A stretch of DNA of 64,000 bases, taken from Macrostomum lignano (taxonomy: Eukaryota). Positions 1 to 64,000 of the stretch are shown piece by piece. Under the pieces are notes generated by a model, which saw nothing but the letters and a program-made list of their open reading frames with translations, made no database searches and was not told the DNA's origin. Position 1 is the first letter of the stretch; every line of letters starts with the position of its first letter. Where the stretch lies: positions 186,001-250,000 of the forward strand of contig NIVC01000521.1 in assembly GCA_002269645.1 (NCBI GenBank), given 5' to 3'. The translations under genes and the position numbers were made by a program.

Positions 1-260
1 TAAGAGAAGAGAGAAAAGAATAGAAAGGAGAAGGAAGATAAGAGAGAAGAGGGGGTGAGAGGAGAGAGGAAAGGAGAGAGAAAAGAAGAGACAAGAGATG
101 AGATAAGAGAGATGAAAGAGAAGAGAGATGACGGAAGATACGAGAGAAGAGGGGAGAGAGGAGAGAGGAGAGACGAGGGATGAAAGAGATGAGAGGAAAC
201 AAAGAGAAGATAGAAATTTTAAAGGATCCAAGGGACGTAGGGAGAGTCAAGGGAGAGACC
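1..260. repeat. GA-rich low-complexity tract
   Basis: Visible composition. Confidence 0.9.
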
Positions 261-770
261 AGAGTTTAGCAATATATGTTTTAGAGTCAGACAGACATTG
301 CCTGACATTCTGCGCGGTACCCCAGCCAACAATATCAATGTTTGCCTCAAATTCTAATTTTACACGAATGTGCTCCATTTTATGTCTACCTCTATCCTAC
401 TAACTATTAACAAGTTTTTGTTTGTGTATGGCCTTAGATTTCAGAATACATGCAAAAGTAGTTCTGGGGATTGGAATTCCCCGGGTTCAAAATCCGCGGG
501 TTTCAACAGCTTGTATTTTAGTAAAGAGGACTATCTTTTTAAGAGATTGCTTTGCTAAACATCAGCCAAGAATATGTTACTTTTAACTAATAGCTGAACT
601 AGCCATTCTATTATCTAGAAAATTATTGATGGCAACTTGCTACCTATACAATAGTGCAATTAAACAATTTCAAGCTTTAGCATAGATGTAATTTGCCACA
701 CATGCATGCTATATACATTGGCAATGAGTATATAAAATATTAAGTATAATATTTTTACAAAAGTTGTGCA

Positions 771-803
<33 letters not shown>

Positions 804-1395
804 ATTATTATTATTATTTGCAATTATTATTGCAAAGTGAGTCAATTATAGGTAATAAACATAGGCGAGTGGCACCAAAGAAACTATAACAAATAACTAA
901 TAGTAATTATATTTGAATATTGTAAGTCTATTAGATAAAATAAATACCTTATAATGTTATAAATAGTTTATTTGATTATTATATGAAGTATAATATTTTA
1001 GTTTTTAGTATAAAGTTTAAATATGAGTACTAATAAAATATTCTATTTGTGTTATACTTAGTAAATATAACTAATTTTAATAGAAAAGATAAACTAAATG
1101 TTAAATATTAGCTATACTTAAAGGTTGAAATAAGAAATGTATATAAGTAGGCATATAGGATTTAATTAAATAGCTAAAGTTACTGCTTGGTATGAAAGAT
1201 ATCTAGTCACCAAATTGAACTTTAATAATAATTATTAAATGTGTTTAATTCAAGTTATATATAATAATATTAAACTTCAAATTTCCATTCTGATTTAATA
1301 TTTTATTTTTACAGCATTAATCAATTGAAATCTCATTGGCTTCAACAGCTTGTTTATTCAATATTAAAAATAGCCTTTAAAAATTAAGTTTCATC

Positions 1396-1980
1396 ATGGC
1401 ATGTGATGTTGCAACTGCCCCAGGCAATCCAGTGTTCTCTCCATTAACTTTGTTTGAGTGCACTGTGACTAATGCTCAGATGCTTGTTGAATCTATGGCT
1501 GACAGGTGAGTAGTGTCTTTATTTGTTCAATCTGTGGAAGTGTATTGGCATTATTGACATGCTGGGTTTTTTCATCAGAATTGTGGTAGAATTTGGCATT
1601 CTAAAGCAGCAATGCCTAAAATCTTGATACAGAATTGAAACTTGGACCGATTAGGATTACAATATTAATAACAAGATTCTGCAATAGGAATCATGGTTAA
1701 GCTTTTTGTTTAACAATACAGCCGCCAATGGAACTTATTGCATCCAAGATGTTACAGATACAAGACTTAGTATTTTAGTAATAGTAATCTAGATGAAGCG
1801 CGCCATGTTTGACCTTATAAAGAACTAGGAAAAACTAACGCTAAATTAACATTACAGGTAGACAGCCACATGAACAGTAGATAAGCAATGACAAAAACAG
1901 CACAATAACCATCTAAGCTACTTTGCTAGCTAGTCTTGTAATACACTAAGACTACAAACTGACGAACACTAAGGCTGGTG

Positions 1981-2036
<56 letters not shown>

Positions 2037-2057
2037 GGACAGGACAGGACAGGACAG

Positions 2058-2097
<40 letters not shown>

Positions 2098-5000
2098 GGA
2101 CAGACAGACGAATGGCATGCAAGTTGCACATACATGCATTTATATTTGTATCCTTGATCTACTGTAATGGTTTTCTCGCAACCTGGTTTGAAATGGTATA
2201 AAGCAACTCAGGTGTCTCCAAAATTCATCTAATTAACTCATCGAAACCGCCAGGGAGCTGCTTCGCGCGCTAAAAATAGCCAACAGTCTGCACACTCACA
2301 TTGTCGGCATCATGGAGCCGCGCTACGATCGGGTCTGTCAGCGCAGCGACGAGCACGAGGCCTGCCCCCGGTCGGTCAAATTGAATAATCGGCGCCGATT
2401 GTCTCCGCAATTGCCATCAACTTCGTCGTCGTCGCTGGCGGCCGCTCAATTCGATCAGCTGATGCAGCCGGCGGTCAAACTGGCCAGACTGAAATGCGAC
2501 AACGGCGATGATCAGTCAATGCCGGCAGTTGCCAAGGTGGAGGCGTCCTCCGTTAGCGATCCTCCGACGACTGAGGATGCCGACGCGGCCGACAACGACG
2601 CCGCTGCCGACTATGGATTCGATGCGCCCGCGTCTGTCGATAACAACTTTCTAGATGACGATGACTGCCTTCTAATTGGCGAGGATTCCACTAGCGAGGG
2701 CATTCTTGGAATGTCTACTTCTTCTAGCACGGCTGCTGGCGCCGGACTGTCTCGGCGACGTCAGCGCCGGTTGCCCCGGCGAAGCTCCACGGCAGCGGCG
2801 GCGGCGACTACTGCCACGATGGGTGACGAAGATCAGTTGCCAGACAGCGGCGTGAGCGGCGCCGGCTCCTCCGCCCATCAGCCGGATGTGGGCGCGCTGT
2901 GCAAAAGCGCCATTCATTTGGCCTACAAAGAGATGAAAGGCGGCGGACCGCATCTGTTTGATTTCAGCATGCCGTGAGTTCATTTGAATTCGCCCCTCCC
3001 TCCAAACCCAGCGCCGCTGGAAATCGGCGCCCCTCCCTCCTTTAAATCCAGCGCACCTGGGAATCGGCGCCGCCCCTTCCTCCAAACCCAGCGCCCCGTG
3101 AAATCGGCGCCGCCCCTCCCTCCTCCAAACCCAGCGCCCCGTGAAATCGGCGCCGCCCCTCCCTCCTCCAAACCCAGCGCACCTGGGAATCGGCGCCGCC
3201 CCTCCCTCCTCCAAACCCAGCGCACCTGGGAATCGGCGCCGCCCCTTCCTCCAAACCCAGCGCCCCTGGAAATCGGCGCCGCCCCTCCCTCCTCCAAACC
3301 CAGCGCACCTGGGAATCGGCGCCGCCCCTCCCTCCTCCAAACCCAGCGCCCCTGGGAATCGGCGCCGCCCCTTCCTCCAAACCCAGCGCCCCTGGGAATC
3401 GGCGCCGCCCCTTCCTCCAAACCCAGCGCACCTGGAAATCGGCGCCGCCCCTTCCTCCAAACCCAGCGCCCCTGGGTATCGGCGCCGCCCCTTCCTCCAA
3501 ACCCAGCGCCCCTGGGAATCGGCGCCGCCCCTCTCTCCTCCAAACCCAGCGCCCCTGGGAATCGGCGCCGCCCCTCCCTCCTCCAAACCCGGCGCACCTG
3601 AGAATCGGCGCCGCCCCTTCCTCCAAACCCAGCGCCCCTGGAAATCGGCGCCCCTCCCTCCTCCAAACCCAGCGCACCTGGGAGTCGGCGCCCCTCCCTC
3701 CTCCAAACCCAGCGCACCTGGGAATCGGCGCCGCCCCTCCCTTTGCTTTTCCAAACCCAGCGCCCCTGGGAATCGGCGCCGCCCCTCCCTCCTCCAAACC
3801 CAGCGCCCCTGGGAATCGGCGCCGCCCCTCTCTCCTCCAAACCCAGCGCCCCTGGGAATCGGCGCCGCCCCTCTCTCCTCCAAATAGAACGCCCCTAGGA
3901 ATCGGCGCCGCCCCTCCCTCCTCCAAATAGAACGCCCCTAGGAATCGGCGCCGCCTCCCCCCCCCCTTAGACAGCGCCCCTAGGAATCGGTGCCTATTGA
4001 AAACGCCGCGAAAGTATGATGATCATTTGTGTAAAAATATACTTCCCAATATCACTAATACGTATTAGCTACATTCTTTTATTGCAACAAGCAATTTTTA
4101 TTTGATGCTACGTGAGGCCCAGGCTCGATTCCAAGTGCTGGGGCTAAATTGGAGTCTTGGTTTGGGTCTGCTCTGCTTGTGGGTCCAGCCCCAAGGAGCA
4201 GTGAAGTTTGCATGCCTAACGATAAGTTCAGGCCAGGGTGCACACAGCCCCTGTCTATAACAGAAAATAACCAACTGATTCTTTGAACTTTTTAAAAAAA
4301 TTGCAGATTCAGCGACCCGGTGAATTTCGCAACGGCTGAACAGGTGATCGCCAGGGCTATGCAACTGCAGCCGGGTTTGGAAGTGTCTACAGACTTCTGG
4401 TGGAGTGAGAATGCGCATCTAACTGTTTTTATTGCTTTTTTTAATTGTGTATTTTCTGTATATTTAGCTGCTAGTCTCTCTGTCTCTCTCCTTGTGGTTT
4501 TTAAATAATTTATTTTCTGCCATGTTTGTCAACTTATATGATTGGTTGATAAAATCAATTGGCTAATTATGATATTTAATTATCTAATTAACGGCTAGAC
4601 GTAAATAATACTGTCTATTCCTTATTACTAACTTGGCATTTTATAGGAAAAGTTTTCAGCTCCGCTGCAGTATGAGAGATGGAGAGAGTACAAAAAATTA
4701 ATCGAAAATTAAATTATTAAGTTGTCAATTAGCTCCACGTTGGGGTATAACTTGTGCGTTGGTAATTGCTAGTTAGAAATGTCAAGTGCTCACTGGGAAT
4801 TCATATATGAGCTGGTTGGTCAAGTGCTTGTGTGACATGCTCTGACACTAGAAAGCCGACTAGATGGGGATCGGTACGAGTTCGGTTATGTAACTACAGA
4901 GGGATCAACCAATCAGCTGAGTCGGTTAAACCCGTTGAAAAACGTTACCGTGACAAGAATCGCTACGAGTCACTGCAAACAAGTCACTGGTGACTTTGGC

Positions 5001-6909
5001 GCGGCTCTTGTGATTTTTTAACGACGCAAACAACTGTGATGCGGCGGTAAGGCGACTCTGGGTCACGAGCGCATCACTTGACTTGCAGAATCATAAAAGA
5101 CTAGAGTCGATAAAAAAGAGTCGTCCGAGAGTCGATTTAGCGTTTAATTGTGTGCTACCTGCAACGACTCTGGGGCAATGCAATTAACTCTGGGACGCTT
5201 CTAAGGTTTAATTTAGGATTTTAGGGTTAAAATTAATAGTCAGACCCGATTGATAAATCAACAAAGGAATAGGATTTTAGTGTAAGGGGTGTAGTACTAG
5301 CCTTGCAATGAAAGTTTACTGGGGACTCCAACCCTAGTCTCATCGTTAATTAAGTTATTAAAATTGATTAGAGCTCAAATTAGTGTACAGAAGTGTACTT
5401 TTTCAACGCGTTAAATTGCAATTTTTTCGCAGGCCAACTGTGCCCAGTTGAACTCAACCGGTTAGCCCGATCAGAGAAGCTCTGGCGTCAGCGACTCCTA
5501 ATGCGCCGATTGCGGTCCAAGGATAGCGTAGGTTGCCCTTTTTTCAAGTCTCAGCAAGGAGAGAGAAACAGGGATTTCTATAGTTATTTTATTATCAGTG
5601 CTCGATACTTCTTATTTTTTTATGTTACTTGTTACAGAATGGCTTGGTCGGCAGTATTCTATGGACAAGTATAACAGTACCGCAAAATTTCGGATGCGCA
5701 GGCACAGATACATGTGCAGGGTACGGGGGAATTTGAGTAGAGGGAGAGTTGATGGGATGTCTCCATGGTTTATAGATGCGATGATTGGGTGTCTTGCAAG
5801 TCAAGCACTTCTGAAGCTCCAATGACGGTACCTAACAGTCCTGAAGCTCCAATGACAGGGTACCTAACAGTCCTGAAGCTCCAATGACAGGGTACCTAAC
5901 AGTCCTGAAGCTCTAATGACAGGGTACCTAACAGTCCTGAAGCTCCAATGACAGGGTACCTAACAGTCCTGAAGCTCCAATGACAGGGTACCTAACAGTC
6001 CTGAAGCTCCAATGACAGGGTACCTAACAGTCCTGAAGCTCCAATGACAGGGTACCTAACAGTCCTGAAGCTCTAATGACAGGGTACCTAACAGTCCTGA
6101 AGCTCTAATGACAGGGTACCTAACAGTCCTGAAGCTCCAATGACAGGGTACCTAACAGTCCTGAAGCTCTAATGACAGGGTACCTAACAGTCCTGAAGCT
6201 CCAATGACAGGGTACCCGACAGTCCTGAAGCTCTAATGACAGGGTACCCGACAGTCCTGAAGCTCTATTGACAGGGTACCTAACAGTCCTGAAGCATCAA
6301 TGACAGGGTACCTAACAGTCCTGAAGCTCTAATGACAGGGTACCTAACAGTCCTGAAGCTCCAATGACAGGGTGCCCGACAGTCCTGAAGCTCCAATGAT
6401 ACAGGATGCCTGGCGACCTGGCTACCGACTGTCAATTGTTCCTCATTGCTGACCCTACCTGTATCTCGCATGCCCAGGTCTGCAGCCAACTCCTACCCAC
6501 CCAACCCTCGCAGAAGCTGACCCGCAGGCAGAAAAGCTTCGAACTCATCGCCGGCCGTCTGAGCACCGAAGATTTCGACAAATTCCGCGTCATTTTATCC
6601 CGGGATTACACATCGTCAGATGAGGAATTTGAAGATTGTTCCGCATCGGCAGCTGCCACTGCATCGGCTGGGGCGCCGCTTCGCGTCCGCGAGTTGCCCT
6701 GGGAGTCGGCAGAGATGGCGGAGATGAAGCGGCAGCTGGACACGGCTTACCTGGATAGCTGCGCCACAGCTAAACAGTCCGAACAGTTGCGCCGGGTTGC
6801 CCGCGGCACCGGCTGCCTGAGCGTCCGGCCGCCGCCAGCCGACTGTCCAGATTGGGCGATTCGACGCGAAACCGCTGATCCGGGCGACTTAGGCAACGCC
6901 GATTGTTAA
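1396..6909 (+). CDS. Gene A1, unnamed family (C14orf93/DUF4616-like C-terminal region, putative nuclear or DNA-binding protein), about 470 aa. Exons 1396-1505, 2254-2973, 4307-4404, [5433-5527 or 5638-5720], 6514-6909
   Basis: GT-AG boundaries join in frame. Peptides align with paralog A2: FSPLTLFE..TNAQML.ESMA.REL, GPHLFDFS.PF, KL.RRQ.SFEL...LST...KFRVIL.RDYTSSDEE, LRVRELPWES, RPPP...PDWA. Exon 3 is 98 nt in both paralogs. The family resemblance is recalled, not searched. Confidence 0.8.
1980..2110. repeat. (GACA)n/(GACAG)n microsatellite in A1 intron 1
   Basis: Direct reading. Confidence 0.95.
2985..3990. repeat. GC-rich minisatellite of about 40 nt in A1 intron 2
   Basis: ccaaacccagcgcccctgggaatcggcgccgcccctccctcct units. 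Confidence 0.95.
4477..4494 (+). promoter_or_regulatory. Putative A1 docking site (tctctgtctctctccttg), pairing with selector 5555-5574 (caaggagagagaaacaggga)
   Basis: 12 contiguous Watson-Crick pairs plus an extension after a 2-nt bulge; 73 nt after the A1 exon-3 donor, the same position as the A2 dock. Confidence 0.5.
4931..5130. repeat. Short interspersed repeat; second copy at 19879-20010
   Basis: cccgttgaaaa(a)cgttaccgtgacaagaatcgcta...gtca(c/t)tgcaaac shared by both loci. Confidence 0.7.
5433..5527 (+). CDS. A1 candidate alternative exon a (SQLCPVELNRLARSEKLWRQRLLMRRLRSKDS)
   Basis: ttttttcgcag|GC...AGC|gtaggt, 95 nt, phase 1 to 0, basic C-terminal half. Confidence 0.6.
5638..5720 (+). 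CDS. A1 candidate alternative exon b (KWLGRQYSMDKYNSTAKFRMRRHRYMCR)
   Basis: Long pyrimidine tract + ttacag|AA...AGG|gtacgg, 83 nt, phase 1 to 0. Confidence 0.55.
5810..6395. repeat. 32-nt minisatellite
   Basis: cctgaagctccaatgacagggtacctaacagt. Confidence 0.95.
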
Positions 6910-6983
6910 TTTGTTGTGTGCTAATTAGATGATGAGGCTTTTTACTGATCTTTGAAATACTCGTACATTCATAGTTGCTCTCG

Positions 6984-7352
6984 CCCAATCTAGCTCAGCC
7001 AATGAGAGAGCAGTAAGGAGAGAGGACAAAGTCAGACGAACGAAACTCAGCCTAGGGGCAGGCTCAATCTAGCTCAGCCAATGAGAGAGCAGTAAGGAGA
7101 GAGGACAAAGTCAGACGAACGAAACTCAGCCTAGGGGCAGGCCCAATCTAGCTCAGCCAATGAGAGAGCAGTAAGGAGAGAGGTCAAAGTCAGACGAACG
7201 AAACTCAGCCTAGGGGCAGGCCCAATCTAGCTCAGCCAATGAGAGAGCAGTAAGGAGAGAGGTCAAAGTCAGACTAACGAAACTCAGCCTAGGGGCAGGC
7301 CCAATCTAGCTCAGCCAATGAGAGAGCAGTAAGGAGAGAGGACAAAGTCAGA
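6984..7352. repeat. 79-nt tandem repeat, about 4.6 copies
   Basis: aatctagctcagccaatgagagag... at 79-nt period. Confidence 0.95.
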
Positions 7353-7744
7353 CACAAGCTATGAAGAGTGAAGCCTAACTTGTTTATCGGCCTGGCTAGG
7401 GGCCTGGGTCGCCACCCCTTTTCTCTCTTGCTCGCTATGCACACGCACTGGATTTGGGTTCTAAAGTTTTGCCGCAATTTTCAATCTTGATATTTATTAG
7501 ATGTTTTAAGTATTCTCTGACTGTTATTCAACGATTTCTTTGGGGAGCCTATTAACTTTCGTGTGCTTTTTTGTAAGTGTTATAATCGTTTTATAACATT
7601 AGTTTATTGTTGTTTGCAAGTCACGAGTGCATGCTTTTTACTTTGCCTGCTAGCTTGTTCAAAATGTTTTTTTATTATTTTTGTTATGCTAATTGCATTG
7701 TGTTTCTTTGTATTTTTTCGTTCCATTGTGAATCTCCAGTGATT

Positions 7745-8260
7745 TCGGAGATAGGGATTTCGGAGTGACAGTCTCTCTGGAGTGAGATTTCGGAGTTACA
7801 GTCTCTCTTGAGTGAGATGTCGGAGTGACAGTCTCTCTGGAGCGAGATGTCCGAGTAACAGTCTCTCTGGAGCGAGATGTCGGAGTGACAGTCTCTCTGG
7901 AGCGAGATGTCCGAGTAACAGTCTCTCTGGAGCGAGATGTCGGAGTGACAGTCTCTCTGGAGTGAGATGTCGGAGTGACAGTCTCTCAGGAGTTAGATGT
8001 CGGAGTGACAGTCTCTCTGGAGTGAGATGTCGGAGTGACAGTCTCTCTGGAGTGAGATGTCGGAGTGACAGTCTCTCTGGAGTGAGATGTCGGAGTGACA
8101 GTCTCTCTGGAGCGAGATGTCGGAGTAACAGTCTCTCTGGAGTGAGATGTCGGAGTGACAGTCTCTCTGGAGTGAGATGTCGGAGTGACAGTCTCTCTGG
8201 AGCGAGATGTCGGAGTAACAGTCTCTCTGGAGCGAGATATCGGAGTGACAGTCTCCAGAG
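7745..8260. repeat. 30-nt minisatellite
   Basis: cggagtgacagtctctctggagtgagatgt. Confidence 0.95.
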
Positions 8261-8899
8261 TAAAATTTCAGATTGAGTATGGAGTGACATTAATTTACAA
8301 GGGGAATGATATTTAAGTAACTGCAATTCTGTTTAATAGAATTATTTTAATTACAGCATCCGATACGGAGCCCGCATTTATTTTGGTGTCACATCTGTTC
8401 AAATCGTACCCTGTTGACCCCTGTATAATAATGTACTTTATTAATAATAAAGTACCCATAGTACTCCTGTTATTAACTGTTAGTTGTGCAGGCAGCTAGC
8501 AGTTATTGAAAACTCATATGACCTTACCGTATCGCTTTCCGTTTTTTTAAAGTATTGTGTTTTTTATCTCTGTGCAATGTACTGCGTTTTACATCGCGTC
8601 TAGCTTTGCCTGCAGTATTTGCACTCAGTACTACTATTGGCCTGCTGTTGCGTTTGCTTTTGAATTATCGACAAAAAATATAAAATAAATTGGTTTCCGT
8701 TATGTGGATTTCACTTATGTAATGTCGTTCCTCATTTTTCTTTATTTCGTCCGATAGCAAAATCTTTATATTTTACTACTGTAAACACTACTAAATAGTA
8801 GATACTATGATAGGCCAATGCTTTTTTGTATTTATTCTTTCTTTTGCTTAGCAACTCTTTTAAATCAAGTTTTTTTACGATCATTAGTCACTCTCGGGG

Positions 8900-9120
8900 A
8901 GATCAGTTGAGATTCACATAGGGATTAGGAGTGATTCTCAGAAGAGATTAGGATTTATTCCTACGGGGATCAGGAGTGATTCTTAGCGGGATCAGGAGTG
9001 ATTCTCAGAGGGGATCAGGAGTGATTCTCAGAGGGGATCAGGAGTGATTCTTAGGGGTTAGGAGTGATACTTAGGAGGGTCAGGAGTGATTCTTAGGGGG
9101 ACTAGGAGTGATTCTTGAAG
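8900..9120. repeat. Degenerate repeat of about 22 nt
   Basis: gggatcaggagtgattct units. Confidence 0.8.
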
Positions 9121-9321
9121 GCGAAATAAAAATATAGGGATTACAGAGGATAATTAGCTAGGTACATTAAACTTCTTACCTCAAGAATTCGTGTTTAATT
9201 CAGAAATCGGATTAAATTTATACAGCAAGATTCAAGCGTTGCCTACTGTCAGTAGAGTAATGGGGTCAGTCTTGTATTATTTATATTGCAATAATGTCTG
9301 ATTTATCATTTCATGCCACAG

Positions 9322-12300
9322 ATGGCAGCCTGCGAGTCGGCTGCGCCGCCATTCTCGCCTCTGACTCTATTCGAGTCGACAATTACCAACGCCCAGATGC
9401 TACTGGAGTCCATGGCCGAACGAGAACTGTTCACCGCTATGCGCATTGTCGCCTGTCTGCATTCCCAGATGCTGCAAGTGATGGAGCCACGGTTTGGCCG
9501 ACTGTGCGATCGAAGCGATCAGCTGGGCCTGCTGATTGACTCTGACCCATCCGCTGCTGGCCGGAGCTCTGGGCAGCAGCAGCAACAGCAGCAACCGGGT
9601 CAGACCTCTAATCAGCAGCAACAGCAGCTGCAGGGCAGTCAGCAGCATCGAACCAAGGCTGATCCAGATGCCGGCGACGGAGTTCTTGGCGCTGCCCTGT
9701 GCGCCATCAAGGTAACTTGATTAATCAGTAGAATTACCACGGGAAATGAAATAAAAAACTGAAGCTTTTTATCGCGACTAGGCAGACATTAGAAACTGCA
9801 CACTCAGTCATGCTTTAAAGCCATTAGGCGGACATTAGAAACTGCACACTCAGTCATGCTTTAGAGCCATTAGGCGGACATTAGAAACTGCACACTCAGT
9901 CATGCTTTAGAGCCATTAGGCGGACATTAGAAACTGCACACTCAGTCATGCTTTAGAGCCATTAGGCGGACATTAGAAACTGCACACTCAGTCATGCTTT
10001 AGAGCCATTAGGCGGACATTAGAAACTGCACACTCAGTCATGCTTTAAAGCCATTAGGCGGACATTAGAAACTGCACACTCAGTCATGCTTTAGAGCCAT
10101 TAGGCGGACATTAGAAACTGCACACAGTCATGCTTTAGAGCCATTAGGCGGACATTAGAAACTGCACACTCAGTCATGCTTTAAAGCCATTAGGCGGACA
10201 TTAGAAACTGCACACAGTCATGCTTTAGAGCCATTAGGCGGACATTAGAAACTGCACACTCAGTCATGCTTTAGAGCCATTAGGCGGACATTAGAAACTG
10301 CACACTCAGTCATGCTTTAGAGCCATTAGGCAGATATTAGAAACTGCACACTCAGTCATGCTTTAAAGCCATTAGGCGGACATTAGAAACTGCACACAGT
10401 CATGCTTTAGAGCCATTAGGCGGACATTAGAAACTGCACACTCAGTCATGCTTTAGAGCCATTAGGCGGACATTAGAAACTGCACACTCAGTCATGCTTT
10501 AGAGCCATTAGGCAGACATTAGAAACTGCACACTCAGTCATGCTTTAAAGCCATTAGGCGGACATTAGAAACTGCACACTCAGTCATGCTTTAAAGCCAT
10601 TAGGCGGACATTAGAAACTGCACACTCAGTCATGCTTTAGAGCCATTAGGCGGACATTAGAAACTGCACACTCAGTCATGCTTTAAAGCCATTAGGCGGA
10701 CATTAGAAACTGCACACTCAGTCATGCTTTAAAGCCATTAGGCGGACATTAGAAACTGCACACTTAGTCATGCTTTAGAGCCATTAGGCGGACATTAGAA
10801 ACTGCACACTCAGTCATGCTTTAAAGCCATTAGGCGGACATTAGAAACTGCACACTCAGTCATGCTTTAGAGCCATTAGGCAGATATTAGAAACTGCACA
10901 CTCAGTCATGCTTTAAAGCCATTAGGCGGATATTAGAAACTGCGCACTCAGTCATGCTTTAAAGCCATTAGGCGGCTGTATGAAAAATCTCCCCCTTTCC
11001 AGGCGGACCCGGATGATTCAACCCGCCGATCCCTGCGCCCCCTGGCCGACTCCACCGCCGCAGTCGCCGCTGGCGCCACCCCCGAGGACGCCGACGATGA
11101 AGAGGAACTGGAAGAAGAACTCGAAGAGGAAGACGAAGAGTGCGTCATCATGGCTGCCACAGCTGCCGAGGAGGCCGAGTTTGCAGCGTCGACTGCCTAC
11201 GGCGGCTATCATCATTCCCAGCATCCCCAGCTTCATCATCCGCAGCAGCAGCAGCCCGTTCCCAAGATTGCCCGCTACGATTTCTCATTAGGCGCCTCCT
11301 CGTCGGCCTCCTCCCTAGCCGCCATTGGTGGCGACGTGCCAGCCGAGTGTAAAACTGTGATGCGCCGGGCCTACAAAGCTTTGAAAGGCGCCGGGCCGCA
11401 TCTGTTCGATTTTAGTCAGCCGTGAGTGTCCGTCCGGTTTGAAATTTAATGCCATAATACCCAACTGTCTTCAGGGTTTTTGTATTTCTTCGAAACCGCA
11501 AGTCTCGTGTGTTTCCTGAAAACAACTAGTCTCGTGTTTTCTTGGAAACTGCTAGTCTCGTGTTTCCTGGAAACCGCAAGTCTCGTGTGTTTCCTGGAAA
11601 CCGCAAATCTCCTGGGTTTCCTGGAAACCGCCAGTCTCCTGTGTTTCCTGGAAACCGCCAGTCTACTATGTTTCCTGGAAACCGCTAGTCTCCTGTTTCC
11701 TGGAAACCGCTAGTCTCCTGTTTCCTGGAAACCGCTAGTCTACTGTGTTTCCTGGAAACCGCTAGTCTCGTGTTTTTCTCAGTCTTATATTTTCTTGGAA
11801 ACCTTTAGTCTCATGTGGTTCTTGGAAACCCCTGGTGTCATGTTTCTCAGAAACGGCTTGTCTCATGTTTATTGGAACTGTCTCATGTTTATTGGAACTG
11901 TCTCATGTTTATTGGAACTGGCTCGTTTGTTTCCTGGAAACCGCTAGTCATGTGTTTCCTGGAAACCAGTAGTCTCGTGCGTTTTCCAGTTTCATATTTT
12001 TTGAAAACCTCTATAAGTTTAAAATTCTTCAATGAACCATTAAAAATGTAGAAACTCCCGTGTATACTCCTTAATTAATATATTCATGCACATTTTCGAA
12101 CCCTTGCCGCCGCAGTTTCGGAGCCGATGTCAATCAGCGAGTTGCCGCCCAGGTGATGACCAAAGCCAAGGAGTTGGCCATAGGCAAGGGCTGGCCAGAT
12201 GACATCTGGCAAAGTGAGTGTCGCTAATATTTGTTATTCAATTTGCTTACTACTATTAGTAGCATATCCATTGTGTTTTAACAATTGTCCTGGAAACGTC

Positions 12301-12628
12301 GCAAGTTCTCACCTTTTTATAGTCACTTGTGTCTCATTCTTTCACCAATTGTCCCACTTGGTCATATCTGCACTTTTCATGCCTACCTGTAACGCTCTTG
12401 TGCGTTGTTGTTCGTTAAAAGGTTTTCAAATTATTCGTTCTCTCAAAACAACGCGATATGCTGTCAATTTTGCAGCGCATTTGTCATTTACAGTGGCATT
12501 GACTTGTATGATCATTAATTATCTAATTAACTGATAACTATAGGAATCTCTGCTATGGCTAACTTTCATATAAATTTGAATTGATAAGCCCGTTTTTATT
12601 AGACCTTCAACATGGGTGTAGATAGATG

Positions 12629-12660
<32 letters not shown>

Positions 12661-12727
12661 TATAGATAGTTAGATAGATAGATAGTTAGATAGATAGATA
12701 GATATATAGACAAATAGAAAGATAGAC

Positions 12728-12796
<69 letters not shown>

Positions 12797-12831
12797 GATA
12801 GATAGAAAGATAGATAAATAGAAAGATAGAC

Positions 12832-12924
<93 letters not shown>

Positions 12925-12959
12925 GATAGATAGAAAGATAGATAAATAGAAAGATAGAC

Positions 12960-13026
<67 letters not shown>

Positions 13027-13042
13027 CAGATAGATAGATAGA

Positions 13043-13091
<49 letters not shown>

Positions 13092-16000
13092 CAGATAGAT
13101 AGATAGAATAGATAGATAGATTCATAGAAAGCTAGATAGACAGACAGACAGATACATGGTCATGGTATTGTCACAGATAATTGCCGTATAAATGCAGTAA
13201 ACTCAACGTCGCACACCAGAGCGAGCCACGAGCGAATCCAGTGTACTTAGCTGGCCCAGTGCAAATGCTTTAAAAGTTAAATGCCGGCCTCTTCCAACTG
13301 CCCTTGCAATTGTCCCTTTCTCTTTGCTATCTCCAACTGTTAAAACAGGCTTGCCAAAGAGGAGCAGACTAGACATGATCTTCCTCACCTTTAAGCACAA
13401 TAATAAGCAGCGAAGTAAATTGTTCGTAAGTCCGCTCGATCTGCTTTTGTCTGTTGCGCGGGTAAAACTGCTTTTTTTGACCAGCAACAATTTTTTGCTC
13501 CAGAATCTTGATTTGCAATAGGCAATTTTGGTTTTGATCTTGTTTTCTTGTCGGCCTCGTGGGGCGACGATGTAAGTTTTTAATTGGTAGCTAATTGCTC
13601 AGGTAGTTTTATTTCGTAGGTAATTGCTCAGGTAGTTTTAATTGGTAGATAATTGCTCAAGTAGTTTTAATTGGTAGCTAATTGCTCAGGTAGTTTTAAT
13701 TGGTAGCTAATTGCTCAGGTAGTTTTATTTGGTAGATAATTGCTCCAGTAGTTTTAATTGGTAGCTAATGGCTCAGGTAGTTTTAATTGGTAGATAATTG
13801 CTCAGGTAGTTTTAATTGGTAGCTAATTGCTCCGGTAGATTTATTTGGTAGATAATTGCTCCAGTAGTTTTAATTGGTAGCTAATTGCTCAGGTAGTTTT
13901 AATTGGTAGCTAATTGCTCAGGTAGTTTTATTTGGTAGATAATTGCTCCCGTAGTTTTAATTGGTAGCTAATTGCTCAGGTAGTTTTAATTGGTAGATAA
14001 TTGCTCAGGTAGTTTTATTGTCCTTGTTTTAATTCGAGTCTAAGTTAGTTACTTATCTATAGAAGCTTGTGACGTTTCTTTAATTAATTTATAATTAATT
14101 AGATAGTTAGTAAGACCAATAAGGCAAAACGGAAGGTAAACTCGCCGTTAAACTTGCAGGCCTACCGCCTGTGTGCCGTTTGTCGACTGTATTCTCTAAA
14201 TTGCGATTCGATATTCGACGGAATTATAAATTTAACGTAAGATTAATTAGGATTCAAAGCAGGGAAGATTTTCGTAATTTCCAGTCTTGAATAAACATTG
14301 TTTTAATTCTTTATTATTTTATATTTTAATTGTTTCTCCAAGCATTAATTGCTTACAACTTGTGACGTTTCAAATCAGTTCCTGTCGAAAAAGTTCCGCA
14401 TTTTAAAATGATTAACAATAATTTTTTCTATGCAATGTTTTTTCTAGGAATTGCCTACAAATATCGTATAGATGGCATTTTTAGTCATTTTCGGACCAAG
14501 GCCAAGTCTAAATATCGGGAAATCGTAAGCCAAAATAATGCGCCTCTGCTACTACTCACAACTACAACTACAACTACGTGTGTTGCGTGTACTTTTGTGT
14601 TACATTGTAAACGGCGTTTATTTGATGCTCGCCGTGTCTAAATCATAGGGTTGAGATTAAGGCATGTTTAAAATCATAACGGTGAGATTAAGCCATATTT
14701 GAAATCATAGAGGTGAGATTAAGCTGTGGCCAAGTATTGGGATGAGATTAAGCCATGTTTGAAATCATAGGGTGAGATTAAGCTGTGGCCAAGTATTGGG
14801 ATGAGATTAAGCCATGTTTGAAATCATAGGGTGAGATTAAGCTGTGGCCAAGTATTGGGATGAGATTAAGCCATATTTGAAATCATAGGGTTGATATTAA
14901 GCTGTGGCCAAGTATTGGGATGAGATTAAGCCATGTTTGATATCATAGGGGTGAGATTAAGCTGTGGCCAAGTATTGGGATGTGATTAAGCCATGTTTGA
15001 AATCATAGGGGTGAGATTAAGCTGTGGCCAAGTATTGGGATGAGATTAAGCCATATTTGAAATCATAGGGGTGAGATTAAGCTGTGGCCAAGTATTGGGA
15101 TGTGATTAAGCCATGTTTGATATTATAGGGTGAGATTAGGGCATGTTTAAAATCATAAGGGGTGAGATTAAGTCATATTTGAAATCATAGGGGTGAGATT
15201 AAGCTGTGGCCAAGTATTGGAATGAGATTAAGCCATGTTTGAAATCATAGGGGTGAGATTAAGCTGTGGCCAAGTATTGGGATGTGATTAAGCCATGTTT
15301 GAAATCATAGGGTGAGATTAAGCTGTGGCCAAGTATTGGGATGTGATTAAGCCATGTTTGAAATCATAGGGTTGATATTAAGCTGTGGCCAAGTATTGGG
15401 ATGTGATTAAGCCATGTTTGAAATCATAGGGTTGATATTAAGCTGTGGCCAAGTATTGGGATGTGATTAAGCCATGTTTGAAATCATAGGGTTGATATTA
15501 AGCTGTGGCCAAGTATTGGAATGAGATTAAGCCATGTTTGAAATCATAGGGTTGATATTAAGCTGTGGCCAAGTATTGGAATGAGATTAAGCCATGTTTG
15601 AAATCATAGGGGTGATATTAAGCTGTGGCCAAGTATTGGGATGTGATTAAGCCATGTTTGAAATCATAGGGGTGAGATTAAGCTGTGACCAAGTATTGGG
15701 ATGTGATTAAGCCATATTTGAAATCATAGGGTGAGATTAAGCTGTGACCAAGTATTGGGATGTGATTAAGCCATATTTGAAATCATAGGGTGAGATTAAG
15801 CTGTGACCAAGTATTGGGATGTGATTAAGCCATATTTGAAATCATAGGGGTGAGATTAAGCTGTGGCCAAGTATTGGGATGTGATTAAGCCATATTTGAA
15901 ATCATAGGGGTGAGATTAAGCTCTGACCAATTATTGGGATGTGATTAAGCCATGTTTAAAATCATAGGGTGAGATTAAGCTGTGTTCAATCACACGGATA

Positions 16001-18319
16001 GGATCAGGCCTTGTCTTAATCCTTAGGGTTAGATTAAGCTGTGCCCAAATAGAGTGAGATTAAGCCATGCTTGAATAATTGGGATGAGATTAAGCTTTAT
16101 TATTTTTTTTCTGAAAAGTCTCCGACCGTGAAGGTGGGATTGCTGGACGAGCTGGCTGGCAGATCCAACTGCAATTTGCGACGTTTTCAAGAGCCAGTCC
16201 GAAATCCAAGAATTCCCTAATTAATCTCCTATTCAACGTATTTTCAGAGATGCCCTACACATCAAAAATAGTTTACTTATTTTCAAATTTTCGCGCTAAA
16301 ATGCGCATCAAACTGAGGAACTCTGTAAGCTAATGATGTCATGCAAGTTGTTTTTTTATTTCTAGAAAAATCTCCAATCTCCTACTGACAGTAGAGTCAT
16401 AAAGACACGGAGAACTCGCGCTCGTTTTTTGAGACAGTGAAATATGTACTATTATGTAATTAATAGTAATATATGTACTGTTGCTTTGCAATCAATTTAT
16501 ACAAAATCTCGTAGGACTTCCTTGCGACAGTCGGATAAAATATTTGCACGCAAATTTTGGCGTGAAAATTCGCGCTAGACACAAGCAGAAAGTGAGTATA
16601 CTTATTAGAGCGATATGGACAGTTCAATGGTCCGAGCGAGACTGAGTGTGAGCGGGAGGGAGACTGAGTGTGAGCGGGAGGGAGACTGAGTGTGAGCGGG
16701 AGGGAGACTGAGTGTGAGCGGGAGGGAGACTGAGTGTGAGCGGGAGGGAGACTGAGTGTGAGCGGGAGGGAGACTGAGTGTGAGCGGGAGGGAGACTGAG
16801 TGTGAGCGGGAGGGAGACTGAGGGCGAGAGGGAGACTGAGGGCGAGAGGGAGACTTGAGGACGAAAGGAAGAGGGGTATTGAAATGCATATTAAAGGTGA
16901 GGATAATAATAGTCAAGAGGAAGACAGAGAAATGAGGGAGAGATGGTAAGTGAAATGGGTTTTATTAATAAAGAGTCCCACAAGACAAACCGTTGAGTCG
17001 GTCAGAAGCGGCCGTACAGTCTTATCCAAGCTGATGGTGGTCCTAACCTGCTCATTGCCAAACTAACCGAAGAATCGCTATTCGCTTCCTCACAACTGCC
17101 ACAGAAGCTCAGCCGTCGCCAGCGCAGCTTCGAACTGGTTGCCACCAGCCTCAGCACTGACGAATTGGAGAAATTCCGGGTTATTCTCACCCGGGATTAC
17201 ACCAGCTCGGATGAGGAGTGCGGCTCCGGCGGCTCCGACCAGCTGCGGGTGCGCGAGCTGCCTTGGGAGTCTGATGAGGTAAACTATGCGCTATTTAGGT
17301 CTTTGTGTCTGCTCTGTAGGTCTTTGTGTCTGCTCTGTAGGTCTTTGTGCCTGCTCTGTAGGTCTCTGAGCCTGCTCTGTAGGTCCTTGTGCCTGCTCTA
17401 TAGGTCTTTGTGCCTGCTCTGTAGGGTCTTTGTGCCTGCTCTGTAGGTCTTTGTGCCTGCTCTGTAGGTCTGAGCCTGCTATGTTGGTCTTTGTGCCTGC
17501 TCTGTAGGTCTTTGAGCCTGCTCTGTAGGTCCTTGTGCCTGCTCTATAGGTCTTTGTGCCTGCTCTGTAGGGTCTTTGTGCCTGCTCTGTAGGTCTTTGT
17601 GCCTGCTCTGTAGGTCTGAGCCTGCTATGTTGGTCTTTGTGCCTGCTCTGTAGGTCTTTGAGCCTACTCTGTAGGTCTTTGTGGCTGCTCTGTAGGTCTT
17701 TGAGCCTGCTCTATAGGTCTTTGTGGCTGCTCTGTAGGGTCTTTGTGCCTGCTCTATAGGTCTTTGTGGCTGCTCTGTAGGTCTTTTTGTCTGCTATGTA
17801 GGTCTTTGTGCCTGCTCTGTAGGTCTTTGAGCCTGCTATGTAGGTCTTTGTGCCTGCTCTGTAGGTCTTTGAGCCTGCTATGTAGGTCTTTTTGCCTGCT
17901 CTGTAGGTCCTTCTCTGTGTCTGCTATTAGGTCTTTGTCTGTGTCTGCTCTAGAGGTCTTTGTGCGTCTGCTCTGTAGGTCCCTGTCTGTTGGTCTATTC
18001 TCTAGCTTTTCCCTCCGTTCGTCAGTATCTGTATGTTAGTCAGTGTTTTTCTATTGATATTTACATGTCCATATTTTGTCTGACCACATCCTAATCATAA
18101 TCCTAATCCCGGCAGGTAAAGCGGCTGAAGCGCCAGCTGGACCAGGTGTACGCCGACAACTGCGCCACTACCAAGCAGCGCCAGCAGCTGGCCAAGAGTA
18201 TCAGAGACCCGATGCGGGCCAGGTCGCAGCGCCCGCCGCCTGAGGGCGCGCCAGACTGGGCATTGAAACCCGCGCCGTCCTCGCCAACTGGCGCCTCGGC
18301 ATCGGGAGCGCGTCGTTAA
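9322..18319 (+). CDS. Gene A2, tandem paralog of A1, 453 aa. Exons 9322-9711, 11003-11421, 12116-12213, one of five 77-nt alternative exons, 17105-17278, 18116-18319
   Basis: In-frame GT-AG splicing and strong peptide similarity to A1 at both termini. The linker is acidic and Gln/His-rich with KxDP-type motifs. TAA stop at 18317-18319. Confidence 0.85.
9780..10975. repeat. 46-nt minisatellite filling the first coding intron of A2, about 26 copies
   Basis: ggcggacattagaaactgcacactcagtcatgctttagagccatta. Confidence 0.95.
11485..11990. repeat. Minisatellite of about 27 nt in A2 intron 2, carrying TTCCTGGAA GAS motifs
   Basis: tttcctggaaaccgctagtctc units; about 15 TTC-N3-GAA sites. Confidence 0.9.
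12288..12310 (+). promoter_or_regulatory. Putative splicing docking site for the A2 exon cassette (tcctggaaacgtcgcaagttctc)
   Basis: Its reverse complement matches sequences upstream of E2-E5; the core begins about 80 nt after the exon-3 donor. Confidence 0.75.
12618..13155. repeat. (GATA)n microsatellite between the dock and E1
   Basis: Direct reading. Confidence 0.97.
13349..13425 (+). CDS. A2 alternative exon E1 (SLPKRSRLDMIFLTFKHNNKQRSKLF)
   Basis: 77 nt, acag|GC...TTC|gtaagt, phase 1 to 0, open in frame with exons 12116-12213 and 17105. Confidence 0.85.
13575..14020. repeat. 29-nt minisatellite between E1 and E2
   Basis: ggtagttttaattggtagctaattgctca. Confidence 0.95.
14065..14078 (+). 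promoter_or_regulatory. Putative selector for E2 (gcttgtgacgtttc)
   Basis: 14 bp with dock 12293-12306 including two G-U pairs; ends about 80 nt before E2. Confidence 0.75.
14160..14236 (+). CDS. A2 alternative exon E2 (SLPPVCRLSTVFSKLRFDIRRNYKFN)
   Basis: 77 nt, ttgcag|GC...AAC|gtaaga, phase 1 to 0, homologous to E1. Confidence 0.85.
14357..14371 (+). promoter_or_regulatory. Putative selector for E3 (aacttgtgacgtttc)
   Basis: 15 bp with dock 12293-12307 including one G-U pair; ends about 75 nt before E3. Confidence 0.78.
14448..14524 (+). CDS. A2 alternative exon E3 (RIAYKYRIDGIFSHFRTKAKSKYREI)
   Basis: 77 nt, tttctag|GA...ATC|gtaagc, phase 1 to 0. Confidence 0.85.
14640..16095. repeat. 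60-nt minisatellite (two 30-nt halves) between E3 and E4
   Basis: gaaatcataggggtgagattaagctgtggccaagtattgggatgtgattaagccatgttt. Confidence 0.95.
16173..16189 (+). promoter_or_regulatory. Putative selector for E4 (aatttgcgacgttttca)
   Basis: 17 bp with dock 12291-12307 including two G-U pairs; ends about 60 nt before E4. Confidence 0.78.
16248..16324 (+). CDS. A2 alternative exon E4 (KMPYTSKIVYLFSNFRAKMRIKLRNS)
   Basis: 77 nt, ttttcag|AG...TCT|gtaagc, phase 1 to 0. Confidence 0.85.
16410..16430 (+). promoter_or_regulatory. Putative weaker selector for E5 (gagaactcgcgctcgtttttt)
   Basis: Imperfect complement of the dock (gagaact 7 bp, gcg, cgttt plus G-U pairs); ends about 85 nt before E5. 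Confidence 0.55.
16515..16591 (+). CDS. A2 alternative exon E5 (RLPCDSRIKYLHANFGVKIRARHKQK)
   Basis: 77 nt, ctcgtag|GA...AAA|gtgagt, phase 1 to 0. Confidence 0.85.
16635..16855. repeat. 22-nt minisatellite after E5
   Basis: gagactgagtgtgagcgggagg. Confidence 0.95.
17295..17990. repeat. 21-nt minisatellite in the last A2 intron
   Basis: gtaggtctttgtgcctgctct. Confidence 0.95.
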
Positions 18320-18349
18320 AGCAAAAATAAACTCTGGTGTCATGTCACA

Positions 18350-18870
18350 TGTGTCCCCCAGCCATCATAATAAACACACAGGTGTCCCCCAGCCATCATA
18401 ATAAACACACAGGTGTCCCCAGCCATCATAATAATCACACAGGTGTCCCCAGCCATGATAACAAACACACAGGTGTCCCCAGCCTTCATAATAAACATAC
18501 AGGTGTCCCCAGCCATCATAATAAACACACAGGTGTCCCCAGCCATGATAACAAACACACAGGTGTCCCCAGCCTTCATAATAAACACACAGGTGTCCCC
18601 CAGCCATCATAATAAACACACAGGTGTCCCCCAGCCATCATAATAAACACACAGGTGTCCCCCAGCCATCATAATAAACACACAGGTGTCCCCCAGCCAT
18701 CATAATAATCACACAGGTGTCCCCAGCCATCATAATAAACACACAGGTGTCCCCAGCCATCATAATAAACACACAGGTGTCCCCCAGCCATCATAACAAA
18801 CACACAGGTGTCACCCAGCCATCATAATAAACACACAGGTGTCACCCAGCCATCATAATAAACACACAGG
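18350..18870. repeat. 33-34-nt minisatellite downstream of A2
   Basis: ccccagccatcataataaacacacaggtgtc. Confidence 0.95.
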
Positions 18871-19749
18871 TATTAAGTAAGTATTAAAAAGTAAGTAAAA
18901 GTCATCTATTTGAAACCAATATTCTCTTTGTATTTGTCTTATTCTGCATCAAATTTCATGTCATCATCAGTTAGCTTTTTTTAATTCAGTCCGGCAGGTG
19001 TTTCTGCAGTTCATTGTTCTTTTTTTCTTTTTATAATTTTTCGCTATGCTTTAGTAAAAATTTCATGTTCATTATTAGCTACTGTTTAGGTTGAGTCGAT
19101 ATGTTTTAATTCATGCATGTGCGATCCGGTGCCAAACATCGCGCGCACACGCTCTACATATACTACTTAATACAGACACTTACTAGTAGCAGCTACTAAT
19201 TCCATCTGGACGTTGTACAGCCTGTGTGCATCTATCATATTTATATATTTGCTTGCTATTCATCTTTTTTGTCAGCTGCGTTCACTGTTATAATGCTTAT
19301 TAATATTAATATTGATAATTATCTGTATAATTATATTCAGCTTGTGTGTCCATGTGCAATTATATCTAACTTTCCTTTTTCTTACTATTACTATTGTTAA
19401 CTACTATAATATTAAATATCTGCTGCACAACTATGTCCAGCCTGTGTTGTTCTGATCCAATAAAACCATCTGATCTGTTTGCATAAATACACAATTGGTT
19501 GGCTACTCCGATACCGCAACTTCAATTGCCATCCATCCAATGTACTTTTAAGTTGAAAACGAAAATTTTTCCTGCATTTTTTATTTAAAAGAAAAAGAAA
19601 AGGCACTACTTATTTGTTATGTGTATAAGTAGTATGATGCTAGTTTTAGAAACGAGCCAGGTCTTTAAAGACTATGCAGTCTATATCCGTTGCAATTCAT
19701 GCGTATCCGGCATCGCTAGACATTGGGAGCGGTGTTGCGGCAATGCGCA

Positions 19750-22700
19750 ATGTCTGCGGAGAATCGATTGAGTCAAGTGCTGCAGCTGTGCGAGCATGAC
19801 CGCAATATTCTAGAAGTGAGGATCCAGATGAATCTACTACTATTATAGACATTTTCATCATACTCGTATTCAACCTATCCCGTTGAAAACGTTACCGTGA
19901 CAAGAATCGCTAAATAGTCATTGCAAACAGCTCACTAGTGACTCTGGTGTGAATCCTGTGACTAAGAGTCGTAAAAGAGTTATCCAAGAGTCGTTGGGTT
20001 TGCGCCTAACTGTCTACTGATTCAAGTAGTCTAAATAGAGTTGTTAAAAATGAGAACTGCGATTCTAATTCATAAAGTGACGATTCATAAAGGATGGGCG
20101 TTCCATGGTGGAAGTCATCGCAATTACCAAGAGTCATGTGTCTACGAGTATATTTCGTTATGTAGGTTCCGTTCTACTTTCGGTTGTGTCTATATTGCGT
20201 TATGTAGGTTCAGTTCCACTTCCGGTTGTGTCTATATTGCGTTATGTAGGTTCAGTTCCACTTCCGTTTGTGTCTATATTGCGTTATGTAGGTTCAGTTC
20301 CACTTCCGGTTGTGTCTATATTGCGTTATGTAGGTTCAGATCCACTTCCGGTTGTGTCTATATTGCGTTATGTAGGTTCAGTTCCACTTCCGGTTGTGTC
20401 TATATTGCGTTATGTAGGTTCAGTTCCACTTCCGGTTGTGTCTATATTGCTATCAATAGGTTTGGTGACACCTCTGGTTGCGTCTATACTGCTCTCAATA
20501 GGTTTGGTGGCACTTCCGGTTGTATCTATATTGCGTCATGTAGGTTCAGTTCTACTTCCGGTTGTGTCTACGAGTATATTACGTTATGTAGGTTCAGTTT
20601 CACTTCCGGTTTTGTCTATATTGCATCATGTATAGTAGGTTCAGTTCAACTTCCGGTTGTGTCTATATTGCATCATTTAGGTTCAGTTCCACTTCCGGTT
20701 GTATCTATATTGCGCCATGTAGGTTCAGTTCTACCTCCGGATATATATCTACCATATCTTTGGTATGTATATATATATACGAGTATATATGGTTGTGTCT
20801 ATTGTGTCTATTGCTCCCAGTATATATAGTAGACACAATACAATATATTCTAGAGAGAGATCCATCTAGAATATAAGCATCATTTAGGTTCAGTTCAACT
20901 ACCGGTTATGTCTATATTGCGCCATGTAGATGCAGTTCCACTTCCGGTTTTTCAACTTTTATTTCTAATATAACCTGTAATTGCTATTTACATAGTAGCT
21001 CCCTACCATAAGTAAAATGGTTCAGGATAAGCCTTAATTTCCTAACTTTACTTAGTGAAAGCGTCCAAATGTTTTGCAATCGAGTGGCGATCTTCCAACT
21101 CCCCTGCCAGGAGCTGCGCTCGCTGTACAACTCTCTATGGAACGGCTTCCTGACGCTGAAATTCCGTCGCATCGTGGATCCCGTTGTACTGCGCCACCTT
21201 CGCTACCTGACCGAGGTGGACTGCGCCAATGCGCAAAACGACTGCATCCAGCGTGCCTATGAGTTTCTCAACGAGGTCTGCCAGGCTGTCAGCGACAGCT
21301 ATGACTCGGATATTCGTAGCGCCGGGGCCAGCGAGATGGCTATGACGCTTGAGGATGAGAAAATGGCCGAGCTGTCCGTGCTGAAGGCTAAGTAAGCTAA
21401 AGTTGCGGATGTACTTTCGGTTTCACTTCCGGTTGTGTCGATATTGATCCCAGTAGGTTTGATTCTACTTCCGGTTGTGTCGATATTGATCCTAGTAGGT
21501 TTGGTTCCACTTCTTTTTGTGTCGATATTGATCCTAGTAGGTTTGGTTCCACTTCCGGTTGTGTCTATATTGATCCCAGTAGGTTTGATTCTACTTCCGG
21601 TTGTGTCGATATTGATCCTAGTAGGTTTGGTTCCACTTCTTTTTGTGTCGATATTGATCCTAGTAGGTTTGGTTCCACTTCCGGTTGTGTCGATATTGAT
21701 CCTAGTAGGTTTGGTTCTACTTCCGGTTGTGTCGATATTGATCCTAGTAGGTTTGGTTCCACTTCTTTTTGTGTCGATATTGATCCTAGTAGGTTTGGCT
21801 CAACTTCCGGTTGTGTCTATATTGATCCCAGTAGGTTGGGTTCCACTTCCGGTTGTGTCTATATTGATCCCAGTAGGTTGGGTTCCACTTCCGGTTGTGT
21901 GTGTCTATTTGTCTCCAAGGGGTTTATTTCCGATTGTGTCTAAATTACCATAATCTCACTTTCGATTAGCTTGAATCCGTTAATGCTGAATCTGATCCTA
22001 CTGATCGATCCCCATGAATCGCAAATGCCAGATTCGAGAAAGAGCCGCACGAGCTGGTCCGGCTGATGCAGGCCTGCCTGATGGAGGAGAGCCGCCTGCT
22101 GGCCAGGACTGCCGCTGCTGAGTCACAGGGGCCGGCCAGCGGTGTGAGTGGCCGGCTGCCGCTTGGTTGCATGTCTCTCTCTGTCACTCTGTCAGTCTGT
22201 CTGTCTGTCTGTTTGTCTGTCTCACATGCCAGTGCATCCCTCCAATCGGCAGGCTGCCCCGAAGCGGCCATCCTCCTCAGACTCCGCACTGCTGGACGCG
22301 GCTCTCGACACCAACCGGAAGCTTCGCCGCCTAGCCGTGGACCAGCAGCAGCAGCCGGCCCCGGACCCGGCCAGCCTGGAGGCGGAGCTGCGCAGCCAGC
22401 ACGAGGCTCTGGTTGGTCAGCTGAACAGCCGGGAGTCGCTGATCAACAGCCCCAGCAGCGGCCGGGACTCCGACAGGCTGGGCCGCGAGCTGTCCTGCGT
22501 GCTGGACTCGCTGCTCCGGCTGTACGAGGCCAACCCGCTGCCGCGCCTCGCAGCCATGGCCGGCGACCTGCTAACAAGGAGTCTGCTGATCCTGACTCAG
22601 GACGACCAGGTCATCAAGCAGAGGAAGTCCAATTATTGTCTGAGTCTGCGCTATTTGGCTGGCGACTTTCTCCAGCCCGACCGTCTGTACGAGTTTAAGG

Positions 22701-25020
22701 TATGTGGGAATGTTAGTAGGAAATTTATTAAATTCTTGGACGGGAGTTTTTTGTACTTTAAATTAGCAGTTTGTGGTTCTTAAAACTTGAATTCAAATTC
22801 TTGGAAAGTCTTAAGATTTCAATTTAGAATTTCTTCTAAACATACTAAATCGGAAAAAAATTAATATAGAGTTTCTATGTTTGCGTTTCTAGGAATTCCA
22901 GTTTGAGTTTTAGGAATTTCAGCTTAAGTTTCAATGAATTTCAGTTGTGATTTCTAAGAATTTCAGCTTGGGTTTCTAGGAATTTCAGTTGTGATTTCTA
23001 AGAATTTCAGCTTGGGTTTCTAGGAATTTCAGTTGTGATTTCTAAGAATTTTAGCTTGGGTTTCTAGGAATTTCAGTTGTGATTTCTAAGAACTGTAGCT
23101 TGGGTTTCTAGGAATTTCAGTTGTGATTTCTAAGAACTGTAGCTTGGGTTTCTAGGAATTTCAGTTGTGATTTCTAAGAACTGTAGCTTGGGTTTCTAGG
23201 AATTTCAGTTGTGATATCTAAGAATTTTATCTTGGGTTTCTAGGAATTTCAGTTGTGATTTCTAAGAACTGTAGCTTGGGTTTCTAGGAATTTCAGTTGT
23301 GATTTTTAAGAATTTTAGCTTGGGTTTCTAGGAATTTCAGTTGTGATTTCTAAGAACTGTAGCTTGGGTTTCTAGGAATTTCAGTTGTGATTTCTAAGAA
23401 CTGTAGCTTGGGTTTCTAGGAATTTCAGTTGTGATTTCTAAGAAATTTTAGCTTGAGTTTCCAGAAATCTTAGAATTTCTAAGAAATTCAGCTTCCGTTA
23501 TTAGAAATTCCAGTTGGGATTTCAGTAAATTAATTTCAGTCCCTATCGCAGGTTGGCGTCCTGTCCGACGACTGCCAGTCCGTGGAGACCATTGAGCCGC
23601 AGTCCAGCGCAGGGCGCGCCGTGCGCCACTGCAACAGCCTCGGCTCCCGCATCGACCTGCGCTTTAGCTTTCCGCAGCTCCCGGCCGGCCGATCCTGCCG
23701 GCGCGGTCGCGCCGCCGACGTCTGCGCTCAGAAGCGCGCCCTGGAGGTGTACGTCAACCTGGCGGCGCCGCGCCTCGGCCATCCGAGCCTTCGAGCCTCC
23801 GCCCTCTCCCTGCCTGTTGTGTTCGTCACCCACGACCAGCAGAAGGCGGCCGCCTACGCCACCGTCTGCTACGACGATCTTTTCCGAGAAACCGACGTCT
23901 TCAACGATTGGCGCCGATTGGAACGTCGGCGGGGCAGTTTCGACGTGGCGCCGTCGGTGCCAGCCGAACGGGCGCTGCTGATGCTGGACAGCCTGGCCAG
24001 GCGGCAGCTGATGCAGCCGCTGCTCTCCGTCCACATGGACTACTTCCGGCGGAAGCTGGTTGCGCTTTCCGATTCGGTATGGGCTTTTTACAGCGATCAG
24101 TGTGTAAATTAGTTCAAATACCCGATTTCTGGTAGTCAACTTTCCCACTTCCGGTAGTCGAATACCCTACTTCCGGTAGTCGAATACCCTACTTCCGGTA
24201 GTCGAATACCCTACTTCCGGTAGTCGAATACCCTACTTCCGGTAGTCGAATACCCAATTTCTGGTAGTCGAATACCCTACTTCCGGTAGTCGAATACCCT
24301 ACTTCCGGTAGTCGAATACCCTACTTCCGGTAGTCGAATACCCTACTTCCGGTAGTCGAATACCCAATTTCCGGTAGTCGAATACCCAATTTCGGTAGTC
24401 AAATAACTCCACTTCCGGTAGTCGAATACCTGCAACAAATCCAGACCCTCTTCACTCCCCCTTTCTTGTCGCAGGCCACAGCCGAGGTGACCTTCGACCA
24501 GATCGCCAAATCCAAGCTGGCCGAGTTCAACAGCCGCAGCCTGTGGGATTTCTTCTACCAATGCGTCCGGCTGATCAAGCAGCACTGCCTCAGCCTGTGG
24601 CGCCACCGGCTTCTGCTCGGCTTCGTTGAGAAAGCCGAAGCCGAGCGTCTGGTGTTGGCCAGCAACCGGCCCGGCGCGTTCCTTGTACGCCTATCCGAGT
24701 CCACCGGCCGCCTGTCCGTGACGCGGTGCCCCAGGCTTGGCCAGGCTGAGTCGCTCGATCCGTTCACCGACGCGGAGCTGCAGGCCGCGCCGCTGGCCGA
24801 CCGGCTGTTCAGCGAACCCGGCCTCGTCTGGCTGCTCGACGCCGAGGGCCGCTGCCTGGCCAAGGCGGACGCGCTGGCCGATCACGTGAACCGGTCTGGG
24901 GCCGCCGACAGGCCGCCCGCTGCCGACGGCTACGTGCCGAGACGGCGCGGGCAGACTGGCGACTGCGGCTGCGGCTGCGGACTCCTGGATGCCAGCAGTC
25001 TGGGGGAGAGCCTGCCCTGA
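19750..25020 (+). CDS. STAT: STAT family transcription factor (STAT5/6-like motifs), about 658 aa. Exons 19750-19815, 21111-21391, 22032-22143, 22253-22699, 23552-24076, 24475-25020
   Basis: N-domain (ELRSLY...FRR; EPHELVRLMQACLMEESRLL), DNA-binding domain (QVIKQ..LSLRYLAG; RRGRAADV; LSLPVVFVTHDQQ), linker (YATVCYDDLF), SH2 (GFVEKAEAERL...PGAFLVRLSES) and phosphotyrosine motif DGYV. All exons join in frame at GT-AG. Confidence 0.93.
20140..20950. repeat. 42-nt minisatellite in STAT intron 1 (core acttccggt)
   Basis: tccacttccggttgtgtctatattgcgttatgtaggttcagt. Confidence 0.92.
21420..21900. repeat. 42-nt minisatellite in STAT intron 2, related to the intron-1 repeat
   Basis: ttccacttccggttgtgtcgatattgatcctagtaggtttgg. 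Confidence 0.92.
22887..23485. promoter_or_regulatory. Minisatellite in STAT intron 4 (44-nt unit of two 22-nt halves) forming an array of GAS motifs TTCTAGGAA/TTCTAAGAA
   Basis: About 23 intact TTCYNRGAA sites at 22-bp period, plus TTCTTGGAA at 22798. Function is inferred. Confidence 0.55.
24120..24430. repeat. 22-nt minisatellite in STAT intron 5 (core acttccggt)
   Basis: acttccggtagtcgaataccct. Confidence 0.95.
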
Positions 25021-25189
25021 CAGCGGGGTTGGCTGGGTGTCGGGTGGAATTGACGGGCTGTGGGAAATTAAGAACCAATTTGATGTCAGGTGAAACCATT
25101 GGGTGTCAGGAGTGCCAGAAGTACAGGGCTTGTCGGATGGGCAAAAGAATAAGATGTGATGTCAGGGACAGGTGAGGTGTCCGGGGGGA

Positions 25190-25400
25190 ACTGGTGAAGT
25201 GTCAGATGGCGAGTGTCAGATGAGGGCAGGTGGGGTATCAGATGGGACAGGTGGGGTATCAGATGGGGCAGGTGGGGTGTCAGATGGGGCAGGTGGGGTG
25301 TCAGATGGGGCAGGTGGGGTATCAGATGGGGCAGGTGGGGTGTCAGATGAGGCAGTTGGGGTATCAGATGGGGCAGGTGGGGTGTCATAGGTACAAGTGA
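25190..25400. repeat. 21-nt G-rich repeat
   Basis: gtcagatggggcaggtggggt. Confidence 0.9.
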
Positions 25401-25809
25401 GGCGGCAGGGGAGTAGGTCAAGTGTCAGGGTAGTCAGTCAGTGTCAGTTCAAAATTGTCATCTAATTACTATAAGTAGTCCGCACCCAGCTTTTGCTAGC
25501 CAAATCAAGTTTATTTGGGCGGGAATTTTAAATTTCATAATCTGTAGCGACACCAAAGCAGCCACTTGACAACTCGTGTTACCTTGTGTTTTTGTTTTAT
25601 GTCTATCATGCACAACGCTATTCTAGTTATCATTTTCCATTGATCAATAAAATGTATTGTTGTTACTAATCTCATCCGCTTTAGTTATGGACGATTGCCA
25701 AATTCTCAACTAAAACTTTCCTGACTGACTTACTGCAGTGCCTCTTTCTGTCTTGTACTCAGGTGCATGTATGGGCTGGAGGTCTGGGCACTGCCTCCCA
25801 GATCGTCTC

Positions 25810-26100
25810 CTCTCCCTCTCCTCTCCCTCTCCCTCTCTCCTCTGCCTCTCTCCTCTGCTTCTCCTCTCCCTCTCCCTCTCTCCTCTGCTTCTCCTCTCCC
25901 TTTCCCTCTCCCTCTCTCCTCTGACTCTCCTTTCCCTCCCTCCTCTCCCACTCTCCCTCTCCTCTCTCTCTCCTCTCTTCTTCCTCTCCCTCTCCCTCTC
26001 TCCTTCTCCCTCTCTCCTCTCCCTCTCCTCTCTTCTTCCGCTCCTCTCTCCTCTTTTATCTCCCTATAGCCTCTTTTCTTCAATCAATCGCCCGTCTTTA
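25810..26100. repeat. CT-rich low-complexity tract
   Basis: Direct reading. Confidence 0.9.
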
Positions 26101-26329
26101 TCCGTCCCCTATATCCTTCGTATCTATCCTCTACCTCTTCCATCTCCCATCTGCATCTTCCCCCTATTTTCATTTCTCATCCCCAAGCCTCGCCAAGATG
26201 GCCCGAATGAAACATCATTAGTTGGATATTGAAGTTATCCGCGGTCATATATTTCTTCTGTATATTGGGGATACATCCGTGACTACTCATATTCATACAG
26301 ATTCCAAAACTCGGTCCAACCCAGCCAGG

Positions 26330-26597
26330 TCACCAGCGAATCGGATTCGGCCGAACCGGTAGCCGGCAGACTGGCCGGTTGCCGGCGTAGCGGCACTCGG
26401 TGCCCGGGCAGCAGGCGCAGCGGAACATGCCGCAGGGCTGCCTGGCCTCGGTGCATTGGTCTTCGCAGAATGGCCACGATGTTTTCAGCTGCTGGGACGA
26501 CTCGTTAACGGCGGCGTCTGCTGCGCCGGCGTTGATGATGAACAGCAACATAGTCAGGGAGACCAGGGCGACTGGCAGCTGGGTTGGCTGGTTGGAG
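26330..26597 (-). CDS. Small secreted cysteine-rich peptide, inhibitor-cystine-knot-like (terminal coding exon; start codon uncertain)
   Basis: Acceptor tttcag at 26598, hydrophobic signal LPVALVSLTMLLFIINAGAADA, then C-x3-C-x6-C-x4-C-x-CC-x4-C-x8-C (8 Cys). Confidence 0.65.
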
Positions 26598-26645
26598 CTG
26601 AAATTACAGCGTCGATTTGGGTGCAGACTGGTTGCCGACACTCCG

Positions 26646-27570
26646 CTACACAGTGTCACAGAACTGACTGACAGGTGATTGATGACGGAGCTACACAGTG
26701 TCACAGAACTGACTGACAGGTGATTGATTACGGAGCTACACAGTGTCACAGAACTGACTGACAGGTATTGCTGACGGAGCTACACAGTGTCACAGAACTG
26801 ACTGACAGGTGATTGATGACGGAGCTACACAGTGTCACAGAACTGACTGACAGGTGATTGATGACGGAGCTACAGTGTCACAGAACTGACTGACAGAGGA
26901 TTGGTGACAGAGCGAGAAAGCGTCAGTAGAATCTATGAAGGATTGGTGAAGGAGCGAGAAAGCGTCAGTAGAATCTATGAAGGATTGGTGACGGAGCCAG
27001 AAAGCGTCACTAGAATCTATGAAGGATTGGTGACGGAGCGAGAAAGCGTCACTAGAATCTATGAAGGGTTGGTGACGGAGCGAGAAAGCGTCAGTAGAAT
27101 CTATGAAGGGTTGGTGACGGAGCGAGAAAGCGTCAGTAGAATCTATGAAGGATTGGTGACGGAGCGAGAAAGCGTCAGTAGAATCTATGAAGGATTGGTG
27201 ACGGAGCGAGAAAGCGTCAGTAGAATCTATGAAGGGTTGGTGACGGAGCGAGAAAGCGTCACTAGAATCTATGAAGGATTGGTGACGGAGCGAGAAAGCG
27301 TCAGTAGAATCTATGAAGGGTTGGTGACGGAGCGAGAAAGCGTCAGTAGAATCTATGAAGGGTTGGTGACGGAGCGAGAAAGCGTCAGCAGAATCTATGA
27401 AGGATTGGTGACGGAGCGAGAAAGCGTCACTAGAATCTATGAAGGATTGGTGACGGAGCGAGAAAGCGTCAGCAGAATCTATGAAGGATTGGTGACGGAG
27501 CGAGAAAGCGTCAGTAGAATCTATGAAGGATTGGTGACGGAGCGAGAAAGCGTCAGCAGAATCTATGAAG
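26646..27570. repeat. Adjacent 45-nt (26646-26895) and 39-nt (26898-27570) minisatellites
   Basis: ctacacagtgtcacagaactgactgacagg...; gattggtgacggagcgagaaagcgtcagtagaatctatgaag. Confidence 0.95.
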
Positions 27571-29734
27571 GATCAGATATGATGCCGGGAGTGCCACTAG
27601 AATTGATTAATTAAGGATTAGTAACGGTTAATGCATATACACTGTAATGTCACGTGACTGCATGACTTCTATCTGTGCAACGCATTCACCTTCACCCGTA
27701 GCCGAGGCAGCAGTTCAGGAAATTTTGAAAGCTTTGCATTATTTCAACTAGTATAACTTGAGTGGAATTTCTTATCAAAACAATTTGCAAACGCAGCGGC
27801 AGAGCAAGCAATTCGTTTGTTGGAAAATTTTTCCCCTAATCTGGACGCGAAAAGTAGCAAGAAGGTTGGCATTCGCTCGCTCGAACTCCAAATGCTTGAG
27901 CTGCCCGCTATCAGTGGCGCTCAGGTCCAACTAAAATTTGCAAGTTGCTTTCATAATTGGCGCTCAGCAGGTGGAGATCAAGTAAGTAGGGGACTTGCTC
28001 TGTTCTAAACTAATTTTTTCTTATCTCAACTCCACCGACAGACTCGCAGTAACTGAGCTATGCAATTCAATCGCAAGTCTGAAGTTGGAAGGGAAAATGT
28101 AAAAAGTTAATAAACAAAAAATCACCTCGTTTTAGCCATTTCTGGAGTTTAGCCTCAAGGATTAATTTGATGGCTCGAAGCTTCCGAACTTTTAATCTTT
28201 GAACGCTAATTGCACTGGAATTCGTTAAGTCCTCGTTTCAATGTACATGTAGCTCACTAGTAAATAAATTTATTAGTCTCAAAGCTTCAACACAGCCAGC
28301 CCTTTAGAGTACTTTCGTATCCTTGTGCTTTCTGCAGTCTATGGCCAGAGTGTGGGTTCTCTAAGGCCGAATTCTTCATTATCGACTCGTTCCCGGCTTG
28401 AACTTTAATTGAAAGACACTACGACAAAAATAAGTTTAAAAATTGAAATGCTTTCTTAGAAAAAATAGCGATCATTCTGTCGTTTATTTTATTGTTTAAA
28501 AAAGTTCAATACAAGCAAATAAAATTTAAATAATTTTATTTAAAACTTGCGTCTTTGTTGGCGCGAATTTGAAGATTTGAATTTAAAAGAAAATACAATC
28601 AATAAATGAGATGAGAAAATATCAAAAATGTAAAAAAATGGGCAACGATGCTTAAAGCTCAGCGAGTGACAGCTGCGCAGACTGCTTCCAATCACATTGC
28701 TGAGTTAATGACCAAATTGTTTAATAAAGCCATTCTCCCAGTGTCTTAATAGCGATGGAAGAAATGTACACAGCTGACAAACAGAAGCTTAAGATTGTGT
28801 TAAACTTGGATTTGAAACCTTCTTGCCGAACAAAGCGACTCAACACCAGCTGTCAGAATGGCTTTCTCTCTCTATGACAGCTCCGAAATGGCCTCTGAGA
28901 CAGGATATTTCAGCCTCATATTTGGCGAGAGAAAACGCATCCTGTACAGCTGATGCCGAACCGCCAAGAGTACACCAGCTGGGAGCTAGAGGGTTCGGTA
29001 TTCGACACGCTGCAGATCCGGCCGACCTCTCTGCAGTCCGCGAACTCGACAGCCGATTCAGATTCAGAATTCAATTTCAGCAGATTACAAACGGAAAGTG
29101 CAGCGGCTGTCGGGGGGCTCCCAACGGCGGCTGTTTAAATGCTGTCGGCGCTATCAGCTGGGTAGGGTGAGGCGGGGGGGCACAGCGCCGCAGCGGGTTG
29201 CCGATAAGGCAGGGGGCGACCCGTGCCAGCGATAACTTCGCCTGCCTCTCGTGTGTCAGGCACTGTCAGGCCCTGCAGTGGCAGCCTGAGTTGCCTTCAA
29301 ACCCCCGCAGAGGGGTGACACAAGCGGTGGGCGGGGGGGGGGTGATTATCAGGTGCAATCGGGGCCAGCTCCAAGTTCGAACCGGTTTCCATAGGAGAGT
29401 CTTCTGCTTCTGCACCAGCCTTTCCAATAGGCTGGCTTATCAGCTGAGAGAGGCGAGTGAAGTTTTGCTTGGCAATCAAGAAGCCAACAGGCTGCACCGG
29501 CTTCAAAGGCAGGTAAAAGGGTCCGGTGTCAGGGTCCACTCGGCACTGACCTTCCAGTTTTTAGGGGCCGAATTGGCTGCACTCAAATTATTGCCATCGG
29601 GTAACAGCTGAGAGCAATCAGCTGATGTGTCTGCTTGTACTTTTAAACTGCCTGAAAAATGGTTTTTTTACTGTTTTGTTTTACTGAATGTCATCCGGGT
29701 TGAATTACAAAAGCTGGCTTAGATTTAGATTAGG

Positions 29735-30300
29735 TGGGGTGATTTGGGTAGATTCAGTGGGGTGATTGGGGTAGATTCAGTGGCGTGATTGGTGTAGATT
29801 TAGTGGTATGATTGGGGTAGATTTAGTGGTATGATTGGGGTAGATTCAGTGGTATGATTGGGGTAGATTCAGTGGCGTGATTGGAGTAGATTCAGTGGTT
29901 ACAGATTGGGGTAGATTCAGTGGGGTGATTAGGGTAGATTCAGTGGTTACAGATTGGGGTAGATTCAGTGGGGTGATTGGGGTAGATTCAGTGGGGTGAT
30001 TGGGGTAGATTCAGTGGTTACAGATTGGGGTAGATTCAGTGGTTACAGAATGGGGTAGATTCAGTGGGGTGATTGGGGTAGATTCAGTGGGGTGATTGGG
30101 GTAGATTCAGTGGGGTGATTGGGGTAGATTCAGTGGTTACAGAATGGGGTAGATTCAGTGGTTACAGATTGGGGTAGATTTAGTGGTTACAGAATGGGAT
30201 AGATTTAGTGGTTACAGAATGGGATAGATTTAGTGGTTACAGAATGGGATAGATTTAGTGGGGTGATGGGGGTAGATTCAGTGGGGAGATTGTGGTAGAC
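29735..30300. repeat. 22-25-nt G-rich minisatellite
   Basis: gattggggtagattcagtgg units. Confidence 0.9.
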
Positions 30301-31219
30301 TGAGGTTGGAGATTTCGATATATTCAGCACAGATGAGACTCAATAGAGTCGTCAATAAGATTTTTGTAGACTTCAAGCGCATTTTTCTGCTGCTTGATTT
30401 TCTAAAATTTCACTTACAATGCTTTTTCTGCTACTACTAGTAGTAGCAAATCAATGATGCATAAAATTAGATTAGTTTTTAACATTCAAAATGCAATTTT
30501 ATGACTGTTTATTTTCCTTTTGATAATCATAAGGATGATTGGAATCTAATACATTAAGACCACTCGTTTAACAACAAAGGGACAAGAGTCTCCATCGCCG
30601 TTCCATGCTCCACATCTTCCAACATCCGTTCTTCAGACGGAACAAGGAAGCTCAGTAATGATGGACCGTCGGACCCTCAGACCTCAGACTCATTTCGTTT
30701 CGTCATCACTGTTGCAATTCCAGGATCTGCTGCCCCCAGGCTGGGGAGCACGCAGGCCCTCTGACCCGTGGCACTCTGCCTGGTCATTGCAATAATAAAT
30801 GGAACAAAAGAGGTGGTCACGTGTGCCAATGAGACCTACAATAACTGGTCTTTGGGGGGGGGGGGGCGAAGAGTGTGGGAAGAATCCCCTGTTATAATAC
30901 TTCCTTATTATACGCCTTTGCCGCCCGCATGCGTTCGGTTTGTGGGCGAAGCTCTATAGAGGAAGTGTCTGGAGTAGGGGAGGAAGGAGTCTGCATGCAA
31001 TTTCTTTGAAATTTGATTTGAATAAGGCGCTTAATTTTGATATCTGGATGTTGTTGTTGTTGTTGCTTTTGTAGTTCATGATTGTTGTTCATGATGAACA
31101 ATGGGGTTTACGAGTATGATAGATAATTGCTAACTTATTTTTTACCCTCTCTATAGTACACTCGCAAGTTGCTTTCGTAAAGCCCAAAAAGGAATGTGGA
31201 AGGAAAGAAGCCCTCTCCT

Positions 31220-31898
31220 CTCGAGAGGGAGAGATGAGAAAGAAGATGAGATGAAAGAGAAGATGAGAGAGGAGAGGAGAGGAGAGGAGAGGAGAGGAGA
31301 GGAGAGGAGAGGAGAGGAGAGGAGAGGAGAGGAGAGGAGAGGAGAAGAGAGAGAGGAGAAGAGAGGAGAGGAGAAGAGAGGAGAGGAGAAGAGAGGAGAG
31401 GAGAAGAGAGGAGAGGAGAGAGAGGAGAAGAGAGAGAGGAGAAGAGAGGAGAGGAGAAGAGAGGAGAGGAGAAGAGAGGAGAGGAGAGGAGAGGAGAAGA
31501 AAGGAGAGGAGAAGAGAGGAGAGGAGAAGAGAGGAAAGGAGAGGAGAGGAGAAGAGAGGAGAGGAGAAGAGAGGAGAGGAGAGGAGAGGAGAAGAAAGGA
31601 GAGGAGAAGAGAGGAGAGGAGAAGAGAGGAAAGGAAAGGAGAGGAGAGGAGAGGAGAGGAGAGGAGAGGAGAGGAGAGGAGAGGTGAGGAGAGGAGAGGA
31701 GAGGAGAGGAGAGGAGAGGAGAGGAGAGAGAGAGAAGGGAAGAGGGAGAGAGGAGAGGAGAGGAGAGGAGAGGAGAGGAGAGGAGAGGAGAGGAGAGGAA
31801 AGGGGAGGAGAGGAGAGCAGAGGAGAGGAGAGGAAAGGAAAGGAAAAGAGAGGAGAGGAGAGGAGAGGAGAGGAGAGCAGAGGAGAGGAGAGGAGAGG

Positions 31899-31949
<51 letters not shown>

Positions 31950-31970
31950 GAAGAGGGAGAGAGGAGAGCT
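31220..31970. repeat. (AGGAG)n/GA-rich tract
   Basis: Direct reading. Confidence 0.95.
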
Positions 31971-32619
31971 CAGAAGAGACGCAAGCCTTGAGCGGGCCGG
32001 ATTGCTATTTTGAAGTTTCAAAGGACCCAAGGGCTGGTAAGAGAGGCTTCGCGGGCCAAAGGTTGCCCCTCCTGCAGCCAGTCAAGTGTCACAAAATTTC
32101 CCAATCCAGATTGTTACGCCTTGGATCTCCTTGTCCGCGCGGTCAGATGCGGGCTGCTGTTTTAATTCAATTCGACACCTTCGCCCCAGACTCCCAAGGC
32201 CTGACTGGCCTTTCTCTGCCGTCAACACCACCGCGTGGCCTTCCTTTGCCCTGCGCCCAACCGGACCTGCGGGTCCCGCATCCTCAGCAACTTATAATTG
32301 CGGAACCAAGGCAGTGAGCGAACCAAACAGGGGGCGGGGTGATTTTGGTGTTGGAGAGATGAAGCAAGAAAAACGTCCAAAACTGAGGTGGGGGCCCGCA
32401 TCTTGCCCACCCGCTGATGTCTCGATGATGAACGAACAAAAAGCCTGGGAGAAGTGAGACGAGACCGCTATGATAATTCATTTTTTGGTAAACAGTCCTA
32501 TCAAAGTCTTCTGTGACTTGATTTGAAAATGCATCCAAAAATTTCTTGTGCTCTTGTGGACTCTTTCAGATATTTTAACTCGTTTCCAGATGGCATCCAC
32601 GTGTAGCTTTTAAATTGCT

Positions 32620-33090
32620 TCCAGGTATAGCTTCCAAATAGCTTTTAAATTCGTTCCAAGTATAGCTTCCAAATATAGCTTCCAAGTATAGCTTCCAAGC
32701 ATAGCTTCCAAGTATAGCTTCCAAGTATGGCTTCCAAGCATAGCTTCCAAGTATGGCTTCCAATTAGCTTCCAAGTATAGCTTCCAAGTATAGCTTCCAA
32801 GTATAGCTTCCAAGTATAGCTTCCAAGCATAGCTTCCAAGTATGGCTTCCAATTAGCTTCCAAGTATAGCTTCCAAGTATAGTTTCCAAGTATAGCTTCC
32901 AAGTATAGCTTCCAAGCATAGCTTCCAAGCATAGCTTCCAAGTATAGCTTCCAAGCATAGCTTCCAAGCATAGCTTCCAAGTATAGCTTCCAAGCATAGC
33001 TTCCAAGCATAGCTTCCAAGTATAGCTTCCAAGTATAGCTTCCAAGCATAGCTTCCAAGTATAGCTTCCAAGTATAGCTTCCAAGTATAG
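32620..33090. repeat. 13-nt minisatellite
   Basis: ttccaagtatagc. Confidence 0.95.
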
Positions 33091-33649
33091 TTGTCATTGC
33101 ACTACAGAATTATTTATTTTATTACTGCCTGCCTAGGGCAGAATGACAGAGGTCACCTGCCGTTCTCCTCTGCATATTAATTATCAATACGCAGTCTGGT
33201 ATATCTGTTTATATAGAGTACTGACTGACTAAATCCCAGTCAAAGGCAGGGCATTCAGCTGTTTAACCCCCACGCAAGGCTGCACCTACGTGTAATTAAT
33301 TCCTAGAAATGCAACCAGGCGATCCCACCTGGTATAATTTCGATAAATCCCCCATATTGATAAAATCGAGCCACTCAATCCAAGCTCGCGCAGCACGAAA
33401 CCAAAGGCAGAGTGGAAGCTTCTCTTTGCGATGGGAAAAATCTTTTTAGTCACGAATTTCCCCCTTTTTCAGAGTCAGTTTAGTTTGGCTTAGTCAAGCA
33501 AAAATAATTGAGCCGGTTCACAGACACGCGACCAAAGGTTTAGCTCTCATGCATACCCGATACCTATTGTTGTTGGGATGAATCCCAGTGCACCCAAAAT
33601 AGGGATTTCTTTGAAAATTGATATCCTCCTAAATCTGCTTGAGTTCGAT

Positions 33650-35510
33650 CATGGAGTTCTGTGCTAGAAGTGTCTGGAAAGGAAACTGCCTGTGCTGAAG
33701 ACCTGACCATGGAGTTCTGTGCTAGAAGTGTCTGGAAAGGAAACTGCCTGTGCTGAAGACCTGACCATGGAGTTCTGTGCTAGAAGTGTCTGGAAAGGAA
33801 ACTGCCTGTGCTGAAGACCTGATCATGGAGTTCTGTGCTAGAAGTGTCTGGAAAGGAAACTGCCTGTGCTGAAGACCTGATCATGGAGTTCTGTGCTAGA
33901 AGTGTCTGGAAAGGAAACTGCCTGTGCTGAAGACCTGATCATGGAGTTCTGTGCTAGAAGTGTCTGGAAAGGAAACTGCCTGTGCTGAAGACCTGACCAT
34001 GGAGTTCTGTGCTAGAAGTGTCTGGAAAGGAAACTGCCTGTGCTGAAGACCTGACCATGGAGTTCTGTGCTAGAAGTGTCTGGAAAGGAAACTGCCTGTG
34101 CTGAAGACCTGACCATGGAGTTCTGTGCTAGAAGTGTCTGGAAAGGAAACTGCCTGTGCTGAAGACCTGACCATGGAGTTCTGTGCTAGAAGTGTCTGGA
34201 AAGGAAACTGCCTGTGCTGAAGACCTGATCATGGAGTTCTGTGCTAGAAGTGTCTGGAAAGGAAACTGCCTGTGCTGAAGACCTGACCATGGAGTTCTGT
34301 GCTAGAAGTGTCTGGAAAGGAAACTGCCTGTGCTGAAGACCTGATCATGGAGTTCTGTGCTAGAAGTGTCTGGAAAGGAAACTGCCTGTGCTGAAGACCT
34401 GACCATGGAGTTCTGTGCTAGAAGTGTCTGGAAAGGAAACTGCCTGTGCTGAAGACCTGACCATGGAGTTCTGTGCTAGAAGTGTCTGGAAAGGAAACTG
34501 CCTGTGCTGAAGACCTGACCATGGAGTTCTGTGCTAGAAGTGTCTGGAAAGGAAACTGCCTGTGCTGAAGACCTGACCATGGAGTTCTGTGCTAGAAGTG
34601 TCTGGAAAGGAAACTGCCTGTGCTGAAGACCTGACCATGGAGTTCTGTGCTAGAAGTGTCTGGAAAGGAAACTGCCTGTGCTGAAGACCTGACCATAGAG
34701 TTCTGTGCTAGAAGTGTCTGGAAAGGAAACTGCCTGTGCTGAAGACCTGACCATGGAGTTCTGTGCTAGAAGTGTCTGGAAAGGAAACTGCCTGTGCTGA
34801 AGACCTGACCATGGAGTTCTGTGCTAGAAGTGTCTGGAAAGGAAACTGCCTGTGCTGAAGACCTGACCATGGAGTTCTGTGCTAGAAGTGTCTGGAAAGG
34901 AAACTGCCTGTGCTGAAGACCTGACCATGGAGTTCTGTGCTAGAAGTGTCTGGACAGGAAACTGCCTGTGCTGAAGACCTGACCATGGAGTTCTGTGCTA
35001 GAAGTGTCTGGAAAGGAAACTGCCTGTGCTGAAGACCTGACCATGGAGTTCTGTGCTAGAAGTGTCTGGAAAGGAAACTGCCTGTGCTGAAGACCTGACC
35101 ATGGAGTTCTGTGCTAGAAGTGTCTGGAAAGGAAACTGCCTGTGCTGAAGACCTGACCATGGAGTTCTGTGCTAGAAGTGTCTGGAAAGGAAACTGCCTG
35201 TGCTGAAGACCTGACCATGGAGTTCTGTGCTAGAAGTGTCTGGAAAGGAAACTGCCTGTGCTGAAGACCTGACCATGGAGTTCTGTGCTAGAAGTGTCTG
35301 GAAAGGAAACTGCCTGTGCTGAAGACCTGACCATGGAGTTCTGTGCTAGAAGTGTCTGGAAAGGAAACTGCCTGTGCTGAAGACCTGACCATGGAGTTCT
35401 GTGCTAGAAGTGTCTGGAAAGGAAACTGCCTGTGCTGAAGACCTGACCATGGAGTTCTGTGCTAGAAGTGTCTGGACAGGAAACTGCCTGTGCTGAAGAC
35501 CTGACCATGG
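33650..35510. repeat. Highly homogeneous 58-nt satellite, about 32 copies
   Basis: catggagttctgtgctagaagtgtctggaaaggaaactgcctgtgctgaagacctgac. Confidence 0.97.
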
Positions 35511-36244
35511 AAATTTAGAAGCCTGAGCCCCTAGCCTGCCCGCGCTCTGCTAAAATTCGCAGTCTGTGACGCAATCAATATCTTCTAATATAGACAAGCG
35601 CGTGGCCCAGAAAGAATTCCCCTCATTGAGCGCTCATTTCGTGGAAAATTGGGCCATTGGGAATAGATTTTAGATAGACAGACGCGAGGGGGGACACCTA
35701 CCCTCTTGAAAAATGAGGATTGAAACGATTTTGAAGCCATCTGCCTCATCCAGCAGTGCTCAATTGGGACCCCAACCCCCTGAGGCGCCATTGAGCAGCC
35801 CCGCCGCGGCGTCGGAATGAACAGTTGAAGTGGTCAGCCTCTCTGTGAGAGGGAACTTCGACTATCGGAATTCGGTGGGATGGGTTGGTGGGGCAGGGGT
35901 TACAGATATAGTTATTATTATTATTATAAATGGGGGAAGCGAGACGAAAAATGCCACGAGCCTGCGGAGGAGGGACCTCCTGTCTGTCACACGGGCTCTG
36001 GCTGTGCTCAAAATTGTCCGCCTTATCAAGACGGCATCATCTATTTATGCAATGCCTCATCAGAAATGTCATTGTATTTCTCCCAATGAGGGCTCTTCAT
36101 CCACCACAGCACTGCCTGTCAGTTGCAGCTGTGACTATTGCTTTTAACCTACTATTATGAAGCTTTGAGTCTGACTTTGACTTCATCAGTTTGAGGAGCA
36201 GGTTGGCAATGCCTTTAAATTAGTCCTACTGAATTTTCTATAAT

Positions 36245-36379
36245 GAGCTGTGAAAGATAGAGAAAGAGAGAAAGAGTGACATGTGAAAGAGGGGTAGAGA
36301 CGTGTGAAAGATAGGTAGAGAGATGTGAAAGAGAGAGAGAGATGTGAGACAGATGCGAAAGAGAGAGAGAGAGAGATGT

Positions 36380-36417
<38 letters not shown>

Positions 36418-37000
36418 TGAAAGAGAGTGAGAGATGTGAGACAGATGTGAAAGAGAGAGAGAGATGTGAAAGAGAGGTAAAGAGATGTGAAAGAGAGGTA
36501 GAGAGATGTGAAAGAGAGGTAGAGAGATGTGAAAGAGAGGTAGAGAGATGTGAAAGAGAGGTAGAGAGATGTGAAAGAGAGGTAGAGAGATGTGAAAGAG
36601 AGGTAGAGAGATGTGAAAGAGAGGTAGAGAGATGTGAAAGAGAGGTAGAGATATGTGAAAGAGAGTGAGAGAGATGTGAAAGAGAGGTAGAGAGATGTGA
36701 AAGAGAGGTAGAGAGATGTGAAAGAGAGGTAGAGATATGTGAAAGAGAGTGAGAGAGATGTGAAAGAGAGGTAGAGAGATGTGAAAGAGAGGTAGAGAGA
36801 TGTGAAAGAGAGGTAGAGAGATGTGAAAGAGAGGTAGAGAGATGTGAAAGAGAGGTAGAGAGATGTGAAAGAGAGGTAGAGATATGTGAAAGAGAGTGAG
36901 AGAGATGTGAAAGAGAGGTAGAGAGATGTGAAAGAGAGGTAGAGATATGTGAAAGAGAGTGAGAGAGATGTGAAAGAGAGGTAGAGAGATGTGAGAGAGA
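36245..37000. repeat. 21-nt GA-rich minisatellite
   Basis: gagagatgtgaaagagaggta. Confidence 0.93.
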
Positions 37001-37659
37001 GTGAATCAATTGAATTGAATTTTGAGCCTGAATGAAACCATATAAAACTGTGCAAGTTGTATTTCGAAATTCCCCAATAGAATTTATCGGGTTTAAGAAG
37101 TTGCGCAACACACAGTGAATAAATCTAACACCCAACCGATGGACCGTCACCTTCAAGATGGCTAATAAATGAACAATCCCAACTGCAAGATGAGAATTAT
37201 AATCTTCTGCGATAGTGGTGCAGTTGCCATGGGGGTAGTCATGCTCCCCCATTCAGGTGCGAAGAACACGCACACATGTTCTCACTTACACGGCTTTGCC
37301 TCTGTATACTCAGAACAGAAACCAAGCAGTGTGAAACTGGTGTTGTCAAGGTGTGTAGATAGGGGTGTAATTAGGCCTTGCTGTCAACTTAGAGAAGTGT
37401 ATTGGGGGGGGGGGTTAACAGTTAAAGTGAAGAAGTCAGAGTCAAAGTGATCATAAGAGCGGATTGCGTCATTAAGGGGGCCACCAGCTTCGATGCAGGA
37501 AGTCAAGCAGCGACATCAAATAGTTGCTAGGCGCAGTGTAAGTCGAGTTCCTTATGGTTTTAAGTGTCCGGAAGTTTTACTCTCAGTGATTTTCTATTAT
37601 GCAGAATATTTATTGAATATATGGGTGACTTTGCTTAGAAGTCTCAAGGAGATTCATAT

Positions 37660-38285
37660 TCAAGACGATTCTCTCAGGTGAGATTCCTATTCAAGACGAT
37701 TCTCTCAGGTGAGATTCCTATTCAAGATGATTATCTCAGGTGAGATTCCTATTCAAGATGTTTATCTCAGATGAGATTCCTATTCAAGATGATTATCTCA
37801 GGTGAGATTCCTATTCAAGATGTTTATCTCAGGTGAGATTCCTATTCAAGACGATTCTCTCAGGTGAGATTCCTATTCAAGATGATTATCTCAGGTGAGA
37901 TTCCTATTCAAGATGTTTATCTCAGGTGAGATTCCTATTCAAGATGATTATCTCAGGTGAGATTCCTATTCAAGATGTTTATCTCAGATGAGATTCCTAT
38001 TCAAGATGATTATCTCAGGTGAGATTCCTATTCAAGATGTTTATCTCAGGTGAGATTCCTATTCAAGACGATTCTCTCAGGTGAGATTCCTATTCAAGAT
38101 GATTATCTCAGGTGAGATTCCTATTCAAGATGTTTATCTCAGGTGAGATTCCTATTCAAGATGATTATCTCAGGTGAGATTCCTATTCAAGATGATTATC
38201 TCATGTGAGATTTCTATTCAAGATGATTATCTCATGTGAGATTTCTATTCAATATGTTTATCTCAGGTGAGATTTCTATTTCAAG
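37660..38285. repeat. 31-nt minisatellite
   Basis: ggtgagattcctattcaagatgattatctca. Confidence 0.95.
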
Positions 38286-38774
38286 ATGGTTCTTCTAGTT
38301 GACGCCTTTTTTTATAGTTTAAAGGGTAATACATGTATTGCCTCAGAAAAAGAATAATCAAATTCGTATACATAGGATGTAGAAACATAAGCTTCGCATA
38401 TATAAACTTCAGTCAAGCACAAGAACAGTCAAATTTACTATAGACAACTTTACATTTTTTCAATAAGAAAATGTCAAGAGGGCTCAAGAGCTGAAAAGGT
38501 AAAAAAGGTGCGAAAAATGAGGTGGACTGTGCAGGATAGAAGAATTCCCCTGATAATTATGATCTTTCCTTATTTTTTCATGTCATCGTGTTAGCGCTTT
38601 GGGGTTGAGGTGAGAGACGTGGCTGTGTTTATTAATTCTTACACCCTGCATTGCAAGCCTCTGCAACAATTTTCGGATTTATATCAGTAGCTAATATATC
38701 TGCTGCTCAGTTTTCTGTTGGGATACTTCAATCTATTTAATCCTTTGCTATTTTCTGGTGTTTTTTGCGGCGCT

Positions 38775-40120
38775 AATTTTTGGCGCCAATCCTGGGGCTA
38801 TTTGTGGCGCCAATTCTGAGACTATTTATGGTTATGGCGCCAATCCTGAGTCTTTTTGTCGCGCCAATCCTGAGTCTATTTGTGGCACTAATTCTTAGGC
38901 TTTTTGTGGCGCCAATCTTGAGGCTATTTGTGGCGCCAATCTTGAGTCTATTTGTGGCGCCAATCTTGAGGCTATTTTTGGCGCCGATCCTAAGGCTATT
39001 TGTGGCGCCGATCCTGAGTCTTTTTGTGGCGCCGATCCTGAGTCTTTTTGTCGCGCCAATCCTGAGTCTATTTATGGTTATGGCGCCAATCCTGAGTCTT
39101 TTTGTCGCGCCAATCCCGAGTCTATTTGTGGCACTAATTCTAAGGCTATTTGTGGCGCCAATCTTGAGGCTATTTGTGGCGCCAATCTTGAGGCTATTTG
39201 TGACGCCGATCCTGAGGCTATTTGTGCCGCCGATCCTGAGGCTATTTGTGGCGCCAATCTTGAGGCTATTTGTGGCGCCGATCCTGAGGCTATTTGTGCC
39301 GCCGATCCTGAGGCTATTTGTGGCGCCAATCTTGAGGCTATTTGTGCCGCCGATCCTGAGGCTATTTGTGGCGCCAATCTTGAGGCTATTTGTGGCGCCG
39401 ATCCTGAGGCTATTTGTGCCGCCGATCCTGAGGCTATTTGTGCCGCCGATCCTGAGGCTATTTGTGCCGCCGATCCTGAGGCTATTTGTGGCGCCGATCC
39501 TGAGGCTATTTGTGGCGCCGATCCTGAGGCTATTTGTGCCGCCGATCCTGAGGCTATTTGTGGCACCAATCTTGAGGCTATTTGTGCCGCCGATCCTGAG
39601 GCTATTTGTGGCGCCAATCTTGAGGCTATTTGTGCCGCCGATCCTGAGGCTATTTGTGCCGCCGATCCTGAGGCTATTTGTGGCGCCAATCTTGAGGCTA
39701 TTTGTGGCGCCGATCCTGAGGCTATTTGTGCCGCCGATCCTGAGGCTATTTGTGCCGCCGATCCTGAGGCTATTTGTGCCGCCGATCCTGAGGCTATTTG
39801 TGGCGCCGATCCTGAGGCTATTTGTGGCGCCGATCCTGAGGCTATTTGTGCCGCCGATCCTGAGGCTATTTGTGGCACCAATCTTGAGGCTATTTGTGCC
39901 GCCGATCCTGAGGCTATTTGTGGTGCCGATCCTGAGGCTATTTGTGGCGCCAATTCTGAGGCTATTTGTGGTGCCGATCCTGAGGCTATTTGTGGCGCCG
40001 ATCCTGAGGCTATTTGTGGCGCCAATCTTGAGGCTATTTGTGGCGCCAATATTGAGGCTATTTGTGGCGCCAATTCTGAGGCTATTTGTGGCGCCGATCC
40101 TGAGTCTTTTTGTGGCGCCA
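38775..40120. repeat. 24-nt minisatellite
   Basis: tttgtggcgccgatcctgaggcta. Confidence 0.95.
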
Positions 40121-41974
40121 ATGGTAGCGCATGTGCATTATGTCAAGGCAAAGCTTTTATAAAACATTATAGGGTTTTTAAGGCCCATGGACTTGAGAGA
40201 TAGAGAGTGTTCACAAAAGTCGAGCTTACTGCCTACTTCAGTCCACTATTTAAAGTTAACATTACTAAATTTAACCGAATTTTGCAGCCTGTCTATTATT
40301 TATCTACCGCTTTATTTAATTTGGTCCGCGCTTGCAGATAAGAAGCCGACAATATAGGCTGCCGCCTAGACATAAAGGTATATATTATTAGTAAATACCA
40401 CTACTATACCGGTATTAATATCCCCTGACTATATTCCCCACGTGCGAGCGCCTCTGCCACCTCCACGATATCAAAGGAATATTCGAGCTCGTGGGGGGAG
40501 AGGGGGATGGCAGATTGCAATGATGGCTATCTATATACGAGAGCTATAGTTCTGAATTTTTTCTCAACAAAAGGGGCTTTGAAGTGGAATTATTCGTAGT
40601 GTTTATTCCGTGCCATATTTTTCCCGAGCCACCACGTGCAGGGATTGAAGCTCCCGGAAGCGGTATTAATAGGGAATAAGGGAGGGAGGGAGGGAGGTTC
40701 GCAATCTCAGCGGGTGGCACATTGGTGGAGATGGTCTCCCAGAGCCGAGGATAAGAGCTGGCTGGCTCAAAAGATTGGGACTTTTTGAGCTTCCCTTGGA
40801 GTTGAGCCAAGGACTCCCAGAGCCAAAACTCGGATTGGTAAAATAGATGCCACAATGACCTTGACCGATTTAGTCAACATAGTTTTTGTTTCACTTTGTG
40901 CTCAACATTCAGTTCTATCGAATGTCAAGTCTCTTGACATTGTCCCACAACCATTGTCAAAGCAATTCTGCCCATTCATTCCGCTGGCTCCTGAGCTCCT
41001 AATCTCCTGTGACCTACAGTTGGAGCTTTTCAACTCCAGATTCTAGCTGTAAAACTCCTTGGTTCAGCATATCGAAGGGCAATAAATGTAGGGGAGATTC
41101 GACAGATGCAAAAAATGTCATCGGATTGTAACCGGGAGAGGAGCTCTCCAGTTTGCCTCGCGGGGGGGGGGTCTGGGAGCGCGACACCCGGTGGCTGCGT
41201 GTGCTCGACGCTTGAGACCTCCGAGTCCCCATCTTCAGTGCGCAGTCATGCGATGCTGGGAATGCTTGGAGTCCTTGGCATTATTGCATAAAGTTTAACT
41301 CACCCAGCTGGCAAACCTTTATAAACAGTTTCGTGTTTTAACGGTCTTGGGCTGGTGCAACTAATTGAAAGATGACCAATAATCAAAGTGGCTCTGGCTA
41401 ACCCCGATTGAGAAAGGAATTTAGAAAAGCATTTCAATTATTCTTCGATGGTAGCGTGGCTAGTTATAATAGTTATTTTCTAGTTTTAGTTGCTAGGCTC
41501 GGGGCCAACGGCGTGTGTGGGGGGTGTAGGGGAGCGGGGGCTCACACCTGCCTCTGCGGGTGGGGTAATTTTCCCAAGAGATATTTATAGAATCCAGCTT
41601 CCGATCCAAAGGCGACACGCGACCAATTTGGAGCTAATAAGTTATGCTTACATTTTTTGCTGTGTATGCAATGTACGTTATTATTTTTGATGTAGCGTTA
41701 TACATACATTGCAGAATCTTTTAAAATTGTTGATGGAGTGATTTTTTCGGAGAACACGTGGCCGCTGCGCGGAAGCTTCCGGTTATTCAATTGCAGTGGG
41801 ACACACTGCTCTGATTTGCAACTGTGCTTGACAGCTGTCAGGTGCCCTGCGTGTACCGGAAACGCATTATTTTCACTGCAGTTTGGAAATTTTTGCGCGG
41901 GGAACGCAAAATAAAAGAAATTATCAATATGTGACATAAACAATAAGCCAAAACAGCGACAAAATCATCCACAA

Positions 41975-42228
41975 AAAATCAACAACAACAATAACAACCT
42001 CATCATCATCAACAGCAACAACAATAACAACAGCCTCATTATCAACAATAACAGCAACAACAACAACTCTACGTTCGGTCTACAACTCTGTTGTAGCTCC
42101 TACTTGGCGCCGCGTTTTCGTCGCGGAGGGGAAACACGCCCTATGGGGGTGTACAAAGAGCGCCATAACCCGCACACTGCGTCCAGCGAGCGTGATTGTA
42201 CAACAACAACAACAGCCGCATCATTATC

Positions 42229-42260
<32 letters not shown>

Positions 42261-42307
42261 GATCAACAACAACAACAACAACGACAAAAACAGCAACAAC
42301 AACAACA
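41975..42307. repeat. (CAA)n tracts at 41975-42066 and 42195-42307, flanking structured-RNA copy 1
   Basis: Direct reading. Confidence 0.9.
42080..42165 (+). ncRNA. Candidate HDV-like ribozyme or structured RNA, copy 1
   Basis: P1 ctcctac/ggagggg, P2 tggcgcc/g(a)gcgcca, P3 gcg/cgc, L3 ttttcgt, P4 hairpin, J4/2 CAAA; covaries with copy 2. Confidence 0.5.
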
Positions 42308-42336
42308 GTTGCACGTGGGACATGGTGTCAGATTTA

Positions 42337-42422
42337 CGGCGCTCTTCGACCTCCCCCGAAGGAAGAGGGTCCCCTCCGCGACGAAAACGCGGCGCCGAGT
42401 AGGACCTGCGGGAAGCCCGCAG
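42337..42422 (-). ncRNA. Candidate HDV-like ribozyme or structured RNA, copy 2 (inverted)
   Basis: Ungapped 86-nt alignment to copy 1 with compensatory changes; UUCG-capped P4; J4/2 CGAA. Confidence 0.5.
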
Positions 42423-42446
42423 TCTAGGCGTAAAGCCTAGGCGTAT

Positions 42447-43215
42447 CCAATGGCCATCAAGCTCGCCCTGGAAGACATTATCAGCTCCGAGCCGCGCCAA
42501 GCCGTCATTCTAACCGACAGCCAGAGCGCCATCGCCGCCATCAAAGCTGACCGTCCAACCCTCAACCTGCGGCTTGAGCAAGTTAAAGATCTCCTCGCTA
42601 ACGCAGCCATGCACACGAAGATTACCCTGCAATGGGTTCCGGGACATTCGGGAGTGCCCGGTAACGAACTGGTCGACGCAGAGGCCAAGCTCGTGGCCAC
42701 CCTGCCTCAGGACGAGTCCGAAATATCCTTTGCAGCCGCTAAAGAGCGCATCCGTCATCATCTCAAGTACCGCCTAACCCTTCAAGGGCACATGGCCGAG
42801 GTCTACGGTAAACCGATCTCCTTCCATCAGGGACCACGCCGCCAACAAATCCTCGTGGCGCAAGTCAGAGCAGGCCACTGCCCTGACTCCAACTATCGCA
42901 ACCGCACAGGCATCTCCGATGGCGGCCCCTGCCGTCTTTGCCTGGATGTCCCGGACCAATTCCACCTCTGGACCTGCCCTAGGCTCGAAACAATTCGCCG
43001 CAACATCGGCGTCACTAATCTGAGCGACTTTGCACGTGGGGATATGGTGGCGCAGCTCCTGGGAGCCGTCGACTGGCAGCCCCTGTGAGATGCTCACCGC
43101 AATCAACAACAACAACAACAACAACAACAACACCGACAGCAACAACAAAAACAGCCTCAACAACAACAACAACAACGACAACAACAGCAGCAACAGAAAC
43201 AACAACAACAACAAG
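42447..43215 (+). mobile_element. 5'-truncated non-LTR retrotransposon 3' end (RNase H + CCHC finger, I/LOA/R1-type) with (CAA)n tail
   Basis: ORF 42450-43088: ILTDSQSAI, LQWVPGHSGVPGNELVD, RAGHC, CRLC..FHLWTCP; microsatellite tail follows the stop. Confidence 0.88.
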
Positions 43216-43949
43216 CTACCATCGAAACCGCAAATGTATTACGACGTGTCTGTAGGCTCTGTGGCTCTCAAACCAATGTCATCTTCTGCACTGCCTCGAC
43301 GTCCTCCACAGGACCAACGGAGTCAATAAACAGAAGCAACCACAGCATCAGCATAAAATCAACAAAAAAACATCATCAGATACCGCAGAAACAAAAGGGA
43401 CAAAGGATCAGCCAACTACAATCTAGATTCCGGCTCATGCACTCCTCAAGTAGAAGCCTTTTATAATGGCAACTCTTTAAACACGAGGTTTTCCTCAACG
43501 TTATACCAGCGTACACACACACAGCTATAGCATTGATTGAAGGCTTGCCCAGCTAACATTTCATCTTGCAGCCTGCGTGCCAGTTGCAAAGAATTGGCGC
43601 GCGTGTGTTAAACAAAGCCGCTAATAACAGTTTTCTGAGGGAGTTCGAGTTGACAATTTTCAAATGTGATTTGAGCAGTCAGTCAGTTTTGAGGCTAAAC
43701 AAAATACGCAAACACACAGAAGAAATGTGCGAATGTTAATCCCAATACAATAGGCAAGATTTAGTGCCCCTGGCTAGAGAGGGGGGGGGGCAAAAAACAT
43801 CAACAACCAGATTTTCTTTTGTGCCTCATGCAGTACCCCAATTCTTACTCAAAGTGAACGCTTTGTTTGTCCATTTGCTGACAGAACACAAATAAAATGT
43901 GCGGCGGATATTTTTCTATGGGAAGTGTATGCGTGAGTCTGATTACTCA

Positions 43950-44690
43950 TCTCGAAAGTGAAGAAATTCTTAGGGAGAGATTCTTGGAAAGAGAGATTCT
44001 CAGGGAGAGATTCTTTGCGAGATTCTTAGAAAGAGAGACTCTCGGGGAGAGATTCTTAGAAAGAGAGACTCTCGGGGAGAGATTCTTAGAAAGAGAGATT
44101 CTTAGGGAGAGAATGTTAAAAAGAGAGATTCTCAGGGAGAGATTCTTAGAAAGAGAGGTTCTCAGGGAGATATTCTAGGGGAGAGATTCTCAGGGAGAGA
44201 TTCTTGGAAAGAGATATTCTTAGGGAAATATTCTTAGAGAGAGAGAGACTCTCAGGGCGATATTCTTAGTAAGAGAGACTTTCAGGAGAGATTCTTAGAA
44301 AGAGAGATTCTCAGTAACAGGTTTTTAGAAAGAGATATTCTCAGGGAGAGATTCTTAGAGATAGAGACTCTCAGGGAGGGATTCTCATGCAGGGATTCTC
44401 AGGGAGAGATTCTCAAGGAGATAATCTTTGCGAGATTCTTAGAAAGAGAGATTCTCACGGAGAAATTCTTAGAAGGAGAGAATCTCAGGGAGGGATTCTC
44501 GGGGAGGGATTCTCAGGGAGATATTCTTAGGGAGAGATACTTAAAAAGAGAGATTCTCAGGGAGAGATTCTCGGGGAGGGATTCTCAGGGAGAGATACTT
44601 AGAAAAAGAGAAGATTCTCATGGAGATTCTTAGAGAGATTCTAAGAGAGTGATCATTAGAAAGAGAGATTCTCAGGGAGAGATTCTCAGG
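43950..44690. repeat. Degenerate gagagattct(c/t)ag satellite with several TTCTTAGAA motifs
   Basis: Direct reading. Confidence 0.9.
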
Positions 44691-45344
44691 TAGGTAGAGT
44701 TGCTCAGTCTCTTGAGGATCGGTTTCTCTGACCTAGAATACGACTGTGGAAAAAAAGTTCGTAGGGAAGACACTGCAAAGCTAAAAAAAGAGATTAATCG
44801 TTTCATCTGAGATTCTCTGTTGCGATGGTGAGAAGGAGAAAACAGTCATTAATCTTCTCTAAAATCTGCTCTTTCCAAAATGTTTTGAATCGCAAAGCGG
44901 GCTGAGTCTGAACAGATAACAACTGAGGAGCCCAACTGTCACCTCAATCGATATTGATCGATCTGGCGACTGAGTTGACCTGAAGACTCTGCGATGGATT
45001 GTCTTTCGCTTCATCAACCATTGTCAGAATCGCGATATCTTCATCTGAACAGTTTATTGCCAAGGTGACAAAAAGGGGAAACGAGTGTGATGCAGTAATC
45101 AACACCTAAGATGTACCAAGGCTACAAATCCTATGCAATATTGCAACAGATTGTATTTTTAATGATTATTTCAAACACCATTATTGGGCATATGGCGGCT
45201 GCGGCTGTCTTAGTTTATAAAGCATCAAGTTACACTTTTCTTTCTTTCTCATAATCATACGTGGCTCAGTACAAGTTCGAATTTTTGAAGTTTGATTGAA
45301 CCTTGAAAGATGACTAGTTTGACTTGTCACTGACAGCTGGTTCG

Positions 45345-46075
45345 AAGTGCTGAGATGTCAAGGCTCATGGGGGGAATTGCTGAGATGTCAAGGCTCATAG
45401 GGGGAATTGCTGAGATATCAAGGCTCATAGGGGGAATTGCTGAGAGGTCAAGGCTCACATGGGGAATTGCTGAGATGTCAAGGCTCATAGGGGGAATTGC
45501 TGAGATGTCAAGGCTCATAGGGGGAATTGCTGAGAGGTCAAGGCTCACATGGGGAATTGCTGAGATGTCAAGGCTCATAGGGGGAATTGCTGAGAGGTCA
45601 AGGCTCACATGGGGAATTGCTGAGATGTCAAGGCTCATAGGGGGAATTGCTGAGATGTCAAGGCTCATAGGGGGAATTGCTGAGATGTCAAGGCTCATAG
45701 GGGGGGGGGAATTTCTGAGATGTCAAGGCTCATGGGGGGGATTGCTGAGATGTCAAGGCTCATAGGGGGAATTGCTGAGAGGTCAAGGCTCACATGGGGA
45801 ATTGCTGAGATGTCAAGGCTCATAGGGGGGGGAATTTCTGAGATGTCAAGGCTCATGGGGGGGGATTGCTGAGATGTCAAGGCTCATGGGGGGGATTGCT
45901 GAGATGTCAAGGATCATGAGGGGGAATTGCTGAGATGTCAAGGCTCATAGGGGGAATGGCTGAGATGTCAAGGCTCATGGGGGGGGGAATTGCTGAGATG
46001 TCAAGGCTCATGGGGGGATTGCTGAGATGTCAAGGCTCATAGGGGGAATGGCTGAGATGTCAAGGCTCATGGGGT
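45345..46075. repeat. 30-nt minisatellite
   Basis: gctgagatgtcaaggctcatagggggaatt. Confidence 0.95.
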
Positions 46076-46984
46076 TTTGAAGTTTCAACTAAACGACCGA
46101 GAAATTATTCATCTTTAAAATGAAACCAAGTTTACTAAAAAAATTAATCACATCCACCAACCAAAGTTCCCGATATATTTTCATAATAGACAGCGCGTCT
46201 GTTGTGTTGTAATGTAAACTGAACGATCTGCTCACAGTTCATTCAGTCTTTGGTTATTCCGCACGCGGGCAGAGCTGGGTCATAAAACTCAAATTTAGTT
46301 CGCATAGATCAAATAGAGTAGACAGGCTCAATTGCAAACGAGCTCAATTATAGGCCGGCAATATGGCACTTCATAATATATCGTATTTACCGAACTCCAG
46401 TAGAGGCCTATATTGCTAAAGCTATCTCTTGGAAACGAACTGGCCTGGGGTTCATGACTGCACTGTTTACTCAAGGCATGCGCCACCCGGGGGGGGGGTG
46501 GGGGGGGTGGGAAAGGGGAATCGGAACTCTAGCGGTTGTTGGAAAAATAGGGGAGCCCATTTCGCGAAAAAATATCCCAAGCTGCATTGAGCCGGGGCGG
46601 TGAGCAAGCGAGGACCTTGCTGTAGGGGGGAGGGGTTGCGCGGCCCCCTCTCTCCTGGTCCCTCCACTGAACCCCCGGCCTGTCTAAAAATATTTGTCAC
46701 ACTCTCCGAGCCTTCTGATTGGCTGGGCCGGCACACCGGCACGGGCCCCAACACCCCATCCAACGCAGGCCTATTTGGTAAAACCCCCCACCCAGGTGTC
46801 TGCCTGAAGCCCATCTATCTATATTTTACTGCCGGCATCGGTATACCTTCAGATTGATAGACAAGCGTTTTAAACACACACAGAGCTCCAGTCATAAGAA
46901 GACAGACAGACTGATTGGATCGACAGATAACTCAGTTTTTTGAGCACTTGACCAGCTGCAGCGGCGGCCACCGCAAGTACGATC

Positions 46985-60670: not shown

Positions 60671-61687
60671 ATGTCGAAATCCACAAACGTTTTGAAAATG
60701 ACGAGCAGCCTCACAATAGCGACTGAAGCTGCTAGCGAAATAGCAAGCACTGCAGAAAGCATCTATGAGACTGTGTCAGCTGTCACACAACAATCGTACG
60801 ATAGTCTGATGAAATTGACCGAGAAAGGCGCCAGCATCGACCAACTGAAGCCGCTCAGTGATTTCCGAGACGCAATGCGAGACACAAATGCTTCTGGAGA
60901 AGATCTGATGTCAACGTGTCGTGAGCTGAGGGAAAACTGGAAGTCCTTTGAAATTAAAATTTCCGAGATCTTTAAATCGAATAAGGAAATTAGTCGCACT
61001 GAAGTGCAAGAATGTATTCAGCTGCTGCAGTTTATGCTGGAGAGTGCTGAAAACTGTCGCAAGTGCTACAAAGAGTTCAGAGAGAAACTAAATCGTGCTA
61101 TACCAATAGGAAAATGCCTCGCGCCGCGGTTCAAAGACGCAGCCGAAGATAGCATGTCCGAAGCCTGGAACACGAAGGCTGTTGGATATGGCACTGCAGG
61201 AGTTGCAGCTCTAGGCGCTGCCGCTCTAGGCGCTGCCGCTCTCGGCTTTCTCACCGTAGCTACAGGAGGCGTCGCTGCGGTTGGAGCTGCTGCAGCGGGT
61301 GCAGCCGCGGCTGGCACGGGAGCCTACACCTACGATAGGGCGGGAAAGCTGGAAAAACTGGCTGGTGAGTTTTACGACCAAAGAGGAAAGCTTGATGATG
61401 CTCTGCGGGATCTGAAAAGCTTGGGAGATTCCATCACTGGTCTGTTTACCGTCACCGAGAAAATGGCCGAGAACATGGAGATTGCCTTGAAAATCGTTAA
61501 GGAGCAGGAACGTCTGAAGCAAGAGAATGAGGAGATGGAACTGGAAAAGCAAAAAATGAAGCAGGAGATCGAAAGAAGGAAGCAAGAAAATGATGAGATG
61601 AAACAACAACAGGAAATTATGAGACAGAAATATGAAGAATTAGAAAAACGGCTCAAGGAACTTGAATTCCGAAATAGAAAAACCTAG
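60671..61687 (+). CDS. ApoL-like or alpha-pore-forming-like coiled-coil protein, copy 3 (338 aa, no intron in CDS)
   Basis: Long open frame with the same architecture; GEDLM..REL and ECI.....LE.AE shared with copy 2. Confidence 0.82.
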   Translation: MSKSTNVLKMTSSLTIATEAASEIASTAESIYETVSAVTQQSYDSLMKLTEKGASIDQLKPLSDFRDAMRDTNASGEDLMSTCRELRENWKSFEIKISEIFKSNKEISRTEVQECIQLLQFMLESAENCRKCYKEFREKLNRAIPIGKCLAPRFKDAAEDSMSEAWNTKAVGYGTAGVAALGAAALGAAALGFLTVATGGVAAVGAAAAGAAAAGTGAYTYDRAGKLEKLAGEFYDQRGKLDDALRDLKSLGDSITGLFTVTEKMAENMEIALKIVKEQERLKQENEEMELEKQKMKQEIERRKQENDEMKQQQEIMRQKYEELEKRLKELEFRNRKT

Positions 61688-63705
61688 TTTGCTGCAACAC
61701 GTGAGGAGCAAGGCTGAGTTGAAGTTTACGCTCGTATCAAAAGTTGTAATTTGAAGTTGAGATTTCGATTTTGAGTCTACAGTTTACTGTAGCTAGTATC
61801 ATATTTTTGGTATTGCTGCTTTTTGGCTATATCGTATTGCTGTTTAATTTTTTGTTCTTCTTACGGTAGCTACTCCTAGGTACGCTAAAATATGACTGTA
61901 TGTGTTGCAGGTCTTTAATGAGAATCATGAGAAGGCTCACGAGAATTCTCAAATGCTTCGCTTCAATTGTAGCAGATTGGCTACCATTCTTCAAAAACTG
62001 TAATATTATTTAACTCTGCAAATTTTGTCCACCTTTTTAACGCAATTTATAAATAGGATAATCTCCTGAAATTAGTTTCGATCTTGTAGAAAATGTCAGA
62101 AATAAACCTTTTACACTACGAGTAAAGCGGAAGGGCCAAAATTTAATCTTATGAACGTTTGTTTCAATCGTTAATTGATTCTAAAAAGCGGTGTCCTTAT
62201 GTCAAAGTATGTCTGTGTAATTTTAGAGAAAATAATAATAGTAAGATACAGTTATAAATCTTTATGCGATAAATTTTACCAAACTTTTATCTCCCAATCC
62301 TTTGTTTACCATTCATAAAAGTATTTACTGTGCATCTTAATTATAATAATTGTTTTTATTGGGGTAGTTAACAATACTTTGTTCTATTGTTTTAAAGTCG
62401 CCGAAAGTTTTTATATTTAAACTGTTGAATTGTGTACGGAGGGGTGCTGTTCATGGGAGCTCGGCTGTCAGCCATATAACAAAAAAAGTTGATAACTTAT
62501 GATAGAACTCTATGACCGAAATCCAAAGTCGCATTCAAATAATTATTCCCACCAATTTCATCGCCTCCGAAGCTGTAGTATGCCTTTGGACACCTGATTT
62601 CGCTACCCTGTCTGCAAAATACAAATATACATAAATCGAATTATCGGCTTTTTCGTCATTTGTGGCAAACTTTGTGTTCCCTGTTCATTAATCCCCTATT
62701 TAAAACGGCCCTTTTAACAATTGCACTGCTGTGCTTAACAGAGAAGCATGTTATGCAGTGTGGGTGGATATTTGCATGTTTAATAGTAATTCATCTGCAG
62801 TGCCTATCAGATCAAGGGGTCGCACTACAGCTTAAGCTGTCGTAGCGTAAGTCCGATCGTACATGTACGTCGGAACTTTTACGCTGCGGAGATATGAGCT
62901 AAGAACGATGTTATCTTGCGATGGCTTTATAGAACGGGCCCCAAATCTACGTCACCTCAAAAAGGCTTTGAAATCTAATGTAACGGCAAAATCATTTCGC
63001 ATGTGACACATTCACAGATGCGATTGGGCTCTTAAGCATTATTAATAAGTCAGCGCAACAAGAAAACTTGACACAACCAGAATTCATCTCGTCGTCCCCG
63101 AGATTTACTTCACTAAGCTGACTTTTCTCACTGTCCTGTATTCCCTAATTTGAGAACTTCAATGTGCAGATAATTTGTATGGAATATAAATAAAATGTAT
63201 CTTAACTGCAATAATATTTCTTATAGAAATTAAGTATTATCCCATTTTTATACATAAATAGATAGTACTTCGTACAAGTAAACTATATAGATAGTTAAAG
63301 CTATAGTGCTGAATTTAATAGCGATAACGAGTAGCACCATTTTGCTTCCTGTAAATTAATTTTATAATATAGATTTTTTTCGAAAGACTGTCGCATTCTA
63401 ATTGAATTTTTGTCAAGTTCTTCCATCCTACACCTATCAGATTGCGAGAGTGCAGAAAGCCGAAAAAGGGAACTTCGTCTGTCTGTACACTACTACGCTC
63501 GTACGCTCTAGAATTCTTTCACTGAGCTACTCATAACATTAGCTGTGTTTCAATGTACATACAGCGCAAAATTACGGCCTTTTATACCAGAAAAAGTATA
63601 GAGACGAAATAACCCTGTTTACTTCTGAGTCACCTTATGAGCCCGTATGAATGCAATGTTCCCTCTCTACAGCATCAGAATATCGTCTTACTCTTAGCTG
63701 ATCTA

Positions 63706-64000
63706 GGGGGGGATCGGTGACCAAAAAGTTCTGCAAGTAGCTTTGTTAAAGTTTATAGGAAAAAGTTATTCACGAATTTAGTGCTGCATTCCTTCAAAGT
63801 ATTTCCCTGCAGCTTCTATGCATCGCTGCACCCATATCCGCAAACTCTGAAAGCATCTGAGGTACTCCGATGTTGGCACCCTCTCCAGTTCTGCTTTGAC
63901 CGCTCGAGCCAGGTCTCTATGTGCAAAAACAGTCTGCCAGAAATTGCTGACTTCGGGAACAGCCACAAGTTGTAGGGTGCGAGGTCTGGAAAGTGGAGTG
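63706..64000 (-). mobile_element. Mariner (Tc1/mariner) remnant, transposase C-terminus and 3' end, cut by the window edge
   Basis: PDLAPYNLWLFPK, then frameshifted EYLRCFQSLRIWVQRCIEAAGKYFE; TIR-like cagaactttttggtcac on the minus strand. Confidence 0.8.

What the first reader, a model, noticed from the sequence alone, without database searches (positions are those of the whole stretch)
12214..17104. Dscam-like array of five mutually exclusive 77-nt exons in an unnamed gene (A2)
Seen in sequence: between constitutive exon 12116-12213 (ends phase 1) and exon 17105 (starts phase 0) lie five exons at 13349, 14160, 14448, 16248 and 16515. Each is exactly 77 nt, flanked by AG and a strong GTAAG/GTGAG donor, stop-free in the same frame, and homologous without gaps: SLPKRSRLDMIFLTFKHNNKQRSKLF / SLPPVCRLSTVFSKLRFDIRRNYKFN / RIAYKYRIDGIFSHFRTKAKSKYREI / KMPYTSKIVYLFSNFRAKMRIKLRNS / RLPCDSRIKYLHANFGVKIRARHKQK. 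Including zero or two would shift the frame, so exactly one is expected per mRNA. Established knowledge: this architecture is known from arthropod Dscam1, Mhc and 14-3-3. Inference: I know of no such cassette in this family. The exons sit among minisatellites and do not appear as a unit in the ORF track.
Basis: partly seen in the sequence, partly recalled or inferred. Interest (0 to 1): 0.95.

Follow-up and report, generated by a model that had tools for sequence, protein, structure and literature searches.

The report
Flatworm Dscam-style mutually exclusive exon array
A flatworm (Macrostomum lignano) gene of unknown function carries five interchangeable 77-base exons, and a conserved intronic "docking" sequence pairs with a "selector" in front of four of them, the same RNA-pairing layout that insects use to choose one Dscam1 exon per mRNA.

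Summary
The window is Macrostomum lignano contig NIVC01000521.1. The gene is GenBank BOX15_Mlig022797g2, a hypothetical protein.

All five 77-nt exons sit at the stated coordinates. Each has an AG acceptor and a GTAAG or GTGAG donor and is open only in the required frame. A profile built only from cassettes of other loci finds exactly these five in the window.

The RNA-seq-derived GenBank models contain exactly one cassette (cassette 3). A third gene copy has a transcript that skips all cassettes and is frameshifted.

New here:
- Two paralogous genes carry collinear arrays of 14 and 7 cassettes.
- A 17-nt intronic element, CTGGAAACGTCGCAAGT (window 12290-12306), is invariant in all three genes. 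It supplies the only intronic 11-mers that all three share.
- Its reverse complement lies 58-80 nt upstream of cassettes 2, 3 and 4 (15-17 bp helices), and in an interrupted form upstream of cassette 5.
- This is the Dscam1 exon-6 docking/selector layout.

Not shown: use of cassettes 1, 2, 4 and 5 in mRNA, and pairing in vivo. Cassette 1 has no intact selector. The protein family has no Pfam, PDB or fold match.

Verdict: a new member of a known kind, in a new phylum and a new gene family.

The parts
9313..9711 (+). Exon 1 of the gene (ATG at 9313). The GenBank CDS is marked partial and begins one codon later.
   Evidence: Spliced model reproduces PAA81625.1 exactly; donor GT.
11003..11421 (+). 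Exon 2. Encodes an acidic, low-complexity linker and the GPHLFDF motif.
   Evidence: AG/GT flanks and an exact match to PAA81625.1.
12116..12213 (+). Constitutive exon 3, upstream of the array. It ends one base into a codon; donor GTGAGT.
12290..12306 (+). Docking site CTGGAAACGTCGCAAGT, 76 nt downstream of the exon 3 donor.
   Evidence: Identical 17-mer in paralogs B (L003 12391-12407; its second copy L006 holds the 16-nt core GGAAACGTCGCAAGTT at 4549-4564) and C (L004 11887-11903). It supplies the only intronic 11-mers shared by all three genes. Third-codon-position identity between the paralogs is only 56-76%.
13229..13242 (+). Degenerate selector remnant upstream of cassette 1 (GCGAATCCAG, against GCGTTTCCAG in its paralog-B counterparts). 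It no longer forms a helix with the docking site.
   Evidence: Best duplex -15.7 kcal/mol, equal to the shuffle mean; only 5 contiguous bp. The comparison with the B.1-B.3 selectors is by eye.
13349..13425 (+). Variable exon 1 (SLPKRSRLDMIFLTFKHNNKQRSKLF). Weak polypyrimidine tract.
   Evidence: Best counterpart is paralog B cassette B.1, 13/26 identical.
14064..14079 (+). Selector for variable exon 2 (AGCTTGTGACGTTTCT), 80 nt upstream of the exon.
   Evidence: 16 contiguous bp (3 G-U) with docking 12292-12307. Duplex -24.5 kcal/mol; 1 of 200 shuffles as good.
14160..14236 (+). Variable exon 2 (SLPPVCRLSTVFSKLRFDIRRNYKFN).
   Evidence: Counterpart B.4, 12/26.
14357..14371 (+). Selector for variable exon 3 (AACTTGTGACGTTTC), 76 nt upstream of the exon.
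   Evidence: 15 contiguous bp (1 G-U). Duplex -23.1 kcal/mol; 0 of 200 shuffles as good.
14448..14524 (+). Variable exon 3 (RIAYKYRIDGIFSHFRTKAKSKYREI). This is the cassette in the GenBank models.
   Evidence: PAA81625.1 (this contig) and PAA65011.1 (second copy) contain it alone.
16173..16189 (+). Selector for variable exon 4 (AATTTGCGACGTTTTCA), 58 nt upstream of the exon.
   Evidence: 17 contiguous bp (2 G-U). Duplex -25.1 kcal/mol; 1 of 200 shuffles as good. It ranks second among 31,984 windows scanned across the 64 kb.
16248..16324 (+). Variable exon 4 (KMPYTSKIVYLFSNFRAKMRIKLRNS).
   Evidence: Counterparts are C.1 (14/26) and B.6, whose own best window match is exon 4.
16409..16441 (+). 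Interrupted selector for variable exon 5 (GGAGAACTCGCGCTCGTTTTTT...), about 73 nt upstream of the exon.
   Evidence: Duplex -21.7 kcal/mol against a shuffle mean of -13.0; 3 of 200 shuffles as good. The longest uninterrupted stem is 7 bp.
16515..16591 (+). Variable exon 5 (RLPCDSRIKYLHANFGVKIRARHKQK).
   Evidence: Counterpart B.7, 16/26.
17105..17278 (+). Constitutive exon downstream of the array (KLSRRQRSFEL...ESDE); it starts on a codon boundary.
18116..18319 (+). Last coding exon, including the stop codon.

Best explanation
What it is. The interval holds a cluster of five tandemly duplicated 77-nt exons in the Macrostomum lignano gene BOX15_Mlig022797g2. One exon is spliced between exon 3 (12116-12213) and the exon starting at 17105. 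Each cassette encodes an alternative 26-residue basic helical segment in the folded C-terminal domain of a protein of unknown function.

Proposed mechanism (inferred from sequence, not tested). A single docking site in the pre-mRNA (12290-12306), just downstream of exon 3, can pair with only one selector at a time. Selectors lie 58-80 nt upstream of cassettes 2, 3 and 4, and in an interrupted form upstream of cassette 5. The helix that forms loops out the cassettes in between and brings or activates the cassette just downstream of the chosen selector for splicing to exon 3.

Backstop. Because 77 = 3n+2, an mRNA with zero or two cassettes is frameshifted and meets a premature stop. Such an mRNA would give a truncated product and would probably be degraded.

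Origin. The array arose by tandem duplication of an ancestral constitutive 77-nt exon together with its upstream intron. This happened before the gene itself triplicated into paralogs with 5, 14 and 7 cassettes.

Shown: the exon anatomy, homology, conservation, complementarity, and single-cassette and skipped transcripts. Inferred: pairing in vivo, its causal role, and use of cassettes 1, 2, 4 and 5.
For: Exon anatomy and frame.

Independent profile: an HMM from cassettes of other loci finds exactly these five.

Transcripts. The GenBank annotation of this assembly is built only from RNA-seq and transcriptome assemblies, and TACO's isoform-frac 0.75 setting discards minor isoforms (PMC5730564).
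- PAA81625.1 (this locus) and PAA65011.1 (second copy) contain cassette 3 alone.
- PAA90078.1 (paralog B) contains only B.9, the 10th of 14 cassettes.
- PAA59491.1 (third copy) joins exon 3 directly to exon 5 and is frameshifted.

Paralogs. Paralog B has 14 cassettes (13 of 77 nt, one of 71 nt). Paralog C has 7 of 77 nt. Best-match relations are collinear: A2.1-5 correspond to B.1, B.4, B.5, B.6 and B.7. Each pair is more alike (11-16 of 26) than any two cassettes within one gene (7-9 of 26).

Ancestral state. Related gene D has one constitutive 77-nt exon of the same type and no docking site. Neighbour A1 has one 95-nt exon at the same position.

Docking site. The 17-nt core is identical in the three paralogs, inside introns that otherwise cannot be aligned. 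It supplies the only intronic 11-mers all three share. Third-codon-position identity between the paralogs is only 56-76%.

Selectors.
- Helices of 15-17 bp for c2-c4; an interrupted duplex of -21.7 kcal/mol for c5.
- Selectors found for 9 of 14 B cassettes, mostly 58-93 nt upstream.
- All 7 C cassettes carry a 9-13 bp match 56-122 nt upstream, though for one (C.1) the duplex energy was not unusual against shuffles (20 of 200).

Whole-locus scans. The strongest docking-complementary windows are selectors: ranks 2-4 of 31,984 windows in the 64-kb window, the top 5 in L003, and the top 4 in L004.

Pattern search. The docking sequence at up to 3 mismatches gives 3 hits against 0.13 expected by chance.

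RNA-level signs.
- Departures from perfect complementarity favour G-U-compatible transitions, 27 against 13.
- One compensatory T-A to A-T exchange lies between the docking flank and the orthologous selectors B.7 and C.2.
Against: - No transcript or junction evidence was obtainable for cassettes 1, 2, 4 or 5 of this gene. Every annotated model of it uses cassette 3 or none.
- Cassette 1 lacks an intact selector. So do five of the B cassettes: B.0 (the 71-nt one), B.4 and B.11-13. Pairing therefore cannot be the whole story.
- The selectors are related by descent, so the counts are not independent events.
- The docking site never varies in its core, so there is almost no true covariation; only one flank pair shows it.
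- Nothing here shows that the RNA pairs in vivo.
- The protein's function, and so the benefit of the diversity, is unknown.
Confidence: 0.75

Rival explanations
1. Only cassette 3 is a working, effectively constitutive exon in this gene. The other four are decaying relics of old tandem duplications that the spliceosome ignores.
For: Both annotated full-length models of this gene use cassette 3. Cassette 1 has a poor polypyrimidine tract and a degenerate selector.
Against: - All five keep an open frame, exact length and consensus splice sites.
- Each has a recognisable counterpart in paralog B, in the same order, across a divergence at which third-codon-position identity is only 56-76% and the introns cannot be aligned.
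- Selectors for c2, c4 and c5 are retained.
- The paralog B transcript uses a different position in its array.
- The annotation pipeline keeps only dominant isoforms.
Confidence: 0.12
2. The repeated ...GCGACGTTTCC... motif and its inverted copy act at the DNA level rather than as RNA pairing partners. They could be binding sites for a factor (TGACGT resembles a CRE half-site), for example per-exon enhancers or promoters as in clustered protocadherins or sDscam.
For: A protein-binding site could also be conserved and could sit at a fixed distance from each exon. The docking core never varies, so there is almost no covariation to prove pairing.
Against: - The cassettes are internal exons with acceptor sites, and transcripts show them spliced to exon 3.
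- There is exactly one copy in the 'docking' orientation per gene, always in the intron after exon 3. All copies in front of cassettes are in the opposite orientation.
- Different selectors complement different but overlapping stretches of the docking site.
- Mismatches favour G-U-compatible changes on the transcribed strand, 27 against 13.
- One compensatory flank change is present.
Confidence: 0.08
3. The cassettes are ordinary independent cassette exons that can be included in any number, giving combinatorial rather than mutually exclusive products.
For: None specific. Some automatic ML2-assembly predictions in UniProt string two or three cassettes together.
Against: - 77 nt is not a multiple of three. 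Nine of the ten double inclusions stop at codon 338, inside the second cassette, and the pair 1+2 stops at codon 415.
- The multi-cassette predictions only keep the frame by truncating a cassette or using other splice sites.
- The RNA-seq-based models with a complete reading frame (PAA81625.1, PAA65011.1, PAA90078.1) have exactly one cassette.
Confidence: 0.03

Closest known systems
Drosophila/insect Dscam1 exon 6 cluster (docking site and selector sequences; Graveley 2005, cited from my own knowledge; follow-up work in PMC3535345, PMC7430681, PMC8791459)
   Same: - A tandem array of homologous exons of equal length lies between two constitutive exons.
- There is a single conserved docking site in the intron right after the upstream constitutive exon.
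- A selector complementary to it lies upstream of most variable exons.
- Selectors overlap on the docking site, so only one helix can form at a time.
- Exon length keeps the frame only if exactly one exon is included.
   Different: - Different phylum (Platyhelminthes) and an unrelated protein with no Ig or FN3 domains.
- Smaller arrays: 5, 14 and 7 exons, against 48.
- A shorter docking core of 17 nt.
- The same docking sequence is shared by three paralogous genes.
- Some cassettes, including cassette 1 here, lack a selector.
- No experimental evidence, and no known repressor (an hrp36 equivalent) or locus control region.
Other arthropod mutually exclusive exon clusters with competing RNA structures (14-3-3zeta, Mhc, MRP, srp; PMC4691838, PMC6071210)
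   Same: Small clusters of 2-7 tandemly duplicated exons with intronic competing pairings. The origin by duplication of an exon together with one arm of an intronic stem, as modelled in PMC6071210, fits the constant selector-to-exon spacing seen here.
   Different: Several of those clusters use downstream or bidirectional docking sites. Here only an upstream docking site was found, and no second conserved element was found in the last intron.
Helminth coq-2 mutually exclusive exon pair (PMC7434440)
   Same: Shows that mutually exclusive splicing of homologous exons occurs in flatworms.
   Different: It is a pair, not an array. I know of no docking/selector system reported for it, and the gene is unrelated.
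Clustered protocadherins and chelicerate sDscam (variable exons chosen by alternative promoters; PMC9258826)
   Same: Tandem arrays of homologous variable exons, each preceded by a conserved sequence element.
   Different: Those variable exons are first exons with their own promoters. Here the cassettes are internal 77-nt exons with acceptor sites, spliced to an upstream exon.

Membership tests
Cluster of mutually exclusive exons from tandem exon duplication (criteria of Kassiopeia/WebScipio, PMC3923563) | Neighbouring exons of similar length | tested here: met
   All five are exactly 77 nt and lie in one interval between two constitutive exons.
Cluster of mutually exclusive exons from tandem exon duplication (criteria of Kassiopeia/WebScipio, PMC3923563) | Sequence homology between the exons | tested here: met
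   An HMM from cassettes of other loci finds all five at E = 1.5e-9 to 5.9e-5 and nothing else in 64 kb. They align without gaps.
Cluster of mutually exclusive exons from tandem exon duplication (criteria of Kassiopeia/WebScipio, PMC3923563) | Same reading frame and conserved splice sites | tested here: met
   Open only in the frame dictated by exon 3; AG acceptors and GTAAG/GTGAG donors.
Cluster of mutually exclusive exons from tandem exon duplication (criteria of Kassiopeia/WebScipio, PMC3923563) | Exactly one exon of the cluster in each mature mRNA, with different exons used in different mRNAs | tested here: inconclusive
   RNA-seq-based models carry exactly one cassette: c3 in two copies of this gene, and B.9 in paralog B. 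One model carries none and is frameshifted. Use of c1, c2, c4 and c5 could not be checked because the tools give no access to reads.
Docking-site/selector competing RNA structure (Dscam1 exon 6 type) | One docking site in the intron next to a flanking constitutive exon, conserved among related genes | tested here: met
   CTGGAAACGTCGCAAGT at 12290-12306 is identical in paralogs B and C and supplies the only shared intronic 11-mers.
Docking-site/selector competing RNA structure (Dscam1 exon 6 type) | A selector complementary to the docking site upstream of each variable exon | tested here: met
   Met for 4 of 5 cassettes here: c2-c4 form 15-17 bp helices and c5 an interrupted duplex. Also met for 9 of 14 in B and 7 of 7 in C, though one C selector (C.1) did not stand out from shuffles in duplex energy. 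Not met for cassette 1.
Docking-site/selector competing RNA structure (Dscam1 exon 6 type) | Selectors compete for the same docking nucleotides | tested here: met
   The window helices (c2-c4) all include docking positions 12293-12307. The helices of paralogs B and C use the equivalent core positions. This is in silico only.
Docking-site/selector competing RNA structure (Dscam1 exon 6 type) | Disrupting the pairing changes exon choice, and compensatory mutations restore it | not testable with these tools
   Needs minigene or transgenic experiments.
Dscam / immunoglobulin-superfamily gene family | Protein with Ig and FN3 domains homologous to Dscam | tested here: not met
   No Pfam domain, no PDB sequence match and no fold match. 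The relatives are uncharacterised proteins. 'Dscam-like' refers to the splicing layout only.

The most novel reading that the evidence does not exclude
A docking-site/selector system for mutually exclusive splicing evolved independently in flatworms. It operates on a three-gene family that shares one invariant docking sequence and 26 variable exons (5 + 14 + 7). It diversifies one helix of a protein domain that is conserved across metazoans but uncharacterised. The helix might act as a specificity code for a partner or a nucleic acid. To my knowledge this would be the first docking/selector array described outside arthropods that is larger than a pair, and it sits in an animal where transgenesis is available to test it.
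Probability: 0.6. Interest if true: 0.85.

Novelty: new member of a known kind. Interest (0 to 1): 0.78.

Why it matters
- Large docking/selector arrays are known almost only from arthropod genes, and how they arise is debated. This looks like an independent origin in another phylum.
- The evolutionary series is still visible in one genome: a single constitutive 77-nt exon (gene D), then arrays of 5, 7 and 14 exons that share one docking site.
- That series gives a natural test of the model in which an exon is duplicated together with one arm of an intronic stem.
- It also gives a small system (a 17-nt docking site, five exons) in a flatworm with established transgenesis, where docking, selector and compensatory mutants could be made.
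- It points to an uncharacterised protein family that is widespread in animals and greatly expanded in Macrostomum. One helix of that protein has evidently been worth diversifying.
- For genome annotation, the current GenBank models show one isoform, or truncated products, for these genes.

Tried and rejected
- Organism. I first took the sequence for an insect. One search places it in M. lignano (GCA_002269645.1).
- Protein identity. All of these came back empty: Pfam on exon translations and on family members, a PDB sequence search with a family profile, and an AlphaFold model followed by Foldseek against PDB (best E = 1.8). The C-terminal domain is confidently modelled as helical but has no known relative.
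- Isoforms. A database search with an alignment of all 25 possible isoform junction peptides, meant to find transcripts using other cassettes, returned only the three hits already known.
It was rerun with an alignment of database proteins.
- More cassettes. None was found elsewhere in the window, and none of this type in neighbour A1.
- Second docking site. I looked for one that could serve the selector-less cassettes B.11-13, and for conserved elements in the last intron. None was found.
- Steric hindrance from short introns was rejected as the cause of exclusivity. The introns between adjacent cassettes are 116-211 nt or longer, measured from the coordinates.
- Literature. Searches for Macrostomum or flatworm mutually exclusive splicing, docking/selector in Platyhelminthes, and the gene identifiers found no prior description.
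Full report
**Where the window comes from**

An ORF in the window is recorded on contig NIVC01000521.1 of assembly GCA_002269645.1. The paper describing that assembly identifies it as Mlig_3_7 of the flatworm Macrostomum lignano (PMC5730564). The window corresponds to about 186001-250000 of that contig.

**Checking the observation**

- Each is exactly 77 nt, preceded by AG and followed by GTAAG or GTGAG.
- Each is open in only one frame, the one imposed by exon 12116-12213, which ends one base into a codon.

Simple AG-N77-GT windows open in that frame are not rare. There are nine in the interval, so that feature alone is weak. Homology is the discriminating feature. A profile built only from 20 cassettes of paralogous genes on other contigs picks out exactly these five among 2,510 six-frame fragments of the 64-kb window. 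Their E-values run from 1.5e-9 to 5.9e-5, and the next hit is at 0.12.

The intervening introns are largely satellites:
- (TAGA)n at 12619-13154
- a 29-mer array at 13578-14017
- a 60-mer array at 14686-16096
- a 22-mer array at 16634-16852

**The gene**

The exons are 9313-9711, 11003-11421, 12116-12213, one cassette, 17105-17278 and 18116-18319. With cassette 3, this model reproduces GenBank protein PAA81625.1 (BOX15_Mlig022797g2, hypothetical protein) residue for residue.

That annotation was built only from RNA-seq and transcriptome assemblies (StringTie, TACO, and a mapped de novo assembly), with ORFs called by TransDecoder. TACO was run with isoform-frac 0.75, which removes minor isoforms. 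The annotated models therefore reflect real assembled transcripts, but only the dominant one at each locus.

**Transcript evidence**

- This locus (PAA81625.1) and a near-identical second copy (L002; PAA65011.1) carry cassette 3 alone.
- A third copy (PAA59491.1) has a transcript that joins exon 3 directly to the exon at 17105.
- By calculation, skipping gives a stop at codon 323. Nine of the ten double inclusions stop at codon 338, inside the second cassette, and the pair 1+2 stops at codon 415.

**Paralogs: the array is old and maintained**

Protein searches found a family that is greatly expanded in M. lignano. I retrieved the loci of two close paralogs.
- Paralog B (L003, and its second copy L006) has 14 cassettes between the equivalent constitutive exons. 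Thirteen are 77 nt and one is 71 nt.
- Paralog C (L004) has seven cassettes of 77 nt.
- All have AG/GT flanks and the same frame.
- The RNA-seq-based model of paralog B (PAA90078.1) contains only cassette B.9, the tenth in the array. It skips nine cassettes upstream and four downstream.

Each window cassette is more similar to a cassette of paralog B (11-16 of 26 residues) than to any other cassette of its own gene (7-9 of 26). These relations are collinear: A2.1-5 correspond to B.1, B.4, B.5, B.6 and B.7. The ancestor therefore already had at least five distinct cassettes. Their identities have been preserved while third-codon-position identity between the paralogs fell to 56-76%.

A more distant relative, gene D (L005), has a single constitutive 77-nt exon of the same type. 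The tandem neighbour A1 in this window has a single 95-nt exon (5433-5527) at that position. Both give a picture of the state before duplication.

**A docking site and selectors**

Reading the introns, I found CTGGAAACGTCGCAAGT at 12290-12306, 76 nt after the exon 3 donor.
- The same 17-mer is present in the corresponding intron of paralog B (L003 12391-12407) and paralog C (L004 11887-11903); B's second copy, L006, holds its 16-nt core at 4549-4564.
- The introns around it cannot be aligned.
- Across about 4-7.5 kb of intron per gene, its 11-mers are the only ones shared by all three genes.

Its reverse complement, allowing G-U pairs, lies upstream of the cassettes:

| Cassette | Selector | Pairing | Distance upstream of exon | Duplex energy (kcal/mol) | Shuffles as good (of 200) |
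|---|---|---|---|---|---|
| 2 | 14064-14079 | 16 bp | 80 nt | -24.5 | 1 |
| 3 | 14357-14371 | 15 bp | 76 nt | -23.1 | 0 |
| 4 | 16173-16189 | 17 bp | 58 nt | -25.1 | 1 |
| 5 | 16409-16441 | interrupted | about 73 nt | -21.7 | 3 |

Further support:
- Paralog B has selectors for nine of its 14 cassettes, mostly 58-93 nt upstream.
- All seven C cassettes carry a 9-13 bp match 56-122 nt upstream. For one of them, C.1, the duplex energy did not stand out from shuffles (20 of 200).
- Scanning every 32-nt window of each locus for pairing with the docking site puts selectors at ranks 2-4 of 31,984 in the 64-kb window, ranks 1-5 in L003 and ranks 1-4 in L004.
- The tool's own pattern search finds 3 matches at up to 3 mismatches against 0.13 expected by chance.
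- The window helices (c2-c4) all include docking positions 12293-12307, and those of B and C use the equivalent core positions, so only one can form at a time.
- Orthologous cassettes share orthologous selector variants, for example GCGACGTTTTCA before A2.4 and B.6.
- Departures from perfect complementarity are enriched for G-U-compatible transitions, 27 against 13 for the other transitions.
- Where the docking flank differs between B (T) and C (A), the orthologous selectors B.7 and C.2 carry A and T respectively. This is one compensatory exchange.

This is the layout described for the Dscam1 exon 6 cluster. It also fits the duplication model of PMC6071210.

**Limits**

- Cassette 1 has no working selector. 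The sequence at 13229-13242 looks like a mutated copy of the B.1-B.3 selector, and its best duplex equals the shuffle mean.
- Five B cassettes also lack a selector, and no second docking element was found.
- Selectors are related by descent, so the enrichment counts are not independent events.
- The invariant docking core leaves almost no room for covariation.
- I could not obtain read-level evidence. A search with all 25 junction peptides found nothing new. Use of cassettes 1, 2, 4 and 5, strict exclusivity per molecule, and pairing in vivo all remain inferences.

**The protein**

- There is no Pfam domain, no PDB sequence match and no structural match.
- An exhaustive profile search finds 301 relatives at E up to 0.001. 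Most of the best are M. lignano paralogs. More distant, unnamed proteins occur in a starfish (Patiria miniata), two acorn worms (Ptychodera flava, Glandiceps talaboti) and a mussel (Potamilus streckersoni).
- An AlphaFold model built from a 26-sequence alignment has a mean pLDDT of 66.7.
- The model has an N-terminal three-helix region (pLDDT about 80), a long disordered acidic linker, and a confidently modelled helical C-terminal domain covering residues 240-445, most of it at pLDDT 86-98.
- The cassette (residues 303-328) forms the end of one helix and the first half of a long helix that continues into the constitutive KLSRRQ segment.
- The cassettes are strongly basic, with a conserved pattern LP...R[IL]..[IL]F..F.
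- My inference, at low confidence, is that the cassette tunes a binding surface for a partner or a nucleic acid.

**Comparison and novelty**

In mechanism and architecture this matches Dscam1 exon 6. In protein family it is unrelated to Dscam. Mutually exclusive exon pairs are known in flatworms (coq-2, PMC7434440), and tandem exon arrays occur in several phyla (PMC6071210). I found no report of a docking/selector array in Platyhelminthes, nor of this gene family.

I class it as a new member of a known kind. It is of clear interest because it appears to be an independent origin, the evolutionary intermediates are present in one genome, and the animal can be made transgenic.

Noticed in passing
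window 4576-4591 and 12515-12530; L004 about 12016-12031: An identical 16-nt AT-rich motif, TTAATTATCTAATTAA, lies in the intron after the exon-3 homolog of both tandem paralogs, A1 and A2, and also in paralog C. None is expected by chance. A1 has no exon array, so the motif is not part of the docking/selector system. It might be an intronic enhancer or a splicing element.
   Followed up: partly
window 13205-13213: A second copy of the docking core 9-mer, AACGTCGCA, lies 135 nt upstream of cassette 1. It is the only other occurrence in the 64 kb. It is present in both copies of this gene and absent from paralogs B and C. Its predicted pairing with the selectors is weak, -13.6 to -17.5 kcal/mol. 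Its role is unknown.
   Followed up: partly
window about 1399-6909: This is the tandem paralog A1. It corresponds to UniProt prediction A0A1I8I2.. (P0008, automatically named 'Rab-GAP TBC domain-containing protein'). It has homologous exons and a single 95-nt exon (5433-5527) where A2 has its array. Its last two coding exons are fused.
   Followed up: partly
other contigs: PAA59491.1, PAA64749.1, PAA80364.1 and relatives: Several GenBank models of this gene family are 'partial' and end just after exon 3. Some read into the intron; one joins exon 3 to exon 5 out of frame. Short-read transcript assembly probably breaks at the variable region, so the current annotation under-represents these genes.
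   Followed up: partly
UniProt M. lignano entries A0A1I8J016, A0A1I8HCJ5, A0A1I8H780, A0A1I8FQ03: Gene predictions from the older ML2 assembly string two or three cassettes together with truncated ends. They also carry misleading automatic names such as Ribosomal_L28e, Exocyst and Protein kinase. These are chimeric or frame-repaired models, not evidence for multi-cassette mRNAs.
   Followed up: partly
window 24466-25020: An ORF on the + strand has an SH2 domain (Pfam E = 1.9e-5) that looks STAT-like by eye. It belongs to a neighbouring multi-exon gene at about 21-25 kb.
   Followed up: no
window 12619-16852 and many other places (for example 7796-8326, 17296-17981, 18346-18871, 20041-21953): The density of minisatellites and microsatellites in the introns is very high. 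Within the array, every selector lies between a satellite and its exon, so selector-to-exon spacing is kept while the rest of the intron expands.
   Followed up: partly

What the first reader, a model, noticed from the sequence alone, without database searches (positions are those of the whole stretch)
12288..16430. Docking-site/selector RNA base-pairing that could choose among the A2 exons
Seen in sequence: one element shortly after the exon-3 donor (12288-12310) is complementary to sequences about 60-85 nt upstream of E2 (14065, 14 bp), E3 (14357, 15 bp), E4 (16173, 17 bp) and, less perfectly, E5 (16410). All selector deviations in E2-E4 are wobble-compatible (G-U), as expected for selection on RNA pairing. 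The E2-E3 and E4-E5 introns (about 210 and 190 nt) are too long for steric exclusion, so another mechanism is needed. Established knowledge: competing docking/selector duplexes drive Dscam1 exon-6 choice. Inference: this may be an independent instance outside arthropods. E1 has no clear selector and may be the default.
Basis: partly seen in the sequence, partly recalled or inferred. Interest (0 to 1): 0.92.

Follow-up and report, generated by a model that had tools for sequence, protein, structure and literature searches.

The report
Flatworm docking-site/selector exon-choice system
A gene of the flatworm Macrostomum lignano carries five interchangeable 77-base exons and one conserved intron element that can base-pair with a matching site in front of four of them, the design that picks one exon at a time in insect Dscam1 and that I did not find described in any flatworm.

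Summary

**The gene.** The window is Macrostomum lignano (Platyhelminthes), contig NIVC01000521.1. The gene belongs to an uncharacterised family with no Pfam domain. It has five homologous 77-nt exons between two constitutive exons. Including exactly one keeps the reading frame. Skipping all of them, or including any two, gives a premature stop.

**The dock.** A 24-nt element lies 75 nt after the exon-3 donor. It forms 15-17 bp uninterrupted helices (Watson-Crick plus G-U) with sites 58-81 nt upstream of E2, E3 and E4. It forms an interrupted -26 kcal/mol duplex with a site upstream of E5. These are the only four sites at or below -20 kcal/mol in the 4.8-kb region. E1 has no selector.

**The paralogs.** Two paralogous genes elsewhere in the genome carry 14 and 7 such exons.
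- They hold the identical 17-nt dock core, CTGGAAACGTCGCAAGT, in otherwise unalignable introns.
- This core supplies the only non-repetitive intronic 10-mers shared by all three clusters.
- About 9 of 14 and 6-7 of 7 of their exons have a selector, mostly 58-90 nt upstream of the acceptor.
- A paralog with a single such exon has no dock.

**Limits.** Transcript-based models each use one variable exon. Compensatory change is only modest, and no RNA or mutational test was possible.

**Verdict.** A new member of the Dscam1 exon-6 type mechanism, evolved independently.

The parts
12116..12213 (+). Constitutive exon 3 (98 nt), donor AAA|GTGAGT. It ends with 1 nt of a split codon.
   Evidence: It encodes FGADVNQRVAAQVMTKAKELAIGKGWPDDIWQ, as in the annotated protein P0176 / PAA81625.1.
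12287..12310 (+). Docking site. The conserved core CTGGAAACGTCGCAAGT is at 12290-12306, about 75 nt downstream of the exon-3 donor.
   Evidence: The core is identical in paralogs L004 (12391) and L005 (11887), with unrelated flanks. It supplies the only non-repetitive intronic 10-mers shared by the three clusters. An all-against-all helix scan picks it as the element with the most partners upstream of exons.
13349..13425 (+). Variable exon E1 (77 nt; LPKRSRLDMIFLTFKHNNKQRSKLF). It has no selector and is a possible default exon.
   Evidence: Its best duplex with the dock is -16.2 kcal/mol, equal to the background mean.
14064..14079 (+). Selector for E2 (AGCTTGTGACGTTTCT), 81 nt upstream of the acceptor.
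   Evidence: 16-bp helix with dock 12292-12307, 13 Watson-Crick plus 3 G-U. -24.5 kcal/mol.
14160..14236 (+). Variable exon E2 (77 nt; LPPVCRLSTVFSKLRFDIRRNYKFN).
14357..14371 (+). Selector for E3 (AACTTGTGACGTTTC), 77 nt upstream of the acceptor.
   Evidence: 15-bp helix, 14 Watson-Crick plus 1 G-U. -23.1 kcal/mol. The orthologous selector is retained in the B-type paralog (L004 E5, CTTGTGACGTTTCTA).
14448..14524 (+). Variable exon E3 (77 nt; IAYKYRIDGIFSHFRTKAKSKYREI). This is the exon used in the annotated mRNA models.
   Evidence: P0176 (this contig) and P0004 (near-identical copy) read ...IWQ-R-IAYKYRIDGIFSHFRTKAKSKYREI-KLSRRQ.
16173..16189 (+). Selector for E4 (AATTTGCGACGTTTTCA), 59 nt upstream of the acceptor.
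   Evidence: 17-bp helix, 15 Watson-Crick plus 2 G-U. -25.1 kcal/mol. Orthologous selectors are found in L004 E6 and L005 E1.
16248..16324 (+). Variable exon E4 (77 nt; MPYTSKIVYLFSNFRAKMRIKLRNS).
16409..16437 (+). Selector for E5 (GGAGAACTCGCGCTCGTTTTTTGAGACAG). The duplex is interrupted and reaches into the A2-specific flanks of the dock. It ends 78 nt upstream of the acceptor.
   Evidence: -26.1 kcal/mol with dock 12286-12311. It is one of only four sites at or below -20 kcal/mol in the region.
16515..16591 (+). Variable exon E5 (77 nt; LPCDSRIKYLHANFGVKIRARHKQK).
   Evidence: Its ortholog in the B-type gene (E7) is the sole variable exon in protein P0005.
17105..17278 (+). Downstream constitutive exon (KLSRRQRSFELVATSL...WESDE), phase 0, donor GTAAAC.
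   Evidence: The junction ...KYREI|KLSRRQ is seen in P0176 and P0004.

Best explanation
This is a cluster of mutually exclusive exons governed by competing RNA duplexes, of the Dscam1 exon-6 type.

**Proposed mechanism.**
- One docking site lies in the intron just after constitutive exon 3. It can pair with only one of several selector sequences at a time.
- Each selector sits about 60-90 nt upstream of the 3' splice site of a variable exon.
- The duplex that forms loops out the variable exons lying between dock and selector. It brings the exon-3 donor next to the acceptor just downstream of that selector, so that exon is joined to exon 3.
- Only one duplex can exist per pre-mRNA, so one exon is chosen.
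- Mistakes are disarmed by the reading frame. The exons are 77 nt, so skipping all of them or including two gives a premature stop.
- E1, the first exon, has no selector. It is probably the default when no duplex forms.

**Shown here.** The exon array and its frame logic. The complementarity, and that it is more than chance. The exclusive conservation of the dock across three paralogous genes. The position of selectors upstream of most variable exons. The absence of the dock from paralogs that lack an array.

**Inferred.** That the duplexes form in vivo. That pairing activates rather than represses the downstream exon. How the variable exons beyond the chosen one are kept out (in Dscam1 a repressor does this). 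That the choice has a biological purpose. The host protein has no known function, and the variable part is a 25-residue basic segment.
For: **1. Complementarity beyond chance in the window.** The four best sites are exactly the four selector positions.

**2. An unbiased scan finds the dock.** An all-against-all helix scan picks the dock as the element with the most partners upstream of exons, both in the window and independently in paralog L004.

**3. Dock conservation.** The 17-nt core is identical in the A2 gene (window), the B-type gene (L004, L003) and the C-type gene (L005). It lies 76, 437 and 229 nt from the donor respectively, and the flanks are unrelated. The paralogs differ at 35-43% of fourfold-degenerate sites. 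It supplies the only non-low-complexity intronic 10-mers common to the three clusters.

**4. Selectors in the paralogs.**
- L004: E1-E3 and E5-E10 give -21.6 to -27.8 kcal/mol, 58-88 nt from the acceptor. Control windows have a mean of -14.4.
- L005: E2-E7 give -19.2 to -30.5 kcal/mol, 59-117 nt upstream. Control mean -13.2.
- Positional enrichment has p = 0.006, 5e-5 and 8e-5 in the three genes.

**5. Selectors slide along the dock.** L004 E1-E3 use GCGTTTCCAGA, which pairs with the dock's 5' half. E5-E8 use CTTGCGACGTTT, which pairs with its 3' half.

**6. Intron flanks are otherwise unalignable.** Upstream of E2-E5, only the selector aligns.

**7. Natural negative controls.**
- The D-type paralog (L006) has one 77-nt exon, introns of 93 and 84 nt, and no dock.
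- The A1-type gene in the window has no array and no dock core.

**8. Frame logic.** Every single inclusion is in frame. Skipping and all ten double inclusions give a premature stop.

**9. Transcript-derived models.**
- P0176 and P0004 use E3 only.
- P0179 uses B-type E9 only, and P0005 uses B-type E7 only.
- P0177 joins exon 3 directly to the downstream constitutive exon, is frameshifted, and stops after 18 codons.

**10. Strand-specific and co-variation signals (modest).**
- Isolated internal mismatches: 11 wobble-preserving transitions against 2 disruptive ones.
- Selectors fit their own paralog's dock flanks slightly better: mean -1.8 kcal/mol, better in 13 of 19.
- Covariation score 0.147 against 0.127 in shuffles, reached by 7 of 500 shuffles.
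Against: - **No RNA data.** Mutual exclusivity rests on five annotated models and the frame logic. P0005 is a UniRef entry of unstated basis. Other UniRef predictions for these genes string several cluster exons together (P0001, P0010, P0012, P0183). They look like ab initio artefacts but were not disproved.
- **One genome only.** All comparisons are between paralogs of a single genome. No ortholog from another species was available.
- **Little true compensatory change.** The dock core does not vary, so it cannot show covariation. Covariation is confined to the flanks and is weak. The own-dock test used a filter that favours the result.
- **The wobble excess is not significant over all positions.** Over the whole 23 nt it is 44 against 22, where roughly 13 to 10 is expected from composition. 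AT-rich introns favour C-to-T changes anyway.
- **Exons without a selector.** Window E1, and L004 E0, E4 and E11-E13, have none. No second dock was found for them.
- **A competing signal.** With flanks and loops allowed, the units of a 60-nt minisatellite pair with the dock region about as strongly as the selectors do.
- **Direction of effect untested.** Whether pairing activates or represses the downstream exon is not known.
Confidence: 0.72

Rival explanations
1. The selectors are a relic of tandem exon duplication. On this view they are leftover copies of one ancestral intron segment carried along with each duplicated exon. Their complementarity to the element after exon 3 is a coincidence, or comes from one ancient inverted duplication with no present function.
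For: The variable exons clearly arose by tandem duplication. Tandem duplication is a published route to selector-like repeats (PMC6071210). Several selectors share the same core, GACGTTTCC.
Against: - The exons themselves are only about 40-50% identical, and the intron flanks cannot be aligned apart from the selector.
- The dock is identical over 17 nt in three paralogs that differ at 35-43% of fourfold-degenerate sites. It is the only intron sequence they share.
- Selectors cover different parts of the dock rather than repeating one motif.
- Paralogs without an exon array have no dock.
Confidence: 0.05
2. The motif is a binding site for a protein rather than an RNA-RNA pairing element. The factor would be either a double-stranded-DNA-binding factor, which is indifferent to orientation, or an RNA-binding splicing regulator. 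It would mark the variable exons and the intron after exon 3.
For: The central part (GACGTTTCC and its complement GGAAACGTC) is very constant across selectors. This is also what a sequence-specific binding site would look like. No structure probing exists.
Against: - A single-stranded-RNA-binding protein would not recognise the reverse complement. Yet the dock is always antisense to the selectors, and there is always exactly one per gene.
- Selectors slide along the dock by up to about 10 nt, so they do not share one fixed motif.
- Internal mismatches favour the transitions that keep G-U pairs on the transcribed strand, 11 against 2. A DNA-level site predicts no such asymmetry.
- Selectors reach into the paralog-specific dock flanks and match their own gene's version somewhat better.
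Confidence: 0.07
3. The duplexes form, but they do something other than one-of-many choice. For example, they might only help splice a long, repeat-filled intron by bridging its ends, or bias use towards distal exons. Exclusivity would then come from another mechanism, or simply from nonsense-mediated decay of out-of-frame products.
For: - The frame logic alone can give apparent exclusivity.
- Several exons have no selector.
- The introns carry large minisatellites, which make the distances long.
- In Dscam1, dock deletion does not abolish inclusion of all exon-6 variants (statement in PMC4691838).
Against: - A single dock facing many overlapping selectors is inherently competitive.
- Selectors sit at a constant short distance upstream of individual acceptors, not at the intron ends.
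- Short inter-exon introns of 116-211 nt also carry selectors, and no bridging is needed there.
Confidence: 0.14

Closest known systems
Dscam1 exon 6 cluster of insects and crustaceans (docking site and selector sequences; Graveley 2005, May et al. 2011, as summarised in PMC11802352 and PMC8791459)
   Same: - One docking site lies in the intron directly downstream of the preceding constitutive exon.
- One selector lies upstream of each variable exon.
- Selectors are complementary to overlapping parts of the dock, so only one duplex can form.
- The dock is the most conserved intron element.
- The variable exons are tandem duplicates of equal length.
   Different: - The host gene is unrelated: no Ig or FN3 domains, no Pfam hit at all. 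The phylum is different (Platyhelminthes).
- The array is much smaller: 5, 7 and 14 exons, against 48 in Drosophila.
- The dock is shorter: about 24 nt with a 17-nt core.
- The exons are 77 nt, so errors shift the frame.
- The first exon, and some distal exons, have no selector.
- The same dock core is shared by three paralogous genes.
- There is no functional test.
Drosophila 14-3-3 xi, Mhc and srp clusters (Yang et al. 2011; Yue et al. 2016, PMC4691838)
   Same: Small clusters of 2-5 mutually exclusive exons controlled by competing intronic pairings. These show that the principle is not confined to Dscam.
   Different: - All of those are arthropod genes.
- Their docks are often downstream of the cluster, within it, or doubled.
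- Here there is a single upstream dock serving up to about 10 selectors.
Mammalian ATE1 exons 7a/7b (PMC7797038) and DNM1 (Suyama 2013, cited in PMC11802352)
   Same: Competing RNA structures that direct mutually exclusive exons outside arthropods. The general mechanism is therefore already known in other phyla.
   Different: - Those are two-exon switches in which two elements compete for a third. They are not one-dock, many-selector arrays.
- They have been tested experimentally. This system has not.

Membership tests
Docking-site/selector (competing RNA duplex) mutually exclusive exon clusters, Dscam1 exon-6 type | A tandem array of homologous alternative exons of equal length and phase lies between two constitutive exons. 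| tested here: met
   There are five 77-nt exons with AG...GT borders and homologous 25-residue peptides. The paralogs have 14 and 7.
Docking-site/selector (competing RNA duplex) mutually exclusive exon clusters, Dscam1 exon-6 type | Exactly one variable exon is present per mature mRNA. | tested here: inconclusive
   Annotated models carry a single variable exon each: P0176 and P0004 (E3), P0179 (B-type E9), P0005 (B-type E7). P0177 skips all of them and is frameshifted. Only single inclusion keeps the frame. No RNA-seq junction data could be examined.
Docking-site/selector (competing RNA duplex) mutually exclusive exon clusters, Dscam1 exon-6 type | A single docking site lies in the intron next to the flanking constitutive exon and is conserved among homologous genes. 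| tested here: met
   The 17-nt core is identical in three paralog types, with unrelated flanks. It is the only intronic sequence they share. It is absent from paralogs without an array. The conservation was tested among paralogs of one genome, not among species.
Docking-site/selector (competing RNA duplex) mutually exclusive exon clusters, Dscam1 exon-6 type | Each variable exon has an adjacent selector. All selectors are complementary to overlapping parts of the one dock. | tested here: met
   Selectors were found for 4 of 5 exons in the window, about 9 of 14 in L004 and 6-7 of 7 in L005, mostly 55-90 nt upstream of the acceptor. Exons without one: window E1, and L004 E0, E4 and E11-E13.
Docking-site/selector (competing RNA duplex) mutually exclusive exon clusters, Dscam1 exon-6 type | Pairing is maintained in evolution by compensatory or wobble-compatible change. 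| tested here: inconclusive
   The dock core is invariant, so there is little room for covariation. Internal mismatches are 11 wobble-preserving against 2 disruptive transitions. The flanks co-vary weakly: covariation score 0.147 against 0.127, reached by 7 of 500 shuffles. Own dock is favoured over other paralogs' docks by 1.8 kcal/mol, but with a biased filter.
Docking-site/selector (competing RNA duplex) mutually exclusive exon clusters, Dscam1 exon-6 type | Disrupting the duplex changes exon choice, and compensatory mutation restores it. | not testable with these tools
   This needs minigenes, transgenic worms or antisense blocking.
Dscam (Ig-superfamily) genes, homology of the host gene | The protein has Ig and fibronectin type III domains homologous to Dscam. 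| tested here: not met
   There is no Pfam domain in the gene products or their relatives and no relative in the PDB. The family consists of uncharacterised proteins of M. lignano, with distant relatives in a sea star, an acorn worm and a mussel. The resemblance to Dscam is therefore one of mechanism only.

The most novel reading that the evidence does not exclude
A Dscam1-exon-6-like generator of isoform diversity, with one dock and many selectors, arose independently in flatworms.

- It sits in an uncharacterised protein family.
- Colinear orthologous exons and selectors in the three genes indicate that it predates the duplication that produced at least three genes.
- It now offers 5, 14 and 7 alternative versions of a 25-residue basic segment.
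- All three genes use an identical dock core. The evidence therefore does not exclude that selectors of one gene's pre-mRNA can pair in trans with the dock of another. That kind of interaction promotes trans-splicing in chelicerate sDscam (PMC9258826).

The probability below is for the first claim: functional, independently evolved and not previously described. The trans-pairing idea is much less likely.
Probability: 0.55. Interest if true: 0.82.

Novelty: new member of a known kind. Interest (0 to 1): 0.78.

Why it matters
- **Taxonomic reach.** One-dock, many-selector control of large mutually exclusive exon arrays has so far been described in arthropod genes. Outside arthropods only two-exon competing-structure switches are documented, in ATE1 and DNM1 (review PMC11802352; my searches found nothing for flatworms).
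- **Convergence.** A multi-selector system in a flatworm, in an unrelated gene, would show that this RNA-based device evolves repeatedly once exons duplicate in tandem. That is the idea put forward in PMC6071210.
- **A compact test bed.** The dock is about 24 nt, there are 4 selectors, and the cluster spans 5 kb. To my knowledge M. lignano can be made transgenic. Three paralogs with the same dock but different selector sets serve as natural variants.
- **The protein.** The finding also flags an uncharacterised metazoan protein family in which a short basic segment is deliberately diversified.

Tried and rejected
- **Total duplex energy with dock flanks and loops.** This was ambiguous because the units of the 60-nt minisatellite score as well as the selectors. 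I replaced it with uninterrupted-helix counts, core-only scans and shuffles.
- **Looking up P0001 and P0003 to get their loci.** Neither is on record. The paralog loci came instead from a second protein search.
- **Near-identical gene copies (L002 against the window, L003 against L004).** They are 97-100% identical, too close to say anything about compensatory change.
- **A second docking site for the exons without selectors (L004 E11-E13).** Only AT-rich chance helices turned up. I found no selector for window E1 or L004 E0.
- **Wobble asymmetry over all 23 aligned positions.** It was not significant once composition is considered. Only the isolated internal mismatches show a clear excess.
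- **Known RNA families.** Rfam has no match in 11400-17400 at E up to 0.1.
- **Function of the host protein.** No Pfam family, no PDB relative, and only 'uncharacterized' names for relatives.
- **The 17-bp helix at 60341.** It lies 48 kb downstream in unrelated sequence and is taken as chance background.
- **DNA-rearrangement reading.** I considered the inverted motif as a recombination site and rejected it. Recombination between inverted sites would invert the exons, all exons are co-oriented, and the G-U asymmetry points to the RNA level.
Full report
**Where the window comes from.** Proteins assembled from the exons around the finding match only Macrostomum lignano, a free-living flatworm. 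An exact look-up places the window on contig NIVC01000521.1 of assembly GCA_002269645.1. The window holds two tandem paralogous genes. I call them A1 (about 2237-6906) and A2 (9313 to about 18316). The finding lies in A2, annotated as BOX15_Mlig022797g2 (P0176).

**The host protein.** Neither gene product has a Pfam domain or a relative in the PDB. A profile search finds 255 relatives. Many are M. lignano paralogs. Distant relatives carry only 'uncharacterized' names in a sea star, an acorn worm and a freshwater mussel. The host gene is therefore unrelated to Dscam and its function is unknown.

**The exon array.**
- Exon 3 is 12116-12213, with donor GTGAGT.
- Five exons of exactly 77 nt follow: E1 13349-13425, E2 14160-14236, E3 14448-14524, E4 16248-16324 and E5 16515-16591.
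- Each is bordered by AG and GTAAG or GTGAG. Each encodes a related 25-residue basic peptide of the form LP..R....F..F...R....
- A profile of these peptides finds no further copy in the region.
- The next constitutive exon is 17105-17278.
- Because 77 is not a multiple of three, any single inclusion keeps the frame. Skipping all five, or including any two, gives a premature stop.
- The annotated models P0176 and P0004 contain E3 alone. P0177, from a third near-identical gene copy, joins exon 3 directly to the downstream constitutive exon and stops after 18 out-of-frame codons.

**Checking the observation.**
- The element at 12287-12310 forms uninterrupted helices (Watson-Crick plus G-U) of 16, 15 and 17 bp. 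The partner sites are 14064-14079, 14357-14371 and 16173-16189.
- It forms an interrupted duplex of -26.1 kcal/mol with 16409-16437.
- The selector ends lie 81, 77, 59 and 78 nt upstream of the acceptors of E2-E5.
- In the whole 64-kb window, the 16-mer complement with up to 3 mismatches occurs only at the dock and at the E2, E3 and E4 selectors. The shuffle expectation is 0.42.
- In 1000 dinucleotide shuffles of the intron, helices of 13 bp or more occur 0.1 times on average, and a helix of 15 bp or more occurs in 1.2% of shuffles.
Shuffles reach four sites 1.5% of the time.
- E1 has nothing better than background.
- One caveat: if the dock flanks are included and looped duplexes are allowed, the units of a 60-nt minisatellite in the E3-E4 intron score about -24 kcal/mol. 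This disappears with the conserved core alone.

**Paralogs are the strongest evidence.** A second protein search gave access to four more loci of the same genome. A sixth locus was fetched later.
- **L002** is a near-identical copy of the A2 gene. It is too similar to be informative.
- **L004** carries a 'B-type' paralog with 14 homologous variable exons, thirteen of 77 nt and one of 71 nt. The downstream gene of L003 is a near-identical copy of it, likewise too similar to be informative.
- **L005** carries a 'C-type' paralog with seven.
- **Divergence.** In the two constitutive exons that flank the cluster, these paralogs differ from A2 at 35-43% of fourfold-degenerate sites. Their introns cannot be aligned.
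- **Dock core.** All three nevertheless carry the identical 17-nt core CTGGAAACGTCGCAAGT in the intron after exon 3, at 76, 437 and 229 nt from the donor.
- **Unbiased k-mer comparison.** The only non-repetitive intronic 10-mers shared by the three clusters are the eight that tile this core.
- **Unbiased helix scan.** An all-against-all scan independently picks this element in L004 as the one with the most partners upstream of exons.

**Selectors in the paralogs.**
- In L004, E1-E3 and E5-E10 each have a complementary site of -21.6 to -27.8 kcal/mol, 58-88 nt upstream of the acceptor. Control windows of the same locus have a mean of -14.4.
- In L005, E2-E7 have sites of -19.2 to -30.5 kcal/mol, against a control mean of -13.2. 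E1 has a weaker site.
- Using only the invariant core, sites at or below -15 kcal/mol fall 30-140 nt upstream of an acceptor in 3 of 4, 10 of 14 and 6 of 6 cases. About 12-21% would be expected (p = 0.006, 5e-5 and 8e-5).
- The selectors are not copies of one motif. Some pair with the 5' half of the dock (GCGTTTCCAGA) and others with the 3' half (CTTGCGACGTTT). Selection for pairing predicts this pattern. It is the pattern described for Dscam1 exon 6.
- The variable exons and their selectors are colinear between genes. For example, A2 E3 corresponds to B-type E5. A2 E4 corresponds to B-type E6 and C-type E1. A2 E5 corresponds to B-type E7 and C-type E2. The dock-and-selector arrangement therefore predates the gene duplications. 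This step is my inference from peptide similarity.

**Natural negative controls.**
- A more distant paralog (L006, P0014) has a single 77-nt exon of this type, flanked by introns of 93 and 84 nt, and no dock.
- The A1 gene in the window has no such array and no dock core.
- The dock is therefore found where there is an array to choose from, and not elsewhere.

**Signals specific to RNA pairing.** These are present but modest.
- When selectors are aligned to the perfect complement by identity alone, isolated internal mismatches are 11 wobble-preserving transitions, 2 disruptive transitions and 8 transversions. Some of these are shared by descent.
- Over all 23 positions, the wobble excess is not significant once composition is taken into account.
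- On an alignment of 20 dock-selector pairs, 72% of cells pair, against 35-45% when the register is slid. The paralog-specific flanks show some changes on both sides: covariation score 0.147 against 0.127, reached by 7 of 500 shuffles.
- Selectors fit their own gene's dock 1.8 kcal/mol better on average, but my filter favoured that result.

**Mechanism.** The most likely mechanism is that of Dscam1 exon 6.
- The dock pairs with one selector at a time.
- The duplex loops out the proximal variable exons and brings the exon-3 donor next to the acceptor just downstream of the selector.
- That exon is then spliced in. The reading frame disposes of errors.
- Still inferred are in vivo pairing, the direction of the effect, and how the exons distal to the chosen one are excluded.
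- The exons without selectors (window E1; L004 E0, E4, E11-E13) are unexplained. The first exon of the array may be a default. No second dock was found.

**Comparison with what is known.**
- The architecture matches the Dscam1 exon-6 type point for point: an upstream dock, selectors upstream of each variant, and overlapping complementarity (PMC11802352).
- Competing structures also control small clusters in Drosophila 14-3-3 xi, Mhc and srp (PMC4691838), and two-exon switches in mammalian ATE1 and DNM1 (PMC7797038, PMC11802352).
- Four full-text searches found no report of docking or selector elements, or of mutually exclusive exon clusters, in Macrostomum or other flatworms. The library covers open-access papers only.
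- I file this as a new member of a known kind. It is the same mechanism in a new phylum and an unrelated gene, and it is untested experimentally.

**Verdict.** What remains is RNA-level and mutational proof.

Noticed in passing
window 11481-11778 and 11929-11966 (intron 2 of the same gene): A 27-nt minisatellite of about 11 copies. Each unit contains the near-palindrome GTTTCCTGGAAAC, which shares CCTGGAAAC with the 5' half of the dock and can pair with it (6 + 4 bp). It is present only in the A2 lineage (window and L002) and is absent from the B-type and C-type loci. It could be a decoy for the dock, or be related to the dock's origin.
   Followed up: partly
window 13205-13213, 12283-12291, 12346-12354 and about 13308: Same-orientation fragments of the dock recur upstream of E1, the exon with no selector. 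AACGTCGCA lies 136 nt upstream of E1. The dock's 5' flank CAATTGTCC recurs at about 12346 and about 13308. These may be relics of a dock duplication or weak secondary docks.
   Followed up: no
window 2237-6906 (upstream paralog A1; P0009 and P0002): The tandem upstream paralog uses a single 95-nt exon (5433-5527) at the equivalent position. It has a candidate alternative 83-nt exon (5638-5720). Both lengths are 2 mod 3, so this may be a two-exon mutually exclusive pair. There is no dock core. The arrangement of an A1-like gene followed by an A2-like gene recurs in L002, L003, L004 and L005.
   Followed up: partly
L004 12875-12945, 13851-13927 and 16702-18223: In the B-type paralog, several exons have no selector for the conserved dock. 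These are the first exon of the array (71 nt, not 77), E4, and the last three exons (E11-E13). No second dock was found for them.
   Followed up: partly
P0177 (PAA59491.1, a third near-identical copy of the gene, on another contig): An annotated transcript model joins exon 3 directly to the downstream constitutive exon. The product is frameshifted and ends after 18 codons (KAQPSPAQLRTGCHQPQH*). This shows that skipping of the whole cluster occurs, or was at least assembled.
   Followed up: yes
window 12619-13154, 13578-14017, 14686-16096, 16634-16852 and 17296-17981: The introns of the cluster are filled with tandem repeats: (TAGA)n x133, a 29-nt unit x15, a 60-nt unit x24, a 22-nt unit x10 and a 21-nt unit x32. 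These account for most of the long inter-exon distances. The 60-nt unit carries GGTGAGA, which is complementary to the A2-specific 3' flank of the dock.
   Followed up: partly
window about 21000-25100: A downstream gene has an SH2 domain (Pfam PF00017, E = 2.6e-5, ORF 24334-25017). The motif GFVEKAEAERLV...GAFLVRLSES resembles the STAT type; that resemblance is from memory and was not tested.
   Followed up: no
window 60341-60357: A 17-bp helix with the 3' part of the dock (AGGTGGGAACTTGTGAC) lies 48 kb downstream in unrelated sequence. I take it as the chance background rate of about one per 60 kb.
   Followed up: yes
L005 selectors of E3-E7 (13736-14934): Five C-type selectors share the same single mismatch opposite the dock U of GUCUGG (CCYG instead of CCAG). 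The mismatch is conserved, probably by inheritance from recent exon duplications.
   Followed up: no
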